From: Gemmatimonadota bacterium
GTDB lineage: Bacteria > Gemmatimonadota > Gemmatimonadetes > Gemmatimonadales > GWC2-71-9
Direction of reading: 5' to 3'
DNA: 64,000 bases
NCBI GenBank assembly: GCA_003222055.1
Contig: QHUT01000068.1
Coordinates: forward strand, 25,853-89,852
Shown here: positions 1-64,000 of the stretch, piece after piece
How positions within the stretch are numbered: position 1 is the first letter of the stretch
How the letters are laid out: the number at the start of each line of letters is the position of its first letter
The notes under the pieces: generated by a model
The model's input: only the letters and a program-made list of their open reading frames with translations
The model's database searches: none
Told to the model about the DNA's origin: nothing
Made by a program: the position numbers and the translations under genes

Positions 1-25
1 CAGCACGCCGCCCTGAGAGGGTTCA

Positions 26-53
26 CTGACCCCGGGCGCGAGCCCGGGGTGAC
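26..53 (+). repeat. REP-like GC-rich palindromic element, copy 1 (ACCCCGGGC-GCGA-GCCCGGGGT)
   Basis: Perfect 9-bp stem 29-37/42-50 with a 4-nt loop, just 3-prime of the channel gene stop (60-62). Near-identical copies lie at 1244-1270, 58166-58192 and 61185-61211. Confidence 0.8.
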
Positions 54-59
54 GGGGAG

Positions 60-1199
60 TCAGAAATGCTCTCCCTCACCGCCGGCATCCGGTCGACGGG
101 CGGGCAGCTGCACTACCCGGTCCCAGGCGCTCGTCTGCCAGTTGTCGGGGCGCTCGCGCTCGCGGATCCAGGGCGGCAGGGGGAGCGCGAGGTACCCGGA
201 CAGGGCCTCGACATAAGGCTCGTACATATGGCGCAGCTCGGTGAGCCGCTGCTCGAGGTCGGGGCGGCCTTTGAGCGCCAGGCCGCCGACCGCGAGCCGC
301 TCGCGCAGCCGCGCCAGCTGCGCCGATGGCAGCCGCTCGCCGGGGCTACGCGGCGGCGTGCTGAACACCTGCGCCAGATCCACCACGGCGTGACGCGCCA
401 TCGCGAATGTCAGCTCCGCCTGCCGCGTGCACCACCCCTCGAGCCCCACCATGATGAGCGCGCTCGCATCCAGGACGGTGGTGAGCGCGGCCAGCCACGA
501 CTCGTTGTAGTGCTGCGAGCGGAAGTATGCGAGGGGCGGATATGACAGGTGGCTCTCGAGCACATCCGCGGCCCAGTGCTCCCACTCGCGCAACAGCTCG
601 GCCAGCGCCGCGGTGCCGGGATCACTCCGGTGCCGCCACAACAGCTCCGATGCGCTGGGCGGGGAGCCGGCGCGGGCGTCGAGCAGCGAGATCGCCACCT
701 CGCGGCGCGAAAACGCCTGGTAGATGACCGGGAAGTAACCGATCACGGCCGCGAGGAACGCGAACCCGGTGCCCGCCTCCACGACCGTGAGGGTCTTCGC
801 AAGGGCGCTGCGCGGCACCACGTCACCGAGGCCGAGCGTAAAGAAGGTCGTGCCGCTCATGTACACGTCCGTCCAAAACCCGGTGCCGCCTTCGCCCGCC
901 ACCGTCATGGCCGACCCCGCGGCCCATTGCAGCAGCCCGAACGAGAAGACGCTGCCCACCGCCCACAGCGCGAGCAGTGCGATGAGCGAGAGCGGCCCGT
1001 AGAAGGACAGAAAGGCGTCACGGCGCCGGCCCGTGAGCAGCCGCGCGGTGGCGCGCCACGGCGCCCAGGTGTACCGGTAAAACATCTTCGTGAGACGGAT
1101 CCGCCCGCTCACCCGCCGGGGCAGGATGATGGTCTCGAACGCGTCCCACAGGACCACGGCGAGCAGCCCTACGCCCGCCACACCGCCGATCCAGCGCAT
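60..1199 (-). CDS. Two-TM potassium-channel-like protein (Ion_trans_2 type pore) with a large cytoplasmic C-terminal domain
   Basis: Pore-like motif TTFFTLGLGDVVP lies between hydrophobic helices. I chose the internal ATG at 1199 (MRWIGGVAGVGLLAVVLW) because the upstream 106 codons of ORF 60..1517 are Arg/Ala-rich and run into the divergent gene region. Confidence 0.7.
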   Translation of the reverse strand: MRWIGGVAGVGLLAVVLWDAFETIILPRRVSGRIRLTKMFYRYTWAPWRATARLLTGRRRDAFLSFYGPLSLIALLALWAVGSVFSFGLLQWAAGSAMTVAGEGGTGFWTDVYMSGTTFFTLGLGDVVPRSALAKTLTVVEAGTGFAFLAAVIGYFPVIYQAFSRREVAISLLDARAGSPPSASELLWRHRSDPGTAALAELLREWEHWAADVLESHLSYPPLAYFRSQHYNESWLAALTTVLDASALIMVGLEGWCTRQAELTFAMARHAVVDLAQVFSTPPRSPGERLPSAQLARLRERLAVGGLALKGRPDLEQRLTELRHMYEPYVEALSGYLALPLPPWIRERERPDNWQTSAWDRVVQLPARRPDAGGEGEHF

Positions 1200-1243
1200 C
1201 ACTGCCGCTCCTGGCCCCGAGACGCTTGACGAAACAGTCGGAC

Positions 1244-1270
1244 CGACCCCAGGCGCAAGCCCGGGGTAAC
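1244..1270 (+). repeat. REP-like palindromic element, copy 2 (one stem mismatch)
   Basis: ACCCCAGGC-GCAA-GCCCGGGGT, in the same orientation as copy 1. It sits in the divergent intergenic region between the channel gene and the next gene. Confidence 0.75.
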
Positions 1271-1308
1271 GGCTGGCGAGCCGTTCGCACCACCCGTAAA
1301 CTTGCTCG

Positions 1309-2385
1309 GTGAGCTTCGACCGGGTGAAGCGCAAGTGCGGCGCTGCGCTCACCGCCCTCGTGGGCGTGTGTGTCGCCACGGGTGCGTCGGCGAGCCAGGC
1401 GCCACCCGACTCCATCCCGGCGCGCGCCCCGGACCGCCTGTTCGAAGCGACGCAGCCGCTCGATCTCACCCTGAAAGCCGACTTCGGCGCCATCGGCAAA
1501 AACCGCGGCAACGACAAGCCGAACCACCCCGGCGTGCTGTCCTACGCCACCCCGGCGGGCGACACCGTGGCGCTGGACGTGCAGCTGCATACGCGCGGGC
1601 ACTTCCGGCTGGAGCGCTGCCAGTATCCGCCGCTCAAGATCGTCTTCAACCGCGAGCAGACGGCGCACACGCCCTTCGCCCACCAGGGGAGCCTCAAGCT
1701 CGCCGTGCAGTGTCGCGGCGGCCAGACGTACGCCAACTACACGCTGGAAGAGTATCTCATCTACCAGATCTACAACCTGCTCACCGATCGGAGCTTCCGG
1801 GCGCGCCTGACACGCGTCACCTACGTGGACGCAACCGGTAAACACGCACCCGAGACGCGGCGCGCCTTCTTCGTCGAGGACGACGACCGCATGGCCCGGC
1901 GCAACGACATGCAGGTATTCGCTCGGAAGGGCGTGTCCCAAGACGAGCTGAACTTCGATCAGACGGGCCTGGCGATGGTGTTCCAGTACATGATTGGCAA
2001 CACGGATTTCGCCGTGACGGCGCTACACAACATCGTGCTCATCCGCGATTCGTCCGGCGTCGTGTATCCCGTCCCCTACGACTTCGACTGGTCGGGCGTG
2101 ATTTGGACACCCTACGCCACACCCGACTCGCGACTCGAGATCCGCACCGTGCGTCAGCGGCTGTTTCGCGGTACGTGCCGCTCACCGCAGGAGCTCGCCC
2201 CGCTGTTCGCGCGGTTCAACGCCCGGAAGGACACGATCTACGCGCTGTACCGCGGGATGAGCGCCGAGGGACTCGAGGCCAAGCGGATCGAGCAAGCGCT
2301 CGATTACTACGACGAATTCTTCAAGACCATCAACGACCCGGGTCGCACGCGTCGCGAGTTCATGCTGGCGTGCCGGGGAGGCTGA
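1309..2385 (+). CDS. Secreted hypothetical protein, possibly a CotH-like kinase fold
   Basis: Signal-peptide-like N-terminus (KRKCGAALTALVGVCVATGASASQA). An alternative GTG start lies at 1324. The segment LHNIVLIRDSSGVVYPVPYDFDWSG resembles the CotH catalytic region as I remember it; this is not verified. Confidence 0.6.
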   Translation: MSFDRVKRKCGAALTALVGVCVATGASASQAPPDSIPARAPDRLFEATQPLDLTLKADFGAIGKNRGNDKPNHPGVLSYATPAGDTVALDVQLHTRGHFRLERCQYPPLKIVFNREQTAHTPFAHQGSLKLAVQCRGGQTYANYTLEEYLIYQIYNLLTDRSFRARLTRVTYVDATGKHAPETRRAFFVEDDDRMARRNDMQVFARKGVSQDELNFDQTGLAMVFQYMIGNTDFAVTALHNIVLIRDSSGVVYPVPYDFDWSGVIWTPYATPDSRLEIRTVRQRLFRGTCRSPQELAPLFARFNARKDTIYALYRGMSAEGLEAKRIEQALDYYDEFFKTINDPGRTRREFMLACRGG

Positions 2386-2390
2386 GCGAG

Positions 2391-5300
2391 GTGCCCTCCG
2401 TGCGCGAGCTGCGCTGGGACGTGCCGAGCGCCGCGCGCCTGGCCGAGCTCGTCGCCGCGCCATTGCCGCTCGGCCTCTCCGCCGGACAGCCACGGCGCAC
2501 GTTTCACCGCGACCTGTACTTCGATACGCCGGCGGGCGACCTGCGGCGGCGCGGCATCACCTGCGCCATGCGCTTCGATGTGGACGATCGCCGCACGCTC
2601 GCCCTCGACATGGGCGCGGTGCGATACGTTGCTCCGGCCGTCGAGATCGAGCCGCTCGAGGCATTCCGCGGCGACGCGGAGCCGGCGCGCCGGCTGCGGG
2701 CGCTGATCGACCCGGGGCGGCTGGTGCTCGTGTGCGAGCTCGAGGTCGAGCGTGAGCTGCGCGGCGCCCGTCTCCCCCTCGTGCCGCTGCCGCAGTTCGA
2801 GATCGCGTACGATACGGTGACGGTCCGCGGCACCGACCCGCCGCCCGTGTTCCGCGAGCTGGCAATTTCCCGGTGCGCCTGGTCGGTGATCCCAGTGGTG
2901 CGCTTTGGAGCAGCGCTCGAGCGGCGTTACGGCCTCACTCGCGCGCTGCTCGACCGGGTCGAACGCGCGCGGACGGTCCGTGTGGTGCTCGGGACGACGG
3001 ACGGCACGGCGCCCGGGGCCAGGCAGATCGCGGTGCTGGCGGTCGCGCACGGGCGCCTGGCGCTGTGGCGGAGCGGCGCCGCGCTCGAGCTGCCGCTCGA
3101 GCCGGGTGGCGGCGAGGAGGCGTGTCGCCGGGCGATGCGCCGCCTGTTCGGGAGCGTCGAAGGCGAGACCCGTCTGATCGGCGTGGTGCGCGCGGCGGAC
3201 CGGCGCCCCGCGGTCGAGGTGTGGCTGGTGCGGCGCCTGCGGCGCAACCTCACCGCGGCGCCACCCGGCGGTCTGCAATGGTTCACCCCCGCGGACGTCG
3301 TCTCACGAGTGGGCTCCCCCGTGTTACGAGATCCGACGACGCTTTCGGCGCTGGCGGTCGCCGCCCGCTCGGAGCTCGTGCCGGAGTGGTCCGCGGCGCC
3401 CCTGGAGCAGGCCGGGCCGACGGGCCCTGTCGCCGGCACGACCGACGAGAGCAGCCGGCTCACACTGAGCGAGTTGCGGGTGCCGGCGCTGCCGCTCCGG
3501 GCCCTCGACGCCGCGCGGCAGTCACCCGACCAGTTCGTCAACGCGCTGCTCTCCTCGCTCGAGTTCAACGTCCGAGTGCTCGAGTTGGCCGAGGATCCCC
3601 GCATCCCGCTGCTCGCCCGGCTGCGCTTCCTCGCGATCTTCAGCACGAACCTGGATCAGTTCTTCATGGTCGACGTGGGCTCGCTGCAGCACCAGGTGGC
3701 GGCCGGCGTCGTCGAGCGCTCGCCCGACGGCCTCACCCCAGCCGAGCAGCTCGACGCCATCGCGATCCGCCTGCATCCGCTCATCGGGCGGCAGTATCGC
3801 TGCTTTCAGGCGCTGGTGCAGGGCCCGCTCGCCGCGCAGGGCATCCGCTTCCGCGACTGGACCGAGCTCGATCCCGGCGAGCGCGCGGGTCTCGCACGCC
3901 GCTTCGCGGACGACGTGGCGTCGCTGCTAACCCCGAAGGCGCTCACCCGCGCCCCCGGCCACGCCTTTCCGCACTTCGCGGATCGCCGGGTGAGCCTGGC
4001 GGTCATGTTGCGGGACGGGCCGGACGGGCCGCCGCACTTCGCCACGGTCGAGCTGCCGCCCTCCCTGCCCCGGTTCCTGGCCGTGGGGGGCAACGGTGGA
4101 GGGGTGGTCGCGCTCGAGACGGTGGTGCGCGCCCATCTCGGGACGCTGTTCCCCGGTCGCGAGATCGTGGAGGCGCACGCCTTCCGCGTGACGCGCAGCG
4201 GGGACATTCAGCTGGACGAGCTCGGAGCGGCGAGCTTCGTGCAGGCGGTCGCCGAGGAGGTGCGGCGGCGGCCATGGGGTCCGGTGGTGCGCCTCGAGGT
4301 CGAGCGCGCCATGCCGCCGGCGCTGCGCGAGCTGCTGCAGCGCGAGCTGCGGTTCGAAGAGAGCGAGCTCGCGAGCGAGCTCGCTCCGTCGGACGTATAC
4401 GCGGCGGACGGGCCGCTGCACCTCGGTGCGCTCGCCGAGCTCGCCGCCGGTCACCCCCGCCCGGAGCTGGATTATCCTCCGCTCGCCGTCCGTGATCCGT
4501 TCCCGGCCGGGCGCACCGTGTTCGACGCGCTCGACTCGGGCGACGTCCTGGTGTACCACCCCCACGACGGTTTTGCCGCCAGCTTCGAGCGCTTCATCGC
4601 CGAGGCGGCGGAGGATCCGGCGGTGGCCGCGATCAAGCTCACGCTGTATCGGCCCGGCGGGCCGTCGCCGGTAGGGGACGCGCTGCGGCGCGCAGCCGCC
4701 CGCGGCAAGGACGTATCCGTGTTCGTCGAGCTCAAGGCGCGGTTCGACGAGGAGCTGAACATCGGCTGGGCACAGAGCCTGGAGGCGGCGGGGATCCACG
4801 TGATCACCGGCGTCGCGACGCTCAAGACCCACGCGAAGATCGCCCTGGTGATACGGCGGACAGACGGCCGCACGCGGCGCTATGCCCACGTGGGGAGCGG
4901 CAATTACAACCCCGACACCGCCAGGCTGTACACCGATCTGGGGCTGTTCACTGCGGACGACCGCATCACGGCGGATCTGCACGCGCTCTTCAACGAGCTC
5001 ACCGGGTCCTCGCGGGCGCCGCGTGCGACGTTCCGGCGGCTGCTCGTCGCACCGAGCAACATGCTCGACCGCTTCCTGGCCCTCATCGCGAGGGAGGCGG
5101 AACACGCGCGCGCCGGCCGCGGCGGGCGCATCCGCGCCAAGCTCAACGGCCTCTCCGATTGCAGTGTGATCGGCGCGCTGTACCGCGCGTCCCAGGCCGG
5201 CGTGGACGTACGTCTCGTGGTGCGGGGGGTGTGCATGCTGCGCCCGGGCGTGCCGGGGCTATCCGAGCGAATCAAAGTGGTGAGCGTGCTGGGTCGCTTC

Positions 5301-5567
5301 CTCGAGCACGCGCGCATCTACTATTTCGAAAACGGAGGAGCCCCGGAGTACTACATCGGCTCGGCCGACTGGCGGCCCCGCAACCTGCGGCGACGCATCG
5401 AGGCGGTCACGCCGGTGGACGACCCCGCCGCACGGGAGCGACTGGACGCCATCCTCGAGCGCGAGCTGGCCGACCCCGATGCCTGGAGCCTGGCATCCGA
5501 CGGCTCGTACGCGCGGCGTGTGAGCGTCACTCATCCCTCGCGTACCGCATCTCATGCGTCGGCGTGA
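2391..5567 (+). CDS. ppk1: Polyphosphate kinase 1 with a 376-aa N-terminal extension (CYTH-like plus degenerate Nudix-like region)
   Basis: PPK1 signatures are present: LEFNVRVLELAEDPRIPLLARLRFLAIFSTNLDQFFMV, LKTHAKIALV and GSGNYNPDTARLYTDLGLFT. GTG at 2391 is the first in-frame start after the upstream stop at 2385. The 2103-2390 part of the ORF overlaps the previous gene and is rejected. Confidence 0.9.
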   Translation: MPSVRELRWDVPSAARLAELVAAPLPLGLSAGQPRRTFHRDLYFDTPAGDLRRRGITCAMRFDVDDRRTLALDMGAVRYVAPAVEIEPLEAFRGDAEPARRLRALIDPGRLVLVCELEVERELRGARLPLVPLPQFEIAYDTVTVRGTDPPPVFRELAISRCAWSVIPVVRFGAALERRYGLTRALLDRVERARTVRVVLGTTDGTAPGARQIAVLAVAHGRLALWRSGAALELPLEPGGGEEACRRAMRRLFGSVEGETRLIGVVRAADRRPAVEVWLVRRLRRNLTAAPPGGLQWFTPADVVSRVGSPVLRDPTTLSALAVAARSELVPEWSAAPLEQAGPTGPVAGTTDESSRLTLSELRVPALPLRALDAARQSPDQFVNALLSSLEFNVRVLELAEDPRIPLLARLRFLAIFSTNLDQFFMVDVGSLQHQVAAGVVERSPDGLTPAEQLDAIAIRLHPLIGRQYRCFQALVQGPLAAQGIRFRDWTELDPGERAGLARRFADDVASLLTPKALTRAPGHAFPHFADRRVSLAVMLRDGPDGPPHFATVELPPSLPRFLAVGGNGGGVVALETVVRAHLGTLFPGREIVEAHAFRVTRSGDIQLDELGAASFVQAVAEEVRRRPWGPVVRLEVERAMPPALRELLQRELRFEESELASELAPSDVYAADGPLHLGALAELAAGHPRPELDYPPLAVRDPFPAGRTVFDALDSGDVLVYHPHDGFAASFERFIAEAAEDPAVAAIKLTLYRPGGPSPVGDALRRAAARGKDVSVFVELKARFDEELNIGWAQSLEAAGIHVITGVATLKTHAKIALVIRRTDGRTRRYAHVGSGNYNPDTARLYTDLGLFTADDRITADLHALFNELTGSSRAPRATFRRLLVAPSNMLDRFLALIAREAEHARAGRGGRIRAKLNGLSDCSVIGALYRASQAGVDVRLVVRGVCMLRPGVPGLSERIKVVSVLGRFLEHARIYYFENGGAPEYYIGSADWRPRNLRRRIEAVTPVDDPAARERLDAILERELADPDAWSLASDGSYARRVSVTHPSRTASHASA

Positions 5568-5574
5568 GGCCCCG

Positions 5575-5892
5575 TCACCGCTCGCGATGCTGTTCCAGCA
5601 GGTCCAGGGCACGCCGCAACCGCCTCAGTGCCGCCCCGAAATCCGGGTCGCCCGCGGTGTGCATCAGCGCGAGCACTTGGAGTGCGTTGCGCAGGTGCTC
5701 GGCGGGGGATTCGTCCGCGGGAAACCGGACGCTGCGCCCGCGCCGCTCGAGCGTACTGCGCCGCTCCGCGCCGCGCCGACGGTCCACCACGCGGCGGCGC
5801 TCGAGCGGGAACGTCGCCACCGCCCGTCGCCGGGCCGCGGAGCGTCGGTCCACGCCGTGTCGGCGATCCGCGAACAGGCGGGTGGGCGTCAC
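5575..5892 (-). CDS. Small Arg-rich protein with (D/E)RR repeats, translationally coupled to the histidine kinase
   Basis: The GTG at 5892 overlaps the kinase TGA (GTGA at 5889-5892). The repeats read ADRRHGVDRRSAARRR...LERRRVVDRRRGAERRSTLERRGRS and are followed by a helical tail. The triplet GC pattern is coding-like but cannot separate this frame from its antisense frame. Confidence 0.35.
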   Translation of the reverse strand: MTPTRLFADRRHGVDRRSAARRRAVATFPLERRRVVDRRRGAERRSTLERRGRSVRFPADESPAEHLRNALQVLALMHTAGDPDFGAALRRLRRALDLLEQHRER

Positions 5893-7697
5893 GCAGCCCC
5901 TAATTGTGGCGCGCGGGGAAGCTCGACCCAGAATTTGCTCCCGCTGCCGAGCGCCGACTCCACACCCACGCTCCCGCCCATGCGCTCCACGCCCTTGCGC
6001 ACGATGGCGAGGCCGATGCCGGTGCCGGGGTAATCGTCCGCGCGGTGCAGCCGCTCGAACACTCGAAAGATGCGCTCGTGGTGCTCCGCGGCGATGCCGA
6101 TCCCGTTGTCCTCGACCCACACGCGCACGCGCCCGCCATGCGGCTCCGCCCGGACCACCATCTCCGGCACGCGTCCCGCCGGTACGAACTTGATCGCGTT
6201 CGCGAGCAGGTTCACGAACACCTGGCCCAGGGTGGCCCCGTGGCCCACCACCGCGGGGAGGGGCTCCGCCACGGTGATCCGCGCCCCGCGGCCTCGCACC
6301 TCGCCATCGAGCTGCTCGAGCGACGAGCGCACCAGACGGCCGAGATCGATCGGCACGAGACGCAGCTCGGCCCGCGCGAGGCGACTGTACGCCAGCAGAT
6401 CGTCGATCAGGCGGTCCATCGTCCGGGCGGCGGTGATCACGCGCTCCGCATAGCGCCGCCCGGCCTCGTCGAGCCGGTCGCCGTAATCCTCCAGCAGCGC
6501 CAGGCTGAAGCCCTGCATCGCGCGCAGCGGGGCGCGCAGGTCGTGCGAAATCGAATAGGCGAATGCCTCGAGCTCCGCGTTCCGCTCCTCGAGCTCCCTG
6601 GTGCGGGCCTGCACGCGCTCCTCGAGACCGCGTTGCGACTCCCGCACGTGCGCTACCATGACGTCGAAGGTTCGAGCGAGCCGCCCCAGCTCGTCGCCCC
6701 GCGGCGGCCCTCCGACCGGCTGCGCGTAGTCGCCCGCCGCCACCGCGTCGGCGGCGTGTGTCAAACGGGCGAGCGGTCGGGTCAGGGTGCGGCTCGCCCC
6801 CCAGGCGGCGAGCAGGCCGAGCCCGAGAATCGCCGCGCCGATCAGGATCAGCCGGCCGAGGAACTGCCGCGCCGGAGCGAGGACGACGTCACGCGGAAAC
6901 TCCACCAGCAGTACCCACGGTGTCCGCGGAACGAGGCGCGCACTCGCGAGTACGGGCCCGGCTCCGGCACGCTCGTAGCGGAGCACGCCGCTCGCGTGGG
7001 TCACGTCGACGGGCGGTGGAGGCACGCGCCGGGCCAGGTCCGTCCACACGTCATCCGCCGCGTTGCCGATGAAGAAGTGCGCATCGGAGCCGATGAGACG
7101 GCTCAGGCGACTGTTCTGCTCGCGGGTGTCCGGCGACTGCGCGATGCGATGCCACTGGACCACGTAGCCGCGGACGCGCGACCCGGCGACGACGGGTGCC
7201 GCCACGGCGTACCCGAGGGAGTCCCCCACCGGAAAGAACTCGCCGACCGCGCCGGAATCGCTGCCGGCCGCGGCGGCGAGCACCGCGCGGGCGGCGGCCT
7301 CCTTGCTCCATGGATCCGCGTCGCCCACCGCCAGCAGCCGGCGCCGGTCCGCGCTCCAGAGCTCGGTGGCGGCGACCTGCTGGGCCTGCGGGCTGCGGAG
7401 CGCCGCCTGTGCGGCGGCGCGTCGGGAATCACCGGGCTCGAGGGCGTACGCGCGCACCGCCGGGCTGTCGGCCACGGTCCGGGCGGTGGTGAGGAGCTGG
7501 ACGCGGGAGGCCTTGAGCGTGCCTGCGAGCTGGTCGACGACCGTGCCGAGCCGGCTGGCGACCGCCGTCGCCGTGGAGCGACGTACCGTCTGATACGCCG
7601 CCCAGCCGTAGCTGAGCGTCACGGCAACCACCAGACCCGCGATGAGGAGCGGGAGCTTGACGGCGATGGACAGACCGCGCCGCACGATGCCGGCCAT
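5889..7697 (-). CDS. Sensor histidine kinase (periplasmic sensor, HAMP, HisKA, HATPase_c)
   Basis: H-box is EAFAYSISHDLRAPLRAMQGF. N/G boxes are NLLANAIKF and DNGIGI...GTGIGLAIV. The TM helix after MAGIVRRGLSIAVKLPLLIAGLVVAV fixes the ATG at 7697. No response regulator is adjacent. Confidence 0.9.
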   Translation of the reverse strand: MAGIVRRGLSIAVKLPLLIAGLVVAVTLSYGWAAYQTVRRSTATAVASRLGTVVDQLAGTLKASRVQLLTTARTVADSPAVRAYALEPGDSRRAAAQAALRSPQAQQVAATELWSADRRRLLAVGDADPWSKEAAARAVLAAAAGSDSGAVGEFFPVGDSLGYAVAAPVVAGSRVRGYVVQWHRIAQSPDTREQNSRLSRLIGSDAHFFIGNAADDVWTDLARRVPPPPVDVTHASGVLRYERAGAGPVLASARLVPRTPWVLLVEFPRDVVLAPARQFLGRLILIGAAILGLGLLAAWGASRTLTRPLARLTHAADAVAAGDYAQPVGGPPRGDELGRLARTFDVMVAHVRESQRGLEERVQARTRELEERNAELEAFAYSISHDLRAPLRAMQGFSLALLEDYGDRLDEAGRRYAERVITAARTMDRLIDDLLAYSRLARAELRLVPIDLGRLVRSSLEQLDGEVRGRGARITVAEPLPAVVGHGATLGQVFVNLLANAIKFVPAGRVPEMVVRAEPHGGRVRVWVEDNGIGIAAEHHERIFRVFERLHRADDYPGTGIGLAIVRKGVERMGGSVGVESALGSGSKFWVELPRAPQLGAA

Positions 7698-7770
7698 GAG
7701 TGCCTCCGGGCCCCAAGGTAGGGGGGCGTCGGCCGGGCGCGCCAGATCCCTCGCTAGATTCCCCACACCC

Positions 7771-8769
7771 ATGCCACCGATCGTCACGGCCGAGCGGCTG
7801 AGCAAGACGTTCCGCGTCAAAGTGCGCGACCCGGGCTTGAAGGGCGCGCTCGCGGCGCTGGTGCGGCCCCGCTATCGCGACGTCCATGCGGTGCGCGACG
7901 TGACGTTCCGGATCGAGCCGGGGGAGATCGTGGCGTTCCTCGGGCCCAACGGCGCCGGCAAGACGACCACCCTCAAGATGCTGACCGGGCTGCTGTACCC
8001 GACGACCGGCCGGGTCGAGGTGGCGGGGGTCGTGCCCTGGACCGGCGGGCGCGACTTCAAGCGCCGCATCGCCCTGGTGCTCGGCAACCGGCAGCAGCTC
8101 GTGTGGGACCTGCCGCCCGAAGAGACCTTTCTCTTGAACCGCGCCATTTACGACATCGCGGAGGCGGCGTACGGGGAGCGGCTCGCGGAGCTGGTCGACC
8201 TGCTCGAGCTCCGCGACGTACTGGAGAAGCCGGTGCGCCAGCTGTCGCTGGGCGAGCGCATGAAGTGCGAGCTCGCCGCCGCGCTGCTGCATCGCCCGCC
8301 GCTCTTGTTCCTCGATGAGCCCACGCTGGGCCTCGACGTCACCGCCCAGGAGGCGATCCGCGGCTTCCTGACGCAGTATCGGGAACGGCACGGCGCCACG
8401 GTGCTGCTCACGTCCCACTATATGCAGGACGTGACGGCGCTCGCGTCGCGGGTCCTCATCATCAACCGCGGGCACCTCCTGTACGATGGCGCCCTCGACG
8501 CCCTGGTGGCGCGGATCGCGCGCATCAAGCGGATCGAGCTGGTGCTCGGCCCCGGCGACGGTGTCACCGCCGAGACGCTCGCCGCGTTCGGGACCGTCAA
8601 GAGCTTCCATTTTCCCAACGCGGTGCTCGAAGTACGGCGCGACGAGGCGGCCGCGACCAGCGCCCGGCTCCTGGCCGCGCTTCCCGTGGCCGACCTGTCG
8701 ATCGAGGATCCGCCCATCGAGGATGTGATCCGCCAGGCGTTTGCCCAGGGGTTGGGGGCGGACCGATGA
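7771..8769 (+). CDS. ABC transporter ATP-binding protein (ABC-2 type, uncharacterised substrate)
   Basis: Walker A is GPNGAGKTT, the signature is LSLGERMK and Walker B is LLFLDEPT. ATG at 7771 (MPPIVTAERLSKTF). Confidence 0.9.
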   Translation: MPPIVTAERLSKTFRVKVRDPGLKGALAALVRPRYRDVHAVRDVTFRIEPGEIVAFLGPNGAGKTTTLKMLTGLLYPTTGRVEVAGVVPWTGGRDFKRRIALVLGNRQQLVWDLPPEETFLLNRAIYDIAEAAYGERLAELVDLLELRDVLEKPVRQLSLGERMKCELAAALLHRPPLLFLDEPTLGLDVTAQEAIRGFLTQYRERHGATVLLTSHYMQDVTALASRVLIINRGHLLYDGALDALVARIARIKRIELVLGPGDGVTAETLAAFGTVKSFHFPNAVLEVRRDEAAATSARLLAALPVADLSIEDPPIEDVIRQAFAQGLGADR

Positions 8770-9575
8770 CCCGGACGGTCGATTGGCTGCGGCGCTACGG
8801 CGCCTTGCTGCGGGCCGCGTGGCTGCAGGACCTGCAGTACCGCGCGTCCATCGTGCTGTGGCTGCTCTGGGGCGTGACCGAGCCGGCCGTGGCGCTCGGC
8901 ATCTGGTGGGCGATCGCGGCGGACGGCCCGGTGCAGGGGTATGCGCGCGCCGACTTCGCGCGCTACTTCTTCGCCCTGATGCTCGTGAACCAGCTCACCA
9001 TCGCGTGGGACTCGTGGTACCTGGACTCCTGGATCCGCGAAGGTGAGCTGAACTTCCGGCTGGCGCGACCGATTCACCCCGCGCACGAGGCGGTGGCGGA
9101 AAACCTCGCCTACAAGGCGCGTACGGCCGGCATGATTCTCGTGGTGTGGCTCATCGTCGCGGCGGCCTGGCCCGCGGTGCGGCTGCCGTTCGGGGCCGGC
9201 CGGTGGGCGCTCACCGCGGCGGCCGTGCTGCTCGCCGCGGCGCTGCGGTTCTTCATCAGCTTCGCCACGGGGCTGCTGGCGTTCTGGACCACGCGCGCCA
9301 CTGCCATCATGGAGCTGCACGCCGGGATCTCGCTGTTCCTCTCCGGACGGCTCGCGCCGCTCGCCCTGCTCCCCCCCGCCGTCGCGCGCGTGGCGGGGTT
9401 TCTCTGGTTCCCCTACATGCTGGCGTTCCCCGTGGACCTGCTCACGGGTGCGGTGCACGGCGCGGCGCTGCTGCAGGGATTCGTCGGGCAGGTCGTGTGG
9501 CTCGCGGTATGGGTGGGTGCGTATCGGCTGGCCTGGACACGTGGGTTGCGGCGCTATGGCGCGGTAGGGGGGTGA
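8766..9575 (+). CDS. ABC-2 family transporter permease
   Basis: ATGA overlap with the ATPase stop. It is a multi-TM protein opening with a LQYRASIVLWLLW-type N-terminus. Confidence 0.8.
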   Translation: MTRTVDWLRRYGALLRAAWLQDLQYRASIVLWLLWGVTEPAVALGIWWAIAADGPVQGYARADFARYFFALMLVNQLTIAWDSWYLDSWIREGELNFRLARPIHPAHEAVAENLAYKARTAGMILVVWLIVAAAWPAVRLPFGAGRWALTAAAVLLAAALRFFISFATGLLAFWTTRATAIMELHAGISLFLSGRLAPLALLPPAVARVAGFLWFPYMLAFPVDLLTGAVHGAALLQGFVGQVVWLAVWVGAYRLAWTRGLRRYGAVGG

Positions 9576-9580
9576 CAAGT

Positions 9581-9693
9581 GCGGAATGCGGAATGCGGAT
9601 TGCGGAATTGCAGTGGGAGGTCGAGCGAGGAGGCAAGCCTGGAGGCACGACCTTGGCCATGACATTCCGCATTCCGCAATCCGCAATCCGGAT
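9581..9693. repeat. Imperfect inverted repeat built from tandem heptamers (GCGGAAT/GCGGATT versus ATTCCGC/AATCCGC)
   Basis: The left arm 9581-9609 has four heptamers and the right arm 9664-9693 has four complementary heptamers. The 54-nt centre carries GGAGG (9641-9645) and the ATG at 9659. Confidence 0.85.
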
Positions 9694-10462
9694 TCTGGTC
9701 GCCCTCTGGCGCCTCAACGTCGCCGAAGAGCTCCAGTACCGCGCCAACTTCGTGGCGAGTCTGCTCGGCACGACCTTCTGGATCGGCACGGCGCTGCTCA
9801 CGCTGGCGGTGTTCTTCCGGCACACCACGCGCCTGGGAGACTGGGACTACTGGGAGGTCGTCGTACTGCTGGGCGTGTTCAACACGCTCACCGGCGTGAT
9901 CGAAGCCGTGCTGCGCCCGGGCATCGGTCGGCTCGCGGGAGAGGTGAAAAGCGGCGGTCTCGACCTCGTGCTCGCCAAGCCGGTGGACGCGCAGGGGTTC
10001 GTCTCGTTCCGCCGCCTCGACGTGTGGCGACTCACCGACGTGGTGCTCGGGCTTACGCTGGCGGGGTACGCCCTGCACCGCCTGGGTCGCGTGCCGTCGG
10101 TGGTCCAACTTGCGGCGTTCGGCTTGGCTCTTGCGGCTGCCGTAGTGGTCGTGTACGCGCTGTGGGTGGCGCTGATGAGTCTGGCGTTTTGGTTCGTGTC
10201 GGTCGAGAACCTCTCGGTGCTGTTCGACGCGGTGTACGAGGGCGCCCGCTATCCGGTGTCGGCCTATCCCGGCGCGCTGCGATTCGTCTTCGTGTACCTG
10301 ATTCCGATCGCCTGGACCACGACGATTCCGGCGTCGGCACTCACGGGCAGACTCGAGCCCGGGTTCGCGCTCGTCGCGGCCGCCGTGGCGGGCGTCGCGT
10401 TCGCGCTCACCCGGCTGCTGTGGCGCACCGCGCTCAAGCGGTACTCGGGCGCCAGCGGCTGA
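9659..10462 (+). CDS. ABC-2 family transporter permease (second subunit)
   Basis: The N-terminus LNVAEELQYRANFVASLLG parallels the first permease, and the protein has multiple TM helices. The start is at ATG 9659 inside the heptamer inverted repeat. Confidence 0.75.
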   Translation: MTFRIPQSAIRILVALWRLNVAEELQYRANFVASLLGTTFWIGTALLTLAVFFRHTTRLGDWDYWEVVVLLGVFNTLTGVIEAVLRPGIGRLAGEVKSGGLDLVLAKPVDAQGFVSFRRLDVWRLTDVVLGLTLAGYALHRLGRVPSVVQLAAFGLALAAAVVVVYALWVALMSLAFWFVSVENLSVLFDAVYEGARYPVSAYPGALRFVFVYLIPIAWTTTIPASALTGRLEPGFALVAAAVAGVAFALTRLLWRTALKRYSGASG

Positions 10463-10473
10463 CGGGCGGCGCG

Positions 10474-11277
10474 TCAGCTCATGGCCGCGAGCGCCGCTCC
10501 ACCGTCCCGCCAGCGCTCGCCGGGGTCCGGCGCCAGACAGCGCCGCTCCAACTCCGCCAGCCACTGGGGCACCGAGCGGACCTCCTCGAGCGGCTCCGAT
10601 TCGGGGGCCGGGGGGCGCCCCGTCAGCATCTCGTGCACGAGCACGCCGACGGCGAACATGTCGTCGGCCGGGGCGGCCGCCGCCGCGCCGTTCTTGCTCC
10701 CGGGGGCCCGCCGCTCCGGCGCGACGTACGTCGCGGCGCACAGCGCGCCCGCGACCACGCCGGGCGTGCCGCGCGGCAGAGAGCGCTCCACCGCCCCTAC
10801 GATTCCCGTGTCGGCCACCAGCGTGTGGCCCTCCGTGAGCAAAACGTTTTCGGGCTTCAGGTCGCCGTGGGCGATGTGCGCGGCGTGCGCGTGGGCCAGC
10901 GCAGTGAGAATGTCGCGCAGGATCTCGACCGCCCGTCGCAGCGGCAGCTCGCCGTTGCGCGCCAACCAGGCGCGCAGCGTGGTGCCCTCCACGAACGCGC
11001 GCGAGTGATACACGAACGCGCCGGCGCGGCCGGATCCGCGGGGCGGCACGAGAGGCGGAGTGCTCAGGCGATCGGCCAGCATCAGCAGCTCGCGCTCGAG
11101 CAGCGCCGTGTCCAGCGCGAGCGACAGCTCTCCGGGTAGCACCTTCACGAGCAGCGCGGGTCCGCTCCCCGCCTGGAGCGCGACGAACATGCGGCAGGCC
11201 CCCACGGGACGCACCTCGCGCTCGACCCGATAGATCGGGCCCAGCGCGTCCTGCAGCGCGGTGCGCAAATCAGCCAC
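10474..11277 (-). CDS. Ser/Thr protein kinase catalytic domain only (atypical)
   Basis: It has HGDLKPENVLL and YVAPE. DTG replaces DFG and there is no clear GxGxxG loop. There are no sensor or TM segments. Confidence 0.8.
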   Translation of the reverse strand: MADLRTALQDALGPIYRVEREVRPVGACRMFVALQAGSGPALLVKVLPGELSLALDTALLERELLMLADRLSTPPLVPPRGSGRAGAFVYHSRAFVEGTTLRAWLARNGELPLRRAVEILRDILTALAHAHAAHIAHGDLKPENVLLTEGHTLVADTGIVGAVERSLPRGTPGVVAGALCAATYVAPERRAPGSKNGAAAAAPADDMFAVGVLVHEMLTGRPPAPESEPLEEVRSVPQWLAELERRCLAPDPGERWRDGGAALAAMS

Positions 11278-11384
11278 GCCGGGCGGATCCCCCGGCGCGA
11301 GACGTCGGCATGGTGAAGCTCCTGAGCTGGTGCTTCAACATATCCGCGACGGCAGGTCGCGCCAGCAATTGGAGGCCGGTTGGC

Positions 11385-11738
11385 CTACCGGTCCGTCCAC
11401 ACGGCGAGCTCGTTCCCGCACGGATCGCTGAAATGGAACCGGCGGCCGCCCGGGAACGAATACGTCTGGCGCACGATCTTACCGCCGGCCTGCTTGATCT
11501 GCGCTTCGATCGCTTCCAGCTGGCTGGCGTAGATCACCACCAGTGGATTGGCCGGGCGGACCGGGGCGTCCTTCGTGAACCCGCCGCTCAACCGACCATC
11601 CCGGAAGCTCGTGTAGTCCGGTCCGTAATCCTGGAACTCCCAGCCGAAGACCTGCTGATAGAATTGCTTGGTCCGGCCGATATCGCTGGCGCCGAACTCG
11701 ATGTAGTCGACCTGGCGGTCATGGTCGTGCGACGTCAT
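11385..11738 (-). CDS. VOC/glyoxalase family protein
   Basis: 117 aa. IEFGASDIGRTKQFYQQVFGWEF and GGRRFHFSDPCGNELAVW are typical of the family. Confidence 0.85.
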   Translation of the reverse strand: MTSHDHDRQVDYIEFGASDIGRTKQFYQQVFGWEFQDYGPDYTSFRDGRLSGGFTKDAPVRPANPLVVIYASQLEAIEAQIKQAGGKIVRQTYSFPGGRRFHFSDPCGNELAVWTDR

Positions 11739-11838
11739 TCGTCCCCCCCAAGCGTGCCCAGCAGGGCCAGCCCCTGGGCGGCGAACCCCAAGCTACCGCG
11801 CCGAGCGGGGCGAATCCAGGTGAGGGCCAAGCGCCGAA

Positions 11839-12041
11839 TCACACCATCACCGCTCCACCTGCCACATCGAGCACGATGCCGCTGATCCAACCGGCCTCGT
11901 CCGAAGCGAGAAACAGTGCCGCGCGCGCCACATCGTCCGGCGTGCCCAGACGCCTGACCGGATGCAGGTCGACGAGCGCGCGGCCCCGATGCCGCGCGAG
12001 CTGCCGGTGACGAGCGCGACCTTTCCCGCGAGCGCGCTCAC
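11839..12041 (-). pseudogene. Relic of a short-chain dehydrogenase/reductase (N-terminal about 20 aa fused out of frame to C-terminal about 38 aa)
   Basis: From GTG 12041 the frame reads VSALAGKVALVTGSSRGIGAA. A shifted frame ending at 11839 reads RLGTPDDVARAALFLASDEAGWISGIVLDVAGGAVMV. The roughly 190 residues in between are absent. Confidence 0.55.
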
Positions 12042-12529
12042 AAATAGCGGGCGACGGCCATCGCCCCGGCTGCGAGGAGAAGCAGGAGAGCCACCAACCG
12101 CGCCACCCGCTCGACGCGGGTCTGCAGCGTCGCGAGCTGTGCCGCCTGCGCCGCGGTCAGTGCGCCACCCTGGGTGTCCCTCAGGAGGGCGGCGATCTTC
12201 GCGCCGGCCGGTCCGTTCACGACCGCGCCGATCACCACGGCCAGGATCGACGCGATCGCGCCCGTGGCGAGTGCGAGCCCGGGCCGCGACGTCACCCACG
12301 CCCGGTTGAAGCCGGCCGAGAGCCGGCCGTACATGATGAATCCGGGGACGATCGTCAGCAGCATGGCGATGCCGAGCACGGGGCCCGTGCGCTGCATCAG
12401 ACGCGCCATGAAGCGGCCGCCTTCGGGGCCCGCGGCGCGGGCGGTGGGCAAGAGGAACAGTCCTACGAATACGGCCGAGCCGACCCAGAACACTCCCGCG
12501 ACGATGTGCAGCAAGCGCAGCCAGACCAT
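12038..12529 (-). CDS. Integral membrane protein (about 4 TM), divergent from the TetR regulator
   Basis: Hydrophobic helices are present (LHIVAGVFWVGSAVFVGLFLL and others), and the ORF is clean. Confidence 0.7.
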   Translation of the reverse strand: MVWLRLLHIVAGVFWVGSAVFVGLFLLPTARAAGPEGGRFMARLMQRTGPVLGIAMLLTIVPGFIMYGRLSAGFNRAWVTSRPGLALATGAIASILAVVIGAVVNGPAGAKIAALLRDTQGGALTAAQAAQLATLQTRVERVARLVALLLLLAAGAMAVARYL

Positions 12530-12553
12530 GAACCACCTCGGTTGGAGTACATT

Positions 12554-12576
12554 TGACTATACGATGTGTATAGTTA
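12554..12576. promoter_or_regulatory. Candidate TetR operator (ACTATAC-gatgt-GTATAGT)
   Basis: Perfect 7-bp inverted repeat 12556-12562/12568-12574 in the AT-rich divergent intergenic region. Confidence 0.55.
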
Positions 12577-12604
12577 AATTGTTCCTATCACGCCATCCCG
12601 TCGC

Positions 12605-13222
12605 ATGCCACGCCGCAGCTATCACCTGGGCCGCCGCCAGGCGGCGGTCGAACGCACCCAGGCCCGGATCCTCAAGGCCGCGCGCGCGTTGCTCGTCGCG
12701 CGGGGAAACCCCGATTTCAGCATCGAGGCGCTCGCCCGGCGGGCGCGCGTGACACGGGTGACCGTGTACCAGCGCTTCGGCACGCGGTCCAAGCTGCTCG
12801 AGGCGCTGTTCGACGATCTCGCCCGCCAGGGCGGGATGTGGGACCTGGCAGATGCCTTCCGCCAGCCCGATCCGGAGGAGGCGCTCGCGCGATTCGTGAC
12901 GACCTTCGCGCGCTTCTGGACGGCACACCGGCCGATCCACAGGCGGCTGCAGGCGCTGGCGGCGCTCGACACAGGGCTCGACCGCACCTTGCGCGCCCGC
13001 CAAGAGTGGCGGCGCCAGGGGCTGCGGGTGATCGTGCCGCGGCTGGGCCAGCGGTCCGGCGGGGCCGCGGCCGAGGCACAGGACGAGACCATCGACCTGC
13101 TGTTCGCGCTCACCGGCTTCCCGATGTTCGACCTGCTCGCCGGTCCGCAACGCACGCCCGCGGACGTCGCACCGATCGTGCTGCGCGTCGCCCGGGCCGT
13201 CCTGGGTCTCGCCGCGCGCTGA
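12605..13222 (+). CDS. TetR/AcrR family transcriptional regulator
   Basis: The HTH region is FSIEALARRARVTRVTVYQRFGTRSKLLEALF. Confidence 0.9.
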   Translation: MPRRSYHLGRRQAAVERTQARILKAARALLVARGNPDFSIEALARRARVTRVTVYQRFGTRSKLLEALFDDLARQGGMWDLADAFRQPDPEEALARFVTTFARFWTAHRPIHRRLQALAALDTGLDRTLRARQEWRRQGLRVIVPRLGQRSGGAAAEAQDETIDLLFALTGFPMFDLLAGPQRTPADVAPIVLRVARAVLGLAAR

Positions 13223-13292
13223 GCGCAACCGCGGCGCTTGCGGATCGGCCCGTTTGGGGCCACACTAGCGCGCCCTCTTCAGGACTCCCCAG

Positions 13293-14945
13293 TTGCGTTC
13301 CGCCACCCTCCTGTTGCTGCTCGCCCTCGCCGGCGGCTCTCCGGCTCGAGCGCAAGGCCCGCGGGTCGAGATCACCGTGCCGGCGGCGCTCCGGGCCGGT
13401 CCCGTGACCGGCCGCATGTACCTGTTCGTGAGTCGCGGCGACGACGTCGAGCCCCGCCTGCAGGTACGGCACGAGAGCGACTGCACCCCATTCTTCGGCG
13501 TCGACGTGACGGCGCTCGCGGCCGGCACCCCCGGCGTGATCGAGGGCGCCACCCTCGGGTATCCGGTGGCAGGCCTCAAGGAAATCCCCGCGGGCGACTA
13601 CTACGTGCAGGGGCTCCTCAACGTCTACTCCGAGTTTCACCGCGCCGACGGGCACACGGTGTGGCTGCACGACGACCAGTGGGAGGGACAGCAGTTCAAC
13701 AAGTCCCCCGGGAATCTGGTGAGCGAGGTGCGCAAGGTGCACCTCGATCCGGCGCGCCCAGACACGGTGCGGCTCGAGCTCACGCGCGCGTTGCCGCCGA
13801 TCGAGCTACCGCCCGACACCAAGTGGGTGAAGCACATCAAGATCCAGAGCAAGATCCTCACCGCCTGGTGGGGCCGGCCCATTTACCTGGGAGCCACGGT
13901 CCTGCTGCCGCGAGGCTACGAGAGCGACACCGTGCGCCGCTACGCCACGGTGTACGAGCAGGGACACTTCAATCTCCGCCCGCCGTTCGGATTCTCGACC
14001 GACTCGAGCGTCGAAACGGCGGAGCAGAAGGCGGCCCGGCTGGCACGCACGGCGCGGGAGCCGGGCTTCGAGTTCTACCAGGCCTGGAGCTCCGCCGCCT
14101 TCCCACGGCTGATCGCCGTGACGTTCCAGCATCCGACCCCCTACTTCGACGACTCCTACGCCGTCAACTCGGCGAACAACGGGCCGTACGGCGACGCGCT
14201 CCTGCAGGAGCTCATTCCTTACCTCGAGCAACACTTCCGCATGATCCGCGCGCCCTGGGCGCGCGTGCTCACCGGCGGATCCACCGGCGGATGGGAAGCG
14301 CTCGCCCTGCAGGTGTATCATCCGGAGTTCTTCGGGGGGACGTGGGTGCTGTATCCCGACCCGGTCGACTTCAGGAACTACGAGATCCCAGACATCTACA
14401 GCGACACCAACGCTTTCGTCCATCCCGTCGCCGGGTGGATGAGCTACGACGTACCGGCCGAGCAGGAGGTCACTGGGCAGCCACGCATCAGCGTGCGGCA
14501 GGAGAGCCAGTTCGAGGCGGTGCTCGGCAGCCGGGCGCGCTCGGGCGAGCAGTTCGCCATCTGGGAGGCGACGTACGGCCCCGTGGGCCCGGACGGCTAT
14601 CCCGCGGAGCTGTGGGATCTCGGGACGGGCAAGATCGACCATGCGGTGGCCGACTACTTCAAGGCTCACGACTACGACCTACGCGATTACCTGGAGCGAA
14701 ACTGGGCCACGCTCGGTCCCAAGCTCAAGGGCCAGCTCCACGTGTTCGTGGGGGACATGGACACGTTCTACTTGAACCTCGCCGTCTATCGGCTCGAGGA
14801 GTTTCTCAAGCGGGCGCGTCCGGCGGCCGGTGCCGAAGTCGCGTACGGGCGCCCCCTGAAGCCGCACGGCTGGCAGCCGTGGTCCAACGCGGAGCTGATG
14901 CGCATCATGGCTCGCTACATCGAGCGTCACCGGCCGCGGCACTGA
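13293..14945 (+). CDS. Secreted alpha/beta hydrolase (putative esterase family)
   Basis: It has a signal peptide (MRSATLLLLLALAGGSPARAQ) and the nucleophile-elbow-like motif LTGGSTGGWEAL. Confidence 0.75.
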   Translation: MRSATLLLLLALAGGSPARAQGPRVEITVPAALRAGPVTGRMYLFVSRGDDVEPRLQVRHESDCTPFFGVDVTALAAGTPGVIEGATLGYPVAGLKEIPAGDYYVQGLLNVYSEFHRADGHTVWLHDDQWEGQQFNKSPGNLVSEVRKVHLDPARPDTVRLELTRALPPIELPPDTKWVKHIKIQSKILTAWWGRPIYLGATVLLPRGYESDTVRRYATVYEQGHFNLRPPFGFSTDSSVETAEQKAARLARTAREPGFEFYQAWSSAAFPRLIAVTFQHPTPYFDDSYAVNSANNGPYGDALLQELIPYLEQHFRMIRAPWARVLTGGSTGGWEALALQVYHPEFFGGTWVLYPDPVDFRNYEIPDIYSDTNAFVHPVAGWMSYDVPAEQEVTGQPRISVRQESQFEAVLGSRARSGEQFAIWEATYGPVGPDGYPAELWDLGTGKIDHAVADYFKAHDYDLRDYLERNWATLGPKLKGQLHVFVGDMDTFYLNLAVYRLEEFLKRARPAAGAEVAYGRPLKPHGWQPWSNAELMRIMARYIERHRPRH

Positions 14946-14957
14946 GCCCTCGACCCC

Positions 14958-16649
14958 ATGGATCCCCGTTGCCGCTTGCTCTTCGCGCTGTTCGCGCCCG
15001 TGGCCGCCGCGGCCCAGGCCGAGCTGCCCCGCAGCCACCGGCCTGCGCCCACGGTCCCGGCGATCACGCCCGGCGACTTGATGAACCGGCTGTACATCCT
15101 GGCCGACGATTCGATGCAGGGGCGCGAGGCGGGGACGCCCGGCAACGTGAAAGGCACCGACTACATCGCGGCCGAGATCAAGCGGTCGGGCCTGGTGCCG
15201 GCGGGAGACGACGGCACGTACTTCCAGACGATCCCGCTCAAGACGCGCACCTTCGACACGACGTCGACGTTCACGGTCGCGGGAGCTCCCTTGACCGCGT
15301 TCAAGGACTATGTCCCACTCGGGCCCCGGCCGCTCGAGAGCCCGTCGCTCGCAATCGTGTTCGGCGGCGAGGTCGGTGACTCGGCCACCCGGATCGCGCC
15401 CGAGCAGGCGAGCGGCAAGTTGGTCGTGTTGCGGATGCGCGCAGGGGCCGTGGGACTGCGGGCCCTGCGGTCCTTGCCGACCGTGCCGGGCGCGGCGGGG
15501 GTCGCGCTCGTCGCGCTCGACAGTCTCCCCCCGCAGGTCCTCGCCTTCCTGCGGCGGCCGCGCACGGTGCTCGACGACAACCCGGCCGGCCCGGCGGCAC
15601 AACCGCCCGCCTTCCTGGTCTCCGGCGCCACCGCGGCGCAGATGTTCACCACGCCGTTGGAGCAGCTCGCTCCCGGCGTGGCCGGCACGAGCGCGGCCGT
15701 CGCCGTGCGGTTCGACATCGTGCCGGTCCCGGACCCCGCGCGCAACGTGATCGGCATCGTGCCCGGCAGCGATCCGAAACTCAAGGGCGAGTACGTCGCC
15801 ATCGGGGCACACAACGATCACATCGGCTTCGGCCGCAGCGCCGTGGACCACGACTCGATTCGCATCTGGAATCACGTGGTCCGCCCGGAAGGCGCCGACG
15901 ACGCCGGCAAGCAGGCCACCCCCGAGGAGCAGGCGCGCGTCGATTCACTGCTCGCCCGGTTCCGGTCGGGGCATCCGGCGCGGAGCCGCGTCGACTCGAT
16001 CGCCAACGGCGCCGACGACGACGGCTCCGGCTCCGTCGCCGCGCTCGAGATCGCCGAGCGGATTGCCTCCCTCAAGCGCAAACCGAAGCGGTCGATCCTG
16101 TTCGTGTGGCACACCGGCGAAGAGAAGGGGCTGCTGGGCTCGCGCTACTTCACGGATCACCCGACCGTGCCGCGCGACTCGATCGTGGCGCAGCTGAACA
16201 TGGACATGGTCGGCCGGGGCGCGGCCAGCGACGAGACGGGGCGCACCAAGGACGGAGCGCCGCTGCACGGCGGTCCACGCTACCTGCAGCTCGTAGGCTC
16301 GCGCCGCCTCTCGACCGAGCTGGGGGATCTGGTGGAGCGGGTCAACGCGGCGCACCGCCACGGCCTGGTGTTCGACTACTCGATCGATGCGGACGGGCAT
16401 CCGGCGAACATCTACTGTCGCTCGGACCACTACGAGTACGCCCGCTACGGTATCCCCATCACGTTCTTTACCACCGGCCTGCACTCCGACTACCACCAGG
16501 TGACCGACGAGCCTGAATACATCGACTACGAGCACATGGCGCGGGTCGCCGATTTGGTCGCAGACATCGCGGTACGCGTTGCCGACCTGGACCACCGCGT
16601 GGCGGTGGATCACCCGAAGCCCGATCCCAACACACCCTGCCGGCAGTAG
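14958..16649 (+). CDS. M28 family metallopeptidase with PA domain
   Basis: Motifs present are GAHNDHIGF, ADDDGSGSVAALEIAE, WHTGEEKGLLGSRYF and NMDMVGR. Confidence 0.9.
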   Translation: MDPRCRLLFALFAPVAAAAQAELPRSHRPAPTVPAITPGDLMNRLYILADDSMQGREAGTPGNVKGTDYIAAEIKRSGLVPAGDDGTYFQTIPLKTRTFDTTSTFTVAGAPLTAFKDYVPLGPRPLESPSLAIVFGGEVGDSATRIAPEQASGKLVVLRMRAGAVGLRALRSLPTVPGAAGVALVALDSLPPQVLAFLRRPRTVLDDNPAGPAAQPPAFLVSGATAAQMFTTPLEQLAPGVAGTSAAVAVRFDIVPVPDPARNVIGIVPGSDPKLKGEYVAIGAHNDHIGFGRSAVDHDSIRIWNHVVRPEGADDAGKQATPEEQARVDSLLARFRSGHPARSRVDSIANGADDDGSGSVAALEIAERIASLKRKPKRSILFVWHTGEEKGLLGSRYFTDHPTVPRDSIVAQLNMDMVGRGAASDETGRTKDGAPLHGGPRYLQLVGSRRLSTELGDLVERVNAAHRHGLVFDYSIDADGHPANIYCRSDHYEYARYGIPITFFTTGLHSDYHQVTDEPEYIDYEHMARVADLVADIAVRVADLDHRVAVDHPKPDPNTPCRQ

Positions 16650-16735
16650 CGGCGGGCCCTGGGCCGTCGACTGAGGCGTCTGAGCAGCATGTACCTGTGC
16701 AAATGCTGCGTGGTCGCAACGTCTCGGCGTGGCAT

Positions 16736-16749
16736 TGTGATCTATCACA
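16736..16749. promoter_or_regulatory. Palindromic site TGTGAT-ct-ATCACA upstream of the next gene
   Basis: 6-bp arms in a locally lower-GC intergenic stretch. The spacing does not match the classic CRP site. Confidence 0.3.
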
Positions 16750-16764
16750 CTGGCCGACAATACG

Positions 16765-17601
16765 TTGCGCACGTCGTCCAAATGTGCGCGGGACTTGCAG
16801 CGGCACCGCCACGCATCCATGAAACGCAACCGGAGCGATTGGCTCTGTGTGGCGCGAGCCTGTTGGCGGGCTCCAGCGCCGGTGTGCGCCGCGGTGACGG
16901 CCTCGCTTCAGCTCGCGCGGGCGGCCTTCCCCCGCCGCGTGCTGCGGCAGCGTTGGATCCGGTACCAGATCGACCTCGCCGACACGCCCCCCGCGCCTCC
17001 CCACGTGCGCCTGACGCTCGTGACCGACCCGATCATCGGTGCGCTGCGCCAACGCCCCGATCGGGCGGAAACGAGTTTCAAGTCGGGCCTGCGGTTCTGG
17101 GACGAGGGGCTGCGGCGCGCATACATCTGGCTCGGCCCGGACGGGCCGCTCTGCATCCAGTGGCTCATCCTACCGCAGGACAATCGTCAACTGCGGCGCT
17201 TGAATGGGTCGGCGGGAATGTATCCGCGGCTGCCGCGGGGCACAGGGCAGGTCGAGAACCTGTTCGCCTTTTCGGCAGCGCGCCTTTCCAGTGTCACCAC
17301 CGACTTCGAGCACGCGCTCTACGGCGAGGCGCGGCGGGCCGGGTTGCAGATGCTCGTCATGCATACCCACGAGAGCGACCGGGCGGCGCGTGCCTGGGCG
17401 GAGGCGGCGGGCTGGCGGCCCTACGGGACGATCACCCGGTATCAGCTGGGCTGGCCACCCCTGCTCGCGCGGAGCGTGTACGTGCACCGCGACGACACAC
17501 CCCGGCACGCCCAAGCGGCCGGGCCGGCCGAGGAGCTCGCCCGGATGCGACTGTCGCGGAATTGGAGCGAAGGCACTCCCAGCACCGCCGCCGGGAGCTA
17601 G
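16765..17601 (+). CDS. Hypothetical protein, possibly GNAT-like
   Basis: The ORF is clean. An alternative start MKRNRSD lies at 16819. The function call is weak. Confidence 0.45.
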   Translation: MRTSSKCARDLQRHRHASMKRNRSDWLCVARACWRAPAPVCAAVTASLQLARAAFPRRVLRQRWIRYQIDLADTPPAPPHVRLTLVTDPIIGALRQRPDRAETSFKSGLRFWDEGLRRAYIWLGPDGPLCIQWLILPQDNRQLRRLNGSAGMYPRLPRGTGQVENLFAFSAARLSSVTTDFEHALYGEARRAGLQMLVMHTHESDRAARAWAEAAGWRPYGTITRYQLGWPPLLARSVYVHRDDTPRHAQAAGPAEELARMRLSRNWSEGTPSTAAGS

Positions 17602-17602
17602 C

Positions 17603-18865
17603 TCAGCGGAACAGCCGGCGCCCCAGGATCGCCTCCAGGCCCGCGAGCGCGAGTCGCGTAGCGTAGCGCGTCTGGACGACGTCCGATCCCGCCTGTGTCA
17701 GCTGCACCTGCGCATCCACCAGCTCGAGGATGGTCGCCGCGCCCGCGCGGTAGCGTTGGTCCTGTACGCGGAAATTCTCGCCGGCAGTGGCGAGGGCCCG
17801 GATCGACAGGGCGTAATTGTCGCGTGCCGTGGTGTAGGTCTCGTACGCCTCGGTGACGTCCCGCCGGGCCGCTCGCTCGACGTCCTCCCGGGCCGCGCGC
17901 GCCACGTCGCGATTCACGCGTGCCGAGGTGATCGCGATCTCCCGCGCGCCGCCGGACCAGATCGGCATGGTCACGCGGAACGTGACGAGCGACAGGCTCC
18001 GCACTTCGGGAAAGAAATGCGTGTCGAAGTGCTGGTTTTCGCCGGAGAGGGTCAGCTCGGGGAGATACGTCCCGCGGGCGCCGGCGAGCAGGGCCGCGGC
18101 GGCGCGCTCGTTGGCGCGCGCGATGCGGAACCGGGGCCCCTCGTGCAGCGCCAGGCGCACGCCCTCCTCGAGCGAGATCGGGAGCTGAGGCGCCAGCACC
18201 GTGTCGAGCGGCCGCGCGGCCACCGGTCCGGGCGCGCCCACGCGCCGGCCCAGCTGGAGTCGGGCCACGGCGAGCGACACCTCCTGGCGGGCGGAGTCGA
18301 TCTCGGCCCGCGTTTCCTCCAGGGCCACCTGGAGCGAGTCGGTCTGCACGGCCACTCCCTGGGTGACGCGGGCGCGCGCCACCGCCAGCTGCTCGCGCGC
18401 CCGGTTGAGCCGCTCGGTGGCGACCCGCAACAGCTCCTGGTTCGCCAGGACATCGTAGTAATCCGCTTCCGTCGCCATGGCGGTCTGGAAGCGCTGTGCG
18501 AGCTCCCCCGCCGCCGCGGCCTCGTGGCCGGCGTCGGTCGCCGCGAGATCGACGATCTTACGCACGGAGAGGAGCTCGTAGCCCGCCGTGACATGCGTCG
18601 TCACCGCGCTCGTCCCCGGTTGGCCGGTTCCCGGGTTGAAGAAAGGGGACGAGTATTTCGTGGCGTCCACGCCGATCTCGAGGGACGGCACGATGAACGC
18701 GAGCCGGGCCGCGCGCCGGGCCCAGGCGGCGTTGTCCACCTGCCCCAGGGCGCTCACGTACGCCGGATCGAGCCTGGCGGCGCGCTCGATCGCCTCGCCC
18801 AGCGAGACGCTCGGCAGCGTGTCCACGGCCAGCGGCAGGGCGAGCGCCAGCACGCCCAGTATCAA
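17603..18865 (-). CDS. TolC-family outer membrane efflux protein
   Basis: It has a signal peptide and two repeated coiled-coil halves. It is the last gene of the RND operon and overlaps the adaptor gene by 4 nt. Confidence 0.85.
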   Translation of the reverse strand: MILGVLALALPLAVDTLPSVSLGEAIERAARLDPAYVSALGQVDNAAWARRAARLAFIVPSLEIGVDATKYSSPFFNPGTGQPGTSAVTTHVTAGYELLSVRKIVDLAATDAGHEAAAAGELAQRFQTAMATEADYYDVLANQELLRVATERLNRAREQLAVARARVTQGVAVQTDSLQVALEETRAEIDSARQEVSLAVARLQLGRRVGAPGPVAARPLDTVLAPQLPISLEEGVRLALHEGPRFRIARANERAAAALLAGARGTYLPELTLSGENQHFDTHFFPEVRSLSLVTFRVTMPIWSGGAREIAITSARVNRDVARAAREDVERAARRDVTEAYETYTTARDNYALSIRALATAGENFRVQDQRYRAGAATILELVDAQVQLTQAGSDVVQTRYATRLALAGLEAILGRRLFR

Positions 18866-19980
18866 CGCTGCTCCACCGGCTGGACTCGCGCGCCCTCGGC
18901 GACGCTCTCCCCCAGGTTCAGGGCGACGCGCTCTCCCGGCGCGACGCCGCCGGCGATCTGGGCGCTCTGGCCGTCGTCACGGGCCACGACCACGCGCCGG
19001 AACCCGACGCGGTCCGCCGAGTCCACCACCGCGACGAGCGTGGTGTCGCCGCGTACGATCAGGGCGCCGGCCGGCAGCTCCGGGTAACCGCGCCCCCTGG
19101 CGGCGAGCTTCACCGTCACGTAGCTCCCGGGGAAAATGCCGCCGCCCCGGTTCTCGAGGTCGACCTCGGCGAGCAGCGTGCGCGTCCGCGGGTCGAGCAA
19201 CCCGCTGACGCGCGTCACGCGCGAGACGAGACGCACCTCGGGCCGGTCGGGCATCGTGATCTCCGCCGGCGTGCCGACGTCCACGAGCGGGGCATCCTGC
19301 TGGTCCACGTACGCGTACACCCGCAGGCGCCCCGTCTCCGACACGGTGAGGACGGGAAGCGCCCCCGTCTGCGCGTTGGTCGCGTTCTGCATCAGCGCCC
19401 CGGGATCGGCGTAGCGGGCGGTCACGCGTCCAGTGAAGGGCGCCCGGATGACCTCGTACGACTTGAGCGTCTCGATCGCCTTCAGGTTGGCTTCGGCGAC
19501 CGTTGCGTCGGTCTCGTAGCGCTCGGCCTCCTGCGCGGAGCTGGCGTTCTGCTTCGCGAGGGCGCGGAACCGGTCGGCGTTGACGCGCTTGTTGCGCGCG
19601 TCGGCGAGCGCCGCCTCGTACTGCTGGTCCAGCTCCGGGGACTCGATGACCGCGAGCACCTGCCCCGCCCCCACGGCATCGCCCTTGTCGACCAGGATCT
19701 GCCGCAGGTAGCCGCTCACCTTGGCGTACAGCGTGACCGCCGCGTACGGCCGCGCCTCGCCCAGAAGCGTGAGCGTCTGGACGCCCTGTGGCGCCGTCAC
19801 GCGCGCCACGCGCACGTGGGGGCCCGCCGCCACGTCGGCCGCGCGCGCCCGCCCCTCCGCGCGCACCAGACTGACCTTGCGGGCGAGCAGAGCGGCGACG
19901 ATGGCGACCGACGCCACCATCGACACCACGCCCCCGACGAACAGCCGGCGTCCGGACCGGGACCGACGCATTTCGGTCAT
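18862..19980 (-). CDS. RND efflux periplasmic adaptor (membrane fusion protein)
   Basis: Starts at MTEMRRSRSGRRLFVGGVVSMVASVAIV. It has lipoyl/beta-barrel-like motifs, and its ATG overlaps the pump stop. Confidence 0.85.
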   Translation of the reverse strand: MTEMRRSRSGRRLFVGGVVSMVASVAIVAALLARKVSLVRAEGRARAADVAAGPHVRVARVTAPQGVQTLTLLGEARPYAAVTLYAKVSGYLRQILVDKGDAVGAGQVLAVIESPELDQQYEAALADARNKRVNADRFRALAKQNASSAQEAERYETDATVAEANLKAIETLKSYEVIRAPFTGRVTARYADPGALMQNATNAQTGALPVLTVSETGRLRVYAYVDQQDAPLVDVGTPAEITMPDRPEVRLVSRVTRVSGLLDPRTRTLLAEVDLENRGGGIFPGSYVTVKLAARGRGYPELPAGALIVRGDTTLVAVVDSADRVGFRRVVVARDDGQSAQIAGGVAPGERVALNLGESVAEGARVQPVEQR

Positions 19981-22900
19981 CACGTTTCCCCTCTCTCTTC
20001 CGCCAGGAACCGCTCGTCCAGCAAGTGACCCGTCGGCGGCGCGGTCCGGATCAAGGAGTACACGACGGGGACCACGAACAGCGTCGCCGCGGTCGCGAGC
20101 ACCAGCCCGCCGATGACCGCACGACCGAGGGGCGCGTTCTGCTCGCCCCCCTCGCCCAGCCCCACCGCCATCGGCACCATCCCGATGATCATCGCCAGCG
20201 CCGTCATCAGCACGGGACGGAGGCGCGTCTTCCCGGCCTCGAGCGCGGCGCCGAGGGCGTCGCCCCCTGTCTCCACCCGCCGGTCGTTGGCGAAGCTCAC
20301 GAGCAGGATGGAGTTGGACACGGCGATGCCCACCGCCATGATCGAGCCCATCAGCGACTCGACATTCAGCGTCGTGCCGGTGAGGGCGAGCATCCACAGG
20401 ATGCCCACCAGAGCGCCCGGGACGGCGGCCATGATGATGAACGGATCGAGCCAGGACTGAAACAACACTACCATCAGGCAGTACACCAGCACGATCGCCA
20501 GGATCAGGCCCAGTCCCAGGCTCCGGAACGACGCGGCCATCACCTCGCCCTGTCCCCGCACCGTGACTCGCATGCCGGGCGGCAGCGGACCAAGCGCGGC
20601 GATGCGCGAGCGGATGTCGCGCACCACACCGCCCAGGTCCCGACCCTCCACGCCCGCCTCGACGTCGAGCACCCGTTGCACCGTGTAATGGCTCACCACA
20701 CCGGGCGCGGACCCGGGATACACGCTCGCGACGTTGCCGAGCATCACGGCGGGCGCTTCGGGCGGCTCGGCGAGGGCCGGCGCGCCGCCCGCGTCGGCCG
20801 GCCGGCCGCCGGATGCGGACGTGAGCGGGGTGGCGAGCAGGCTCGGCACCGACGCGAGCCGGGCGATCGGCGTCTGCACCGCCACGGCATAGTTCACGTT
20901 GTTCGCCGGATTCAGGAAGAACGACGGTGCGATCAGCCCGCTCGACGAGAGCGAGATGAGCATGCTGTTCGCCACGTCCCGCTGGGTGAGCCCCAGCTGC
21001 GCGGCGCGCACCCGGTCCACCTGCACCTTGAGCGCGGGATAGTCGAGCACCTGGGCGACGTGCACGTCCACCGCGCCCGGCACCGTGCGGATGGCGTCTC
21101 GCAGGCGCCGCGCCACTTCGTAGGAGCGCCGCAGATTCGACCCCTCGATCTGCACGTCCACCGGCGCCGACACGCCGAAGTTCAGCACCTGGCTCACGAT
21201 GTCCGCCGGCTGGAAGTAGAAGCTCGAGCCCGGGAACGCCGCCGGGAGCGTCGCCCGCAACGCCCGCATGTAGCGCTCCGTGGGGTGATGCCCGGGCTTC
21301 AACGCGATCAGCACCTCGGCGTCCATCGCGCCGATGTTGTCGGTGGGGACGAACGCGAGGTTGTAGAACAGCGGCACGCCGATCATGTCGTTGATCGTCT
21401 CGAGCTCCTCGGCGGGGATGGTCTCGCGAATGCGACGCTCCACCTGCTCCACCAGCCGCTCGGTCTCCTCGATGCGAGTCCCCGCGGGCGCCCGGAAGTG
21501 CAGCTTCATCAGGCCCGCGTCCACGGCCGGGAAGAAGTCCGTCCCCACCACGGTGAGGAGCCCCACGCCGCCGAGCGACAGCACCAGCGCCAGCACCAGC
21601 GTGAAGCGGCGGTGCGCGAGCACCGTTTCGAGCGCCCGGCCGTACGCCGTCTGGAACCGGTCCCAGATCTCGTCCCGCTTGCGACGCAGCGTCGAGCGCG
21701 TGGCCGCCGCGTGCTCTTCCCCGGGCATCAACAGCCGGGCCAGCAGCGGCACCAGCGTCCGCGACAACACATAGGACGCGAGCATCGCGAACGCCACGGC
21801 GAGCGCGAGCGGCGTGAACAGGTACTTGGCCGGCCCGTACAGGAGCGCGACCGGGAAGAACACGATGCAGATCGCCAGGGTCGCCACGATGGCGGGCACC
21901 GCGACCTGCTGGGCCCCGTCCAGCACCGCCACCGTGAGCGGCTTGCCCAGGGCCCGGTTGCGGTGGATGTTCTCGATCGCGACGGTGGCGTCGTCAACCA
22001 GCATACCGATCGCGAGCGCCAGCCCGCCCAGGGTCATGATGTTGATCGTCTGGTTCGTGAACTTGAGTCCCAGGAACGCCGTGAAGATGGCGAGCGGGAT
22101 CGAGGTCGACACGATCACCACGCTGCGCCAGCTGCCGAGGAACGCGAAGATCATCAGCGACACGAGCACCGATGCGAGGATCGCCTCGCGCACCACGCCG
22201 GAGATCGCCGCCCGCACGAACAACGACTGGTCGAAGTCGATCTTCAGATCCAGGCCCTCCGGGGCCACCGCCTGAATCGCGGGAATCGCCCGGCGCGTCG
22301 CTTCGACTACCGCCAGCGTGGACGCATCGGCGTGCTTCAGGATGGCGAGATAGGTCGCGCGCTTGCCGTTCACGCGCACGATGTTGGACTGCTCGGCGTA
22401 GCTGTCGGACACGCGCGCCACGTCTCCCAGCAGCACCGGTGCCCCATTCACGACTTTGAGGGGAATGCGCTCGAACTCCGCCACCGCGGACGGGCTCGAG
22501 TTCAAGGCCACGTTGTACTCGGTGGAGCCGACGCGCGCCGTGCCCGCGGGGACGATGACGTTCGACACCTGCAGGGCGCTGACCACGTCGGCCGGCGACA
22601 GCCCCTTCGCCGCCAGCGCCTGCGGGTCGATGTCGATCGAGATCTGCCGCTGTCGGCCGCCGAACGGCGCCGGCGTCGAGAGCCCGGGAATCGTGAACAG
22701 CCGCACCCGGATGAAGTTCAGCCCATAGTCGAAGATCCGGTCCTCGGGGAGCGTCGCGCTCGAGGCCGTGAGCTGGGCCACCGGTACGTTGGAAGCGTTG
22801 AATTGGACCAGCGTGGGTGGCTGCATCCCCGGCGGCGCGATGCGCAGGATGGTGCTCGACAGCGCGCCGATCTGCGCGATGGCGCCGCCGATGTCCGTCC

Positions 22901-23195
22901 CGGGCTGGAAGTAGATCTTGAGCAGGCCGATCCCGGGAATCGACTGTGACTCGATGCGCTCGATGCCGTTGACCGTGGTCGAGAAGCCGCGCTCGCTGAT
23001 GATCACCACGCGCCGCTCCATCTCCTCGGCCGAGAGTCCCGGATAGTTCCACACCACGGCCACCACCGGGATGTCAATGGCGGGAAAAATGTCCACGATC
23101 ATGCGCGTGAGGGACAACGTGCCCAGGACGAGGATGAGCAGCGCCATGACGGCAATGGTGTAAGGCCGGCGCAGCGCCAACCGGACGATCCACAT
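19980..23195 (-). CDS. RND efflux transporter permease (AcrB/CzcA superfamily)
   Basis: 1071 aa from MWIVRLALRRPYTIAVMALLILVLG, with 12-TM architecture and two large loops. The upstream about 500 codons of the 1572-aa ORF are rejected. Confidence 0.95.
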   Translation of the reverse strand: MWIVRLALRRPYTIAVMALLILVLGTLSLTRMIVDIFPAIDIPVVAVVWNYPGLSAEEMERRVVIISERGFSTTVNGIERIESQSIPGIGLLKIYFQPGTDIGGAIAQIGALSSTILRIAPPGMQPPTLVQFNASNVPVAQLTASSATLPEDRIFDYGLNFIRVRLFTIPGLSTPAPFGGRQRQISIDIDPQALAAKGLSPADVVSALQVSNVIVPAGTARVGSTEYNVALNSSPSAVAEFERIPLKVVNGAPVLLGDVARVSDSYAEQSNIVRVNGKRATYLAILKHADASTLAVVEATRRAIPAIQAVAPEGLDLKIDFDQSLFVRAAISGVVREAILASVLVSLMIFAFLGSWRSVVIVSTSIPLAIFTAFLGLKFTNQTINIMTLGGLALAIGMLVDDATVAIENIHRNRALGKPLTVAVLDGAQQVAVPAIVATLAICIVFFPVALLYGPAKYLFTPLALAVAFAMLASYVLSRTLVPLLARLLMPGEEHAAATRSTLRRKRDEIWDRFQTAYGRALETVLAHRRFTLVLALVLSLGGVGLLTVVGTDFFPAVDAGLMKLHFRAPAGTRIEETERLVEQVERRIRETIPAEELETINDMIGVPLFYNLAFVPTDNIGAMDAEVLIALKPGHHPTERYMRALRATLPAAFPGSSFYFQPADIVSQVLNFGVSAPVDVQIEGSNLRRSYEVARRLRDAIRTVPGAVDVHVAQVLDYPALKVQVDRVRAAQLGLTQRDVANSMLISLSSSGLIAPSFFLNPANNVNYAVAVQTPIARLASVPSLLATPLTSASGGRPADAGGAPALAEPPEAPAVMLGNVASVYPGSAPGVVSHYTVQRVLDVEAGVEGRDLGGVVRDIRSRIAALGPLPPGMRVTVRGQGEVMAASFRSLGLGLILAIVLVYCLMVVLFQSWLDPFIIMAAVPGALVGILWMLALTGTTLNVESLMGSIMAVGIAVSNSILLVSFANDRRVETGGDALGAALEAGKTRLRPVLMTALAMIIGMVPMAVGLGEGGEQNAPLGRAVIGGLVLATAATLFVVPVVYSLIRTAPPTGHLLDERFLAEERGET

Positions 23196-23411
23196 GCGAC
23201 GCTCCTTACTGGGCTGAACGGCGAACTGACGAAGTAACCTCGAAAAACGCGCCGCCCCACCGCCTGGTTCCGCGCCAAAATTACCCCGTTTGGCGGACGC
23301 CTGCCGTGGCGCAAGGGCCACGGCCCGGGCTGAAACGCCGGGCCCCGGCTGGCGCCGCGCCGCCTTCGGCGCCATGCTATCCCTCCCCCGCGCCCGAGGT
23401 CTCCGTCCCGC

Positions 23412-26400
23412 ATGGCCCGCCTGCTGGCCGTTATCGCGTCCGTTCTGCTGCTCGTCCCCACCGCCCGAACCCAGCAGACCGACACCACGCTGTGGGCGCA
23501 CCTGCGGTACCGCTTCGTCGGGCCCGAGGGCAACCGCGCGGTGGCGGTGGCCGGAGAGCCCGGCAATCCGCTGGTCGCCTACGTGGGCGCCGCCTCGGGG
23601 GGAATCTGGAAGACCGAAGACGGCGGCGTGCATTGGCGCGCGGTGTTTGACAGCCAGCCGGCCCAGGCGATCGGCGCCATCGCGATGGCGCCCTCGGCGC
23701 ACAACGTCCTCTGGGCGGGCACGGGCGAGACGTTCTTCATTCGATCGACGACCGCGCTCGGGAACGGCGTTTACCGTTCCACCGACGCGGGCCGGAGCTG
23801 GCAGCGCAGCGGCCTCGATTCGACGGGTCGGATCGCACGGGTCGTGATCCACCCGGCGAACCCGGACGTGGTGCTGGTGTGCGCGCTGGGGCGGGCGTAC
23901 GGGCCGCAACCGCAACGCGGCGTGTACCGCACCGTGGATGGCGGCAGGACGTGGACGCGGGTGCTGTTCGTGGATCCCCACACAGGCTGTTCCGACCTGG
24001 CCATCGATCCCGGCGACCCCAATACGTTGTTCGCCGGCATGTGGCAGTTCGAGGTGAAAACATGGCACCTGCAGAGCGGCGGCCCGGGGAGCGGCCTGTG
24101 GGTGTCGCGCGACGGAGGCGCGACGTGGAAGCGCCTCACGGGGCACGGGCTTCCCGACGCCTCGCACGTCGTAGGCAAGATCGCCGTGGCCGTCGCCCCC
24201 TCGAACCCCAATACCGTCTACGCGTTGATCGAAGATCAGGATCCCACGCTGTACCGCAGCGACGACCGCGGCGCGACCTGGCGCGTGGTGAGCCGGGATC
24301 ACACGATGGCCGAGCGCGCGCCCTACTACGTGCGCTTCGCCGTCGCGCCGGACGACGAGGAGCGGCTGTACTTCGTCTCGGTACGCTTCAGCATGTCGCG
24401 CGACGGCGGCCGCACGCTGGCCCGCTCGGGCTACGAGGGAGGCGGCGACAACCACGACATCTGGATCGATCCCTTGAACCCCGACCGCTTCATGGTCGCG
24501 CACGACGGCGGGGCGAGCATCACGCTCAACCGCGGCCGGACGTTCATGCGCATCGTGCTGCCGATCGCCCAGATGTACCACGTGTACGCCGACACGCGCG
24601 CCCCCTACTATGTGTACGGCAACCGCCAGGACGGCTCCTCCTACCGCATGCCGAGCCGCAGCCTGGCGGACGGCATCTCGGAGGGAGCGTGGCAGCACGT
24701 GGGAGGCTGCGAGAGCGGGTTCGGGATACCGGACACCGTGGACAACGCGACGGTCTGGTCCGGATGCTACGACGGGGGACTCGAAGTCTACGACGCGCGC
24801 ACGGGCAACGCGCGCAACGTGCGCGTCTGGCCGGAAGCCGGGTACGGGTGGCGGCCGGCCGACTTGAAGTACCGCTGGAACTGGACCTTCCCGATCATGA
24901 TCTCACCGCACGATCACCGGCGGGTGTACGTGGGGAGCCAGTACCTCCACGTCACGACCGACGGCGGCGCGAGCTGGAAGGTGGTGAGCCCCGATCTCAC
25001 CCGCAACGACACGAGCCATCAGCAGAGCTCCGGCGGCGTCACGACGGATAACCTGATGACCTTCGACGGCGCGACACTGTTCGCGCTGGCGGAGTCGCCC
25101 GTGCACGCGGGGGTGATTTGGGCGGGCTCGAACGACGGCCTGGTGCACGTCACGCGCGACGGCGGGACGACCTGGACGGACCTGACGGGCAACGTGCCGA
25201 AGCTCGCGCCCTGGGGAAAGATCTCGAACATCGAGCCGTCGCGCTTCGACGTCGGGACGGCCTACATCTCGGTCGACGTGCACGAGCTGGACGACCTCGA
25301 TCCCTACATTTTCAAGACCGCGGACTTCGGCGGGAGCTGGAAGCGGATCTCGGAGGGCTTGCCGCGCTCGCCGCTGGGGTTCGTCCACGTGGTGCGCGAG
25401 GACCCGGCGCGGCGGGGCATGCTGTTCGCGGGCACGGAGAGCGGCGTCTACGTGACGTTCGACGACGGCGGCCACTGGGCGCCGCTGCAGACCAACCTGC
25501 CACACGCCCCCATCTCGTGGATCACGGTGCAGCCGCACTTCCACGACCTGGTGGTCGCGACCTACGGGCGGGGGATCTGGATCCTGGATGATATCTCGCC
25601 GCTGGAAGCCCCCGATTTCCCCGCCCTGACGGGCGGGGCCATGTTGTTCAAACCGCGCCCCGCGTATCGGTTCCGGTCTCAGCAGGGGATTGCGAGCGCT
25701 CCGAACAGCGCCGTGCGAGTGGACAGCGTGCCCGAGGGCGCGGATCTCACGTACTTCGTGCCGGCGTCGCTCGCCGATACGGCCGCGATGCCCGACAGCG
25801 CGCACCCGCGCCGCCCCGCTAAGATCGTCGTGCTGGGCGCGAGCGGCGACACGGTGCGCGTACTCGAGGGCGAGCGCAAGCCGGGGTTGAATCGGGTGTG
25901 GTGGGACCTGCGCTACACCCGGCCCACCGTGCCGAAGCTGCGGACGCCCCCGCCCGGCAAGCCGTTCGTGCGGACCGGGCCGGACGGCACGCGCCCGCTC
26001 GTCAGCTGGGACCTGGATCTCTCGCTGCACGGACCCCTCGTACCACCGGGCGGCTACCAGGTGCGGCTCACGGTCGGCGACAGCGCGGCGAGCGCCGCGA
26101 CGCTCACCCAACCGCTCACCGTGCTCAAGGACCCCAACACCGCCGCGAGCGACTCGGACGTCGCGGCGCAGACCCGGCTGGCGCTCGCCATCCGGGCCGC
26201 GCAGGACAGCGCGGCGCGCATGATCAACCGGCTGGAGTGGGTGCGGAAGCAGCTCGCCGACCTGAGCGGTCAGCTGCGGGGCGACACCGCGCTCGCGGGT
26301 GACTCGAGCGCGAAGCGGCTCGCCGGCCTCGCCGACTCGCTCGACCGGCACGCCAGCGCCGTAGAGGGCGCGCTGTTCGACGTGCACCTGACCGGTGCGC

Positions 26401-26672
26401 GCGAGGACGCGTTCCGCAGCCCGATGCAGCTGTACGGCCGGCTGGCGGCGTTGCAGTCCGACGTGTCCGAGAGCGGAGCCGACTTCGCGCCCACCACGCA
26501 GCAGCAGGCGGTATACGAGCTGCTCACCCGGCGGCTCGGCGACGCGTCGGCCCGGTTCGCCGCCTTGATGGAGCCGGAGCTGCGCGCGTTCGGTGCCGAG
26601 CTGCGCAAGGCGCCGTTGAAAGACGTCATCTCGGCGATCGATTACCCATCGCCGGCGCGCCCCGGACCCTGA
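23412..26672 (+). CDS. Secreted BNR/sortilin (VPS10)-like beta-propeller repeat protein
   Basis: It has a signal peptide and repeated S/T-x-D-x-G-x-T-W motifs (TEDGGVHW, STDAGRSW, TVDGGRTW, SRDGGATW, SDDRGATW, TTDGGASW, TRDGGTTW). Confidence 0.8.
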   Translation: MARLLAVIASVLLLVPTARTQQTDTTLWAHLRYRFVGPEGNRAVAVAGEPGNPLVAYVGAASGGIWKTEDGGVHWRAVFDSQPAQAIGAIAMAPSAHNVLWAGTGETFFIRSTTALGNGVYRSTDAGRSWQRSGLDSTGRIARVVIHPANPDVVLVCALGRAYGPQPQRGVYRTVDGGRTWTRVLFVDPHTGCSDLAIDPGDPNTLFAGMWQFEVKTWHLQSGGPGSGLWVSRDGGATWKRLTGHGLPDASHVVGKIAVAVAPSNPNTVYALIEDQDPTLYRSDDRGATWRVVSRDHTMAERAPYYVRFAVAPDDEERLYFVSVRFSMSRDGGRTLARSGYEGGGDNHDIWIDPLNPDRFMVAHDGGASITLNRGRTFMRIVLPIAQMYHVYADTRAPYYVYGNRQDGSSYRMPSRSLADGISEGAWQHVGGCESGFGIPDTVDNATVWSGCYDGGLEVYDARTGNARNVRVWPEAGYGWRPADLKYRWNWTFPIMISPHDHRRVYVGSQYLHVTTDGGASWKVVSPDLTRNDTSHQQSSGGVTTDNLMTFDGATLFALAESPVHAGVIWAGSNDGLVHVTRDGGTTWTDLTGNVPKLAPWGKISNIEPSRFDVGTAYISVDVHELDDLDPYIFKTADFGGSWKRISEGLPRSPLGFVHVVREDPARRGMLFAGTESGVYVTFDDGGHWAPLQTNLPHAPISWITVQPHFHDLVVATYGRGIWILDDISPLEAPDFPALTGGAMLFKPRPAYRFRSQQGIASAPNSAVRVDSVPEGADLTYFVPASLADTAAMPDSAHPRRPAKIVVLGASGDTVRVLEGERKPGLNRVWWDLRYTRPTVPKLRTPPPGKPFVRTGPDGTRPLVSWDLDLSLHGPLVPPGGYQVRLTVGDSAASAATLTQPLTVLKDPNTAASDSDVAAQTRLALAIRAAQDSAARMINRLEWVRKQLADLSGQLRGDTALAGDSSAKRLAGLADSLDRHASAVEGALFDVHLTGAREDAFRSPMQLYGRLAALQSDVSESGADFAPTTQQQAVYELLTRRLGDASARFAALMEPELRAFGAELRKAPLKDVISAIDYPSPARPGP

Positions 26673-26759
26673 CGCAGCGACGCCCGCGACTCAGACGGCA
26701 TTGGCCCAGGCCCGCGGGTTGCAGGGTACGCCCCGCCGAGGCCCGAGCCGGAGGTTCCT

Positions 26760-27314
26760 ATGGGTCTGACGTTCGAGCAAGCACATTGGATCGTCGGGGC
26801 AGAGCTGTGTGCCCTCTCCGTGACGCTGCTGTTGTACGAATTGCAGGTATGGCCGGCGCGCGGGCTGCGCTACGCCCTCGGTGCCACGCTCCTGGTGTTA
26901 GCGGCCGAGGGCGTGCTGTTTCCGGCGATCGAAGGGGCCCTGACCCCGGAGCGGTTCGATGCCACGACGGCTCAGCACCTGCTCCTGGCCGCGCTGTGCC
27001 TGCTCGTCGGGCTGGTGGAGCTGTGGCGCGCCGCACGCGACATGCAGGGGGGAGGGTCGCGGGCCGCGCTGCCGCTCGGCCTGCTCGCGACCAGCGCCAT
27101 CTTCGTGTTCCACGCGCAGCACCACAGCGCGGCCCCGCGCGTGCTTCTCACGGTGCAGCATCGCATCCTCGGCGCATCGCTCGCGGTCGGCGGGCTGACC
27201 AGGGGAGCGGCGGAGCTGCCCGTTCCGGCCGCGCGGTCGTTCAAGACCGCGTGGCTGGTGCCGCTGTTTCTCGCGGGCGTCCAACTGCTGCTGTACACCG
27301 AAACGAGTGGCTGA
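26760..27314 (+). CDS. Integral membrane protein, unknown function
   Basis: It has 5-6 hydrophobic helices, and GGAGG lies upstream of the ATG. Confidence 0.6.
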   Translation: MGLTFEQAHWIVGAELCALSVTLLLYELQVWPARGLRYALGATLLVLAAEGVLFPAIEGALTPERFDATTAQHLLLAALCLLVGLVELWRAARDMQGGGSRAALPLGLLATSAIFVFHAQHHSAAPRVLLTVQHRILGASLAVGGLTRGAAELPVPAARSFKTAWLVPLFLAGVQLLLYTETSG

Positions 27315-27330
27315 GGCCCGAGGGCCTCAG
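27311..27330. terminator. Bidirectional hairpin CTGAGGCCC-GA-GGGCCTCAG between convergent genes
   Basis: Perfect 9-bp stem overlapping both stop codons (27312-27314 and 27327-27329). Confidence 0.6.
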
Positions 27331-28187
27331 TTGTCACGCGTGGACGCGACGGATGTGTCGCCCACCAGCTCCTCACTCAGGCGCCACAAGCGGCGGCGCG
27401 CTTCCAGATCATATGCCTGGGGCTGCGCTCGCGCGTCCTCGAGGCGATCGAAATAGCGACCGCTAACACCTTCGAGCTCGGGAGCGATCACGAGCGGCAG
27501 CACCGCCGCCACGCCGTCGGCGATCGTGCTCAGAGTGTAGCCGAACGCCTCGTACACCATCTTGGTGTTCATGAGCGACGCGGGGTGCACGGCATTGACG
27601 GTGACGTGCGCGTCGCCCGTACTGCGCAGCCGCTCCGCCAGGTCGAACGTGAAGGAAATGAGCGCGAGCTTCGCCTGAGAGTACGCGCGCATCCCGTCGT
27701 ACCTCCGCTCGAGCATCACGTCGTCGAAATCGACGGGCGCCTGTCCCACCGACGCGACGTTGACGATTCGTGCGGGCGCCGACCGGGAGAGCAGCGGTAA
27801 CAGCAGCCGTGTGAGAAGGAACGGCGCGAGGTAGTTGACGGCGAAGCGGAGCTCATACCCGTCGGCGCTCACCTCGCGCTGCGACCCAGGGGGGCCGCTT
27901 CCCAGCGCGGCGTTGTTCACGAGCACGTCGAGCCGCGGCTGGTCGCGCTCGATCTCCCGCGCGAGACCTCGGACGGCGTCGAGCGAGGACAAGTCGGCCC
28001 GATAGCGGTGCACGCGGTCGCTGCCGCTGCTCCGCCGGACGTCGTGCTCGGTCGCTGCCAAGCGCTCCGCGCTTCGGCCATGCAGCAGCACCGTCGCCCC
28101 CCGTACGCCGAGCTCGCGCGCGAGCGCGTGGCCGAGGCCGTCGGTGGCGCCGGTGATGAGGATCGTCTGCTGGTCGATCGGGAGCAT
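27327..28187 (-). CDS. Short-chain dehydrogenase/reductase
   Basis: It has TILITGATDGLGHALA, NNAA and YSQAKLA motifs. ATG at 28187. Confidence 0.85.
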   Translation of the reverse strand: MLPIDQQTILITGATDGLGHALARELGVRGATVLLHGRSAERLAATEHDVRRSSGSDRVHRYRADLSSLDAVRGLAREIERDQPRLDVLVNNAALGSGPPGSQREVSADGYELRFAVNYLAPFLLTRLLLPLLSRSAPARIVNVASVGQAPVDFDDVMLERRYDGMRAYSQAKLALISFTFDLAERLRSTGDAHVTVNAVHPASLMNTKMVYEAFGYTLSTIADGVAAVLPLVIAPELEGVSGRYFDRLEDARAQPQAYDLEARRRLWRLSEELVGDTSVASTRDN

Positions 28188-28248
28188 CGTGGACAGGGTG
28201 TGAACTGTGTCGCGCGTCACATGGTTCCCGGTCCCGGTGGTCCGCGCC

Positions 28249-28277
28249 TTGACACCTGTTTCGGTCGTGTCTAGAGT
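28249..28277 (+). promoter_or_regulatory. Sigma-70-like promoter (TTGACA, 17 bp, TAGAGT)
   Basis: The -35 hexamer is at 28249-28254 and the -10 at 28272-28277, with an exact 17-bp spacer. It lies about 180 nt upstream of the HAD gene. Confidence 0.5.
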
Positions 28278-28453
28278 GCGTATCAGAACCCAGGAGGGCT
28301 GGAACCCGGTATGCATCGCGTGGGGTTGAAGCATAATTGCCGCTGCACGAGTCCCTGAGCGAGCCGGCCCGCTGGGTGGCACGATGGTGTGCCAACGCCC
28401 CCCTCCGGAGCTGTCCGGTGGGGGGCGTTGAATTTCCCCCTGATGAAACGACC

Positions 28454-29284
28454 ATGAGGCGCGGACCGATGAAACGATACCTGTTGGCAAGCGACTTCGA
28501 CCAGACCCTGAGCTTCAACGACTCGGGGATCGTCTTGAGCGACCTGCTCGGCATCTCCGGCTTTCGCGAGAAGAGCGCCGGGCTGTCGCGCATCCACCTG
28601 GTGCAACAGGGCGCGGAGCTCGCGTACCTGCTGCTGCACGATCCCGAATACCGCCGGGTCCGCAAGGAGCACCTCATCGAGGTGGGGAAGCGGATTCGCT
28701 TGAAGCAGAACCTGCACCTGTTGCCGCGCCTGCTGAGCCAGTTGGACGGATTCGACGTCGCGTTCTACGTGATTTCGGCCGCTCCACAGGAGGTGATCCA
28801 GTCGGCGCTCGAAGGCATCGTCCCGCCGGAGCACATCCACGGGACGCGGTTCCGCTATGCCCCGGCGTCCGGCGAAATCCAGGCGATCGAGCGCGTGACC
28901 GCCGGGTACGGCAAGGTGGCCCTGCTCGAGGAACTGCGGGCGCGGCTGCCCGTCAGTCACGACCGCGTGATTTACGTGGGCGACGGCAGCTCGGACATTC
29001 ACGTGATGCTGCACGTCAACCGCCTGAACGGCATGACGATTGCCGTCTCCGAGAACAAGTACCTCGCGCAGATCGCCAAGCGCACCGTGTTGTCCGATGA
29101 CGCAGTGAGTGTGCTCGTGCCGTTCCTCGAGGACATCGTCGGGATGGACGCGGGCCGCATTCACGCCTTGTTCGAGTCCCACGGGCTGGTGCTCCAGGAA
29201 TGGGACAAGGTGCAGACTGACCTCCTCACGATCCGTGAGACCGACGCGGCGCCACCGCTGGTGGCCGAATTGGGGGGCAGATGA
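28454..29284 (+). CDS. HAD-superfamily hydrolase (phosphoserine-phosphatase-like subfamily)
   Basis: Motif I is [11 protein letters not shown] and motif IV is [12 protein letters not shown]. An alternative ATG lies at 28469. Confidence 0.8.
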
Positions 29285-29514
29285 CGTTCGACTGGATCGG
29301 GTGGTTCGCGACCGCGCTGTTCATGAGCTCGTACTTCTGCAAGGATCCGGTCACGCTGCGGCGGGTGCAGGGCGTCGCGGCGCTCGCCTGGGCGGCGTAC
29401 GGCGTGGTGATTCACGCTTGGCCGGTGATCGTGGCCAACGTGCTCGTGACTGCGGTGGCCGTCTGGACGTCTTTGGGGCGTACGGTGGCCGCGGCGACAC
29501 CGGACCGAGGCTGA
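29281..29514 (+). CDS. Small 3-TM membrane protein
   Basis: ATGA overlap with the HAD gene stop. It is 77 aa with three hydrophobic helices. Confidence 0.55.
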
Positions 29515-29638
29515 GCCACAGGACCGTAGCGGGGACGCAGCAGTTGCGGTAACGCTGCGATTCCGGCAGCGGCGGCAAGTGTATCGCTGGTGTGGCGTTA
29601 CCGCCTGACGCGGCGGAGCATCAGGTTGTGCCCGCGTT

Positions 29639-31726
29639 TTGCAGAGCGGGAAGGGCATGCCCCGACCCAGGCGAATCGCGGTGATTTTGGGAGTCCTCCT
29701 GGCGCCCACCGTGTCGTCCTGCGCCGCCGGTCGCGCCGAGCCGGACCACCCGGGCGTGTTCACGGCCGACCAAGCCAAGCAGGGGCGACGCGTGTACAGG
29801 ACCTCCTGCGCGCAGTGTCACGGCAGCGACCTCGAGGGCGTGACGGCGCCGGCGCTCGCCGGCCCGGCGTTCCTGCAGAGATGGCAACCTCCCACGGGCA
29901 GCGCCGCAGACGTGTACCACGTGATGCGCGTCTCGATGCCGAAGCTGGCGATGGGCTCGCTCGCGCCCGACGACTACACCGCCGTGTTCGCCTTCCTGCT
30001 GCAGCGGAACGGCTGGCCAGCCGGGCGCCGGCGCTTCGACGGCTCCGACACGATGCTCAGCCAGATTCGTCTCGATCGCCTCGGCGCCGTGGGCGCGCCG
30101 GCCGCGCTCGCCCCCAGCGCATTCATCGCGGGCAAGGACGATCCGCCGCCGCGGGGCGCGGGACCGACCGCGTCGGAGCTCGCCGGCGTCGCCTCCGTCA
30201 ACTGGCCTTATCAGACCGGTAGTTACTCGGGGACGCGCTACTCCCAGCTGACCCAGCTGACTCCCGCCAACGCCGGACGGCTCAGCGTCGCCTGCGTGTT
30301 CCAGGTCGGCCCCTCCGAAGTTTTTCAAACGGGCCCGGTGGTGTACCAGGGAGTGATGTATGTGACGACCGTGCGCCAGACGGTGGCGCTCGACGCCGCT
30401 ACGTGTCGTCCCCGGTGGCGGTACACGTGGCGACCGAGGGACTACGAGCTGTGGCCGATGAACCGAGGGGCGGCGCTGGCACGGGGGTACGTCGTGCGCG
30501 GCACGGCCGACGGGTATCTGCTCGCGCTCGATGCCAGGGACGGTGAGCTGTTGTGGGCGCGCCACGTGGCGCGCTCCCAGGAGGGCGAGACCATCACAAT
30601 GGCTCCGCTCATCCACGACGGTCTCGTGGTGATCGGCCCCGCCGGTAGCGAGAACAGCATCAAGGGATGGATCGGCGCGTTCCGGCTCTCCGACGGCACA
30701 CCGGTGTGGCGGTTCAACACCGTCCCCAAACCGGGCGAGCCCGGCGCAGACACTTGGGCGAACCCGCGGGGCCTGCCGCAGGGAGGCGGCGCGGTGTGGA
30801 CGCCGCTGGCGCTCGACCCGGTCACAGGAGAGCTGTTCGTCGCGGTGACGAACCCGGCCCCGGCCTTCGCGGGTCATCTACGCCCGGGCAAGAACCTCTA
30901 CACGAACGCCCTCGTCGCCCTCGACGTGCGCACCGGAACCCTGCGCTGGTACGACCAGCTGCTCCCCAACGACACGCACGACTGGGACCTCACTCAGGTC
31001 TCCCCGCTGTTCCGGGAGACGGTCGGCGGCCGGGCGCGAAATCTGATCGCTACCGTGGGCAAGGCCGGGGTGCTCACGGTGCTCGATCGGGACACGCACG
31101 AGCGCGTGTACGAGGTCCCCATCACCACCCGGCTGAACGCCGACGCGCCGGTGGGTAGGAAGCCCGTCAGGGTGTGCCCCGGCATGCATGGCGGCGTGGA
31201 ATGGAATGGGCCCGCGTACAGCCCCCGCGTCCACCTGCTGTACGTTCCGGCGGTGGATTGGTGCGGGATCTTCCAGGCGGGCAGGAAGGCGCGCTTCGAC
31301 CCGGGCGAGGAGTACATCGGCGGCGCTTACACGGGGGACTCCGCGACGCGAGCGAGCGGGTGGCTCACCGCGGTGGACGCCGCCACGGGCACGGTGCGTT
31401 GGCGCTACCGCTCCGCGAAACCTCTGGTCGCGGCCGTGACTGCGACCGCGGGAGGCGTGGTATTGACGGGCGAGCTGACGGGCGACTTCCTGGCGCTGGA
31501 CGCGCAGACGGGACGGGAGCTGTACCGCTTTTACACAGGATCGGGGCTCCTGGGTGGCGTCGTCACCTATACGGTGGGTGGCAAGCAATACGTCGCCGCG
31601 GCGTCGGGTGGCGGATCGTACAACTTCGGCCGCGAGGGATCGCCCACCATCTTCGTGTTCACGCTGCCTACTTCCACGCTTCCGTCGGCAGGTCCGCCGG
31701 CGGCTCAAGCGACTGGATATAGGTGA
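29639..31726 (+). CDS. PQQ-type beta-propeller dehydrogenase with an N-terminal c-type cytochrome domain
   Basis: It has a lipoprotein-like signal and the haem motif CAQCH. PQQ-propeller-like repeats follow (WPYQTGSYSGTRYS..., repeated W-rich blades). Confidence 0.8.
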   Translation: MQSGKGMPRPRRIAVILGVLLAPTVSSCAAGRAEPDHPGVFTADQAKQGRRVYRTSCAQCHGSDLEGVTAPALAGPAFLQRWQPPTGSAADVYHVMRVSMPKLAMGSLAPDDYTAVFAFLLQRNGWPAGRRRFDGSDTMLSQIRLDRLGAVGAPAALAPSAFIAGKDDPPPRGAGPTASELAGVASVNWPYQTGSYSGTRYSQLTQLTPANAGRLSVACVFQVGPSEVFQTGPVVYQGVMYVTTVRQTVALDAATCRPRWRYTWRPRDYELWPMNRGAALARGYVVRGTADGYLLALDARDGELLWARHVARSQEGETITMAPLIHDGLVVIGPAGSENSIKGWIGAFRLSDGTPVWRFNTVPKPGEPGADTWANPRGLPQGGGAVWTPLALDPVTGELFVAVTNPAPAFAGHLRPGKNLYTNALVALDVRTGTLRWYDQLLPNDTHDWDLTQVSPLFRETVGGRARNLIATVGKAGVLTVLDRDTHERVYEVPITTRLNADAPVGRKPVRVCPGMHGGVEWNGPAYSPRVHLLYVPAVDWCGIFQAGRKARFDPGEEYIGGAYTGDSATRASGWLTAVDAATGTVRWRYRSAKPLVAAVTATAGGVVLTGELTGDFLALDAQTGRELYRFYTGSGLLGGVVTYTVGGKQYVAAASGGGSYNFGREGSPTIFVFTLPTSTLPSAGPPAAQATGYR

Positions 31727-32117
31727 CGAGCTTCCACACGGCGTCGGGGGCGAGCAGCAGTCCGCCGTAGGCGGGCATGCCGTGCGGGCGGCCATAATAG
31801 ATCGACTGGAAGATCTCGCCGTCCGCGCCGCCGAACCGCCACCGGCCGTCCGCCAGACTCGGCCCCACCCAACCGGCGCCCGCGCCGCCGTGACAACCGT
31901 CGCAATTCATCGCGGTGAAGATCTTCGCCCCCTCATCTGCCGACCGCTTGTCTCGCCGGTAGGGATTCTGCCAGCGCACGGCCTTGGGGACCGCGCCGCC
32001 CGCGAACACATGCTCGTCGTGACGCACGGCGGGGAGCCCAGCCTGCTGGTCGGGGGTCGCGCGCTGCCCGCACCCGGCCACCACCGCTCCCAGGAGGAGG
32101 ACCGGAAGGAGCCTCAC
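31668..32117 (-). CDS. Lipoprotein c-type cytochrome (XoxG-like electron acceptor candidate)
   Basis: It has a lipobox (LLGAVVAGC) and haem motif CDGCH. Its GTG overlaps the upstream stop (GTGA at 32114-32117). Confidence 0.75.
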   Translation of the reverse strand: MRLLPVLLLGAVVAGCGQRATPDQQAGLPAVRHDEHVFAGGAVPKAVRWQNPYRRDKRSADEGAKIFTAMNCDGCHGGAGAGWVGPSLADGRWRFGGADGEIFQSIYYGRPHGMPAYGGLLLAPDAVWKLVTYIQSLEPPADLPTEAWK

Positions 32118-32620
32118 CCCTTCACCGCCGCGAACCCGCCGATGACGGCGATCACGACGCCCAGCGCGATCTTGGCGGCGGCACCGGCCGCGCGGGCCAG
32201 CACCGCGCCCCAGCCCGCCCGCACCGCCACGGTCGGCGTGCGCGACCACGAAAACTCGAATAACGCGGCGCCGACGAAGGCGCCCAGGAAGGCGCCGATC
32301 ACGCTCCCGACGATCGGGACCGGCACGCCCACCATGGCGCCCACGATCCCGCCGACCAGCGCGCCCCATCCCGAGCGGCGTGAGCCCCCGTAGCGCTCGG
32401 TGAGCCCGAACCCCACCCACCACTCGACGATCTCGCCGAGAAACGCGAGGCCCAGCACGATCGCCATCGTGGCGATCCCGACCGTGCGAAACGCGGTGAG
32501 CGCCCCGTAGCCCAGGACGCCGCCCACCATCACCCACAGGCCCGGCAGGCCCAGCGGGACGAGGATCAGTCCCGCGACGAGGCACAGGCCGAGCACGATC
32601 ACAGCGAGGGTGTGGCTCAC
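32114..32620 (-). CDS. DUF456-like membrane protein
   Basis: It is Gly-rich with 4 TM helices and the LGEIVEWWVG motif. It overlaps its neighbours by 4 nt on both sides. Confidence 0.7.
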   Translation of the reverse strand: MSHTLAVIVLGLCLVAGLILVPLGLPGLWVMVGGVLGYGALTAFRTVGIATMAIVLGLAFLGEIVEWWVGFGLTERYGGSRRSGWGALVGGIVGAMVGVPVPIVGSVIGAFLGAFVGAALFEFSWSRTPTVAVRAGWGAVLARAAGAAAKIALGVVIAVIGGFAAVKG

Positions 32621-34389
32621 GGACCGAGCGCGAACAGCCAGACCATGCCGCCCTGGCTCGTGTGGCGCGCGATGTCGCGGATGAAGTCGGCGGGCGGCCG
32701 CACGTCCGCGGGGTCATCGGAGCGCACATCACCGGCGAGCAGGAACCAGTCGCCGCCGATTCCAGCGTACACGGCGACGTACTGTTTGCCGTCGGGGCCG
32801 GTGTAGGTGATGGGATTCCCCACGACGCCCGACCCGACCTTGAATTTCCACAGCAGCCGCCCAGTCGTCGCGTCCGCGGCCTTGAACCAGCCGTCGAGCG
32901 TGCCGTAGAAGACGACGTTGCCGGCGGTGGCGAGCACACCGCTCCAGACCGGGTAGGGCTCGGCGATCTCCCACACCTTGCGGCCGCGGCTCGCGTCCCA
33001 GGCGATGAACGCGCCCAGGTGGCCGCCGGGCCCGGCATGGTACGGCGTGTTGGCGCCGATGAACGGCGTGCCGGCGATACGGGTCGCCGTCACCGCCTGG
33101 TAGTCCATACAAAGGTTGTTGGTGGGAACGTAGAACAGTCCCGTGCGCGCCGAGTACGCCGCCGGCGCCGCAGGCGTCTTCCCGCCCTCCAGGCTCGGGC
33201 AGATGTCCTTCACGTTGCCTCGCGACGCGCCCGTGAGCTTGGTCGAGTCGACCACCGGGCGGCCGCTCGAGCGGTCCACGCGCTTCGCCCAGCTCACGGT
33301 GACGAACGGCTCCGCCACGAGCACTTCGCCCGTGGCGCGGTCGAGCGTATACGCGAAGCCGTTCTTGTCGAAGTGGACCAGCACGTTGCGCTCCTCACCG
33401 CCCACGGGCAGGTCGGCGAGGATCATCTCGGCGTTGGCGTCGTAGTCCCAGTTGTCGTGCGGCGTGAACTGATAGGCCCACACCAGGGCCCCGTTGTCGG
33501 GCCGCCTGGCCAGCACGCTCGCCGTCCACTTATTGTCGCCGGCACGCTGCTCCGGGTTGTACGGACCGGGATTGCCGACGCCGTAATACACCAGGTCGAG
33601 ACGCGGGTCGTAGGACATCCATCCCCACACCGGCCCGCCGCCGTGGACCCAGGCGTCCTTCGGCCACGTCGTGGCGCCCAGATCCTTTTGCTTCTCGTAA
33701 GACGGCCGCCACGTCCCCGGCCACGCCAGCATCTCGCTGTCCGGGCCCATGTTGTACGCGGTCCACGCGAGCCGGCCCGTCCGGAGATCGAGCCCCTTCA
33801 CCCAGCCGTGGATGCCGAACTCGCCTCCCGACGCGCCGACGATCACCCGGCGCTTCACGATGAACGGGGCGACGGGTGTGGTCTCGCCCTGCGACAGATC
33901 CGCGATCTTCGTCATCCACACCTCTTTCCCCGTCGCGGTGTCGATCGCGACCGTGCGGCCGTCCAGCAGGTTGTAGACGATCTTCCCCTCCGCGTAGAAC
34001 GCGCCGCGGTTGATCGCATCGCAACAGGCGATCCCCACGGCGTTGGGATCCACGTCGGGGCGGTACTTCCACTTGAGCGGATAGTCCGGCCGGGTGAGGT
34101 CGAACGCGTACAGCACGTTTGGGTACGGGGTCACGACATACAGCGTGTGGCCCACGACGAGGGGCTGGCCCTCGTGGCCGCCCAGCACGCCCGTGGAGAA
34201 GGTCCACACCGGCCGCAGTCGGCCCGCGTTGACCGCGGTGATCTGCGCCAGGGGGCTGTAGCGCGTCGCCGCGTAGTCGCGGGCGGGCATGGTCCACTGG
34301 CCGTCCTCGCCGGCCTCCTGCGCCGGGGCGGCCACCGGACACAGTGCCCCGAGGAGCAGCGCGAACGCGCCCGCCCCTCTGCCCGTCAC
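32617..34389 (-). CDS. xoxF: PQQ-dependent alcohol/methanol dehydrogenase, XoxF (lanthanide) type
   Basis: It has a signal peptide and the vicinal disulfide GIACCDAINRG (codons at 34021-34026). The catalytic region is HDNWDYDANAEMIL, with W-D-Y-D at 33439-33450. Confidence 0.85.
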   Translation of the reverse strand: MTGRGAGAFALLLGALCPVAAPAQEAGEDGQWTMPARDYAATRYSPLAQITAVNAGRLRPVWTFSTGVLGGHEGQPLVVGHTLYVVTPYPNVLYAFDLTRPDYPLKWKYRPDVDPNAVGIACCDAINRGAFYAEGKIVYNLLDGRTVAIDTATGKEVWMTKIADLSQGETTPVAPFIVKRRVIVGASGGEFGIHGWVKGLDLRTGRLAWTAYNMGPDSEMLAWPGTWRPSYEKQKDLGATTWPKDAWVHGGGPVWGWMSYDPRLDLVYYGVGNPGPYNPEQRAGDNKWTASVLARRPDNGALVWAYQFTPHDNWDYDANAEMILADLPVGGEERNVLVHFDKNGFAYTLDRATGEVLVAEPFVTVSWAKRVDRSSGRPVVDSTKLTGASRGNVKDICPSLEGGKTPAAPAAYSARTGLFYVPTNNLCMDYQAVTATRIAGTPFIGANTPYHAGPGGHLGAFIAWDASRGRKVWEIAEPYPVWSGVLATAGNVVFYGTLDGWFKAADATTGRLLWKFKVGSGVVGNPITYTGPDGKQYVAVYAGIGGDWFLLAGDVRSDDPADVRPPADFIRDIARHTSQGGMVWLFALGP

Positions 34390-34631
34390 GCCAGGCCGAG
34401 ACGGTGGCGGAGATGCTCCTGCACCTCGGCCGTGATGATCCCCCGCTGGACGGCGTCCGCGAGCGCCGCCGTGATGGCAGCCCGATCGGCGTCCAGGCTC
34501 TGCTCGCGCAGCTCGCGGATGATCCGCGCCAGCCGTTCATCGTAGTCCTGCGACTTGAGGGTTCCCGCGTCCACCTGCTGCTTCAATTTCTCCAGCTCCT
34601 TGACGAAGCGTTGAACCGTGACCGGTGCCAT
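34386..34631 (-). CDS. Small helical hypothetical protein coupled to xoxF
   Basis: 81 aa. AGGAGGA lies 7 nt upstream of the ATG at 34631. Its stop overlaps the xoxF GTG. Confidence 0.5.
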   Translation of the reverse strand: MAPVTVQRFVKELEKLKQQVDAGTLKSQDYDERLARIIRELREQSLDADRAAITAALADAVQRGIITAEVQEHLRHRLGLA

Positions 34632-34748
34632 CCGACATCCTCCTGTGGCGGCTCTCACTCTGTCGAGCCGGTGGGACTGCGCCCCGCGGGCAACGATGGA
34701 CGATGGAAGCACGTGGCCGCAAGGCCCGCGGCCGGCTACACTAGTGGC

Positions 34749-35537
34749 GTGACCGCCGCGCACCTCATGCTCGCGCTCGTCGCCGCCGCGGCGGCGGGCG
34801 CCGTGAACGCCATCGCCGGCGGCGGCACGCTGCTCACCTTTCCCGCCATCGTCGGGCTCGGCGTCACGCCGCTCGTGGCCAACGCCACCAGCAGCGTGGC
34901 GTTGTGGCCCGGCTCGCTCGGCAGCATGTGGGGCTATCGCCACGAGCTTACGGGCGCGCGGCACTGGGTGATCGGCTTCGCCGCGCCGAGCCTTGTGGGC
35001 GGGGGCCTCGGTGCGTGGCTGCTGTTGCACACGCCGCCCGCGGCGTTCGATCGCATCGTGCCGTTTCTGGTGCTCGGGGCGACGGTTCTATTTCTCGTCC
35101 AGGGACCGCTGCTTCGCAGGCTGCGCGGCCAGTCTGCGGGGGCGAGTGCCCGGACGATGCCGGACACAAGGCCCCGGTGGAGCTTCGTGGCGGCCCAGTT
35201 CCTCGTGGCAGTCTACGGGGGCTACTTCGGGGCGGGCATCGGGATCCTCATGCTGGCCGTGCTGGGCTTCATGGGCCTCACCAACATCCATCTGATGAAC
35301 GGCCTCAAGAACTGGGGCGCGCTGTGCATCAACGCCGTGGCGGTAACGATGTTCGCGGGCGGCGGCATCGTGCACTGGCCGATCGCCCTGACCATGGCCG
35401 TGGGTGGGATGCTGGGTGGTTATGCAGGCTCCCGCCTGGCGCAGCGCGTCGGGCAGGCGGGCGTGCGGCACGCCATCGTGGCCATCGGTCTCACGGCGTT
35501 CGTGTGGCTGCTGCTGCGCCGGCCCGGCGGCGGCTGA
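34749..35537 (+). CDS. TauE/SafE family sulfite/anion exporter
   Basis: It has AVNAIAGGGTLLTFPAIVGLGVTPLVANATSS and a repeated C-terminal half. The start is GTG 34749 or ATG 34767. Confidence 0.85.
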   Translation: MTAAHLMLALVAAAAAGAVNAIAGGGTLLTFPAIVGLGVTPLVANATSSVALWPGSLGSMWGYRHELTGARHWVIGFAAPSLVGGGLGAWLLLHTPPAAFDRIVPFLVLGATVLFLVQGPLLRRLRGQSAGASARTMPDTRPRWSFVAAQFLVAVYGGYFGAGIGILMLAVLGFMGLTNIHLMNGLKNWGALCINAVAVTMFAGGGIVHWPIALTMAVGGMLGGYAGSRLAQRVGQAGVRHAIVAIGLTAFVWLLLRRPGGG

Positions 35538-35540
35538 CAG

Positions 35541-35741
35541 TCAGGACGAGCCTGACTCGGAGTCCGACGCCTTCTTACCGTCGTTGCGCTTGAACAGCCA
35601 CACCGCGAACAGGACGATCCCCACGACGAGCGCGATCTTGAACGCCAGGAACAGCAGTGGAATGAAAAAGAGCGACCCGACCTTCCACAAGGAGAAGCCA
35701 AGCAGGCCGAGTGCGGCGAGTTGCAGCAGCGGTTTGGACAT
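35541..35741 (-). CDS. Small 2-TM membrane protein
   Basis: 66 aa with two hydrophobic helices and an acidic/Ser tail. Confidence 0.55.
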   Translation of the reverse strand: MSKPLLQLAALGLLGFSLWKVGSLFFIPLLFLAFKIALVVGIVLFAVWLFKRNDGKKASDSESGSS

Positions 35742-35762
35742 GAGCGACTCCTTCGTGACGCG

Positions 35763-36437
35763 TCAGCCGGACGTGATCGAGTAGTCGAGCGGCTGGGTGA
35801 TGTGGACGCGTACGGCCCTGCCGTGCAGCCGGGCAGGCCGGAACAGCGCCTTGAGGAGCCACTCGCGGGCGGGCACATCGAAGCCGGGGTTGGGGCTGGT
35901 GGCGATCACGACTGAGGCGGGCTCCACCCGACCCGTGGTATCGACGATGGCCCGCAGCAGCACGCGGCCCTGGATCCGGGCCTGCTTCAAGAGATCGGGG
36001 TAGAGGGCAGGGGGCGCCGAGAGCAAGGCGGGCTGCTCCTCCACCAGCGCCTCCGAATAGACCTGGTTCTCGGAGGGCAACAGCCCATCGGCGCGGCCGC
36101 CCTCGACGCCGATCCCCGAATAATCCTTCGGGTCGAAGCGCTCCCGCAGGTCCAGCTTGGGCACGGCGCTGGGGATCTGGGTGGGGACGGTCACGGTCTG
36201 GAACCCTCGGAGGGGCTCCACGAGCTGGGCGGGGGGCGGCGTCGGCTGCCGCTCTGGCGGCGTGAGCAGCACGACCGACGTGTCGCTCCGCACGGCGGTG
36301 TCGGCGGGCCGGGCTGAGAGCGTCGCGTACACCGCGGCGGCGATCAGCGCCGTGTGCACCGCGAGCGACGTGGCCCCGACGCCGAGCAGCGTCTTGGTCT
36401 TGGTCCGGCGCTTCGTCTCGAGCAGTGTCAGCTCCAT
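35763..36437 (-). CDS. TonB family energy transducer
   Basis: It has an N-terminal TM anchor and a Pro-rich spacer (PPERQPTPPPAQ). The C-terminal domain reads YPDLLKQARIQGRVLLRAIVDTTGRV. Confidence 0.8.
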   Translation of the reverse strand: MELTLLETKRRTKTKTLLGVGATSLAVHTALIAAAVYATLSARPADTAVRSDTSVVLLTPPERQPTPPPAQLVEPLRGFQTVTVPTQIPSAVPKLDLRERFDPKDYSGIGVEGGRADGLLPSENQVYSEALVEEQPALLSAPPALYPDLLKQARIQGRVLLRAIVDTTGRVEPASVVIATSPNPGFDVPAREWLLKALFRPARLHGRAVRVHITQPLDYSITSG

Positions 36438-36558
36438 ACGTCCTCCCGTGTCCTGGGGTCGGCTAAGGCGACGGCCGCACCCACATGACCCGGTTGGAAG
36501 ACGAGAAGTTCCCATCAGGAGTTTCGCGGCGCGGACCCGCACGGGGCCCGGACCGACT

Positions 36559-36611
36559 CCTGACGCGCCGACGCGCCTCGACGGGTAGCCGCCGAGGCGC
36601 GTCGCGTCAGG
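36559..36611 (-). terminator. Long GC hairpin 3-prime of the lipoprotein gene
   Basis: Arms 36559-36580 and 36593-36611 (CCTGACGCG..GACGCGCCTCG / CGAGGCGCGTCGCGTCAGG) carry a 2-3 nt bulge. Confidence 0.5.
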
Positions 36612-36623
36612 CAGGGGTGGAGA

Positions 36624-37445
36624 TTACTGCTTCGAAATGTCCCCTCTGGTGACGGTGCCGGACACGGTGAAGCCCTCGGACGGGATGAACACCTTGAAGA
36701 AGTCCGTCCCGCTCCCGGCCGGCCCGTTGTCGCATACGGTCAAGGTGTAACCGACCAAACTCCCTGTGTCCTCTCGACCGACGGCGTCGACCTCGACTCC
36801 GCGGCTCGGGTCGCTGCACGCGCCCGAGCTGTTGCGGTACGCCTTGAACGAGGTCGCGGGATCGGCCACCGGATCGGTGGTCAGTGTGGCGGGGGTGCCG
36901 CCGTGCAAGTCGGCGTAATCGGTGCCCGTGAACCGCCCGGTGAGGTCTGCCCGAATGTCGAAGTCGAAGGTGGTGGCATCGCTGCCGGGTGTAGGCGAGC
37001 CGGCGCCGATCTGACCCTGACCGATCACCTCGCCCGTCGCACCCCCGCCGCCCCCACCACCACCCCCCCCGCTAGCGGTGCAGCCCACGGAGAAGCCCGT
37101 CGTACCGACGACCCCCGCGATGAGCGAGACTGTGCGCGGGTTATCACTCACCGAGCAGTTCGACGGGACGTCCGCCAGGCCCACGGTGTGATCGCCCGCC
37201 GAAAGTCCCGTGAACGTGACGATGCCGTTCGCGCCGACCGACTGACTGTGTGAGTCATCCACGGTGACGGTGTAGCCGCTCGGCATGTCCGATCCCGAGG
37301 TGCTGACCGTGACGACGATTGTGCCGAGGTCCAGAAGACCGACGTCGGCTTCCGGCCTGGGACTCTGGGAATCGGTGCAGGCGCTCGCCGCGGCCAGCAT
37401 TGCGAATAGAACCGCCCGCACGGAGTTTCGCATTGGACGCGTCAT
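36624..37445 (-). CDS. Secreted lipoprotein: one Ig/PEGA-like repeat, poly-Gly linker, conserved C-terminal domain (family member 1)
   Basis: It has a lipobox (LAAASAC) and a Gly10 linker. The C-terminal domain is FDFDIRADLTGRF...VCDNGPAGSGTDFFKVFI...GTVTRGDISKQ. Confidence 0.75.
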   Translation of the reverse strand: MTRPMRNSVRAVLFAMLAAASACTDSQSPRPEADVGLLDLGTIVVTVSTSGSDMPSGYTVTVDDSHSQSVGANGIVTFTGLSAGDHTVGLADVPSNCSVSDNPRTVSLIAGVVGTTGFSVGCTASGGGGGGGGGGATGEVIGQGQIGAGSPTPGSDATTFDFDIRADLTGRFTGTDYADLHGGTPATLTTDPVADPATSFKAYRNSSGACSDPSRGVEVDAVGREDTGSLVGYTLTVCDNGPAGSGTDFFKVFIPSEGFTVSGTVTRGDISKQ

Positions 37446-39115
37446 ACAGCCCTCCCCTCGCACCAGAGGGGGGAGGCAATAACCGGACCACGTGCGGTCC
37501 CGCACGCGCGACCACGGGATTGGGCGCCGACGCGGCGCGCATGTGCCGTGGCGGCACGTCCGCACTGCGGCACGTCCGCACTGCAGCAAACCGTCATCGT
37601 GTAGCTGACCAGACTCCCGGTGTCCTCACGGCCGACGGCATCGACCTCCACACCCCGGGTCGGATCGCTGCACGCGCTCGAGCTGTTGCGGTACGCCCTG
37701 AACGATGTGGCGGGGTCCGCCACCGGATCGGTAGTCAGAGTGGCCGGCGTCGTGCCGTTGTGCAGGTCGGCGTAATCGGTGCCCGTGAACCGCCCCGTGA
37801 GGTCGGCGCGGACGTCGAAGTCGAACGTCGTGGCGTCGCTCCCGGGCGTGGGTGAGCCGCTCCCGATTTGCCCCCGGCCCACGACTTCAACGCCGCCGCC
37901 GCCGCCACCACCAGTAGGACCACAGCTCACGGAGAAGGTCGTGGTCGCCGTCCCGCCCGACGGGACGGTGACGGTGCGGGGGTTCGCCCCGCTCACGGCG
38001 CAGTTCGCCGCCAGGCCGGAGAGCGCCACGGTGTGATCGCCCGCTGGGCCAGTGAACGTGACACTGCCGTTGTCGGGAATCGGCTGACTCGCCGCCCCGC
38101 CGTCCACGGACACGGTGTAGCCGTCCGGATCGAGATCCCCGGTCGCACCGCTGGTCGCGGTGGTAACGGTGAGGCTGCCGGTGCCGCCGCCCGTCGGGGC
38201 GCAGCTCACCGAGTAGCTCGTGCTCCCGGTGCTCCCCGCGGTGACCGACACGGTCCGCGAGGTGCCGCCGCTCACGCTGCAATTGGCCGCCATGCCGCTC
38301 AGCACCACGGTGTGGCTGCCCGGGGCGAGCCCGCTAAACGTCGTGGTCCCGTTGTCCCCGATAGCCCGGCTCGTGGCCCCATCCAGGGTCACGGTGTAGC
38401 CGTCGGGATCGAGATCCCCACTCGCGCCGCTCGTGGACGTGGTGACGCTGAGGCTCCCGGCGGTGGGCGCGCAACTAATGGAGAAGTCGGTGCGTGTCGT
38501 GCTACCGGCGGTAACGGAGACGGTACGTGTGTTGCCGCCGCTGACCGTACAGTTGGACGCCACGCCGCTCAATGCGACGGAGTGGCTCCCCGCTGAAAGC
38601 CCGCTGAAGGTGACACTCCCGTTCGCTCCGATGGACCTGCTCGAGCTGCCGTCGACCGAAACGGTGTAGCCATCGGGATCGACATCCCCACTCGCGCCGC
38701 TCGTGGCCGTGGTGACGGTGAGGCTGCCGGTCGTGGGCAGCGCACTGCACCCGACGGAGAAGGTCGTGGCCGCGACCACGCCGGCGATGAGCGAAACGCT
38801 GCGCGGGTTGGCCCCGCTCACCGAGCAGTTGGAGGGGACGCCCGACAGGAAAACGGTGTGACTGCCCGGCGGGAGTCCGAGGAACGTCGCGACGGCGTTG
38901 GCGCCGACGGACTGGCTGGAGGAGCCGTCCACGACGATCGTGTACCCGCCCGGCGTGTTCGAGCCCGAGGTGGTGACGGTCACGGCCAGCGTGCCGACGT
39001 CGGGCAGGCCGAGCAGCGCTCGGGGCTTGGGACTCTGGGAATCGTTACATGCGCCCGCAACCACCAGTGTGGCAGCCGCCGCTGCCACTAAGCTCCAGCC
39101 CGTCCTGCGTGCCAT
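37442..39115 (-). CDS. Secreted lipoprotein paralog with four about 90-aa tandem repeats and a 3-prime-truncated C-terminal domain (possible pseudogene)
   Basis: It has a lipobox (VVAGAC). Homology to the downstream paralog stops after ...SYTMTVC (codon at 37586-37588). The last 47 codons are Arg/Ala-rich and read through the neighbour's upstream region to an ATGA overlap. Confidence 0.7.
   Translation of the reverse strand: MARRTGWSLVAAAAATLVVAGACNDSQSPKPRALLGLPDVGTLAVTVTTSGSNTPGGYTIVVDGSSSQSVGANAVATFLGLPPGSHTVFLSGVPSNCSVSGANPRSVSLIAGVVAATTFSVGCSALPTTGSLTVTTATSGASGDVDPDGYTVSVDGSSSRSIGANGSVTFSGLSAGSHSVALSGVASNCTVSGGNTRTVSVTAGSTTRTDFSISCAPTAGSLSVTTSTSGASGDLDPDGYTVTLDGATSRAIGDNGTTTFSGLAPGSHTVVLSGMAANCSVSGGTSRTVSVTAGSTGSTSYSVSCAPTGGGTGSLTVTTATSGATGDLDPDGYTVSVDGGAASQPIPDNGSVTFTGPAGDHTVALSGLAANCAVSGANPRTVTVPSGGTATTTFSVSCGPTGGGGGGGVEVVGRGQIGSGSPTPGSDATTFDFDVRADLTGRFTGTDYADLHNGTTPATLTTDPVADPATSFRAYRNSSSACSDPTRGVEVDAVGREDTGSLVSYTMTVCCSADVPQCGRAATAHARRVGAQSRGRACGTARGPVIASPLWCEGRAV
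37551..37582. repeat. Perfect 16-bp tandem duplication (GCGGCACGTCCGCACT x2) at the homology breakpoint
   Basis: The two copies are 37551-37566 and 37567-37582, directly next to the last homologous codon. Confidence 0.9.
37916..38995 (-). repeat. Four in-frame tandem coding repeats of about 265-280 bp
   Basis: The unit consensus is GSLTVTTATSGASGDxDPDGYTVSVDGxxSRSIGxNGSVTFSGLxxGSHxVxLSGxAxNCxVSGGxxRTVSVTAGST..SxSC. Confidence 0.85.
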
Positions 39116-39313
39116 CGTCGCACCCTCGCGCATGTCGTTCGTGCCGCCACAACGCCGTGTAAGCAGGGGGTGGGCAAAAACCGGACCGACCCGTGGTGCG
39201 GCGGAGACAGGTCGCGCGTGGCGTTCCGGTGCGGCGCCCCAGAGCCGCACTCTGCGGCGCGTACGCGCCGTGGCCGGTGCGCAGCAGCGCGCCTCTGCAC
39301 TGCTGCGGAGGGC

Positions 39314-40219
39314 TCAGCCGCGATCCAGATCGCGAAAGTCCCGATCGCTGAGCTCGAGCAACGCCCCCGCGACGTTCTCTTCGACGTGCTGGACGCTCGA
39401 CGTGCCGGGAATGGGGAGCATCACGGGCGAGCGTTTGAGCAGCCACGCGAGCGCCACCTGCGCGGGCGTCGCGCGCAGGCTCGTGGCGACGCGCGCCACC
39501 GGGCCGCGCCGCTTCGCGAGATCGCCCGCGAACAGGGGGAACCACGGGATGAAGGCGATGCCCTCGCGCTCGCAATAGTCGAGGACCAGCTCCGGCGGCT
39601 GCGGGTTCATCACGCCGGCGGACGGCGGCGCCTGGTGACGCTCCACGAGGTTGTACCGGTTCTGCACGGATGCGATCGGCACGAGCTTGCGAGCGCGCTC
39701 GATGTCCGCCACGGACACCTCCGACAGCCCGATGTGACGGACCTTCCCCTGTTGCTGGAGATCCCGCAGGGTGCCGAGTTGATCGTCGAACGGCACGGCG
39801 GGATCGATGCGGTGCAACTGGTATAGCTCGATGCGCTCGAGCCTCAGGCGGCGCAAGCTGCCCTCACAGGCGGCGCGCAGGTGCTCCGGTCGACCGTTCG
39901 GCGTCCACTGATCGGGGCCGGGGCGCTCGAGGCCCCCCTTGGTGGCGATCACCAGGTCGGGTGGATAGGGATAGAGGGCCTCCGCGATGAGGCGCTCGCT
40001 CACCGCCGGGCCGTAGGAGTCGGCGGTATCGATCAGATTGATGCCGAGCTCGAGCGCCCGTCGCAGCACGGCGATCGCCTCGCCGTGGTCGCGCGGCTCG
40101 CCCCAGATTCCCTTCCCCGTGAGCCGCATGGCGCCGAAGCCCAACCGATAGACGGGGCGATCTCCGCCCAAGAGGAAGCTGCCGCTGTGCGCGACCAGAA
40201 AATCGAGTGATTGTGTCAT
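39314..40219 (-). CDS. Aldo/keto reductase
   Basis: It has [22 protein letters not shown] and QNRYNL motifs. ATG at 40219. Confidence 0.9.
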
Positions 40220-40427
40220 ACCGGTCCCAAACCTGTGGGTGTCGTGAAACAACGCCGAACGTGAGTGACCTCCGGACGCTGTAACCGCACCGGACCTGGC
40301 TCGGTTCCGCCGTTGCGCCCCGATGCTGCGAGGGCGCCACACCTTTTGGCCCTCCGCCGTTGCCTTCCGAGTGGCACCGCTCTTGCTTCTCGTCAACACG
40401 GAGACAGTGAGTCGAGGGCTCGGGAGT

Positions 40428-40988
40428 ATGCACAGCAGCAATCACCGGCACGTCACAGGCGTCGCACTCAGCGCGCGGGCAGGCGTGGCCGGCAGCGTGC
40501 TCCTGCTGATGCTCTCGGCCTGCGCCATCTCCCATCGCACGGCGCTCGACCGGGTCCCGCTCACGCCTGCGTCCGATCACGTCCTGGCCGGGCGGCTCGC
40601 CACAGCTGACGTCGTCGTGGCGGGCGTCCTGACCAGAGCGCAACGCGACATCCGCTACGAGGCCCCGTGCGGGATCATCGCGCACATCATGCGCCGCTGT
40701 GACGAGACGCAGGCGTACGACGCGCGGATTCGAGCGTTCGACGGACACGAGTGGAGCCTGATGTTCTTCCGGCTCGGCCCCGGGCCGCACCCGGCGCTGG
40801 GCGACTCGGCCGTGTGGGTGCTGCACCGCGACGCCGTCTATCCCTATCTGGTGTGCGCGCAGCGCGCCGCGCTCACGAGCACGGGCTGCGTGAGCGAGCC
40901 ATCGTTCATCCTGGAATCGGACGACGACGTCCTGCCGTTGAGCGAGTGGCCGCGGGTGCAGCGCCTGCTCCAAGCGCTCAATCTGTAG
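40428..40988 (+). CDS. Hypothetical lipoprotein
   Basis: It has a lipobox (LLMLSAC), and the ORF is clean. Confidence 0.55.
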
Positions 40989-41113
40989 CGCCGGGCCCCG
41001 CGAAGTCCCGCAGGCCCCCCCTTCCCCGCCCCCCGCCCCGCCGTCCCCTATCGCGCCGGTGCCCCGGGAGCCGTATCATCTCATGCGGGCCAGGCGACTG
41101 AGCGGGACGACTC

Positions 41114-41635
41114 ATGAGCGAAAAGAGCTTGGAGAAACTGCGCGCGCTCTTGAAGACCTACGCGGAGCGCACGGGCGCGGGCGCGGCGCCGGGGGCAGGG
41201 GCGGGGGCGGGAGGAGGGGCGGGCGGGGTGAAGCCCACCCACGACGAAAGCGAGCGTCGCCGACGCGCCTGCGGCGACCGGCTCCAGAAGGTGGTGCGCG
41301 CGGTGCTCGACCGCGTCGTCGACGAGCTCAAGAACGCCGGGCACGAGGCGGTGATTGAGGACCAGAGCGCCACCGCGGGTGCCTATCCCAGCCTGGAGCT
41401 GGCGTTCACGCCGCGCTCGCCGGAGGGCGCGGCGCTGGCCTCGGTGCTCACCTTCCGGTGTGATCCACGCCGCGGCGTCGCCGTGGCGCGCGACATCAAG
41501 CCCTCCCCTGCCAAAGGCCGTGTGGTCACGACCAGCAGCGACCGCATCGGGACGATGAAGGTGGAGGCCGTGTCGGTGGAGTGGGTCGAGACCAAGACGT
41601 TGAGCTTCGTCGAGGCGGTGCTGAAGGTCAACTGA
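41114..41635 (+). CDS. Hypothetical protein with a Gly/Ala-rich N-terminal linker
   Basis: The ORF is clean and I recognise no motif. Confidence 0.55.
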   Translation: MSEKSLEKLRALLKTYAERTGAGAAPGAGAGAGGGAGGVKPTHDESERRRRACGDRLQKVVRAVLDRVVDELKNAGHEAVIEDQSATAGAYPSLELAFTPRSPEGAALASVLTFRCDPRRGVAVARDIKPSPAKGRVVTTSSDRIGTMKVEAVSVEWVETKTLSFVEAVLKVN

Positions 41636-43196
41636 CCGTGGCTGTCCGATCGCGCTCCTTGAGCAACCGCCGCAGAATCTTGCCGGATGGCGACTTAGGG
41701 ATCGCGTCGATCAGCTCGATCACCCGGATCTTCTTGTAGGGCGCGACGTGCTCGGCCACGTACGCGAGCAGCGCCGCGGGCGACGTCTCTCCTTTCAGGA
41801 CCACGAACGCCTTGGGGACCTCGCCGCACTCGTCGTCGGGCATGGGGATCACCGCGGCGTCTGCCACGGCCGGGTGGGTGCGCAGCACTGCTTCCAGCTC
41901 GGCCGGAGGCACCTGGAAGCCCTTGTACTTGATCAACTCCTTCAACCGGTCCACGATCGTGAAGTAGCCGTCCGCGTCCACACGTCCGATGTCGCCGGTG
42001 TGGAGCCAGCCGTCGGCGTCGAGCGTGGCTGCCGTCGCCTCCGGGTTGTTCAGGTAGCCGAGCATCACCTGGGGCCCCCGGATCAACAGCTCTCCATCCT
42101 CTTCCAGGCCCAGGTCCGCTCCCGTCGTCGCATCGACGACGCGGCACTGCGTGTTGGGCAGGAGCAGGCCCACGGTTCCCGGTTTGGCCTTGCCGGGCTC
42201 GTCCGGGTTCGCGTGGGTCACGGGACTGGCTTCGGTCAGCCCATATCCCTGGATGAGACGGCAGCCGACACGCCGGGCGCACGCGGTCTCGAGGGCGGCG
42301 TCGAGTGGCGCGGCGCCGGACATCATGCGGCTTACGCTCGACAGGTCGTAGCGGTCCACGGCCGGGTGTTTCGCGAGCGCGAGCACCAGCGGCGGCACGA
42401 CGAACGCCCGCGTGATGCGATACTGCTGCAGGGCGCCGAGGAACGGCTCCAGGTCGAACTTCGGCATCGTCACGAGGGTCGCGCCCCGCCACAGCGCCAG
42501 GTTCAGGACCACCTGCATGCCGTAGATGTGAAAGAACGGCAGCACCGCGATGACGCGATCCTGCTCCACGATCGTGTGCACCGGGTCCGTCTGGAGCAGG
42601 TTGGCGACGAGATTGCGATGCGTGAGCATGACGCCTTTGGGGAATCCCGTCGTGCCGCTCGAGTACGGCAGCGCCGCCAGGTGCGTCGCGGGATCGATCG
42701 ACACGTGGGGCACGGGCGCGTCGTGCTCGAGCAGCGCGGCGAACGGCGTGGCCCCGCGCGCGCTCCCGATCGCGAAGACCTCTTCGATCCCCAGTTGCTG
42801 CGCCACCGGCGCCGCCCGGTCCATGAACGCAGGCACCGTCACGAGGAACCGGGCGCGCGCATCGCGCAGCTGGAACGCCGCGTCCTGGACCGTGCAGAGG
42901 GAGTTGATCGTCGTCACGACGCCGCCGGCCGCGAGCGTGCCGTGGAAGGCGAGGGCGAACTCGGGCGCGTTGGGCATGAACAAGCCGAGCACGTCGCCAG
43001 GGCGGAACCCCCGCGCGGCCAGGCCGGCGGCGACGCGGGAGACCCCGGCGGCGAGCGCGGCGTAGCTGAGCGACCGACCGCTCGCCGCGTCGACCAGCGC
43101 GGGCTTGTCGCCCAGCGCCGCGGCCCCGCGGAGGACGAACTCGTGCAGCGTGACGTCCGGTACCGCGACGTCGGGATGCGGACTCTTGAAGATCAC
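41628..43196 (-). CDS. AMP-dependent acyl-CoA/4-coumarate-CoA ligase family
   Basis: The AMP-binding motif is LPYSSGTTGFPKGVMLTHRNL, and GYGLTE and GDIG...DGYF..DRLKELIKYKG are also present. Confidence 0.9.
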   Translation of the reverse strand: MIFKSPHPDVAVPDVTLHEFVLRGAAALGDKPALVDAASGRSLSYAALAAGVSRVAAGLAARGFRPGDVLGLFMPNAPEFALAFHGTLAAGGVVTTINSLCTVQDAAFQLRDARARFLVTVPAFMDRAAPVAQQLGIEEVFAIGSARGATPFAALLEHDAPVPHVSIDPATHLAALPYSSGTTGFPKGVMLTHRNLVANLLQTDPVHTIVEQDRVIAVLPFFHIYGMQVVLNLALWRGATLVTMPKFDLEPFLGALQQYRITRAFVVPPLVLALAKHPAVDRYDLSSVSRMMSGAAPLDAALETACARRVGCRLIQGYGLTEASPVTHANPDEPGKAKPGTVGLLLPNTQCRVVDATTGADLGLEEDGELLIRGPQVMLGYLNNPEATAATLDADGWLHTGDIGRVDADGYFTIVDRLKELIKYKGFQVPPAELEAVLRTHPAVADAAVIPMPDDECGEVPKAFVVLKGETSPAALLAYVAEHVAPYKKIRVIELIDAIPKSPSGKILRRLLKERDRTATVS

Positions 43197-43340
43197 GCGC
43201 GATCAGGCGGCCGCCGGCTCGCGGGCTGACAACGCCTGCCCCGCAGGTGATGTACGGCCGGGCCGGCGGCGCGTCAAGCGCGGGCGCACCCAGCGGGGGT
43301 GCGTTACCTTTGCCTCACCCCTCACGTGCGGAGGCGTCCA

Positions 43341-43976
43341 GTGAAGACAAGCGTGTACCAGAGCGTGGCGCTCCTGACGCTCTGCTCGGCCGCGTGCGGC
43401 GGCGGCTCCCGTCCGGCACCCGTCCCCGTCCCGGCGCGACTCGACCTGCGGCCGTACGGTCGTCTGGGCCTGGTCACGTTCAGCGTGGAAAACGCCAAAG
43501 GCTCGCTGCACCAGTTCGCGACCGACCGGTTCTCGGAAGAGATCCTGGCCGCACAGCCCGGCACGGAGGTGCTCGAGCTCGGCTCCGCCGACTCGCTGGT
43601 GAGGCGCGTGGGCGAGCAAGAGTTGGGCATCGCCGCGGCCCAGGAGCTGGGCAAGCAGCGTGACATCGGCGCCGTGTTCGCGGGCCACCTCAAGGTCACG
43701 AACCCGCAGGCGGGCGGCGGGCTCGCCGGCCTCGTGACGCCGCACCTCGACGCCACGGTGCGGCTGGACCTCACGGTGCGACTGCTCTCGACCCGCTCCG
43801 GCGCGACCCTGTGGCGCTCCAGTGCGTGGGCGACCGACAAGGTCGGTCATGTGGCGCTCGTGGACGGGCAGCTGTTTTTCGGGGCCAAGGACCCGAAGGA
43901 AGCGTACGGCAGGATGGTGAACCGTCTGATCGAGCTCGTCACGCAGGATCTGCGGCCCACGTGGCGACAGCCGTGA
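43341..43976 (+). CDS. Hypothetical lipoprotein
   Basis: GTG start with a lipobox (LLTLCSAAC). Its stop overlaps the msrA GTG. Confidence 0.6.
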   Translation: MKTSVYQSVALLTLCSAACGGGSRPAPVPVPARLDLRPYGRLGLVTFSVENAKGSLHQFATDRFSEEILAAQPGTEVLELGSADSLVRRVGEQELGIAAAQELGKQRDIGAVFAGHLKVTNPQAGGGLAGLVTPHLDATVRLDLTVRLLSTRSGATLWRSSAWATDKVGHVALVDGQLFFGAKDPKEAYGRMVNRLIELVTQDLRPTWRQP

Positions 43977-44590
43977 GGGCGCGTGTGCTGCTGCTGGCGG
44001 GACTCACGGCGGCGGCCGGACCGAGCGCCGCCCAGACACGCGCGTCTGCCGGTAAGGCCGACACAGCCGTGTTCGCCGGGGGTTGCTTCTGGGGCGTCGA
44101 CGCCGTGTTCCGCCATGTGCGCGGCGTGACCGGCGTCGTGTCCGGCTATTCAGGGGGCGGTGCCGCGACCGCGCGCTACGACGTCGTCAGCACGTCGACC
44201 ACGGGCCACGCCGAGTCGGTCGAGGTAGCGTTCGACCCGGCGCGGGTGTCGTACGAGCAACTGCTGCGGGTGTTCTTCACCGTGGCGCACGACCCCACCG
44301 AGCGCGATCGCCAGGGGCCGGACGAGGGCACCCAGTACCGCTCCGTCGTGTTCTACCGCACGCCCGAGCAGCTGCGAGCGGCGCGCGCCATGATCGCGGG
44401 ACTGGAGCACGACGCGGCCTACCCCCGCCCGATCGCGACGGAGGTAGTGCCGTTCGAGCGTTTCTACGCGGCGGAAGCGTATCACCAGGACTACCTGGCC
44501 CACCACCGCACCAGCCCGTACATCGTCTACTACGACCTGCCCAAGCTGAAACGGCTCGAGGAGCGGTTCCCGACCCTATACCGGCCGTAA
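43973..44590 (+). CDS. msrA: Peptide-methionine (S)-S-oxide reductase with signal peptide
   Basis: It has GGCFWGVDAVF, GHAESVEV and YHQDYL motifs. Confidence 0.9.
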   Translation: MRARVLLLAGLTAAAGPSAAQTRASAGKADTAVFAGGCFWGVDAVFRHVRGVTGVVSGYSGGGAATARYDVVSTSTTGHAESVEVAFDPARVSYEQLLRVFFTVAHDPTERDRQGPDEGTQYRSVVFYRTPEQLRAARAMIAGLEHDAAYPRPIATEVVPFERFYAAEAYHQDYLAHHRTSPYIVYYDLPKLKRLEERFPTLYRP

Positions 44591-44606
44591 CCGCCCGCGC
44601 GTCCCG

Positions 44607-45110
44607 TCAGCGTTTCTGAATGTCCCCCACGACCGTGCCGTCGGCGTGGAACCCATTCTCCCGAATGTCGATGCTGAAGGTGTCCGTGCCAAGGCCGGTC
44701 ACCCCGTTGTCGCACGCCTTCACGGTGAAGTGTGCGGTGCTCATGACGCCCTCGTCGAGGAACGGGCCGACCGCGTCGAACTCGGCTCCGTGGCTCGGCG
44801 TGGCGCAAAAACTCGAGCTCGAGCGGAACGCAGTGAACGAGCTCGCGTCCAGCATGTCCCCGCTCGCGTCCATGGCATGGAACCTCCCGTGCACGCCCGA
44901 CGCGTCGGACGTGACGTCGAAGCTGAACGTAATCACGCCACCCTCCGGGATGGTGCCCGTTCCCGATATCTCTCCGGTCTGGGGCGGCGGCGGCTGGTTC
45001 CACGCTTGCAGCTTGGGACTCAGTGGATCACGTGCATCGGTACATGCGGCGGCGAGTACCAGCAGCGCGGCGGCCGCCGCGGACGCGCCACGCGAAATGG
45101 TGGGCTTCAT
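44607..45110 (-). CDS. Secreted lipoprotein carrying only the conserved C-terminal domain (family member 3)
   Basis: It has a lipobox (LAAAC), then ITFSFDVTSDASG...FDAVG...KACDNGVTGLGTDTFSIDI...GTVVGDIQKR. Confidence 0.7.
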   Translation of the reverse strand: MKPTISRGASAAAAALLVLAAACTDARDPLSPKLQAWNQPPPPQTGEISGTGTIPEGGVITFSFDVTSDASGVHGRFHAMDASGDMLDASSFTAFRSSSSFCATPSHGAEFDAVGPFLDEGVMSTAHFTVKACDNGVTGLGTDTFSIDIRENGFHADGTVVGDIQKR

Positions 45111-45262
45111 GGAGCTCCCCTCCTGGAGCGACGGGTTCGGGAGCCCCTGCGGCAAAACGCGGACCGGCTGTCGTGTGCGCAACACCGAGCGACGCGACGT
45201 CCGGACGCGGCGCAGCCGCATCGCCCGCTGCTGCGCGGACGTGTCGTCGCGCGCGAACGGCA

Positions 45263-46801
45263 TCACACCGGATGGGCGTGGCTCGTGCGCAGCACCGTCG
45301 CGATCGTATCGGCCTCGGCGGCATGCTTGTCGGGCCGGTAGCGCACCACGCGGGCGAACCGCAGCGCGACGCCGCCGGGATACTGCGGGCTCGTCTGCAC
45401 GTCGTTGAAGGCGACCTCGACCACGAGCTCGGGACGCACGTACACCGTGTGGTCGTCACGCGACGTTTCGAGCGCGAGGAGGCGGGCCGTCTGCCACGCG
45501 AGCATCTCGTCGGTCATGCCCTTGAAGGTCTTGCCCAACATGACGAAGTCCCCCGTGTCCGGGGCCCGGGCGCCCAGGTGCAGGTTCGAGAGCCGGCCGT
45601 GACGGCGTCCATGTCCCCACTCGGCGGCGAGTACGACGAGGTCGAGCGTGTGCGCCGGCTTTACCTTGAGCCACGCCGCCCCGCGCGCGCCCGCGTCGTA
45701 GCGCGCCTCGAGCGCTTTGGCCATCAGGCCTTCCTGACCGGCCGCGATCGCCTGCTCGAGAAACCGCGTTGCCAGGGGCGGGTCTCGAGTCACGAGGCGC
45801 GGCACCCGGGCCTCGGGCGGGACGAGCTGCTCGAGCGCGGCGAATCGCCTGGTATACGGCTCGTCCAACAGGACGGCGCCGTCGGCGTACAGGACGTCGA
45901 AGAAGAACGCCGCGAGCGGCAGCTCGGCGCGTAGTCGCTCCACGTCGCGCTTCCGTCCGAAGCGGCGCATCGTCACCTGAAACGGGAAGGGCGTGCCGTC
46001 CGGCCGCAGGGCGATCGCCTCGCCGTCGAGGATGGCTTCGCGCAGGGGGAATCGCCGCACGGCTTCCACCACGTCCGGCACCGCCGCGGTCACGTCATTC
46101 AGCTGGCGCGTGAACACTCGCACCTCTGCTCCCGCCCGGTGCACCTGGATGCGGGCGCCGTCGAGCTTGTATTCGAACGCCGCTTCGCCCAACTGCGCGA
46201 GCGCGGCCGCGACGTCGTCGGCCGCCTGCGCGAGCATCGGCTGGAGCGGGCGGAACAGCTCCAGGCGAAACCGCGCCAGCCCGGCGGCGCCGTCCGTGAG
46301 CGCGGCGTGCGCCACCACACCCAGGTCGCCCGCGAGCATGGCGGCGCGCCGCACACCCTCGGGATCGAGTCCCGTCGCACGGGCCACGGCCTCGACCATC
46401 AGTCCTTCCAACGCCCCCTGACGCAGCTCGCCGATCAGCAGGCGGAACAGGAATTCCTGCTCCTCCGGAGTGCCCTGCGCGAACAGCTCACGTAACAGTC
46501 GGTCCTTCGCCGCGGCGGAGCCTTGGCCCGTGGTCCGAGCCACCCGCCCGAGCGCGGCGTCCAGCGTGGCCAGCTCGAGGGTGGGACGGTCCGACGCCCG
46601 CTCGGGCCGCGCCGCCCGGAGCGCGGCGTACCCCACGCCGATCCGTCCCTGGCGCAGCGACCCAGACAGAGCGGCGATCGCCGTCTCGATTTCGTCCGCC
46701 GCCGTCCGTTTCAGCAGGGCGGCCAGCAAGTCGATCTTCGCGCGCCGGCCGCCCGTCGCGGCGACCTGGTGGGACGTGGTGACGAGCTCGTGAAGCTTCA
46801 C
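45263..46801 (-). CDS. ATP-dependent DNA ligase (three-domain, archaeal/eukaryote-like)
   Basis: The adenylation motif is FEYKLDGARIQVH, with further NTase/OB motifs (LDGEAI, EGLMAK, WLKVKP). I prefer GTG 46801 (VKLHELVTTSHQVAATGGRRAKIDLLAALL) over ATG 46897. Confidence 0.9.
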   Translation of the reverse strand: MKLHELVTTSHQVAATGGRRAKIDLLAALLKRTAADEIETAIAALSGSLRQGRIGVGYAALRAARPERASDRPTLELATLDAALGRVARTTGQGSAAAKDRLLRELFAQGTPEEQEFLFRLLIGELRQGALEGLMVEAVARATGLDPEGVRRAAMLAGDLGVVAHAALTDGAAGLARFRLELFRPLQPMLAQAADDVAAALAQLGEAAFEYKLDGARIQVHRAGAEVRVFTRQLNDVTAAVPDVVEAVRRFPLREAILDGEAIALRPDGTPFPFQVTMRRFGRKRDVERLRAELPLAAFFFDVLYADGAVLLDEPYTRRFAALEQLVPPEARVPRLVTRDPPLATRFLEQAIAAGQEGLMAKALEARYDAGARGAAWLKVKPAHTLDLVVLAAEWGHGRRHGRLSNLHLGARAPDTGDFVMLGKTFKGMTDEMLAWQTARLLALETSRDDHTVYVRPELVVEVAFNDVQTSPQYPGGVALRFARVVRYRPDKHAAEADTIATVLRTSHAHPV

Positions 46802-46938
46802 TGCACCATGCCGAATCGCCTGTTCCGGGCGGTCATCTTGTAGATGAGCCAGATCTCGCGCACCGTCTTGTGGTGGCGCGCGAGCCAGGCGCGCCACTCG
46901 CGGCGGTTCCTGGCGTAGAAGGTTTTTCCGACTTTCAT
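46798..46938 (-). pseudogene. 46-codon remnant resembling the N-terminus of YdeI/OmdA-like proteins
   Basis: The translation is MKVGKTFYARNRREWRAWLARHHKTVREIWLIYK, followed by an unrelated tail. Its TGA overlaps the ligase GTG. It falls below the ORF-track size cutoff, and the family assignment is from memory. Confidence 0.4.
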
Positions 46939-46948
46939 TTATGGCTCC

Positions 46949-48069
46949 ATGACGACGAAAGCTATTCTACGAGCCTCCTGATCGCGGTGACGTTGGCCGT
47001 GGCCGGCTCCGCCCAGACCGCGCCGTGCATTTCGCGCCGCAGCGGGAGCGTGCCCGCTGCGTACCGCGAGACGGTCGCGCGGATGCGGGCGCTCGTGTGC
47101 GAGCGGCTCGCCCCGCGCATTCCCGGCGTGCAGGTCGCGGTGGCGATCGACGGGACGCTGGTGTGGTCGGAGGGGTTCGGGCACGCCGACGCCGCTCGCC
47201 GGCGGCCCGTCACGCGTGAGACGCAGTTCCGCATCGGCAGCGTATCGAAGCCCCTCACGGCCGCGGCGGTCGCCCTGCTGTACGAGCAGGGGAAGCTCGA
47301 TCTCGACGCGCCGGTCCAGCGGTATGTGCCGACGTTCCCCGCGAAGGGATATCCTGTCACCACGCGGCAGCTCGCGGGGCACCTGGCCGGCATCAGGCAT
47401 TACCGGGACCGGGAGTTCTTCCTGAATCGCCGGTTCGCCACGGTGCGCGACGGCCTTGCGATCTTCCAGGACGACTCGCTCCTGTTCCCGCCGGGCACGC
47501 GCTTCTCCTACTCGAGCTACGGCTGGAACCTCGTCTCGGCCGTGGTGGAGGGCGCGTCGGGCGAAGACTTCCTACCCTACGTCTCGGCGCACGTGTTTCG
47601 GCCCCTGGGGCTCACCCACACGGCGCCCGACCGGGCCGACAGCGTGATCCCGGGCCGCACGCAATTCTACGATGGCGATAGCGCCGGCGTCTATCGCGTC
47701 GCGCCGCCGGTCGACAACAGCTACAAGTGGGCCGGAGGGGGGTTCGTCTCGACGGCCGAGGATCTGGTGAAATTCGGGTCGGCCCTCGTGGCGCCGGGAT
47801 TCTTGAGAGGGGAAACGCTGGAGCTGTTGTTCACCTCGCAGCGGACCAGCGCGGGCGAGGAGACCGGCTATGGGATCGGCTGGTTCCTGAGAACCGACAG
47901 CTTGGGCCATCGCTGGGCGTTCCACGGCGGCAGCGCCGTCGGCGGCACGGCGGTGCTCGGTGTGGACCGCGACGCGCACCTGGTGGTCGCGCTGCTCACC
48001 AACCTGTCGGACGCCGCCGTAGAGCCGGCCCAGGAGATCGAGGCGGCGTTCGAGCGGCTACGCCGCTAG
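46949..48069 (+). CDS. Serine hydrolase (beta-lactamase/PBP-like), with an apparently frameshifted 5-prime end
   Basis: The SxxK motif is FRIGSVSKPLTAAAV. ATG 46949 encodes MTTKAILRAS then stops at 46979. The body frame continues LLIAVTLAVAGSAQ one nucleotide out of phase. Confidence 0.75.
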
Positions 48070-48483
48070 CAGCTTGCGCACATTCGCCAGGATGGCCTCC
48101 AGCTGACTCTCCACCTGGCGCTTCTCCCGCAGCCGGCCGCGCAGCCACGCGATGACCGACCGGGGGGCCCACACGTCCCGCACCGTCACCGCCGTGGACC
48201 CGGCAGTCTCGTCGAGCCGGAACAGCGTTTTCCAGCCGTTGCGCTCACCGCGCTCCACCATGCCGAACGCCGTGGGGGGCGCGAAGTCGACGACCTCGAA
48301 CTCGGTCACACGGTCCCCGAAGCGCGCCTTGAAGCGCACGCCTTTGCGCAGCGGCACGGGGCTCTCGACGCCGCCGCACCCGGGGAGCCACTGAGCGATG
48401 CGCGCCGGGTCGGTGAGCACGGCAAACACGCGCTCGATCGGGGCGGCGACGGGATGGATGACCGTGTGGCTGACAGGGCGCAT
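48058..48483 (-). CDS. SRPBCC (polyketide cyclase/START-like) family protein
   Basis: 141 aa. VFAVLTDPARIAQWLPG is typical of the family. Confidence 0.7.
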   Translation of the reverse strand: MRPVSHTVIHPVAAPIERVFAVLTDPARIAQWLPGCGGVESPVPLRKGVRFKARFGDRVTEFEVVDFAPPTAFGMVERGERNGWKTLFRLDETAGSTAVTVRDVWAPRSVIAWLRGRLREKRQVESQLEAILANVRKLLAA

Positions 48484-48622
48484 CGGCGCCGGTAGCGTGG
48501 CACGGCGGCGCCGTGCTGTCAACCGGGTGATCCCGGGGCTCCCCACCGTCCGTTCCTCCCGCCCCGCCTGCTTGATACTGGCTGCTGTCCGCGGCACCTT
48601 ACGTCGTCATTCGTGGGGCAGC

Positions 48623-49606
48623 GTGGCACTCGACATAGAGCGGTGTGACAGCGTTGCGCATGGGGAGGAGATCAAGGCGCTCTTCCTCCGCAACGGGTAT
48701 GCGGCCTTTCCGGCGACGTTCGATCGGGCCTATGCCCGAGCGGTCTCGGCCGGCGGGGCCAGTTGGGTGGCTCGGAACAACCGGGGTACGGTCGTGGGCC
48801 ACCAAGGCGTGTTCGCACGCGTTTTCTGGGACGCGCAGCGGGTGCTGCGGGCAGCGCTGTTCGTCGACAACCTGTTTGACCCCACCCATCGGAATTTCTG
48901 GTCGGCGGTCGAGCTGTGTCGACGGACGCTCGCGGACCTGTTCGACGCGGGCGGGTTCGACTTCGCCTACACGGATCCCACGCCCGGGTCGTATGCGGTG
49001 CTGCGGGCCGCCGGGTTCAAACCCATCGGCACGCTGCAGCGATTCGCCCTGCCTCTTCACGGGGTGTACCTCGGGCTGCGGCGGCTCCTGTCGCGCCCGG
49101 AGCCGCTCGCGGTGACGCGAGTCGAGGGCCTGCTGGATCGCTCCGTCGCCGAGGCACTGCGCGCGGTACAGCCCAGGACGCAATTCCGAGGGCAGCGCTC
49201 GGTCGAGCTGTACGCGACCCGCTTCAGCGGGGTCACGATGCCGGGTTGGCACTGGCTGCTGTTGCGTTCCGAACGGGACGCGGGGGCTCCGGTCGCGGGT
49301 CTGGTGCTGGCGCGGTACGTGCCGGGCCAGGCCGCCCTCGACGTGGTCGACGTCATATGGGACCAGGCACGGCTGTCCGCGGCGTCCGTGATGCACGCCG
49401 TCGCGCGTGCGGCGCGCGCCGACGGACTCCAGAAGCTGAGTCTGTTCACGCTGGCCGAGTCCCACCTGGCACGCTGCCTCGAGCGATGCGGCTTCGTCCG
49501 CCGCCCCGACACGCTCCCCCTGGTGCTGCACCTGATGCGCCAAAACGTCGCGCTCCCCCCGGCGCAGGACTGGTTGCTTACGTCCTTCGACGGCAGTGCC
49601 TGGTAG
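48623..49606 (+). CDS. Hypothetical protein, possibly a two-domain GNAT-like acyltransferase
   Basis: The ORF is clean from GTG 48623. The function call is weak. Confidence 0.5.
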   Translation: MALDIERCDSVAHGEEIKALFLRNGYAAFPATFDRAYARAVSAGGASWVARNNRGTVVGHQGVFARVFWDAQRVLRAALFVDNLFDPTHRNFWSAVELCRRTLADLFDAGGFDFAYTDPTPGSYAVLRAAGFKPIGTLQRFALPLHGVYLGLRRLLSRPEPLAVTRVEGLLDRSVAEALRAVQPRTQFRGQRSVELYATRFSGVTMPGWHWLLLRSERDAGAPVAGLVLARYVPGQAALDVVDVIWDQARLSAASVMHAVARAARADGLQKLSLFTLAESHLARCLERCGFVRRPDTLPLVLHLMRQNVALPPAQDWLLTSFDGSAW

Positions 49607-49625
49607 GTCGGCGGGGCGTGAATGA

Positions 49626-49653
49626 AACGGGGGGCCAACCTGCGCCCCCCGTT
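49626..49653. terminator. Bidirectional hairpin AACGGGGGGC-N8-GCCCCCCGTT between convergent genes
   Basis: 10-bp perfect stem 49626-49635/49644-49653. Confidence 0.55.
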
Positions 49654-49675
49654 CCCCGCACGTCCCGTCTACTCG

Positions 49676-50047
49676 TTAGACGCCACTCGAAGAGGGCACC
49701 TCGGTGACGCTGTCATGCCCGTTGCCGTTGCCATTCCCGTTGCCGTTGCCGTTGCCACTGGGGGATACTTTGGAGCGCCCCCCGGTCACGGCCAGCCAGC
49801 GCCGTCGCATCCCGATCTGATCGTCGAGCTGCTGGCGGAGCTTCGCCACGGTCGTGTCCACCAGGTGGATGCGCCAGTCGATGTACTGCTCCGCCTGGTC
49901 GGGGGTCCAATCCGCCGGACCCGTAAACACCAGCTCCTCTTTGGGTTCGACGTCGTGCACCAGCTGCGCTTCGTCACGCTCGCCCACCTCCATCTTGGCG
50001 AGCACATCCGTCACCTTCCGTCCCATCAGGTCCAGCCTGCGTCCCAT
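49676..50047 (-). CDS. Hypothetical small protein with a C-terminal (Gly-Asn)6 repeat
   Basis: 123 aa, divergent from the XRE gene across the AT-rich region. I recognise no motif. Confidence 0.5.
   Translation of the reverse strand: MGRRLDLMGRKVTDVLAKMEVGERDEAQLVHDVEPKEELVFTGPADWTPDQAEQYIDWRIHLVDTTVAKLRQQLDDQIGMRRRWLAVTGGRSKVSPSGNGNGNGNGNGNGHDSVTEVPSSSGV
49719..49757 (-). repeat. Hexanucleotide microsatellite (GTTGCC-like units) encoding GNGNGNGNGNGN
   Basis: The units are visible in the sequence and stay in frame. Confidence 0.85.
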
Positions 50048-50104
50048 GCGGGCCTCCTTACGGCGGTTGCTGCGGGTCCTTGTCTAGGGCGCGGTCGCTC
50101 GGTC

Positions 50105-50183
50105 GTGCTGCGCTATATCATCGATAGATGGTATAGCGGATAGCTGCTATAATATATATAGTTGTTATATCACGCAAGGAGGG
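50105..50183. promoter_or_regulatory. AT-rich divergent promoter/operator region
   Basis: TATAAT lies at 50148-50153. GCTATA/TATAGC half-sites lie at 50112-50117, 50132-50137, 50140-50144 and 50146-50150. AAGGAGGGG lies just upstream of ATG 50190. Confidence 0.6.
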
Positions 50184-50189
50184 GTGAGG

Positions 50190-50447
50190 ATGTCACGGTA
50201 TCGAGGCCAGAAGGTCCGCTATCGTCGCAGGGGGGTGGTGCGCTTGCGGTTGCGGCAGCTATTGGAAACGCGCCCGGTGTCGCCCTACGGGCTGGCCAAG
50301 TTCACCGGCTTGAGCTTGAACACGATCTACCGGCTCACGCGCCCCAGCGGGCGGTTCACACTCATTCGCGCCGACACGATCGAGCGGCTGTGTGGCGCGC
50401 TGCGGGTGACGCCGAACGAGCTGTTCGAGTACGAGAAGCCGTCCTAG
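50190..50447 (+). CDS. XRE (Cro/CI-type) helix-turn-helix regulator
   Basis: The HTH region is SPYGLAKFTGLSLNTIYRLTR and the tail is ERLCGALRVTPNELFEY. An alternative GTG lies at 50184. Confidence 0.8.
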   Translation: MSRYRGQKVRYRRRGVVRLRLRQLLETRPVSPYGLAKFTGLSLNTIYRLTRPSGRFTLIRADTIERLCGALRVTPNELFEYEKPS

Positions 50448-50448
50448 C

Positions 50449-52410
50449 TCAGGTGTGGTGCACCACCCCGTCCGCCACGTTGTCTTCGTGCCGCAGCGTG
50501 ACGACGGCGGTGCGCTTCCGTCCGAGGTCGACCTCCACCACCAGGTGGCTCTTGTCGCGCGCCATCCGCCAGCGGCGGGACGCCTGCGGCGCACCACCGG
50601 CCGCCGCCAGCGCGGCGGTGACCACCGCTTCCGGAGGATCGCTCACCGCCGCGAGCTCTGCGCAGGTGGCACAGCGGTGTGACTCGGCGCTCAGATCCGC
50701 GGTGCACACGCGACGGCCGCAATATCCGCATGCCGCACGATGCAGCTCGCACGTGCCGCGTCCGCAGATGGGACACGCGGCGACCTCGTCGGACGCGAAC
50801 AGCGCCGCTGGCTCCTCGGCGCAGGCAGCCCGGTGCCGGGCGCACACCAGCCGTCTCGACCGATCGGCGCGGCGCAGGTGGGGCGAGCAATGCACCTGTT
50901 CATCCACCGCGCACACCGCCTGATGCGCCGTGCACACCGACTTGCCGCAGGTGGCGCACGGCGCCACCTCGTCCACGCCCACCGGCTCGTTGGTCCCGCC
51001 CTCGCAGTACCTGAGACACGCGGCGCACAAGCGGCGGCTCCCCTTGGGGGCGTCGGCGTGGCTGCGCTGGGCGTGCCGGTTGCACACCTCCCGGCCGCAG
51101 CTGCCGCACGGCGCCAGGCACGCGGAGCACGCCGCGTGCCCGTCCTCGGCGCACGCGCCGGCGTGAGCGGTGCAGTGCTCGAGCCGGCAGGACGGGCACA
51201 CCTGCACGTGCTCGTCGCACGCCGGCTGGCCGTCCACGCGACACTCGAGCGTCCCGTGGTCGGCGCAGAAGTCCTCGCCGCATACCGAGCAGCGGTGCGA
51301 GCAGGCGTCACAGCCGCAGTGGTCGTGGCGGCAGATCACCAGCATGGCCGGCGGGCGGCCGCACTGCGGACACGCCAGCGACCAGCCGGACGCACCACTG
51401 AGCGACCGCTGCGCGGCGAACATCGCGCGGCGCCCCCGCACCGACTCGAGGTGCCATTCGGCGCGCTGCATCAGCACGGCGGCCTCCACCAGCTGCAGCG
51501 GGTGCACGACGGCCTTCACCTGGCTGCGGCGGATCTCTTCGGCGCGGCGACGCTCGGCGAGCGCCGAGACCGTCGCGATCGCCTCGGGGTTGGTTTGCTC
51601 CTTGACCACCGACTCGAAGTATCGGTCCAGCCGGCCGAGCTCGGCCGCGAGCTCCTGCTCCGCCGCTGCGCGGCGGGTGGCGACACGCTCCGCCGCCTTC
51701 TCCCGGAGATGGCTCAAGAGGAGTCGCAGCAGCTCACCGGCCTCCCGCGCCGGGACGGCCGCCGCCCCGGCGCCCGCCGGATCCGCGGGCGGGACCCGGC
51801 CGGCCTCGAGTTCGAGGAACGCTGCGGCCAGATCGGCACCGACCGGGGCGCCGGCCGACAGGTCGTACACGTCGGTCTCGACCACCGCCTCTTCCACGCC
51901 TGCTCCGGCGCGCAACACCACGCGCGCCACGAGCCGCCCCACGGGATGCACGGCCAGCCTGGTCGCACGGCGCTTGATCGTACCGTCGCGCACGGGAAGC
52001 GTCGGCTCGACGGCCTCCGGATCGCTCGACGGCGGAGCCGCGGGCGCGATCAGGCCGAGGGAGAGCCGCGCCGCCCGCGCGCGGATCGCCTCCACCACCT
52101 GTGAGACGAACGGGCTGCCGAGCACGGCGATTTCGGCGTCCGGGTCGCGCTCGAGCGCGTCGAGCGAGAACGCCACGCGCAAGCGGTCGCGGTCCCTGAA
52201 GAACGGGCGCTCGGCCGAGGGGAGCCTGAGCTCCGCGTGATCAGGGCCGAGGGCGGCCTGTTTCACGCCCGCGAGCTCACAGTAGCGCTCGAGCAGGGGC
52301 CGCAGCGCCGAGCCCGCCAGCGGGTCGGCGTCCCTCGGGGCCTGAGGCGCGGCCGCCGGTGGCTTGCGGCGGGGTTTGCGCGCCGGTCTGCGCGCCGCTG
52401 TGCGCTTCAC
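50449..52410 (-). CDS. 653-aa uncharacterised protein: basic N-terminal tail, alpha/beta plus coiled-coil region, tandem Cys/His zinc-knuckle-like array
   Basis: Its GTG at 52410 overlaps the SNF2 TGA (GTGA). The N-terminus is VKRTAARRPARKPRRKPP. Residues 347-583 hold about 38 Cys in repeated CxxC...CxxH units. The upstream 150 codons of ORF 50449..52860 overlap SNF2 and are rejected. Confidence 0.75.
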   Translation of the reverse strand: MKRTAARRPARKPRRKPPAAAPQAPRDADPLAGSALRPLLERYCELAGVKQAALGPDHAELRLPSAERPFFRDRDRLRVAFSLDALERDPDAEIAVLGSPFVSQVVEAIRARAARLSLGLIAPAAPPSSDPEAVEPTLPVRDGTIKRRATRLAVHPVGRLVARVVLRAGAGVEEAVVETDVYDLSAGAPVGADLAAAFLELEAGRVPPADPAGAGAAAVPAREAGELLRLLLSHLREKAAERVATRRAAAEQELAAELGRLDRYFESVVKEQTNPEAIATVSALAERRRAEEIRRSQVKAVVHPLQLVEAAVLMQRAEWHLESVRGRRAMFAAQRSLSGASGWSLACPQCGRPPAMLVICRHDHCGCDACSHRCSVCGEDFCADHGTLECRVDGQPACDEHVQVCPSCRLEHCTAHAGACAEDGHAACSACLAPCGSCGREVCNRHAQRSHADAPKGSRRLCAACLRYCEGGTNEPVGVDEVAPCATCGKSVCTAHQAVCAVDEQVHCSPHLRRADRSRRLVCARHRAACAEEPAALFASDEVAACPICGRGTCELHRAACGYCGRRVCTADLSAESHRCATCAELAAVSDPPEAVVTAALAAAGGAPQASRRWRMARDKSHLVVEVDLGRKRTAVVTLRHEDNVADGVVHHT

Positions 52411-54536
52411 GCGTCGGCCTCGATATCCACGAGCGCGAGGGGCAGGCGCTCGACCTGTGCTACGAGCGTGATCGCGCGGCCGGCGCTGGTCAGGCCGGTG
52501 AGCCGCACCAGGTCTCCGTACTTGGGATGATGGCCGGCCGGCTGGGCGGTCGTGACGCCACCGACCGGCTCGATCGACTCCAGCGCCTCGAGCACGTCCG
52601 TCACGTGCAAGCCGAGCTTGAGGCGCTTCGCGTCCCAGCCGGCTGCCCTGACGACCTGGCTCGTGCCGAACCCGAGGCGCAGGCGCCCGGGGACCGACAG
52701 CGTCCCGAACCGGCGCTCGAGCCGCATGGCGTTGTCGTCCGGCGCGATAAGGGAGTTGAGCGCTTCCTGCGCCTTGCCCGCCGCACTGCTCTTCTCGATG
52801 TCGGCGCCGAGCGTCGCCACCCGGCGTGCAAAGTCCGCGTCGTCTTCGGCGGCGAGCCATTCTTCGGCAAGCCGGCCTTCGAACTGCTGGGCGCCGCCGA
52901 ATTCCCCGAGGATCAGGTCCAGCTCGCCCACGACCAGCTCGAACAGCTTGATCTTCTGGTCCAGCAACTGGAGGATGTACGCCTCGATGGTCCCGGTCGC
53001 CGCCAGGTTCACGATGTGGACCTCGCGCGTCTGCCCGATGCGGTGCAGGCGGCCGATGCGCTGCTCCACCACCATCGGGTTCCAGGGCAGGTCGTAGTTC
53101 ACGAGCACGTTGCAGAACTGCAGATTGCGTCCTTCGCTGCCCGCGCGAGTGGCGATCAGCACACTGCGCGGGTCCTGGTGGAAGGCGCGGATCCGCGTAT
53201 CCCGCTCGGGCGTCGAATGAGCGCCCCAGTAGACGATGGGCGTACGGCCCAGCTGCTTGACGCGCTCTGCGATCAGCTCGATGGTCGGGCGGTGGTCGCT
53301 GAAGACCACCACGCGGTCGGGCGTTTCCTGCAGCAGTTTGGTCAGCACGTCCAGCTTGGCGTGGGTCTTGATGCGGCGCGCCCGCTGGGCCAGCTGGCGG
53401 GCGATCGTGCGGTACTCGGGGCTGATGCGCTCAGCCTCGCCCAGGTGCTCGAGCGACTCGGCGAGCGCGCGCGCGGAGGAGCACAGCCGCTGGCGCAGGT
53501 GGATGACCGCGAGCTGCAGGATTCCCTTCTTGGTGGGCCGCCGGCGCCGCTTGCCGTCTTCCACCTCTTCCTGCTCGGCCGGCTGGATGAAGCCCTCTCG
53601 GTACAGCCGTCGCAGGAACTCGGTGGTGCGCTGATACAGGTCCGCCTCGGCGCGCGTCAGCTTGACCTCGGGGTGGCGCGGCCGGCGCGGCGGCAGGTCC
53701 AGGTCGAGGGCGACGCTCGAGCGCCGCGTGCGGATCATCACCGCGTGCGTCAGGGCGCGCAGGGCTTCGGGGTCGCGCGGCTGGCGGCGGTCGCCCGAGA
53801 CGAGATGCTCGCTCTTGAACTCCTGCCAGGTGCCGAGCTGGCCGGGCCGGAGCAGCGTGATGAGGTTGTACAACTCGCGCAGGTCGTTCTGGAGCGGCGT
53901 CGCCGTGAGCAGCAGGATGAAGTCCCGCTCGATTTTCTCGATGAACTGGTAGGTCGCGCCGCGGTGGCTCTTCACCTTGTGTGCCTCGTCGACGATGACG
54001 AGATCCCAGCGGTGTCGCAGGATCTCTTCCGCGTGCCGGCGCGAGCGCGCGCGGTCGTGCGAGATGATCGCCCTGGTGATGGCAACGCGCTGCCAGTCGT
54101 CGGGCTCGGTCGGGGTCTCGAAGCGCTCGAAGAACTTCTCCTCGAGCTCGCCCTGCCACTGGCCCACGAGCGAGGCGGGCGTCAGGATCAGCACGCGGCG
54201 GGCGAGGCCGCGGATCGCCAGTTCTTTATAGATGATGCTCGCCTCGATCGTCTTGCCGAGGCCGACCTCGTCGGCGAGGATCGCGCGGCCGCCCATGTCG
54301 CGCAGCACGCGCTGGGCCACGTCGATCTGGTGGGGCAGCTCCTTGATCGCGTTGGCGTCGAGCGTGATCAGCCGGTCGAAGCCGGGGACGAGGGCGATAC
54401 GCTCCGCCTCGCGCCGCAGGTCGTACCAGGCACGATCGGCCGGCGGTTCCTTGAGCTTGTCGACGAAGAGCGTCAGGGACCGCTCGTCGACCGCCCAGGA
54501 GTCGTCGCGCAGTGGAGCGGGCTCAGGCAGCGTCAC
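52407..54536 (-). CDS. SNF2/Swi2-family ATPase (helicase-like translocase)
   Basis: It has motif I (DEVGLGKT), motif II (DEAH), LLLTATPLQNDLRELYNLITLL, and DLPWNPMVVEQRIGRLHRIGQ. The start is GTG, preceded by a GAGG-like Shine-Dalgarno sequence. Confidence 0.9.
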   Translation of the reverse strand: MTLPEPAPLRDDSWAVDERSLTLFVDKLKEPPADRAWYDLRREAERIALVPGFDRLITLDANAIKELPHQIDVAQRVLRDMGGRAILADEVGLGKTIEASIIYKELAIRGLARRVLILTPASLVGQWQGELEEKFFERFETPTEPDDWQRVAITRAIISHDRARSRRHAEEILRHRWDLVIVDEAHKVKSHRGATYQFIEKIERDFILLLTATPLQNDLRELYNLITLLRPGQLGTWQEFKSEHLVSGDRRQPRDPEALRALTHAVMIRTRRSSVALDLDLPPRRPRHPEVKLTRAEADLYQRTTEFLRRLYREGFIQPAEQEEVEDGKRRRRPTKKGILQLAVIHLRQRLCSSARALAESLEHLGEAERISPEYRTIARQLAQRARRIKTHAKLDVLTKLLQETPDRVVVFSDHRPTIELIAERVKQLGRTPIVYWGAHSTPERDTRIRAFHQDPRSVLIATRAGSEGRNLQFCNVLVNYDLPWNPMVVEQRIGRLHRIGQTREVHIVNLAATGTIEAYILQLLDQKIKLFELVVGELDLILGEFGGAQQFEGRLAEEWLAAEDDADFARRVATLGADIEKSSAAGKAQEALNSLIAPDDNAMRLERRFGTLSVPGRLRLGFGTSQVVRAAGWDAKRLKLGLHVTDVLEALESIEPVGGVTTAQPAGHHPKYGDLVRLTGLTSAGRAITLVAQVERLPLALVDIEADA

Positions 54537-54589
54537 ACGATGCCTCTGGAGTGGGGGTGGGCAATATAGGAAATCGGTAGATTCCCGGC

Positions 54590-57500
54590 ATGGCCTTCGA
54601 CCCGCTCCCGCAGCAGCGCCTTGCCATTGAAGCGCCGCTCGGCCCCGTCCTCGTGGTCGCGGGACCGGGCGCGGGAAAGACGTTCTGCCTCATCGCGCGT
54701 ATCAACCATCTCATCGCCACCCTGGGCGTGCCGCCCGAGCGCATCTGCGCCGTCACGTTCACGAATCGGGCGGCCGAGGAGATTGCCGTCCGTCTGAAGC
54801 ACACGCTGCGGGATCGTGCCGACGCCATCACGCGGGGCACGATCCACGCGTTGTGCCTCGCCCTGCTGCGGGAGCACGCCGAGGCGGCGGGCCTGCGGAG
54901 GGGGTTCGGCGTTGCCGACGAGCAGTACCAGAAGGTGATCCTGGGCCGGCTGCACGTGCCGCTCGAGCAGCGGGGATCGCTGCTGAACCGGTTCAGCCGG
55001 CATCGCGTGCAAAAGCGGGACTTCGAGCTGTCGGCCGAGGACGCGCGCCTGTTTCGCGAGTACGCCGTCTGGCTGGCGCACCGCAACATGGTGGACTTCG
55101 ACGACCTCGTCACCAAGGCCGAGCAGCTGGTGCGCACGCGGGGCGACATCGCCGACGCGATCGCCGCGCGCTGGGACTATCTCCTGGTCGACGAGTTCCA
55201 GGACGTGAACGCGGTTCAGTACGACCTCCTGAAGCGCCTCGCGGCGCCGCACGGCAACCTGTTTGCGGTCGGCGACGACGAGCAGTCGATCTTCACCTGG
55301 ACGGGGGCGGACCCGTATGTCCTGGTGCGGTTCGGCCGCGATTACGGGATCGAGCGACCCATCGTGCTGGACAAGAACTGCCGCTGCTCACGTCAGATCT
55401 TCGAGACCGCGCGGCGCGTGCTGGCGCAGAACCCCCAGCTGTTCGAGAAGCAGCTGAGCGCCGATCAGGAATCGCCGTACGACGTCGGCGCATTCACCTT
55501 CCGCGACGAAGAGGAAGAAGCCTCCTGGCTGATCGAAGACCTGCAGAGCGACCGCGCGGCGTCCGGCCTGGGATGGGGCGACTACGCAGTTCTCTACCGT
55601 AGGCACAAGCTCGGCGAGTACCTCGAGGGACGACTGCTCCGAGCGGGGATTCCCTGCCGGCTGGCGCGCGGCCGCTCGCTCGTCGAGGACGACGTCATCA
55701 AGTACGTGATCGCCGCGCTGCGGATCGTGCGCAATCCCGACGACGCCGTCGCGCTCGAGTCCTTCGCGCGCTGCGTGCTCTCGGCGCACTTCCTCCAGGA
55801 AGTGCTGGCCTCACCCCCGTTCCCCCTCTCGTCCTCACCCCCTGTCCCCCTCTCCGCTGATGCGGAGAGGGGGGACGCAGCCGACTTCCTTGCCGCCGTA
55901 CGCTCGCTGGCCCGGCGCCGGCCGGCGCAGGATCCCGACACGAAGAAGCTCTGGCGGCTCGTGTTCCAGGTCGAAAACCTCCGCGCCCTGCCTCGGTCGC
56001 ACCGCGCGTTGGCGCCGCTCGTCGATGAGATCCTCTCGCAGAGCGTCGGGCCCTACCGCAACGCGCTCGAGGAGCGGCACGACGAGCTCACCGACCCCGC
56101 CGATAGCCCCGACGCGGTGCGTCTCGCCGAGCGGCTCGCGGCGGCGATGGCGGCGGAGCAGGAGATCGTGATCGAGCCGCAGGGCGGGCTGGAGATTGCC
56201 TTGCGCGGGATGCTGATAGCGGCTGGTCTGCGTCACGTGCCAACCTCGACGACCGCCCGAACCTCCCCAACCCCCATCGCTTCCCCGCTCACCCTGTTCA
56301 AGGCGCTCCAACTGCTGCACTCGAAGGAGCTCGATACCGCGCTCGAGCGCTACGTCACCTTCGACCTGGAAACGACGGACAGCGACGTCGCCACGTGCGG
56401 TGTCGTCGAGCTCGGCGCGGCACGGGTCGTCAAGGGCGAGATCGTGGACCGGTTTCACACGCTGGTCCAGCCGTACCAGCCGATCTCGCCGCGGGCGAGC
56501 GCGATCCATGGCTACACGGATCGCGACGTGCAGAATGCGCGCTCCTTCGCCCAAGCGTGGCCCGAGTTTCGCGCTTTCGTCGGCAAGGACGTGCTCATCG
56601 CTCACAACGGCCAGCATTTCGACATTCCCGTGCTGCGCCGGCTCGCGGCCGGACAAGATGGAGTCGACGACCTCCTGTTCTACGACACGCTGCCGCTCGC
56701 TCGCTCTCTCTCCCGCGACAGCGCCAAGCTCGAGGACCTGGCCCTGCGGTTCGGGATCGACGCCGGGCGGGCCCACCACGCGTTGGACGACGCGGTCACG
56801 CTGGCCCGGGTCTACCGCGAGCTCGAGCGCCTGCGGGAAATTCGGGCGCGCAAGGCGGTGCTGGTCAACCTGCTCGACTACCTCGGATTGGCCTTGGCGC
56901 TGGAACAGGGACCGGGCAGCGGGGAGCGGGATCTGCTGTTCAAGCTCGCAAAGTTCTACACGTTGGGCCGATACAGCGATGCCCTGGCGTACTACGCGAT
57001 GGAGCGCGAGCGCACGGGTGGGGCGGCGCCTGCGGTCGACGAGGTGATCGAGCGGCTGGGCGGGCGCGCGCTCATGACACACCTCCGTGCCGAGCCCGAC
57101 CCGGCGCAGCGATATCCCGCCGCGGTGGCGCGCTTGCGGGCGCTGATGGACGGGCCCTCACCCGGTTCCTCACCCCCTGTCCCCCTCTCCTCGTCAAGGT
57201 CCTCACCCCCTGTCCCCCTCTCCACTACGTGGAGAGGGGGAACGCTCGAAGAAAGTATCGATCGCCTGCTCGAGCGCGTGGCGCTGTCCACGTCGGAGGG
57301 CATCGAGGTCGCGCCCGATCGCGTCAACCTCCTCACGCTGCACTCGACCAAGGGGCTGGAGTTCTCGCGCGTGTACATCGTGGGAGTGGAGGATTACCAG
57401 ATCCCGGGCTATCGCGAGTCGACGGAGAAGCGGCAGGCCGAGATTCAGGAGGCGCGGAGGCTTCTGTATGTGGGTATGACGCGGGCGCGGCAGCGGCTGG

Positions 57501-57610
57501 TGCTGACGCGGGTCGAGCGCCGGTTCGGGATGGAGGCGGGGGGAAGTACGTTCCTCGAGGAAATGGAGTTGGAGGTACAAGACGTGGCAGCGCCCGGAGC
57601 GAAGCCCTAG
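54590..57610 (+). CDS. UvrD/Rep-family helicase with an internal DEDDh (DnaQ-like) 3-prime-5-prime exonuclease domain
   Basis: Helicase motifs are AGPGAGKT, TFTNRAAEE, VDEFQD, GDDEQSIF, LHSTKGLEF and YVGMTRAR. The exonuclease motifs at about 56351-56824 are FDLETT, AHNGQHFDIPVL and HHALDDA. Confidence 0.9.
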   Translation: MAFDPLPQQRLAIEAPLGPVLVVAGPGAGKTFCLIARINHLIATLGVPPERICAVTFTNRAAEEIAVRLKHTLRDRADAITRGTIHALCLALLREHAEAAGLRRGFGVADEQYQKVILGRLHVPLEQRGSLLNRFSRHRVQKRDFELSAEDARLFREYAVWLAHRNMVDFDDLVTKAEQLVRTRGDIADAIAARWDYLLVDEFQDVNAVQYDLLKRLAAPHGNLFAVGDDEQSIFTWTGADPYVLVRFGRDYGIERPIVLDKNCRCSRQIFETARRVLAQNPQLFEKQLSADQESPYDVGAFTFRDEEEEASWLIEDLQSDRAASGLGWGDYAVLYRRHKLGEYLEGRLLRAGIPCRLARGRSLVEDDVIKYVIAALRIVRNPDDAVALESFARCVLSAHFLQEVLASPPFPLSSSPPVPLSADAERGDAADFLAAVRSLARRRPAQDPDTKKLWRLVFQVENLRALPRSHRALAPLVDEILSQSVGPYRNALEERHDELTDPADSPDAVRLAERLAAAMAAEQEIVIEPQGGLEIALRGMLIAAGLRHVPTSTTARTSPTPIASPLTLFKALQLLHSKELDTALERYVTFDLETTDSDVATCGVVELGAARVVKGEIVDRFHTLVQPYQPISPRASAIHGYTDRDVQNARSFAQAWPEFRAFVGKDVLIAHNGQHFDIPVLRRLAAGQDGVDDLLFYDTLPLARSLSRDSAKLEDLALRFGIDAGRAHHALDDAVTLARVYRELERLREIRARKAVLVNLLDYLGLALALEQGPGSGERDLLFKLAKFYTLGRYSDALAYYAMERERTGGAAPAVDEVIERLGGRALMTHLRAEPDPAQRYPAAVARLRALMDGPSPGSSPPVPLSSSRSSPPVPLSTTWRGGTLEESIDRLLERVALSTSEGIEVAPDRVNLLTLHSTKGLEFSRVYIVGVEDYQIPGYRESTEKRQAEIQEARRLLYVGMTRARQRLVLTRVERRFGMEAGGSTFLEEMELEVQDVAAPGAKP
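55809..55876 (+). repeat. Intragenic palindromic repeat element, copy A
   Basis: A degenerate unit (55809-55830) is followed by the perfect 23-mer CCTCACCCCCTGTCCCCCTCTCC (55833-55855). Then come an 8-nt loop and GGAGAGGGGGG. It is translated in frame as SPPFPLSSSPPVPLSADAERGD. Confidence 0.85.
57168..57241 (+). repeat. Intragenic palindromic repeat element, copy B
   Basis: The same 23-mer occurs twice (57168-57190 and 57201-57223). Then come a 7-nt loop and GGAGAGGGGGA. It is translated in frame as SSPPVPLSSSRSSPPVPLSTTWRGG. Confidence 0.85.
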
Positions 57611-58116
57611 TCCTTCTTCCAGGCGCCGAGCAGGCGTCGCAACAGAACGAGCTGGCCCAGGTGGTACGAGTTGTGGTCGGCGAGCACCAGCGCTTCACGC
57701 AGCACGGTTTGTCCGGTGCCGTGGGGAATGCGGGCAAACAGGTCGGTCTTCGGGTCGGCCACGAGGCGCTGCATGGCGCGCAGGTCGCGCTCCACCTGGG
57801 CCACGCTCGCGTCCCAGGCGGCGGCCTCTGGCGGGGCGTCGTGCTCGGGCCAGTAGCCCGCCGGCCACTCCGGAGAAACGTGCTCCTCGCTCTTCGTGAA
57901 CTCGACGATGTCCCACTGCGAGATGCGGACGTGCTCGAGCAGGCGCCACGGCGTAAAGGGCTGCCCGGCGGGTCTCGTGCCCCGGAGCGCGCCCGGCCAA
58001 TCGGCGAGCGCGTCCCGGAAGGTGACGTGGGCGTGACCGCCGCGCAGCAGCTCGAGCACGTGGTCGCGGACGGCGCCACGTGGATCGGTGCGCCGCGGCT
58101 TGCGTTTGACGGGCAT
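57607..58116 (-). CDS. DinB-fold (DinB_2-like) protein
   Basis: It has His-containing helices (HVLELLRGGHAHV and ADHNSYHLGQLVLLRR). GGAGG lies upstream of ATG 58116. Confidence 0.75.
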   Translation of the reverse strand: MPVKRKPRRTDPRGAVRDHVLELLRGGHAHVTFRDALADWPGALRGTRPAGQPFTPWRLLEHVRISQWDIVEFTKSEEHVSPEWPAGYWPEHDAPPEAAAWDASVAQVERDLRAMQRLVADPKTDLFARIPHGTGQTVLREALVLADHNSYHLGQLVLLRRLLGAWKKD

Positions 58117-58165
58117 GCAAGGCCTCCTGGGCTTCTGGCGCAGCCTTGAAGTTACCACCCACCGT

Positions 58166-58192
58166 GATCCCCGGGCTGGCGCCCGGGGTCAG
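58166..58192 (-). repeat. REP-like palindromic element, copy 3 (inverted orientation)
   Basis: CCCCGGGC-TGGC-GCCCGGGG, between the DinB start and the ogt stop. Confidence 0.75.
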
Positions 58193-58203
58193 TTGGGTCC
58201 GGT

Positions 58204-58722
58204 TCAGGCCCTTCCCAGCATCAGCAGCACGCCCTCGTGCTCGAGCAGCCAGCGCTTTCGATCGAGGCCGCCGCCGAAGCCCGTCAACTCCCCGCGCGCG
58301 CCGACCACCCGGTGGCAGGGAACGATGATAGGGATGGGATTCTTGCCGTTGGCGGCGCCCACGGCGCGCGTCGCGTGCGGGTCGCCGAGCCGCAGCGCCA
58401 GCTGGCCGTAGCTGGTGGTGGCGCCATAGGGAATGGTGCGCAGCAGGTCCCAGACGCGTCGCTCGAATGCCGAGCCGGCGGCGTCGAGCGGCAGGTCGAA
58501 CGTCGTGCGAGTCCGATCGAAATACTCGGTCAATTGCCGGCGGACGCGCGCCAGCAACGCGCCGGCGGGACCGCGGCCATCGTCTTCCACCCACCCCGGC
58601 TGCTCCTCGGGTGCAGCACGGTTGCGGTGGACCGGAAAGAACACTCCCTTTAGGGCGGTGTCCGAGGCCGCGAGGACGAGTTCGCCAACGGGACTGGGGA
58701 AGCGCGTGAACGTGATGGGCAT
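58204..58722 (-). CDS. ogt: Methylated-DNA-protein-cysteine methyltransferase
   Basis: The active site is IPIIVPCHRVVG, with the preceding YGQLA and NGKNP motifs. Confidence 0.9.
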   Translation of the reverse strand: MPITFTRFPSPVGELVLAASDTALKGVFFPVHRNRAAPEEQPGWVEDDGRGPAGALLARVRRQLTEYFDRTRTTFDLPLDAAGSAFERRVWDLLRTIPYGATTSYGQLALRLGDPHATRAVGAANGKNPIPIIVPCHRVVGARGELTGFGGGLDRKRWLLEHEGVLLMLGRA

Positions 58723-58772
58723 GGGCGGTGATTGCTTAAAGGTAGCCGCGCGTCTCGACCGGGGAATGCAAA

Positions 58773-58800
58773 GGGCCGCCCGGCAGACGCCGGACGGCCC
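58773..58800 (-). terminator. GC hairpin 3-prime of the secreted-protein gene pair
   Basis: GGGCCGCCCGGC-AGAC-GCCGGACGGCCC, with one mismatch in the stem. Confidence 0.5.
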
Positions 58801-58829
58801 CCACTACGATTGAAAGAGCGCCGCTGGCT

Positions 58830-59549
58830 TCAGGGACCGACGGAGCTCGTCGCGGAGCCGACGATGATCTCGCCGGTCGTCGTCGGGATACCGCCGATCA
58901 CCTGGCCGGTGAGCGGATCGACGGTCCCACCCGTCATGCTCTGCAGGTACACGTGGATCATGTTCACGGTCAGGCCGCTGCTCGTCACACCATCACCGGT
59001 GGGGATCTGCTCGTTCAGCACGACATAGCCGACCCCGGGAAGGCTCTGCTGGGTGTTGGGGGCGACGGCCGCGTCCCCGGACGTCACCGGCACGCCGGCC
59101 ACCGTGAGGTTCGTGAACGTCGAGCCGTCGGCGTTGCTGAACGCACCGCTTTGGCCGGCGCTGCTCATGACGTTGGCGACCACTTCATCCGCCGTGATCA
59201 GTCCGTTCAGGATGTTCACACTCGCCGCGCTCGACGTGCTCTGCGCGCCCGCCTCTGCGGACCCGATTTCACCCGACGTGACGCTGTTGAGGAAATCGGA
59301 CGACAGGGCGCCCGCCACGTTCAGCGCACTTCCTTCGGCGTCCGCCTCGGCGCCGTCGGTGCCCGAAACAGCCGGGAGCACCGCCAGTGGCGACTGACTA
59401 CTGGAACCGAGCGGCGTGTTGACGTACGTGCTGTACGCCTGGCCACCCACCGACTGGGCGCTGCCCGCCGCCGCGAGCCCAGCCACGAGCCCGACGACGA
59501 GCCCGAGGACCGCGAGGCGGTTCACCCAATGCATGGTCTTGCCGTTCAT
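58830..59549 (-). CDS. Secreted Ser/Gly/Thr-rich protein, possibly of the choice-of-anchor P type
   Basis: It has a signal peptide (LAVLGLVVGLVAGLAAAGSAQS) and low-complexity beta-rich sequence. The family name is recalled from memory and not verified. Confidence 0.6.
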   Translation of the reverse strand: MNGKTMHWVNRLAVLGLVVGLVAGLAAAGSAQSVGGQAYSTYVNTPLGSSSQSPLAVLPAVSGTDGAEADAEGSALNVAGALSSDFLNSVTSGEIGSAEAGAQSTSSAASVNILNGLITADEVVANVMSSAGQSGAFSNADGSTFTNLTVAGVPVTSGDAAVAPNTQQSLPGVGYVVLNEQIPTGDGVTSSGLTVNMIHVYLQSMTGGTVDPLTGQVIGGIPTTTGEIIVGSATSSVGP

Positions 59550-59607
59550 CAGTTGACTCCTTCCTTATGACTCCTAGTGCCCAATGAGCTTGGATGGTGC
59601 CGCGTGC

Positions 59608-60282
59608 TCAGGACCCGTGCTCCACGATGTTCCCGCCGGTCAAGTACGTCATGCCCGTGTCCCCGTGACCCGCGGTCCGCCAGCGCATCGCATCGCTGCG
59701 GGTGTTCTGTCGCCCGCCGCGATCGTTGTCGCAGACCTCGAATTGGACGCCTTCACGGCCCTGTCCCGGGTTGACGCGCGCCGTCATGTCCGGGATGCCC
59801 ACCACGACACACACGCCCCCCCGATGACCATCGGAGAACTCATTCGCATACACTGGCCTACCGTCGTAGGCATCGACCCCGTCGTGGATCGACACGTGCC
59901 AGGCGAGCTTCAAGGCGTGACCGTTCACTTCGATCTCGCCCTTGGTCACGATGCAGTTCCCGTTCCCGTCCTGCCCGAGAAACACGTTGAACCCGAACGT
60001 GACCTTGCCGGTCATGTAGGGGGGCGGGTTCGGGGCTGCGGGTTGGCCTCCAGCTGGCTCATCGACGTTATCATAGTTTGACGCCGCCCGGTCGCCTGTG
60101 GGGTCGATACGCCCACCGCCCGTCCACTTCCCGGTGACGCACTGTGCCGGGGGTGGCGTGAACCAGAAGCTCGGGCGCTTCGGCGCCATGTTGACGTTCG
60201 GCTGGTCGGTACACGCCGCGGCCAGCAGTCCGGCCGCAAGGAGGCTCGGCCAGACGATCAGGGTTCCGTGTTCTCGCATCAT
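59608..60282 (-). CDS. Secreted lipoprotein with a divergent copy of the conserved C-terminal domain (family member 4)
   Basis: It has a lipobox (LLAAAC), then GKWTGGGRI...VTFGFNV...FEVCDNDRGG...LTGGNIVEHGS. Confidence 0.65.
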   Translation of the reverse strand: MMREHGTLIVWPSLLAAGLLAAACTDQPNVNMAPKRPSFWFTPPPAQCVTGKWTGGGRIDPTGDRAASNYDNVDEPAGGQPAAPNPPPYMTGKVTFGFNVFLGQDGNGNCIVTKGEIEVNGHALKLAWHVSIHDGVDAYDGRPVYANEFSDGHRGGVCVVVGIPDMTARVNPGQGREGVQFEVCDNDRGGRQNTRSDAMRWRTAGHGDTGMTYLTGGNIVEHGS

Positions 60283-60622
60283 GGGCGTTCTGCCCTCTCT
60301 GTTGACGATTCCCGCCAGTGTACGGTTCGTGTCACACACTGCGCGACCGATCAAGGAGGCAAGGGCAGTGCCAGCGACGTATCGGAATGAATCACGTCAG
60401 GGCGTGAGAGATACGTATGGCGTTGCGACACCGCGCCGCCGCGCGTGGGGCACAGATGCGTTGCGCGCTCCCCCGACGCAGCAGCGCCGCGGCGCGGCTC
60501 GCGCGACCCTGCCACCGACCATCGCTGTTGCGGGTGTGCACGGAGACGCCTCGAAGGTCCGCGGCGCGACACCGCTTCGCGGGCGGTGCAGCTGAGGTTC
60601 GACCGAGCAAAGGAGGTCCATC

Positions 60623-61186
60623 GTGGAACCGACCGCAGTGTCGCCGTTCGCCGCCTGGGAAAGCTTCTACGTGATCGTCGGCTCGTCGGGCGCGGCGTTA
60701 ACCGGTCTGCAATTCGTGGTGGTCGTGCTGGGCGCCGAGGCACGCTCGATCGGCCCGGAGGTAGGCGCCTTCGGCACGCCCACGGTCGTCCACTTCTGCG
60801 CCGCGCTGCTCATGTCGGCGATCCTGAGCGTGCCGTGGCGCGCGGTCTCAAACGCCGGGCTCGCCCTCGGCACCGTGGGTGTAGCGGGAATCGTGTACAT
60901 GGCGATCGTCATCCGGCGGGCGCGGAGGCAGATGAAGTACGTGCCCGTGCTGGAAGACTGGCTGTGGCACTGCGCCTTTCCGCTCATCGCGTATGTGACG
61001 CTGCTCGGCGCGGCGCTCGTGCTGTGGCGCGATCCCCCGCGCTCGCTCCTGGTCATTGGCGCGACGGCGCTGTCCCTCCTGTTCATCGGCATTCACAACG
61101 CGTGGGATGCCGTCACCTACATCGCCACGCAGCAGCCGCAGCACGAGGAGGGTGCGCGGGACCGCAAGAAGGGTCAGTCAGGTTGA
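60623..61186 (+). CDS. Integral membrane protein (about 5 TM)
   Basis: The start is GTG, preceded by AAAGGAGG, and hydrophobic helices run throughout. Confidence 0.6.
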   Translation: MEPTAVSPFAAWESFYVIVGSSGAALTGLQFVVVVLGAEARSIGPEVGAFGTPTVVHFCAALLMSAILSVPWRAVSNAGLALGTVGVAGIVYMAIVIRRARRQMKYVPVLEDWLWHCAFPLIAYVTLLGAALVLWRDPPRSLLVIGATALSLLFIGIHNAWDAVTYIATQQPQHEEGARDRKKGQSG

Positions 61187-61211
61187 ACCCCGGGCTTGCG
61201 CCCGGGGTCAG
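61185..61211 (-). repeat. REP-like palindromic element, copy 4, acting as a convergent-gene hairpin
   Basis: ACCCCGGGC-TTGC-GCCCGGGGT. It abuts the stop at 61184-61186 and overlaps the nadC stop at 61208-61210. Confidence 0.8.
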
Positions 61212-62047
61212 TCGACGACAGGGAGGATATCCACTCGGATCGGCGCCGCGGGGGCCGAGTGGGTGAGCGCGCCGATCGAGATCAGCCGCGCTCCGGCCTC
61301 GGCGTAGGCGCGCGCGGTCTCGGGGGTGATGCCGCCCGACGCCTGGACGGTCACCTCCGGCCCGGCGCGCCGTACCCACGCGGCCACGCGTTGGGGCGGC
61401 TGGTTGTCGACCAGGATGTGGCGCACGCCGGCGGCAAGGGCCCGTTCGAGCTGCGCGTCGTCCTCGACTTCGACGACGACCGGCACCCCGGGGGGAGCCG
61501 CCCCGAGCGCCCGGGCGAGGTCCCCCGACCCGAGCAGCGCCCAGTGGTTGTCCTTCCAGAGCACGGCCGCCGCGAGCGAGCGGCGATTCTCCACGCCGCC
61601 GCCCACCGTCACCGCGTAGGTCTCGAGCGCGCGCAGACCCGGCGTGGTCTTGCGCGTATGCGTGACGTGGGCGCGCGTTCCCGCCACGGCTTCCACGACG
61701 CGGCGCGTGAGGGTCGCGACGCCCGACAGGCGCTGCAAGAAGTTGAGGGCGACGCGCTCGCCCGAGAGCAGCGTTGCCGCGCTCGCCCGGGCGCGCGCGA
61801 GCACGACGCCGGGCGTTACCCGGTCGCCTTCGGCGCACAGCGCTTCGACGCGCGCAGCGTGCTCGAGCTCCGCGTACACGAGCGCGACGAGCGGGAGGCC
61901 CGCGACCACGAAGCGGCCCTCGGCCACGAACTGGGCGCACGCAGGACGGCGCGCGGCCGCGCCGAGCAGGCGGGTGGTGACGTCGTCCGCGGCGCGGTCT
62001 TCCTCCAGGGCCCGGCGGACGGCGTCGCGGTGGGGCGACTCAGCCAA
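61208..62047 (-). CDS. nadC: Nicotinate-nucleotide pyrophosphorylase (carboxylating)
   Basis: It has TRKTTPGLRALE, KDNH and GGI motifs. Confidence 0.9.
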   Translation of the reverse strand: MAESPHRDAVRRALEEDRAADDVTTRLLGAAARRPACAQFVAEGRFVVAGLPLVALVYAELEHAARVEALCAEGDRVTPGVVLARARASAATLLSGERVALNFLQRLSGVATLTRRVVEAVAGTRAHVTHTRKTTPGLRALETYAVTVGGGVENRRSLAAAVLWKDNHWALLGSGDLARALGAAPPGVPVVVEVEDDAQLERALAAGVRHILVDNQPPQRVAAWVRRAGPEVTVQASGGITPETARAYAEAGARLISIGALTHSAPAAPIRVDILPVVD

Positions 62048-62981
62048 TCGCCAGCATCCGGTCGATGGCGCGGCGTGCTCGTCCGGCGACTGCGGGAGGT
62101 ACGGTCACGACGTGCTTCAGGTCGCGCAGCGAGTCCCGCAGCTTCTCGAGGGTGATCTGCTTCATGAAGCGGCACTCGGCCGACTCGGCCAGCGCGTAGA
62201 ACTCCTTGTCGGGGTTCTCGCGGCGCAGCCGGTACAGCACGCCCGTCTCGGTCGCGACCACGAAGCGGCGCGCCGGCGAGGTCCGCGCCCGCCGCGTCAT
62301 TTCTTCGGTCGAGACGATGTGAGTACGACCGGTGGCGACGTCACCGTCCGCGGCCGCGTAGTACATGGTGCTGGTCACGCAGCCGCACTCGGGATGCACC
62401 AGGAACTCCGCATCCGGGTGCTCGCGCCGCTTGGCCTCCACGTCCGCGGGGCCGAGCGCCGCGTGCACATGACACTCGCCCATCCACACGTCGAGCGCGC
62501 GGCCAGTCACCCTGCGCACGTGGCTCCCCAGAAAGAAGTCCGGGACGAACAGCACCGGGACGTCGGGGGGCAGCGCCTGGACCACCGCCACCGCGTTGCC
62601 CGAGGTGCAGCAGTAATCCGCTTCGGCCTTCACGGCGGCACTGCAGTTCACGTAGGCGACGACCAGGCCGTCGGGATGCGTGGCGCGCCAGGCCCGCACG
62701 TCCGCCGCCTGGATCGTGGCGGCGAGCGAGCACCCCGCGTCCGGGTCGGGGATGAGCACGCGCTTGTCGGGGTTGGCAATGGCAGCCGTCTCGGCCATGA
62801 AATGCACGCCGCAGATGACGAGCAGCGGCGCATCGAGCTCCGTGGCGCGCCGCGCCATCCGGAGCGAGTCGGCCACCACGTCGGCCACGTCCTGGATCTC
62901 GGGTCGCTGGTAGTTGTGCGCCAGGATCGCGGCGCCCCGCTGCGCCTTGAGCGCCAGGATTTCTGTCGTGAGAGCCGTCAT
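62040..62981 (-). CDS. nadA: Quinolinate synthase
   Basis: It has ILAHNYQRPEIQDVAD, VHFMAET and CxxC-type cluster ligands. I prefer ATG 62981 over 63086. Confidence 0.9.
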   Translation of the reverse strand: MTALTTEILALKAQRGAAILAHNYQRPEIQDVADVVADSLRMARRATELDAPLLVICGVHFMAETAAIANPDKRVLIPDPDAGCSLAATIQAADVRAWRATHPDGLVVAYVNCSAAVKAEADYCCTSGNAVAVVQALPPDVPVLFVPDFFLGSHVRRVTGRALDVWMGECHVHAALGPADVEAKRREHPDAEFLVHPECGCVTSTMYYAAADGDVATGRTHIVSTEEMTRRARTSPARRFVVATETGVLYRLRRENPDKEFYALAESAECRFMKQITLEKLRDSLRDLKHVVTVPPAVAGRARRAIDRMLAIG

Positions 62982-63173
62982 GACACACACCCATTGGTGG
63001 AGGAACCGCTGCGGGGGGGCCGTTTGGGCAACGCCTCGGTCCACCGAAGGGGATGGACCGCTCCCAGCAGGGGGCGCGAACGTCACCGCGCCATCTGAAT
63101 GCTACACGGAAGGCGTGTCGGGCGGGAGCACCCGCTCTTTCGGGACGCCTGATGGCGCCCTATGATCAATCGG

Positions 63174-64000
63174 ATGACGACGTCGCCGCTCGCGGCTCGG
63201 CCACGCCCGACCGTGACCCGCTTCCTCGTCGGCCTCAACCTGACGGTCTTCGTCGCGATGGCCGTCGCCGGCGTGTCCGCCCTCGACCCCTCGGGAGAGG
63301 CCCTCCTTCCCTGGGGGGCGAACTTCGGACCCCGCACCCTCAGCGGCGAGCCCTGGCGACTGCTCACGTCTACGTTCCTCCACTTCGGCGTCATCCATCT
63401 CGCGATGAACATGTGGTGCCTGTGGGCTCTGGGTACCCTCGCCGAGCCGCTCCTGGGAGGTGGGGCGTTTCTGCTGCTGTACCTGTTGAGCGGCCTCGGG
63501 GGCAGCGTGCTCAGCATGCTGGTGCACCCGATGGTGATCAGCGCGGGGGCCTCCGGAGCCGTCTTCGGCGTCGCGGGCGCACTGATCCCATTGCTCTGGT
63601 TGCGGGGCGACGGGCCCAAGTTGACCGGGCCCGGGAACGCCCTGGGCAGCGTGATCGGGTTCGTCGCCTACAACCTCGTCTACAGCTTGACTCGACCCAA
63701 TGTCGACATGGCGGGTCACGTCGGCGGACTCGTGGTGGGGCTCGTCCTCGGGTTCCTGTTCAAGCCCCGCGCGGCCGGCGACGAAGCGCGGCTCACCTTC
63801 CCCTCCCTGGCCGCCGCGCTCGCCGTCGCGCTGATCATCGGGTACGGGGAACACGCGGCGCGGGGACTGCACCGCTCCGTGTCGGCGTTGGGGCGGGCGC
63901 AGCGCGACATCAACGCCGGCGCGTACGACCGGGCGATCGCGGCGCTCGACTCGGTACTCGCGCACGACACGGCTGCGGGGGACGCCCACCGACTCCTGGC
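63174..64000 (+). CDS. Rhomboid-family intramembrane serine protease (3-prime partial; runs off the window)
   Basis: It has WRLLTSTFLHFGVIHLAMNM, GASGAVFG and a histidine in GHVGGLVVG. The ORF is open to position 64000, so it is absent from the ORF track. Confidence 0.8.
   Translation, partial: MTTSPLAARPRPTVTRFLVGLNLTVFVAMAVAGVSALDPSGEALLPWGANFGPRTLSGEPWRLLTSTFLHFGVIHLAMNMWCLWALGTLAEPLLGGGAFLLLYLLSGLGGSVLSMLVHPMVISAGASGAVFGVAGALIPLLWLRGDGPKLTGPGNALGSVIGFVAYNLVYSLTRPNVDMAGHVGGLVVGLVLGFLFKPRAAGDEARLTFPSLAAALAVALIIGYGEHAARGLHRSVSALGRAQRDINAGAYDRAIAALDSVLAHDTAAGDAHRLL

Follow-up and report, generated by a model that had tools for sequence, protein, structure and literature searches.

Three genes around a short divergent spacer

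The window analyzed here is a 64,000-nucleotide stretch of contig QHUT01000068.1 from a Gemmatimonadota bacterium, and the locus of interest within it consists of three ORFs. On the minus strand, a gene for a 709-aa SNF2-family ATPase (52407–54536, assigned as an ORF with Pfam domains) is followed by one for a 653-aa Cys-rich protein (50449–52410) for which there is no curated family model. The GTG start of this partner gene overlaps the TGA stop of the SNF2 gene (GCGTGAAG at 52407–52410, minus strand), with a GAGG 8 nt upstream of the GTG. On the other side, a spacer of 53 bp (54537–54589) separates the SNF2 start from the ATG of a plus-strand gene (54590–57610) that, from its ORF and from Pfam and NCBIfam matches, encodes a 1006-aa UvrD/PcrA-type SF1 helicase with a DEDDh exonuclease. 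GC3 values of 0.87–0.92 in all three ORFs are coding-like, homologues were found for each of them, and within the partner gene the in-frame GC3 stays high except over the final ~20 codons. The composition of the operon is that of the genome.

The block is flanked by an XRE HTH gene (50184–50447), upstream of which lies a stretch of AT-rich repeats, and on the other side by a DinB_2 gene (57607–58158) and an Ogt gene (58204–58722); an ATP-dependent ligase gene (45263–46897) lies 3.55 kb away. Promoter and terminator scans, which are not informative for this phylum, detected nothing, and gave no sigma-70-like match in the 53-bp spacer. The ORFs, their overlap, the spacer and the flanking genes were all found where an earlier reading of the window, made from its letters alone (the sequence-only reading), had placed them, and its domain calls for the two large enzymes (SNF2, and UvrD with an internal DEDDh exonuclease) were borne out by Pfam and by the intact motifs.

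For the 1006-aa protein, Pfam places UvrD-helicase at residues 7–252, RNase_T (DEDDh) at 589–742, and the best stretch of UvrD_C at 887–974, with the exonuclease sitting in a ~480-aa insert of the helicase. The helicase and DEDDh motifs (FDLETT, HNGQHFD, HHALDD, GPGAGKT, and DEFQD) are intact by eye. GajB models match only the generic UvrD core of this protein and, in contrast to Gabija, the gene is not paired with a GajA-like OLD/TOPRIM nuclease, no such neighbor having been found at the locus.

Conservation of the SNF2 gene with its partner

The SNF2 gene lies directly upstream of the partner gene, on the same strand and abutting or overlapping it, in all 47 related Gemmatimonadales loci (47/47), and the distances between the two cluster around 0, in line with the earlier view of the two as a coupled pair. 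SNF2 identity is 76–97% across most of these loci and 57% in the most divergent one (L055), and each locus showed a single copy of the gene, in housekeeping surroundings that vary. Distant relatives were sought in a metagenome scan made with a four-member alignment. Five of seven very distant loci (L064, L065, L066, L067, and L072) also carry the pair, with identities of ~24% for the partner and 39–54% for the SNF2 protein, and in L064 the two genes overlap by 8 nt; in the other two (L070 and L071) the partner gene has no SNF2 gene upstream.

The UvrD-exonuclease gene behaves differently. According to the sequence-only reading, the SNF2 protein, the zinc protein and the UvrD-exonuclease would form a single damage-processing or defense module expressed from a shared divergent promoter. 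The 53-bp spacing in the window, the repair genes nearby (DinB-fold, Ogt, and ligase), and the UV sensitivity of a Bacillus thuringiensis yqhH knockout (PMC10054049) are consistent with such a module, as is the recurrence of the divergent arrangement in L047, L048, and L002. These, however, are the closest relatives, and the only ones in which it was seen, such that the juxtaposition is lineage-specific and does not amount to a conserved shared control region. Thirty loci combine a complete SNF2 gene with 1.5 kb or more of upstream sequence; just two of them (2/30) have the UvrD-exonuclease as divergent neighbor, and in five (5/30) it occurs anywhere within ~5.9 kb upstream. Elsewhere the neighbors of the SNF2 gene are unrelated metabolic and regulatory genes (a subtilase, a GGDEF regulator, transporters, and BNR proteins), no helicase of this type is present in the distant locus L064, and no repair gene is a conserved neighbor of the pair among the related loci compared. 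Synteny therefore largely refutes the three-gene module, which we consider very improbable.

The conserved unit is the two-gene operon of SNF2 and partner, with the UvrD-exonuclease as a local neighbor only; this gene, like those for the DinB-fold protein, Ogt, and the ligase, is an independent repair gene whose proximity in this lineage is fortuitous. A conserved module of two translocases plus a nuclease is absent, which removes a false lead, and no evidence gathered here supports a joint machine of two motors and a nuclease.

A RapA-type ATPase core and a RapA-like partner

The main model for a Swi2/Snf2 motor acting on bacterial RNA polymerase (RNAP) is RapA (HepA), which in E. coli frees stuck RNAP. 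It binds the RNAP core, has its ATPase stimulated by RNAP, and promotes RNAP recycling. Its N-terminal domain (RapA 1–107) autoinhibits the ATPase, forms a large interface with the β′ ZBD, and moves the clamp. We take PDB 6BOG, 4S20, 7M8E, and 8T0L to be structures of the E. coli protein and PF12137 to be the Pfam entry for its C-terminal family, RapA_C.

Pfam recognizes SNF2-rel_dom (9e-34) and Helicase_C (5e-20) in the 709-aa protein. Aligned by hhalign against E. coli RapA, a 14-sequence ortholog profile matched residues 59–534 to RapA 147–634 (E 5.4e-40, 413 columns, 32% identity); BLASTP found two blocks at 36–37% identity, and the nearest PDB chains are SsoRad54 (1z63) and RapA. On these alignments, the SNF2 gene product is assigned a RapA-type ATPase core at aa ~59–534, homologous to that of RapA. 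Against the NCBIfam RapA equivalog model NF003426 it scores 198.3 bits, well under the 576-bit cut-off. It differs from RapA at both ends: the N-terminal domain is missing, as only 66 residues precede motif I and the alignments begin at RapA 147–155, and the core is followed by an extra 175-aa C-terminal extension (535–709) that gave no alignment to RapA, with no RapA_C found on the protein by Pfam.

Similarity of about the same strength was found to SNF2 proteins of defense systems. DrmD of DISARM, BrxH of BREX, DpdE of Dpd, and ZorD of Zorya share the generic SNF2 core with the protein studied here; core scores against the DrmD, DpdE, and BrxH models roughly equal the score against RapA, and HmaA models are also partially matched. 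Two-gene operons with an uncharacterized partner are common among defense systems, and the pair could be imagined as an anti-phage system of this frequent layout, with the zinc-knuckle protein as sensor of phage components and the SNF2 motor as effector or translocase. Against this, no match is full-length and the scores, which reflect the ATPase core only, fall far under the cut-offs (DrmD_b, 237 vs. 950 bits; DpdE, 227 vs. 500; ZorD, 88 vs. 1500). The pair includes no nuclease, methyltransferase or other effector, and methyltransferase, PLD, ZorAB, and Dpd genes are absent from the window and from the related loci; as the sequence-only reading held, these genes do not make up a DISARM, Zorya or Gabija system. 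High, housekeeping-like conservation, native composition, and the RapA-like N-terminal half of the partner described below also argue against a defense role, which is highly unlikely in our judgment, and the anti-phage function suggested earlier finds no support in any evidence here.

Direct searches of the 653-aa partner protein against Pfam, NCBIfam, and PADLOC returned no match, and its more than 400 homologues, mostly from Gemmatimonadales, are annotated as "hypothetical protein"; the family forms 345 clusters among 1.84 billion representatives. At deeper levels of comparison the protein is no orphan, as the N-terminal half matched the C-terminal part of RapA at the level of fold (AlphaFold model and Foldseek) and Pfam YqhG at the level of the family consensus. 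By the refutation tests that the sequence-only reading had set for itself, both these matches and the lack of three-gene co-occurrence count against it.

The protein begins with a basic Lys/Arg/Pro-rich tail apparent from the translation (aa 1–27; 52330–52410, minus strand), which is basic yet variable in Gemmatimonadales homologues, absent in distant ones, and disordered in models. It is followed by the RapA C-terminal-like module (aa ~30–340; 51391–52323, minus strand), modeled with AF2 at a pLDDT of 79.9 as an alpha/beta domain, a beta-sheet region, and a long helical hairpin with an RLxxYY motif, and resembling RapA ~712–950. Searched against the PDB with Foldseek, this model gave four significant matches, all of them RapA (8so8, 8t0l_F, 6bog_A, and 8spg; E 5e-7 to 4e-6, probability 1.0, ~310 aligned columns), and the fifth match had an E of 0.25. 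The TM-scores are low (0.23–0.27, rmsd ~13 Å), so that what carries the fold match is the local 3Di alignment together with this exclusivity, and not a global superposition. A full-length AF2 model from a shallow alignment, with pLDDT below 50 in the N-terminal half, yielded nothing significant in Foldseek (best, PHD fingers at E ~0.3).

Profile comparisons point in the same direction. With an 11-sequence alignment, hhalign matched columns 8–232 to RapA 712–924 over 196 columns (P 7.5e-4, at a probability of only 25%), and a larger 16-sequence alignment of the N-terminal region gave a weaker match (43 columns, E 0.047). RapA was the sole HMMER match among PDB sequences, in the collinear segments 710–749 and 845–951 (E 0.24), and the family consensus weakly matched Pfam RapA_C over a stretch that maps to RapA ~842–934. 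The fold and profile matches together make the first ~340 residues of the partner remotely homologous to the C-terminal part of RapA, which in the E. coli protein comes after the ATPase core on one chain; on the Foldseek, hhalign, and HMMER results, the system has this module in trans, on the partner. The order of the two genes is that of the corresponding domains in RapA, from which the arrangement differs in that the enzyme is made of two polypeptides, with the RapA_C-like part not fused to the core.

An HMM consensus built from 16 N-terminal regions matched Pfam YqhG (PF11079) at 26.9 bits (E 2.8e-6; gathering cut-off 25), over positions 111–248 of the 258-position profile. Individual family members stay below the PF11079 cut-off: two distant ones, P0202 and P0260, gave collinear sub-threshold matches of 13.9 and 16.6 bits, respectively, and the protein in the window gave none. 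Because the E. coli RapA C-terminus alone does not match YqhG, the link between YqhG and RapA_C rests on the partner family as a bridge. Two profile searches of a large protein database for YqhG proteins returned only Gemmatimonadales relatives in one case and only P0248 in the other, and we found no paper that connects YqhG with the C-terminal region of RapA. In B. subtilis, yqhH (hepA), encoding a RapA-like SNF2 protein, adjoins yqhG (PMC6123443, PMC7385302), and in Bacillus the two are neighboring genes upstream of sinIR (PMC6123443). The likeness to the pair described here lies in a short RapA-like SNF2 gene beside a gene for a small uncharacterized protein (PMC6123443, PMC7385302), with the difference that the YqhG profile is too short to accommodate the zinc array of the partner.

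An alternative is a DNA-directed remodeler independent of RNAP, which might, for instance, process forks or lesions or displace nucleoid proteins, with the RapA-like module serving only as a structural scaffold and the zinc array binding DNA. The missing RapA N-terminal domain fits this alternative, as do the UV phenotype of yqhH (PMC10054049) and the zinc-knuckle array and basic tail, both plausible nucleic-acid binders. In E. coli, however, the part of RapA that the partner keeps includes a residue that contacts RNAP, D744, assigned to the Spacer domain, whose contact is with the β′ ZBD (PMC8501970), and repair genes are not conserved beside the pair. Overall, we judge action independent of RNAP to be unlikely.

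The zinc-knuckle array and a proposed split RapA-type enzyme

Beyond the RapA-like module, the partner contains two regions that RapA lacks. The first is a zinc-knuckle array of 237 aa, defined by its Cys and His positions (aa 347–583; 50662–51372, minus strand), built of chained C-x2-C-x4-C-x2-H-x3 units. With 38 Cys and 16 His residues, it could form as many as ~13 putative Zn sites. These residues do not vary among 20 homologues, and the array is modeled as repeated beta-hairpins (pLDDT 70–88). The second, delimited by conservation and modeling, is a C-terminal helix with a four-stranded beta domain (aa 594–653; 50452–50631, minus strand; pLDDT 73–84), which has an invariant Trp614 and is kept family-wide, even in members at 19–25% identity. 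A counterpart of the RapA N-terminal domain was considered for this beta domain and rejected, as comparison gave no match to that domain or to anything else. Structure and profile searches of the PDB returned no significant fold or sequence match for the array; the sole match of the full-length partner profile in PDB sequences was ribosomal L32 (E 0.4), which we discarded as a trivial zinc-ribbon resemblance.

We favor, as rather likely, the interpretation that the two-gene, translationally coupled operon encodes a RapA/HepA-type SNF2 ATPase split over two polypeptides, and that this remodeler is probably RNAP-associated. Gene 1 would provide the ATPase core, and gene 2 would begin with the RapA C-terminal-like module and continue as a rod of ~13 zinc knuckles ending in the small beta domain. 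The two proteins would assemble as a 1:1 complex, reconstituting a RapA-like enzyme that could dock on RNAP and, by ATP-driven DNA translocation, dislodge or recycle polymerase that has stalled or remained after termination. Because the SNF2 protein has no RapA N-terminal domain, the mechanism of E. coli RapA is not transferable as such. The role of the array in this complex is pure conjecture: together with the C-terminal domain it may replace or supplement the missing N-terminal domain, as an extra docking arm or as an arm that binds nucleic acid (nascent RNA or DNA). Candidate functional analogues of the pair are HelD, from Firmicutes and Actinobacteria, and Mfd, which use ATP to remove or recycle stalled RNAP (PMC8666675, PMC7749165); their folds and superfamilies are unrelated, and no homology to them was detected here.

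What the locus suggests is a naturally occurring RapA in two chains, with the C-terminal part as a separate subunit; such a system could be used to dissect by genetics what each RapA domain does. RapA has so far, to our knowledge, been known as a single chain. The comparison also provides a first functional lead for two families, the uncharacterized YqhG of Pfam and a Cys-rich one without any model. More tentatively, and with considerable doubt on our part, the split form (SNF2 core plus YqhG-like subunit) may be a widespread, unrecognized architecture of bacterial RNAP remodelers, whose second subunit here would have gained the zinc-knuckle rod and beta domain as a new arm for binding RNAP or nucleic acid, possibly zinc- or redox-sensitive, that substitutes functionally for the absent RapA N-terminal domain. 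Among bacterial cytoplasmic proteins such an array is unusual, and our PDB searches gave no structural precedent for it. Across the family the array ranges in length from 109 to 398 aa, or about 7 to 27 sites, a variability that suggests a role as spacer or as multivalent binder.

Gene Content of the Locus

The sequence-only reading had described three open reading frames, and all were present exactly where it placed them: the 653-aa Cys-rich partner (50449–52410, minus strand), the 709-aa SNF2 protein (52407–54536, minus strand), and the divergent 1006-aa UvrD-exonuclease (54590–57610, plus strand). The SNF2 stop codon (TGA) overlaps the GTG start of the partner within a GTGA at 52407–52410, a GAGG lies 8 nt 5′ of that start, and the SNF2 start is separated from the UvrD ATG by 53 bp; overlap and spacing were both as reported. 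Because GC3 was 0.87–0.92 in all three and each has homologues, these are real genes rather than chance GC-rich ORFs in a window of 70% G+C, which the names of its homologues assign to Gemmatimonadales. Pfam placed SNF2-rel_dom and Helicase_C in the 709-aa protein, whose Walker A (GLGKT), DEAH, and motif VI (QRIGRLHRIGQ) sequences are intact, and UvrD-helicase, RNase_T (residues 589–742), and UvrD_C in the 1006-aa protein, in agreement with a UvrD-type helicase carrying an internal DEDDh exonuclease. The flanking XRE HTH, DinB_2, Ogt, and ATP-dependent ligase genes were also correctly named, and elsewhere the window carries common chromosomal genes (polyphosphate kinase, a histidine kinase, AcrB, PQQ dehydrogenases, and the like).

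Three further conserved ORFs with coding-like composition had no Pfam match (48398–49606, plus strand, 402 aa; 58830–59549, minus strand, 239 aa; 60623–61186, plus strand, 187 aa), the last of which recurs near the operon in related loci L005, L006, and L012. An AT-rich stretch with GCTATA/TATAGC repeats (50110–50175) lies upstream of the XRE gene (HTH_26, 87 aa, 50184–50447), which is divergent from a 123-aa gene without a family match (49676–50047, minus strand). These two genes recur together in close relatives (L001, L002, L014, L047, and L048), in one of which, L014, they sit upstream of the SNF2 gene and not downstream of the partner; they may form a small regulator pair or a toxin-antitoxin-like pair.

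Conservation and Genomic Context of the SNF2–Partner Pair

With one genome scanned for each GTDB species, relatives of the 653-aa protein were found at 63 loci, nearly all from Gemmatimonadales MAGs. Wherever the 5′ end of the partner was intact with at least 300 nt upstream (47 loci), an SNF2 ortholog lay directly upstream on the same strand (47/47), the two genes abutting or overlapping, with SNF2 identities of 76–97% at most loci, falling to 57% at the most divergent one. Genomic context was readable for distant partner members in nine loci, two of them short of upstream DNA. Five (L064, L065, L066, L067, and L072) have an SNF2 ortholog 39–54% identical directly upstream, with an 8-nt gene overlap and no UvrD-type gene at L064. 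No SNF2 gene was found upstream of the distant members in L070 (1077–3206) and L071 (2657–3868; opposite-strand ORFs there), so that the pairing, though very common, is not universal.

The UvrD-exonuclease gene behaved differently. Thirty loci extend 1.5 kb or more past a complete SNF2 gene, and the UvrD-exonuclease was divergently adjacent in two of these and present anywhere within ∼5.9 kb upstream in five; neighbors at other loci included a subtilase, a GGDEF response regulator, a citrate transporter, ABC transporters, BNR/sortilin proteins, and a metallo-beta-lactamase-fold protein. Given SNF2–partner adjacency in 47/47 loci vs. UvrD adjacency in 2/30, the conserved unit is a two-gene operon, and the three-gene arrangement is a juxtaposition limited to the closest relatives. 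The co-occurrence that the sequence-only reading had set as a test of its proposed damage-processing or anti-phage module held for the SNF2 and Cys-rich genes and failed for the UvrD-exonuclease. The synteny contradicts such a three-gene module, which we consider highly improbable, and the idea of two translocases plus a nuclease is not real. Where present (L002, L012, L023, L032, L047, and L048), the UvrD-exonuclease is 67–89% identical and unlinked to the SNF2 pair; it is a UvrD/PcrA-type helicase in which ∼480 aa (about residues 400–880) are inserted between the UvrD_C matches, and the DEDDh exonuclease within this insert is intact.

Relationship of the Pair to RapA

The 653-aa protein matched no family directly (Pfam, NCBIfam, and PADLOC), but its modelled N-terminal half matched RapA by structure. 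When 1.84 billion representatives were searched exhaustively with HMMER, no more than 345 clusters reached E ≤ 1e-3, many being fragmentary, and we found no paper describing this Cys-rich family. Full-length members at 19–25% identity share one architecture: an N-terminal region of ∼300 aa (GS motif, beta-rich part, and helical hairpin with RLxxYY), a middle Cys/His array of chained C-x2-C-x4-C-x2-H-x3 units, and, at the C terminus, a small domain bearing an invariant Trp. In the window protein the array (237 aa, 38 Cys and 16 His) has room for up to ∼13 Zn sites, and across the family arrays span 109 to 398 aa, or roughly 7 to 27 sites. Many Gemmatimonadales homologues (P0018, P0023, P0024, and others) carry an extra 61-aa zinc-knuckle block after residue 545 (columns ∼629–690 of the family alignment, A1), which the window protein and its nearest relatives lack; the array thus gains and loses modules even inside one order.

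Two distant members gave weak collinear matches to Pfam YqhG (PF11079; E 0.026 and 0.004), the only family matched by more than one member, and an HMM consensus of 16 N-terminal regions matched it with E 2.8e-6 and 26.9 bits (gathering score 25 bits; profile positions 111–248 of 258). In B. subtilis, yqhG adjoins yqhH, which encodes a RapA/HepA-like SNF2 protein (PMC6123443, PMC7385302); no paper was found connecting YqhG with the C-terminal region of RapA. Against the full set of PDB sequences, the N-terminal profile returned only E. coli RapA (E 0.24), in collinear segments (710–749 and 845–951), hhalign placed 196 columns onto RapA 712–924 (P 7.5e-4), and weak Pfam RapA_C (PF12137) matches fell on the same residues. 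An AlphaFold model of residues 1–340 from a more diverse alignment (mean pLDDT 79.9) had four significant Foldseek matches in the PDB, every one to a RapA structure (E 5e-7 to 4e-6, probability 1.0, alignments of ∼310 columns; next match E 0.25), with low TM-scores (0.23–0.27) that we attribute to differing relative sub-domain orientations. This structural comparison is the decisive one for the N-terminal half. Foldseek exclusivity, the local alignment score, three concordant sequence mappings, and the genomic association with a RapA-like motor together make it very probable that the partner N-terminal half is homologous to the C-terminal part of RapA.

For the SNF2 protein, a 14-ortholog profile aligned to RapA 147–634 (E 5.4e-40, 32% identity), and generic SNF2-core similarity to DrmD, DpdE, BrxH, and ZorD was about as strong, though far under every family cut-off; its specific tie to RapA is the partner gene. 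That the pair is instead a defense system appears very unlikely, since no effector is present, the partner lacks a PADLOC match and is RapA-like, conservation looks vertical, and contexts are housekeeping. With only 66 residues before helicase motif I, the RapA N-terminal domain (1–107) is absent; Pfam detected no RapA_C, and the C-terminal 175 residues, an extension much shorter in distant lineages, match nothing in RapA. The nearest known counterparts are E. coli RapA and the yqhH/yqhG pair of Bacillus; strict RapA membership fails, the pair scoring under the cut-off, lacking the N-terminal domain, and having its C-terminal module not in cis. A translationally coupled SNF2-core gene and RapA-C-terminal-like gene have been kept as a pair over deep divergence, and the pair and RapA evidently derive from the same stock. 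Both the split architecture and the zinc-array subunit are new and testable.

RapA recycles RNA polymerase (PMC8666675). It binds near the RNA exit channel, and its D744, assigned to the Spacer domain, touches the beta′ ZBD (PMC8501970); as RapA dislodges post-termination complexes, the Spacer domain wedges into the opened cleft (bioRxiv 10.1101/2024.09.28.614012). The SNF2 protein and its partner would assemble into an enzyme that works like RapA on RNA polymerase, a reading we favor with some reservation. A DNA remodeller independent of RNA polymerase seems unlikely, even with the missing RapA N-terminal domain and the UV sensitivity of a B. thuringiensis yqhH knockout (PMC10054049) in its favor. 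Because that domain, which in E. coli shares a large interface with the beta′ ZBD, is missing, another element of the RapA-like enzyme would have to dock or regulate it; candidates are the zinc array, the terminal beta domain, the basic N-terminal tail, and the SNF2 C-terminal extension. Of these we would favor, speculatively, the zinc array, which might serve as an extended arm for docking or for binding nucleic acid.

Palindromic Mini-Repeats in Coding Sequence

The UvrD-exonuclease gene contains two in-frame palindromic mini-repeat insertions (55811–55872 and 57170–57239, plus strand) encoding “SSPPVPLS” peptides, each made up of two tandem copies of TCACCCCCTGTCCCCCTCTCC followed by the hairpin CCCCTCTCC-N7/8-GGAGAGGGG; no copies are expected by chance. 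Of the three orthologs examined (L048, L047, and L023), all lack the second insertion and only L048 has the first. Across 709 kb of related loci the hairpin was counted 13 times, and its presence in several copies within the Cys-rich partner gene (L002, L007, L034, L036, and L056) accounts for “SPLSRRERG”-type inserts in some partner homologues. The mini-repeat resembles REP/RPE-type mobile palindromes tolerated in coding DNA.

Follow-up and report, generated by a model that had tools for sequence, protein, structure and literature searches.

RapA (HepA) of E. coli is an RNA-polymerase-recycling Swi2/Snf2 ATPase that carries out the ATP-dependent release of polymerase from DNA. Its N-terminal tandem Tudor-like domain autoinhibits the ATPase and contacts the zinc-binding domain of the β' subunit. 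In bacteria, the usual zinc module beside SNF2 is the SWIM zinc finger, and in eukaryotes, TTF2/lodestar, which removes RNA polymerase II, combines zinc fingers with an SNF2 core. The known cross-braced zinc domains, such as RING, PHD, AN1 and B-box, are closed and have two metal sites each.

The spacer of RapA has also been described as an inactive restriction-endonuclease-like domain (PMC12839542), and RapA residues L216, V217, L220 and L229 make up a hydrophobic patch that binds the flap-tip helix of RNA polymerase (PMC8501970). BREX type 3, DISARM and ARMADA include RapA-like helicases (PMC12839542, PMC12458937). DISARM DrmA/DrmB and MrfA/YprA offer a precedent for the locus described here, in that an adjacent gene encodes a C-terminal zinc-binding helicase accessory, which is assembled in trans (PMC12458937); there, however, the helicase is a YprA-like SF2 enzyme, not SNF2, and the zinc module is a single four-Cys DUF1998 site.

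The SNF2 gene and its accessory gene

In the window (the whole 64-kb stretch of DNA that we analysed), a gene for a 709-residue SNF2 ATPase of the RapA group (52407..54536, – strand; Pfam SNF2-rel_dom and Helicase_C) is followed by a gene for a 653-residue accessory protein that carries a cysteine/histidine array (50449..52410, – strand; stop codon at 50449-50451), a call based on the ORF, the start codon, homologues, dN/dS and AF2. The array ORF starts with the GTG at 52410, has GAGG 9 nt upstream and overlaps the SNF2 stop codon in a GTGA (52407..52410, – strand). The identical 4-nt overlap is found at five other loci (L001, L002, L003, L076 and L077), and this stop/start arrangement suggests that the SNF2 and array genes are translationally coupled. 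The public collection gives the same 653-aa call (P0001), with 404 homologues. An earlier, sequence-only reading of this DNA had allowed that the frame might not be translated; we found that dN/dS is 0.18-0.26 for the whole gene and 0.18-0.20 for the array portion, that all 38 array Cys are kept in homologues and that nine array Cys codons are synonymously changed (TGC/TGT) relative to a homologue. Judged by these substitution patterns, the 653-aa gene is genuine, translated and under purifying selection.

Residues 33-558 of the SNF2 partner align with RapA 121-669 (hhalign E 1.4e-41), with 36-37% identity in the ATPase lobes (BLASTP), and its best PDB sequence matches are SSO1653 and RapA. 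Against the NCBIfam RapA equivalog NF003426 it scores 198.3 bits, short of the cut-off of 576. The partner has neither the N-terminal Tudor domains nor the C-terminal domain of RapA; because the alignment starts at RapA 121 and SNF2 residue 33, there is no room for a Tudor-like domain. At the flap-tip patch positions, the window SNF2 has Q, G, E and T. Since the RapA N-terminal domain is missing and the patch is not conserved, association with RNA polymerase cannot be assumed.

We modelled the 653-residue protein with AF2 on a 60-sequence alignment (mean pLDDT 91.2), a run that superseded an earlier one on 20 sequences at 71-89% identity (mean pLDDT 57.7), whose shallow-alignment model gave no significant Foldseek match. 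In the predicted architecture, a front half like the RapA spacer and C-terminal domain precedes the zinc array, and a small domain ends the chain. The front half, whose RapA homology is a feature absent from the sequence-only reading, begins with an alpha/beta domain (aa 31-121; 52048..52320, – strand) equivalent to RapA 710-790, the spacer (hhalign E 0.0055-0.021; Foldseek). It continues with a region like the RapA C-terminal domain (aa 122-340; 51391..52047, – strand; AF2, Foldseek, hhalign), in which two long helices, aa 224-271 and aa 275-295, interrupt an antiparallel sheet ahead of its last strands (pLDDT >90). Foldseek with the front half returned the RapA structures 8t0l, 8spg, 8so8 and 6bog at E 1e-5 and probability 1.00 over ~315 aligned columns, and nothing but RapA structures below E 0.2; the hhalign match is colinear (aa 31-264 with RapA 710-924). 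At the sequence level the front half resembles RapA weakly: single pairwise comparisons gave E 0.005-0.02, and a PDB profile search found nothing. The predicted fold agrees with the published description of the RapA and BrxHII C-terminal domains (PMC12839542). On the evidence of the pairwise alignments and the model, residues 1-340 and the spacer plus C-terminal domains of RapA are homologous.

When we compared the pair with RapA structures (PDB 6BOG, 8SPG and 8T0L), we found an SNF2 core with spacer and C-terminal domains (alpha/beta, followed by antiparallel strands in a sheet that carries two long inserted helices) in both. However, RapA is one chain, whereas the window system splits the same architecture over two polypeptides. 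In addition, the window SNF2 carries an extra 150 C-terminal residues, and the accessory protein ends in two parts that RapA lacks, the metal array of 237 aa and the small beta domain. Because the front half matches the RapA spacer and C-terminal domain and the upstream SNF2 aligns with the RapA motor, the operon reads as a split RapA-like motor, and the two genes would encode a two-subunit RapA-group motor with a zinc-array accessory of variable length. We detected no homology between the window pair and DISARM DrmA/DrmB or MrfA/YprA. TTF2/lodestar resembles the pair in joining an SNF2 motor to tandem zinc modules; in contrast, its zinc fingers are of an unrelated type and it is a single, eukaryotic polypeptide, with no homology expected past the SNF2 core.

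At its N terminus, the accessory protein has a basic, disordered tail (aa 1-28, KRTAARRPARKPRRKPP...; 52327..52410, – strand; pLDDT <50). The tail, which had been read as compatible with nucleic-acid binding, does exist, but only Gemmatimonadota members have it in full, and in distant homologues it is short or absent (alignments). Given a lineage-specific tail and an array that is almost neutral in charge, the case for nucleic-acid binding is weak. At the other end of the protein, residues 584-653 (50452..50661, – strand) are modelled by AF2 as helices and a small beta domain of four strands; they include Trp614, which is invariant family-wide (alignments A2 and A5); comparison of the beta domain with the RapA N-terminal domain detected nothing (E 0.45). 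The top Kyte-Doolittle 19-mer average is 1.2, too low for a transmembrane helix, in line with the earlier statement that the protein has none.

The 15-residue repeat and its predicted metal sites

In the array (aa 347-583; 50662..51372, – strand), our translation reproduces exactly the 237 residues, 38 Cys and 16 His counted in the sequence-only reading. Cys makes up 16% of the array; across all six reading frames of the window, stop-free 237-aa stretches contain a mean of 2.3 Cys, and the best outside the gene contains 17. The motif C-x2-[CD]-x4-C-x2-[HC] occurs eight times in the array frame and nowhere else in those six frames. Each of the 38 Cys is kept in 114-120 of 120 homologues (>=95%), 10 array His are invariant in the same 120, and at conserved array positions Asp or Glu stands for Cys.

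The repeat is 15 residues long, C-x2-(C/D)-x4-C-x2-(H/C)-x3, with nine strict units that start at aa 374, 390, 405, 420, 435, 485, 500, 546 and 561. The core proposed earlier, C-x2-C-(G)-x2-3-C-x2-H-x3-C, holds in its CxxC(G) knuckle and CxxH turn and is here refined to the 15-residue period. Its count of 9-10 modules is fair, because the nine strict units are accompanied by an irregular first module (aa 347-373) and by degenerate units. Five consecutive regular units (aa 374-449; 51064..51291, – strand; pLDDT 96-98) read CSVCGEDFCADH, CRVDGQPACDEH, CPSCRLEHCTAH, CAEDGHAACSAC and CGSCGREVCNRH. Further on lies a 61-residue, three-site module (aa 485-545; 50776..50958, – strand), of which many Gemmatimonadota have a second copy, seen as an insert in 14 of the 20 sequences of alignment A1. 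Across homologues, array length ranges from 109 to 398 aa and differs by ~60-residue blocks, with up to 22 strict 15-residue units in P0236; the family has about one four-ligand set per 15 residues.

Over most of the array, AF2 pLDDT is 93-98, and the predicted order within a unit is the knuckle, a 3-residue strand, one helical turn at the CxxH and another 3-residue strand. The succession of CxxC(G) knuckles and CxxH turns, seen in the sequence and in the AF2 model, supports the earlier suggestion of a repeated metal-binding unit resembling a treble clef or zinc ribbon. In homologues (P0249/P0256, P0247 and L037), we found three independent co-losses at three positions, each of which removes both a knuckle and the CxxH pair of the unit after it. 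Because the ligands are lost together in this way, we take a knuckle and the next unit's CxxH as one site: the CxxC knuckle of a given unit and the CxxH pair of its successor would hold one metal between them, and the sites would interlock. This pairing rule is based on the three natural variants plus sequence logic.

Applied to the window protein, the interlocking rule predicts 13 tetrahedral sites: C347/C350/C360/H364, C367/C370/C382/H385 and C374/C377/C398/H401 (sites 1-3); C390/D393/C413/H416, C405/C408/C428/C431 and C420/(E422 or D423)/C443/H446 (sites 4-6); C435/C438/C462/C465, C469/(acidic residue)/C493/H496 and C485/C488/C508/H511 (sites 7-9); and C500/D503/C523/H526, C530/E533/C554/H557, C546/C549/C569/D572 and C561/C564/C580/C583 (sites 10-13). 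It takes in 37 of the 38 Cys, nine invariant His and the conserved D393, D503, E533 and D572. We set aside three other arrangements (one metal per unit, the CxxH pair with the knuckle after it, and pairs of units i and i+2), each of which leaves the co-losses unexplained. The interlocked rule is preferred because it alone explains the three co-losses and uses the orphan Cys469, Cys530, Cys580 and Cys583. Taken together, these data suggest that the array is a structural metal-binding repeat in which the metal is most likely zinc.

The sequence-only reading could not place the array in a named bacterial family, and our searches agree: matches of the array protein to Pfam, NCBIfam, PADLOC models and PDB sequences were all sub-threshold, PDB sequence searches with full-length and N-terminal profiles gave no match, phage genomes contained no tblastn match to the array, and a literature search found no description of the family. 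Foldseek against viral models returned uncharacterised Cys-rich giant-virus and phage proteins at E 1e-6 to 1e-4, to which we give no weight. The sole family-level signal, itself sub-threshold, is to positions 16-30 of zf-AN1 (CxCGxxFCxxH), the interlocked core of the AN1 finger; the best score to zf-AN1 (PF01428), from a 73-aa fragment, is 17.1 bits (E 0.0059), the array as a whole scores 10.2 bits, and the gathering threshold is 27.9. By regular expression, the AN1 core C-x1-2-C-x4-C-x2-H occurs five times in the array protein and the full pattern C-x2-C-x9-12-C-x1-2-C-x4-C-x2-H-x5-H-x-C not at all. AN1 and the array thus have the local motif C-x(1-2)-C-G-x2-F-C-x2-H in common and would also share the logic of the cross-brace, in which a knuckle and the CxxH four residues on belong to different metal sites. 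In contrast, AN1 is a closed two-site domain of ~40 residues that ends in H-x-C, whereas the array interlock would run on for up to ~26 units. Regular expressions for the DnaJ-type repeat (C-x2-C-x-G-x-G four times) and for the SWIM zinc finger (C-x-C-xn-C-x-H) each gave 0 matches in the array protein, and there was no match to Pfam PF04434 (SWIM).

Distribution, neighbourhood and alternative roles

The search for related loci used a five-sequence alignment; homologue searches with the mixed alignment A2 found close Gemmatimonadota relatives only, and those with A4 found five proteins, with Cys-rich candidates swamping the index. The SNF2/array pair is present in Gemmatimonadota, Chloroflexota, Planctomycetota and Armatimonadota, and the coupling to SNF2 proposed from the sequence is therefore conserved in four phyla. 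SNF2 lies directly upstream of the array gene in Gemmatimonadota, Anaerolineae and Armatimonadota, in a low-GC bacterium and elsewhere; in Planctomycetota it is one gene further away on the same side; within 8 kb of the Caldilineaceae array gene we found no SNF2. Across lineages, the SNF2 of the pair occurs in several fused forms. In the window, the pair has genes for a UvrD-exonuclease, HTH, DinB, Ogt and ligase proteins as neighbours. The first of these is a divergent, 1006-residue UvrD-family helicase with an embedded DEDDh exonuclease (54590..57610, + strand; Pfam), also found near the pair in L002/L003; at L077, a different combination, an RNase H-like exonuclease and an SF1B-type helicase, is fused to SNF2. 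The UvrD-exonuclease is a possible functional partner.

These neighbours bear on the idea that the pair, with an SF1 helicase-exonuclease, is an anti-phage or conflict system that senses or processes foreign nucleic acid. The best PADLOC scores of the SNF2 are to the DrmD, BrxHI/II and HmaA models; however, every model is far below its curated cut-off (DrmD, NF038318/NF038317, 237 against 950 and 194 against 610 bits), BREX genes are absent within 10 kb either side of the pair, and the BrxHI/II scores reflect generic SNF2 similarity. Precedent exists in the RapA-like helicases of the defence systems named above and in the enrichment of zinc-binding modules in defence helicases (PMC12458937), but adjacent methyltransferase, PglZ, BrxC, DrmA/B/C and YprA genes are all absent. 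Distant members adjoin matches to PDC-M26A (a PADLOC candidate model) or Nhi/AbiO and lie near NERD, MazG, Fic and SNase genes, fusions to a kinase or to an exonuclease with an SF1 helicase occur, and the L071 SNF2 gene adjoins a gene for an IetA-like AAA ATPase. In contrast, the Gemmatimonadota pair is conserved at 64-89% identity over hundreds of assemblies, with housekeeping and DNA-repair neighbours, and in most Chloroflexota species the pair sits between XerD and a radical SAM gene, a setting that fits a core gene rather than a mobile island (we found no counterparts of these two flanking genes in the window). We therefore consider a role in defence unlikely.

Hsp33 and RsrA are zinc-thiolate switches, and the array could act likewise, with oxidation or metal limitation freeing zinc and the rod unfolding to toggle the SNF2 motor. 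Thirty-eight conserved thiols in an interlocked chain would unfold cooperatively, and such a switch would be compatible with a structural role rather than exclusive of it. The gene for the methionine sulfoxide reductase MsrA, which would fit a redox function, is found in the window and in the L002/L003 neighbourhood, but in the window it is several genes off and from L001 it is absent; moreover, a simple switch does not require the variation in array length. This reading, too, we hold to be unlikely.

That the array binds iron, as rubredoxin-type Fe(Cys)4 or Fe-S clusters with an electron-transfer or sensing role, had been kept open in the sequence-only reading. Six CxxCG knuckles are of the rubredoxin type and a radical SAM gene follows the Chloroflexota homologues at 55 loci, yet the window has no such gene, and most predicted sites include His or Asp/Glu, with only three of the 13 all-Cys. 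A strictly periodic repeat of variable number, attached to a nucleic-acid motor, also speaks against iron. The ferredoxin-type motif C-x2-C-x2-C-x3-C(P) has 0 matches in the array and there is no Fer4 Pfam match; we retain iron as an improbable alternative. A metallothionein-like metal store or buffer, which the Cys content and a weak Foldseek match to a phage protein labelled prokaryotic metallothionein (E 0.009) might suggest, is very improbable given the fixed ligand spacing, the regular secondary structure predicted with high confidence, the covalent link to RapA-like domains and coupling to SNF2, and the lack of any metallothionein model matching the array protein.

Proposed role of the array

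We favour, with a probability of roughly 0.6, the reading that the array is an interlocked structural zinc repeat on a two-subunit RapA-group motor. In each 15-residue unit, the CxxC knuckle would lie at a hairpin turn and the CxxH pair at a short helical turn. Unit u would contribute its knuckle, and unit u+1 its CxxH pair, to one and the same metal, and neighbouring sites would therefore be interlocked, as if the two-site cross-brace of AN1 were continued along the chain. The outcome would be a metal-stapled and probably rigid module, longer or shorter according to how many units it has. The SNF2 and array proteins may form a complex in which the array, as an arm or adaptor, brings either the small C-terminal domain or a partner to the substrate of the motor. 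This substrate would most plausibly be a protein-nucleic acid complex that has stalled, for example RNA polymerase on DNA, and the setting one of genome maintenance.

A bolder reading, which we offer as tentative and on balance doubtful, is that the array represents an undescribed class of repeat, an open-ended interlocked zinc chain whose rod is the ruler or arm of a split RapA-type motor. There would be one metal per 15 residues, each shared between adjacent units, and up to ~26 units, and the length of the rod would be tuned by evolution in ~60-residue blocks. The motor occurs widely in soil and wastewater phyla; it would represent a second version of the bacterial RapA machine, split in two, and might act with the UvrD-exonuclease on stalled transcription or damaged DNA.

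If true, an open-ended chain of sites shared by 15-residue neighbours would be a new rigid element of adjustable length, attractive for structural study and protein design. The results also show the RapA architecture encoded by two genes in four or more phyla where, to our knowledge, RapA biology has not been studied. The RapA C-terminal domain is poorly understood; here it serves to attach a large accessory module, which offers a handle on its role. Finally, the recurring link to an SF1 helicase and exonuclease, a neighbour here and a fusion elsewhere, points to an uncharacterised genome-maintenance or conflict machine.

Coding status and anatomy of the array gene

The array protein is encoded by a 653-aa ORF (window 50449–52410, –) that initiates at a GTG, in a GTGA overlap with the stop codon of SNF2, the next gene upstream; GAGG is positioned 9 nt 5' of this GTG. 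When we translated window 50662–51372 (–), residues 347–583 were identical to the 237-residue stretch of 38 Cys and 16 His described in the sequence-only reading. The genome has a GC content of 70%. Stop-free 237-aa windows from all six frames (23,442 windows) contain a mean of 2.3 Cys, the richest window outside the array gene contains 17 Cys, and the unit motif C-x2-[CD]-x4-C-x2-[HC] occurs 8 times in the array frame and 0 times elsewhere in the 64 kb. Thus, the Cys richness is not an artefact of GC composition. All 404 homologues of the array protein are unnamed or hypothetical, and Gemmatimonadota metagenome bins predominate among them. In the 120 best homologues, each of the 38 Cys is at least 95% conserved and 10 His are invariant. 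The array dN/dS is 0.18–0.20, and when we compared the gene with one homologue we found synonymous differences at nine Cys codons. Together, these data indicate that the frame, which had been read as coding from the sequence, is translated and constrained.

The array has a period of 15 residues, C-x2-(C/D)-x4-C-x2-(H/C)-x3, in which a knuckle (the CxxC or CxxD pair) is followed by a second ligand pair (CxxH). There are nine strict units (starting at aa 374, 390, 405, 420, 435, 485, 500, 546 and 561). Before them comes a module of irregular spacing, C347-x2-C350-x9-C360-x3-H364-x2-C367-x2-C370, which is kept in every family member. A recurring variant has Asp in place of the second knuckle Cys (e.g., CRVDGQPACDEH and CAVDEQVHCSPH), and D393 and D503 of these variant units are invariant. 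The period is highly regular in distant homologues too; in one (P0236), the 398-residue array holds 85 Cys and 24 His, and 22 strict units keep register. Array length ranges from 109 to 398 residues across the family at a ligand density of ~4 per 15 residues, and the aa 485–545 module is duplicated, as a 61-residue insert, in many homologues from Gemmatimonadota. An exhaustive profile search yielded only 350 representatives at 50% identity, including full-length distant members with identical architecture.

In line with the sequence-only reading, which could not place the array in any named bacterial domain family, the array protein had no above-threshold match in Pfam, NCBIfam, PADLOC or a PDB sequence search. 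The only family signal was a sub-threshold match of CSVCGEDFCADHG to zf-AN1 positions 16–30 (17.1 bits vs 27.9). A pattern search found no ferredoxin, DnaJ, SWIM, CXXC or full AN1 finger pattern in the array; six of its knuckles are of the rubredoxin type, CxxCG.

Proposed pairing of the metal ligands

We inferred the ligand pairing from natural ligand losses in homologues, using three independent events at three different places in the array. In P0249 and P0256, the knuckle CTVC is replaced by EHLG or DHIG, and the CxxH pair of the next unit also lacks Cys (CQEH to LPAH or MPSH). In P0247, a knuckle has become PEDD and the next unit's CxxH pair VQAP, and in a further homologous locus (L037) the corresponding changes are to VGDP and ALED. 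The pairs between the lost knuckle and the lost CxxH pair are intact in all three events. Because a knuckle and the following unit's pair are lost together with the intervening pairs intact, the simplest reading of these sequences is that one metal would be bound jointly by the unit u knuckle and the unit u + 1 CxxH pair, such that successive sites would interlock. This cross-brace logic would be common to the AN1 finger and the array, where it would continue along the chain, and it would account for the weak AN1 match.

When we applied the interlock rule to the window protein, we obtained 13 predicted sites that take in 37 of the 38 Cys together with nine invariant His and four conserved acidic residues (D393, D503, E533 and D572). 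The rule explains C469, C530 and the terminal C580-x2-C583, which would otherwise be orphans, and under it the chain of sites runs on unbroken through the 61-residue insert.

RapA likeness of the SNF2–array pair

The SNF2 partner (709 aa; window 52407–54536, –) contains SNF2-rel_dom and Helicase_C domains (Pfam), and its closest PDB relatives are SSO1653 and RapA, the E. coli RNA-polymerase-associated Swi2/Snf2 ATPase. It is 36–37% identical to RapA in both ATPase lobes, and aa 33–558 of the SNF2 family profile align to RapA 121–669 (E 1.4e-41). In Gemmatimonadota, ~150 extra residues lie past this region (aa 559–709; window 52407–52860, –); this extension had no family match and is not found in most partners from other phyla (588–643 aa).

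A first AF2 run of the array protein with a shallow alignment gave a poor model; with 60 sequences including distant homologues, the mean pLDDT was 91.2 and the pTM 0.67, with pLDDT of 93–98 across most of the array. Each unit is modelled as a knuckle, a three-residue strand, one helical turn at CxxH and another three-residue strand. In the predicted fold, an alpha/beta domain leads into an antiparallel sheet whose last strands come after an insertion of two long helices; this agrees with the published account of the RapA and BrxHII domains C-terminal to the helicase core (PMC12839542). Foldseek against the PDB gave four matches with E < 0.001, all to E. coli RapA (8t0l, 8spg, 8so8 and 6bog; E ~1e-5, probability 1.00, ~315 aligned columns), and the next match had E 0.2. 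By hhalign, aa 31–264 are colinear with RapA 710–924, with corresponding motifs (AELGRLDRY vs RapA AELSRLEAL, and LRVAFSLDALERDPDAEIAVLGSPF vs a 25-residue RapA segment), and a more diverse N-terminal profile again led to RapA 711–790 (E 0.0055). The model also matched uncharacterised giant-virus and phage proteins in BFVD (~300 columns, E 1e-6 to 1e-4; e.g., A0A3G4ZUD0 from Edafosvirus and A0A6J5N7T0 from an uncultured phage), which may be similar Cys-rich arrays; a tblastn search of phage genomes with the array gave no match.

From these alignments, the two adjacent genes together span RapA 121–968 colinearly. The split between the two chains lies C-terminal to the ATPase core, in the part of the spacer that corresponds to RapA 670–710, and the second chain ends with two additions, the array and a small beta domain. 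The N-terminal Tudor domain of RapA is missing from the pair, and the RapA residues that bind the polymerase flap-tip helix (L216, V217, L220 and L229; PMC8501970) are Q, G, E and T in the window SNF2. With these differences, the SNF2 partner falls outside the RapA equivalog (198 bits vs 576), and RNA polymerase binding by the pair cannot be assumed.

Gene neighbourhoods and interpretation

The coupling to SNF2 noted in the window recurs across several phyla. SNF2 is directly upstream with the same 4-nt overlap in all Gemmatimonadota loci examined, and directly upstream in Anaerolineae and Ca. Amarolinea loci and in Ca. Zipacnadia (Armatimonadota) locus L005, with 41–44% identity to the window SNF2, as well as in two more divergent loci. 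In one of the latter (L077), a 1992-aa fusion protein (1026–7004, +) combines an RNase H-like exonuclease (aa 330–509), an SF1 helicase (aa 753–976) and a C-terminal SNF2 core (aa 1344–1773), and there is a 4-nt overlap between the fusion gene and the array gene that follows (7001–9082). At L074 (5306–7984, +), the SNF2 preceding the array gene has a Ser/Thr protein kinase domain fused at its N-terminus; two further kinase genes are nearby. A low-GC bacterium (L071, 1388–7742) has an operon that encodes, in this order, an AAA ATPase (IetA-like in PADLOC), SNF2, the array protein, DUF4236, DUF1257 and DUF2997, and a Planctomycetota bin has one additional gene between SNF2 and the array gene. 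In Caldilineaceae, there is no SNF2 within 8 kb of the array gene, which is flanked by XerD and an uncharacterised radical SAM gene. Across Chloroflexota (L006–L052), such a radical SAM gene is immediately 3' of the array gene in 55 fetched loci and XerD is upstream on the opposite strand in 35 (e.g., L017, 9830–10924, +, and 6832–7746, –, respectively); neither has a counterpart in the window. The radical SAM gene has only weak similarity to PflA/NrdG activases.

A gene divergently transcribed from the window pair (54590–57610, +) encodes a UvrD helicase in which a DEDDh exonuclease is embedded, and it has a nearby counterpart in L002 and L003. The L077 fusion hints that helicase-exonuclease activity and the SNF2 pair act in concert. 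The UvrD-exonuclease gene contains a 22-nt C-rich repeat, CCTCACCCCCTGTCCCCCTCTC, as two tandem pairs (four copies; window 55809–55854 and 57168–57222, +) with none elsewhere in the window; the repeats are in frame, encode SSPPVPLS-type peptides and flank the segment with the exonuclease domain. In the L002 homologue, the first pair is missing and the second site has three copies, so copy number varies between genomes. Genome-maintenance genes are abundant around the pair (window 43811–48597 and 57607–58722), including, besides the UvrD-exonuclease gene, MsrA (43811–44590), an ATP-dependent DNA ligase (45263–46897, –), a DinB-family protein (57607–58158, –) and the O6-methylguanine-DNA methyltransferase Ogt (58204–58722, –). 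Ada and Ogt are near the pair in L001 too, with Ogt 3 kb away in a gene arrangement that differs from the window. Two Gemmatimonadota loci have a small Smr-domain gene (L002, 11128–11442; L003, 12205–12519) that overlaps the array gene at the latter's 3' end, with an AlkZ-like gene a few genes further on. Downstream of the window array gene are a convergent 87-aa Cro/C1-type HTH gene (50184–50447, +; PF13443, E 5e-12) and a 123-aa ORF (49676–50047, –) with a Gly-Asn repeat run in its C-terminal part and no family match.

The best-supported reading makes the array a structural repeat with interlocked sites, most likely for zinc, carried by the accessory subunit of a split SNF2 motor of the RapA group. 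We considered four rival readings. A putative redox switch would be compatible with this account. A defence role for the pair draws support from two divergent members situated among defence-type genes (in L077, an Nhi/AbiO-like helicase, NERD, MazG, Fic and SNase), from the relatedness of the SNF2 to BrxHII and DrmD, and from zinc modules being enriched in defence helicases generally. Against it stand model scores below threshold, missing partner genes and, in two phyla, conservation like that of core genes. On motif grounds, Fe-S binding and a metallothionein are both unlikely.

In the structural reading, the SNF2 and the array protein would assemble, the bound metal would be zinc and the array would give the accessory subunit a rigid module whose length varies. 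Because its net charge is close to neutral (–3 in the window protein, –18 to +14 in homologues examined), the array would act as an arm or adaptor and not as a nucleic-acid-binding surface. The substrate of the motor would be a stalled protein-nucleic acid complex. In the literature searched, neither the array family nor an open-ended chain of interlocked zinc sites is described. The zinc knuckle, the cross-brace and the RapA-group motor are kinds of component that are already known; what is new is the repeat itself and the manner in which these components are combined.

Follow-up and report, generated by a model that had tools for sequence, protein, structure and literature searches.

Introduction

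Rickettsia palindromic elements (RPEs) are structured repeats that lie in frame within genes and are read through as an extra peptide; they measure ~100-150 bp, form sequence families of their own and occur in Rickettsia and its relatives. To our knowledge, RPEs lack a third block of the triplex type, and no nuclease partner is known for them. The BoxC/PIT/TM repeats, known since the 1990s, are among the oldest unexplained repeats of bacteria. The BoxC/PIT/TM_ECO family was treated by Holder et al. 2015 (PMC4666352), where the earlier work of Hoyne and Maher is cited. TM_ECO has three blocks, one C-rich, a G-rich complement of it and a G-rich mirror block with a 3-nt spacer, and the class is marked by many dispersed copies per genome and by a stable intrastrand triplex formed by single-stranded DNA in vitro (CD, NMR); no triplex of TM_ECO was observed in vivo (PMC4666352). 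The motif is treated there as intergenic, with maps and controls that use non-coding regions, and it is tied to local sequence instability; no mobility gene or function was found, and neither DUF559 nor ycjD is mentioned (PMC4666352).

Two further systems bear on the comparison. REP sequences, as defined in PMC3733652, are extragenic by definition and consist of a 20-40-nt imperfect palindrome with a GTAG or CGTC head. A survey of PD-(D/E)XK nucleases includes, in its VSR/DUF559/DUF2726 clade, a Vsr-fold homing endonuclease of a group I intron (PMC3424549). That enzyme is encoded by the intron and homes by cutting duplex DNA at the intron-less allele, showing that the nuclease fold can drive the mobility of selfish DNA.

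What is new here is that a variant of the BoxC/PIT/TM family sits within a conserved gene for DNA repair, where its translation is predicted to form disordered loops. We consider it probable that the inserts in this helicase gene stem from a dispersed triplex-class repeat, rich in GC and ~42 bp long, as solo copies with no gene, each with an extra tandem 5' unit, in loops that tolerate them.

A three-block repeat at two sites of a helicase gene

The window (the whole 64-kb stretch of DNA that was analysed) comes from a soil bacterium and carries on its + strand, at 54590..57610, a gene for a UvrD/Rep-type SF1 helicase of 1006 aa (ORF call and Pfam), around which G+C content is 65-72%. Pfam assigns residues 7-252 to UvrD-helicase (4e-60), residues 887-974 to UvrD_C (1e-37) and residues 589-742 to RNase_T (6e-24), the last being a DnaQ-like 3'-5' exonuclease module embedded in the C-terminal half of the helicase. 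The original prediction had placed a perfect 23-mer, a degenerate copy, a hairpin and an in-frame Pro/Ser-rich peptide in this gene, with the 23-mer recurring twice downstream in the same orientation, and each of these was recovered where it had been placed. The 23-mer, CCTCACCCCCTGTCCCCCTCTCC, occurs on the + strand with 0 mismatches at 55833-55855, 57168-57190 and 57201-57223, and 55809-55831 holds a degenerate copy that differs from it at 3 positions; the shuffled window gave 0.00 matches. All four units lie on one strand and in one reading frame, the core of the 23-mer is free of stop codons in five of the six frames, and within the 64-kb window no motif was seen outside the helicase gene.

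At site A, unit 1 (55809..55831, +) joins a third strand to a pyrimidine block in degenerate form, CCTCACCCCC GTT CCCCCTCTCG, and lacks a purine arm of its own; alleles L123 and L127, which have a single unit, carry just this GTT-spacer unit. The second unit is offset from it by 24 nt (8 codons) and opens a complete element (55833..55874, +) of third strand, spacer and hairpin. The third strand CCTCACCCCC (55833-42) is followed by the spacer TGT and by hairpin A, whose 5' arm is the pyrimidine stem CCCCCTCTCC (55846-55), whose loop is GCTGATGC (55856-63) and whose purine stem GGAGAGGGGGG (55864-74) is made up of GGAGAGGGGG at 55864-55873 with an extra G at 55874. Unit 1 and the complete element together are translated as SPPFPLSSSPPVPLSADAERGD.

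Site B begins with a partial third-strand-like block, CCCTCACCC (57155..57163, +; read as PSP), which every filled or "scar" allele has and empty alleles lack. Unit 1 (57168..57200, +) comprises the perfect 23-mer at 57168-57190 and a 10-nt spacer, TCGTCAAGGT, again with no purine arm, and unit 2 is offset from it by 33 nt (11 codons). The complete element (57201..57243, +) reads CCTCACCCCC TGT CCCCCTCTCC, loop ACTACGT, GGAGAGGGGG and tail AAC, the arms of hairpin B being at 57214-57223 and 57231-57240, and is translated as SSPPVPLSTTWRGGT. Folding of hairpins A and B, one of the checks proposed with the original prediction, gave stems of 13-14 bp and centroid energies of ~-27 to -30 kcal/mol, and a comparison of the hairpins with Rfam returned only sub-threshold chance matches (best 18.8 bits, gathering score 45). 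The element had been called palindromic; the hairpin stands, the simple palindrome does not, and the actual arrangement is a triplex-type mirror plus hairpin in three blocks, CCTCACCCCC-NNN-CCCCCTCTCC-loop-GGAGAGGGGG, with tandem extra units on the 5' side.

The helicase ORF stays intact through both inserts, with Pfam domains on either side of them, and its read-through translation contains ...LASPPFPLSSSPPVPLSADAERGDAA... and ...SSPPVPLSSSRSSPPVPLSTTWRGGT..., so that the inserts are probably translated, to judge from the intact reading frame. In an AF2 model of the helicase (mean pLDDT 85.8), the helices predicted on either side of insert A span residues 399-407 and 430-443, and those flanking insert B span residues 843-853 and 886-898. 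Residues 411-428 (insert A) are modeled as coil with pLDDT <50; together with residues 857-883 (insert B), these are the only internal stretches with pLDDT <50. Both inserts are predicted from this model to occupy disordered loops between confident helices and to leave the host fold undisturbed. Indel hotspots of the helicase at residues ~556-566 and 772-778 were considered as extra insertion sites and rejected, element peptides being found at sites A and B only.

Comparison with the triplex-motif class

Judged by its sequence, the repeat is a 10-nt-block variant of the BoxC/PIT/TM_ECO intrastrand triplex-motif class. The reverse complement of the window copies reads CCCCCTCTCC-loop-GGAGAGGGGG-ACA-GGGGGTGAGG, that is, a pyrimidine block followed by its purine complement and by a purine mirror block (G.G-C, A.A-T and T.A-T triplets), with short loops between them. 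The G-rich strand is in 10/10 register for an intrastrand purine-motif triplex, and the sense strand is in 9/10 register for the pyrimidine motif. The heightened local sequence variability among close relatives that characterizes the class is also present, as alleles of 0-3 units and scars. The published TM_ECO pattern, CCCTCNCCC-N3-6-GGGNGAGGG-N3-GGGNGAGGG, was matched by neither window copy on either strand; because its blocks are 10 nt long with G5 runs and its loops are 7-8 nt, the helicase element is a variant and not TM_ECO proper. The two share the three-block design and a ...GGGTGAGG core with T at the mirror position, and both occur across bacteria, the variant as copies dispersed over other genomes, viral contigs and soil communities, go with local sequence instability and are mostly without an adjoining transposase. 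The helicase element differs in its 10-nt blocks, its G5 runs and its loops of up to 8 nt or more, and whereas TM_ECO has been treated as intergenic, it has in-frame intragenic copies and tandem extra units. The original prediction overlooked the membership of the element in this published class.

The prediction had instead drawn a parallel with RPEs, which is apt for the behavior, in that genes are colonized in frame, and fails as a statement of membership. Both kinds of repeat insert in frame into ORFs and leave the host protein intact, but the helicase element is only ~42 bp, occurs across phyla and was found here in a soil bacterium rather than in a host of the Rickettsiales.

Gain, expansion and loss at the two sites

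The ancestral state of both sites is empty, and copies of the repeat entered two surface-loop positions in a recent soil lineage. All 25 of the distant orthologues aligned (29-53% identity), an alignment that had been proposed as a check, are insert-free and carry the peptide at neither site, their lengths being those of empty alleles, and some close orthologues (82-89% identity) are empty at the DNA level, with gaagtcGAGGCGGCGATCGGC...gatttc at site A and ...gacgcctcggccaccctctccgacagc... at site B. Because distant and some close orthologues have empty sites, the inserted peptide is an insertion and not an ancestral linker, in agreement with the original prediction. A Pro/Ser-rich peptide of low complexity and a variable number of tandem units could also come from a linker inherited from the ancestor, or from microsatellite-like expansion in place without any tie to a dispersed element, but this is extremely improbable given the empty sites of the distant orthologues and given that unrelated loci and cassette ends in other genomes share the full 42-nt architecture (spacer, hairpin, tail) without change.

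Among 120 close orthologues, the sites hold 0-3 units or deletion scars (e.g., DEPSPAGTL), with these states scattered over the gene tree. On a tree of the 120 sequences built without the insert columns, presence/absence requires at least 7 changes for site A and at least 20 for site B, and exact ancestral-type empty alleles (EAAIGSSG) are nested inside filled clades; exchange between alleles through recombination, or chimeras formed in metagenome assembly, can give such a scatter with no new insertion required. Allele arrays contain 1-3 units with a period of 24 or 33 nt, orthologous arrays of 33-nt period being found at site B, and every helicase allele observed is a multiple of 3 in length. 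Filled sites substitute for ~12 nt without duplicating them, at least two types of 5' junction occur, and the alleles lie on backbones that are 82-100% identical. Empty and shorter alleles occur as joints within the same soil runs as filled ones. With 0, 1, 2 or 3 units, scars and co-occurring empty alleles, the sites are still turning over, and more than 100 natural alleles that capture gain, tandem expansion, contraction and loss make the rate and mechanism of this turnover measurable.

The same alleles bear on whether the inserts are selected for a function, for example as flexible Pro/Ser linkers that tune domain movement or as a nucleic acid structure, in DNA or RNA, that controls the gene or serves as a substrate of the helicase-nuclease itself. 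Such a function would account for two independent sites in one DNA-structure-processing enzyme with no other copy in 64 kb, and for the retention of inserts in most close orthologues (site A is filled in 111/120). Nevertheless, empty, 1-, 2-, 3-unit and scar alleles coexist on near-identical backbones, distant orthologues manage without the inserts, which are predicted to be disordered, and the same element lies in unrelated genes and in intergenic DNA of many phyla, all of which make a selected role unlikely.

Dispersal of the repeat in other genomes

A count of the motif in other genomes, which had likewise been proposed as a check, found it in at least 120 stretches from many phyla and in 97 viral contigs, an outcome that favors the original prediction as far as the count reached. 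The motif lies in frame, with Pfam domains on either side, in PriA, HypF, GcvP, MnmE, AlaRS and a HemN-like protein; in LeuRS an entire DUF559 cassette is read through in frame; and the motif is also found in intergenic DNA in many phyla. Among the matches listed, Gemmatimonadota MAGs carry the nearest variants of the element (TGT spacer, AACG tail).

In soil metagenomes that hold the helicase gene, the motif is present at 5-20x the depth of the gene, with many unrelated flanks or heterogeneous loose ends. An element that is so much commoner than the gene, and at which many contigs break, raises the concern that metagenome assembly wrongly joined an abundant community repeat into the gene, and unit numbers in the arrays could be mis-assembled. 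An artefact of this kind is nonetheless very improbable, since the helicase gene is in frame across both flanks in more than 100 independently assembled orthologues (JGI, ENA, NCBI) and the alleles are structured and in frame.

Association with DUF559 genes

Inverted copies of the repeat bracket small genes for DUF559, a Vsr-fold PD-(D/E)XK nuclease. Of 80 DUF559 loci picked irrespective of the repeat, 31 have an upstream C-sense and a downstream G-sense copy, compared to 2/380 background windows per orientation (~0.5%). These cassettes are 465-608 bp long and their sole gene is DUF559 (PF04480, E ~3e-34); in all 6 element loci that contain DUF559, the gene is 13-156 bp from the element and the geometry is fixed. 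The inverted repeat of the cassettes is extended by 2 nt only, GT...AC, with GT preceding the head in about half of the cassette ends. At the borders of the 31 complete cassettes, direct repeats of 2-10 nt, as expected of a target-site duplication, were found in 0/31, and a conserved target or cut site was likewise not found. As far as we searched, a DUF559 cassette with triplex-repeat ends is not in print.

Every block of the complete element at site B, including the AACG tail, matches the ends of DUF559 cassettes. The 64-kb window contains no DUF559 gene, and on sequence grounds the helicase copies are gene-less relatives of the cassettes, that is, solo ends in one orientation whose sequence matches cassette ends. 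The idea that left and right cassette ends have loops of their own, matching site A and site B, was rejected because the loops vary freely.

Like REP/REPIN sequences, the triplex repeat is found as singlets and as inverted doublets, with a single-gene "parent" between inverted copies and no target-site duplications. It differs from REP in its head, CCTCACCCCC in place of GTAG or CGTC, in the extra third-strand block and in its in-frame intragenic copies, and it flanks DUF559 rather than the IS200/IS605-like HUH Y1 transposase of RAYT. A MITE derived from a DDE transposon would be expected to show target-site duplications, in contrast to the 31 complete cassettes. The Vsr-fold intron endonuclease offers a parallel to DUF559, but the DUF559 cassette involves no intron or intein, its ends are folded repeats, and DUF559 is only the candidate nuclease.

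In E. coli, TM_ECO #9 lies downstream of ycjD, and 3346/5426 genomes hold at least 80% of the fabI-ycjD-sapF locus in one place, and in the remaining genomes sampled the match is chiefly to the fabI side. In O157:H7, another island replaces the fabI-ycjD-sapF region, the breakpoint being ~45 nt past TM_ECO, with no motif at the junction.

Possible routes of spread

While DNA is being replicated or repaired, the element would fold in single-stranded form, its hairpin being joined by the third strand. Copying of the repeat into new sites may then be the work of a DUF559 nuclease acting in trans, or else of template switching together with ectopic recombination at the folded DNA, and the same processes may also expand or delete units. 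Copies would survive where selection tolerates them, which means in loops, in frame and free of stop codons, and the repeat would have no function for the helicase. The oriented association suggests DUF559 as a candidate enzyme partner for the repeat and as its putative mover, and in turn gives the large DUF559 family, including E. coli YcjD, a candidate substrate; the nuclease could also be a passenger, ~80% of the copies elsewhere being solo.

This abundance of solo copies, with only ~3.5% of copies at cassette distance, fits with spread by host processes alone, namely replication slippage, template switching at the hairpin or triplex and ectopic gene conversion, with DUF559 as a passenger or as a gene that prefers such sites; insertion in frame into tolerated loops would hold on this view too. 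The lack of target-site duplications points in the same direction, as do arrays that vary by whole 24- or 33-nt units and carry deletion scars, which is typical of slippage, and the link drawn by Holder et al. (PMC4666352) between TM_ECO and local instability, with no mobility genes found. However, slippage is unable to make the first copy at a new site, and a near-identical 42-nt sequence in many phyla, together with the strict inverted DUF559 geometry (31/80 vs. ~0.5%), demands a specific partner or shared machinery. We regard host processes alone as a serious possibility, though not as the probable explanation.

Insertion of solo copies of a dispersed repeat, our preferred reading of the helicase locus, would also be compatible with a bolder and more doubtful proposal, which we put forward tentatively: BoxC/PIT/triplex-motif repeats may be the folded ends and the gene-less offspring of an unrecognised selfish element whose sole protein is DUF559, which makes no target duplication and which can settle in frame in essential genes. 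If this were true, the helicase alleles would be a natural record of the ongoing activity of a selfish element in soil populations.

For annotation, the recurrent peptides "SPPxPLS...WRGG/ERGD" and "...ERGxGGEV" in predicted proteins can be recognized as repeat-derived inserts.

Repeat insertions in a helicase-exonuclease gene

On the + strand of the window, exact matches to the 23-mer CCTCACCCCCTGTCCCCCTCTCC start at positions 55833, 57168 and 57201 and a degenerate copy with three mismatches starts at 55809; no matches were found in shuffled sequence. The final unit of each site forms a hairpin with a loop and GGAGAGGGGG (55846-55873 and 57214-57240), with stems of 13-14 bp on folding. These matches confirm the original prediction of a 23-mer, a degenerate copy and a hairpin within this gene, with two further 23-mers downstream in the same orientation. 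Its claim that the insert leaves the helicase frame unbroken also holds, as all units share one reading frame of a 1006-aa ORF (54590-57610) that stays open, and UvrD-helicase, RNase_T (DnaQ-like exonuclease) and UvrD_C domains surround both inserts. The two independent insert sites (A, ~55809-55874; B, ~57155-57243) lie in one helicase-nuclease gene, and no further motif copies were found in the other 61 kb of the 64-kb window; this clustering may be due to chance, should there be dozens of copies genome-wide. Upstream of the gene is a divergent SNF2-family helicase gene, and downstream of it are a DinB_2-like gene and an O6-alkylguanine methyltransferase gene; several orthologous contigs conserve this DNA-repair neighbourhood (52407-58722).

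Ancestral state and turnover of the inserts

A search of a protein collection yielded 120 orthologues (82-100% identity), among which both sites were polymorphic in length. At site A, some orthologues have the empty form FLQEV-EAAIGSSG-DFL and others carry one (LASPPFPLSANAERGD), two or three units. At site B, the empty form ALIDADASATLSDSIDRLL is found in some orthologues and one to three SPPxPLSTTW units in others, while a short form, DEPSPAGTL, retains just the outer edges of the filled allele and, judging from its sequence, looks like a deletion scar. Empty and filled sites are also visible directly in the DNA of nine orthologous contigs, where the site A element substitutes for about 12 nt rather than being a clean addition, shows no duplication of flanking bases and has two distinct 5' junctions (gaagtgctgg/CCTCAC and gcgatctcgg/CCTCAC, the slash marking the junction). 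Because the array periods are 24 or 33 nt, every allele remains in frame.

Whether the peptides are insertions, as originally proposed, or an ancestral linker was addressed with 25 full-length relatives of 29-53% identity, obtained from an exhaustive representative search. Both inserts are missing from all 25, and the lengths equal those of the empty alleles; this comparison indicates that the empty state is ancestral at both sites and supports insertion. On a tree of the 120 orthologues made with the insert columns removed, presence or absence requires a minimum of seven changes at site A and of 20 at site B, and exact ancestral-type empty alleles were nested within clades of filled alleles. 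Such scattered states imply either that units have been gained and lost repeatedly or that alleles often recombine with one another, and chimeric metagenome contigs could be an added contributor. In Logan contigs of four gene-bearing soil metagenomes, we found joints that match the empty allele of site B and, for sites A and B alike, shorter alleles. The word depth of the element in the same metagenomes was 5-20x that of the gene body, with numerous mutually dissimilar flanks leaving it, indicating that the element is a dispersed repeat in these soil communities. We consider the insertion, its recency and its turnover in frame-preserving steps to be demonstrated; the most useful new result is the series of alleles that the locus shows at the population level.

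In-frame copies and their predicted effect on proteins

An AlphaFold2 model of the helicase, based on a 35-sequence alignment, was confident (mean pLDDT 85.8), with values below 50 only at residues 411-428 and 857-883, which coincide exactly with the two inserts, and in the C-terminal tail (1001-1006). Each insert is modeled as a coil flanked by well-predicted helices, placing both in predicted disordered loops at the two junctions of the helicase core with the inserted exonuclease-bearing module. As read directly from the sequence, the 23-mer core is stop-free in five of its six reading frames, which together with alleles in multiples of three fits selection that retains harmless insertions only; the insert is presumably translated. 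Orthologues also have alternative linkers, distinct from this element, at residues ~556-566 and ~772-778 (window ~56255-56290 and ~56903-56925), for example PSQVSGPLKPRGTAPGLTHPGETLVNADGGERGLA replacing PTSTTSRTSPTSI and an 8-aa SPKGVPDG insert, and these could be other small inserts.

When Pfam was run on long ORFs spanning the element in other genomes, domains flanked an in-frame solo copy on both sides in PriA (Nostoc; locus L033), HypF (L044), GcvP (L077), MnmE (L087), a HemN-like radical-SAM protein (L042) and AlaRS (L013). Both orientations occur among in-gene copies, C-sense copies reading SPPxPLS and G-sense copies ..ERGxGGE... Since copies lie in frame in several other genes, the parallel drawn with Rickettsia palindromic elements is apt for behaviour, namely in-frame colonisation of genes, but not for family, as the length, sequence and host of the element differ.

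A variant of a known triplex repeat class

When a single genome of each species was scanned, with the middle three bases of the 23-mer core free, the core was found in at least 120 stretches; the matches listed include cultured isolates and come from Planctomycetota, Chloroflexota, Bacteroidota, Cyanobacteria, Gemmatimonadota, Acidobacteriota, Proteobacteria and Armatimonadota. Matches have the uniform architecture CCTCACCCCC-NNN-CCCCCTCTCC-loop-GGAGAGGGGG, and the reverse complement of the window copies reads CCCCCTCTCC-loop-GGAGAGGGGG-ACA-GGGGGTGAGG. The window copies share their three-block mirror design with the BoxC/PIT/TM_ECO intrastrand triplex motif, with a perfect purine-motif register (10/10) on the reverse complement and a pyrimidine-motif register of 9/10 on the mRNA-sense strand. 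However, their blocks are 10 nt long with G5 runs and thus do not match the published pattern, which makes the element a new 10-nt-block, gene-invading variant of this known repeat class. TM_ECO proper is ruled out by the same mismatch, and an Rfam search returned nothing above threshold. TM_ECO, with 3610 copies in 262 proteobacterial genomes, forms a triplex in vitro as single-stranded DNA, went undetected in vivo, is associated with local instability and was treated as intergenic in E. coli, with no mobility gene found (Holder et al. 2015, PMC4666352).

Two viral contigs of ~28-36 kb, IMGVR_UViG_3300042525_000913 (L142/L147/L151/L154) and IMGVR_UViG_3300044730_001458 (L148/L175/L193), each carry at least 10 motif copies, almost all on one strand; among the matches listed, tandem units were commoner in viral loci (20/149) than in genome loci (5/143). 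Beside a repeat copy near the stretch end in a Fimbriimonadales MAG (JAOAES010000233.1; L053:1-45, reverse strand) is the Nextera-type sequence AGATGTGTATAAGAGACAG, likely an untrimmed adapter in a public MAG.

Association with DUF559

DUF559 (PF04480, a Vsr-fold PD-(D/E)XK nuclease) adjoins the element in two Bacteroidota loci. Among 225 sequences searched (224 loci and the window), it was present in just six, 13-156 bp from the element in all six, and was found in none of the viral loci. The usual geometry of this cassette is a C-sense element, ~100 nt, a DUF559 ORF of ~115 aa and a G-sense element; in one locus (L001) the two ends are swapped. In a Cytophagales MAG (JADBYQ010000091.1; L006:6550-7250), the entire cassette is read through in frame within LeuRS, its left element, DUF559 and right element standing immediately ahead of the editing domain (Pfam: tRNA-synt_1, 36-169; DUF559, 350-454; editing domain, 483-643). 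In the cultured isolate Hymenobacter sp. BT190 (L015:3700-4350), a GATase_5 (PurL-like) ORF is joined in frame at its 3' end to a cassette with both inverted ends.

In a reciprocal test on 80 metagenome loci selected solely by DUF559 similarity, the exact two-sided geometry was present in 31 and partial versions in ~19 more, against a background of 2/380 windows per orientation in the distant flanks of these loci. The cassettes are 465-608 bp long, and every block of their ends matches the window copies, as do the TGT/TGA spacer and the AACG or G-ACG tails; about half have the inverted repeat extended by GT...AC, and none has target-site duplications. Titles and abstracts of the papers found to contain 'DUF559' report no link to a repeat.

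E. coli K-12 ycjD is a DUF559 gene that Holder et al. (2015, PMC4666352) do not mention. A degenerate hairpin stands at the 3' end of ycjD, and TM_ECO #9 in the table of Holder et al. lies ~190 bp downstream, oriented as expected. In the ycjD-fabI spacer (L305:5040-5840), a duplicated fragment of the ycjD 3' end (ggagacggtgctggagaatattc...) sits downstream of ycjD, between the degenerate hairpin and TM_ECO #9, and many E. coli genomes, O157:H7 among them, have the sapF side replaced from ~45 nt past TM_ECO.

The element would fold as single-stranded DNA, and the folded form might be copied or rearranged in trans by a DUF559 nuclease; DUF559 belongs to the Vsr clade, as does a group I intron homing endonuclease (PMC3424549). 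Alternatively, the host's own replication and recombination, acting on the folded structure, might copy or rearrange the element. We entertain both readings tentatively and at below-even odds, the purely host-driven one marginally ahead of the nuclease-driven one. Among the matches listed, ~80% of 143 scan copies are solo, ~16% form inverted pairs with a spacing of 49-141 bp, and for ~3.5% a partner lies at cassette distance.

Other repeats in the window

Another dispersed palindrome, ACCCCGGGC-N4-GCCCGGGGT, which is unrelated to the helicase element, occurs four times (29-50, 1246-1267, 58168-58189 and 61187-61208) versus 0.01 copies expected, once between the DinB_2-like and methyltransferase genes directly downstream of the helicase, and may be a REP-like element or terminator. 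Long imperfect direct repeats (units of ~270, 170 and 120 nt, 64-83% identity) are clustered at 36700-39100, which is probably a gene for a repeat-domain protein.
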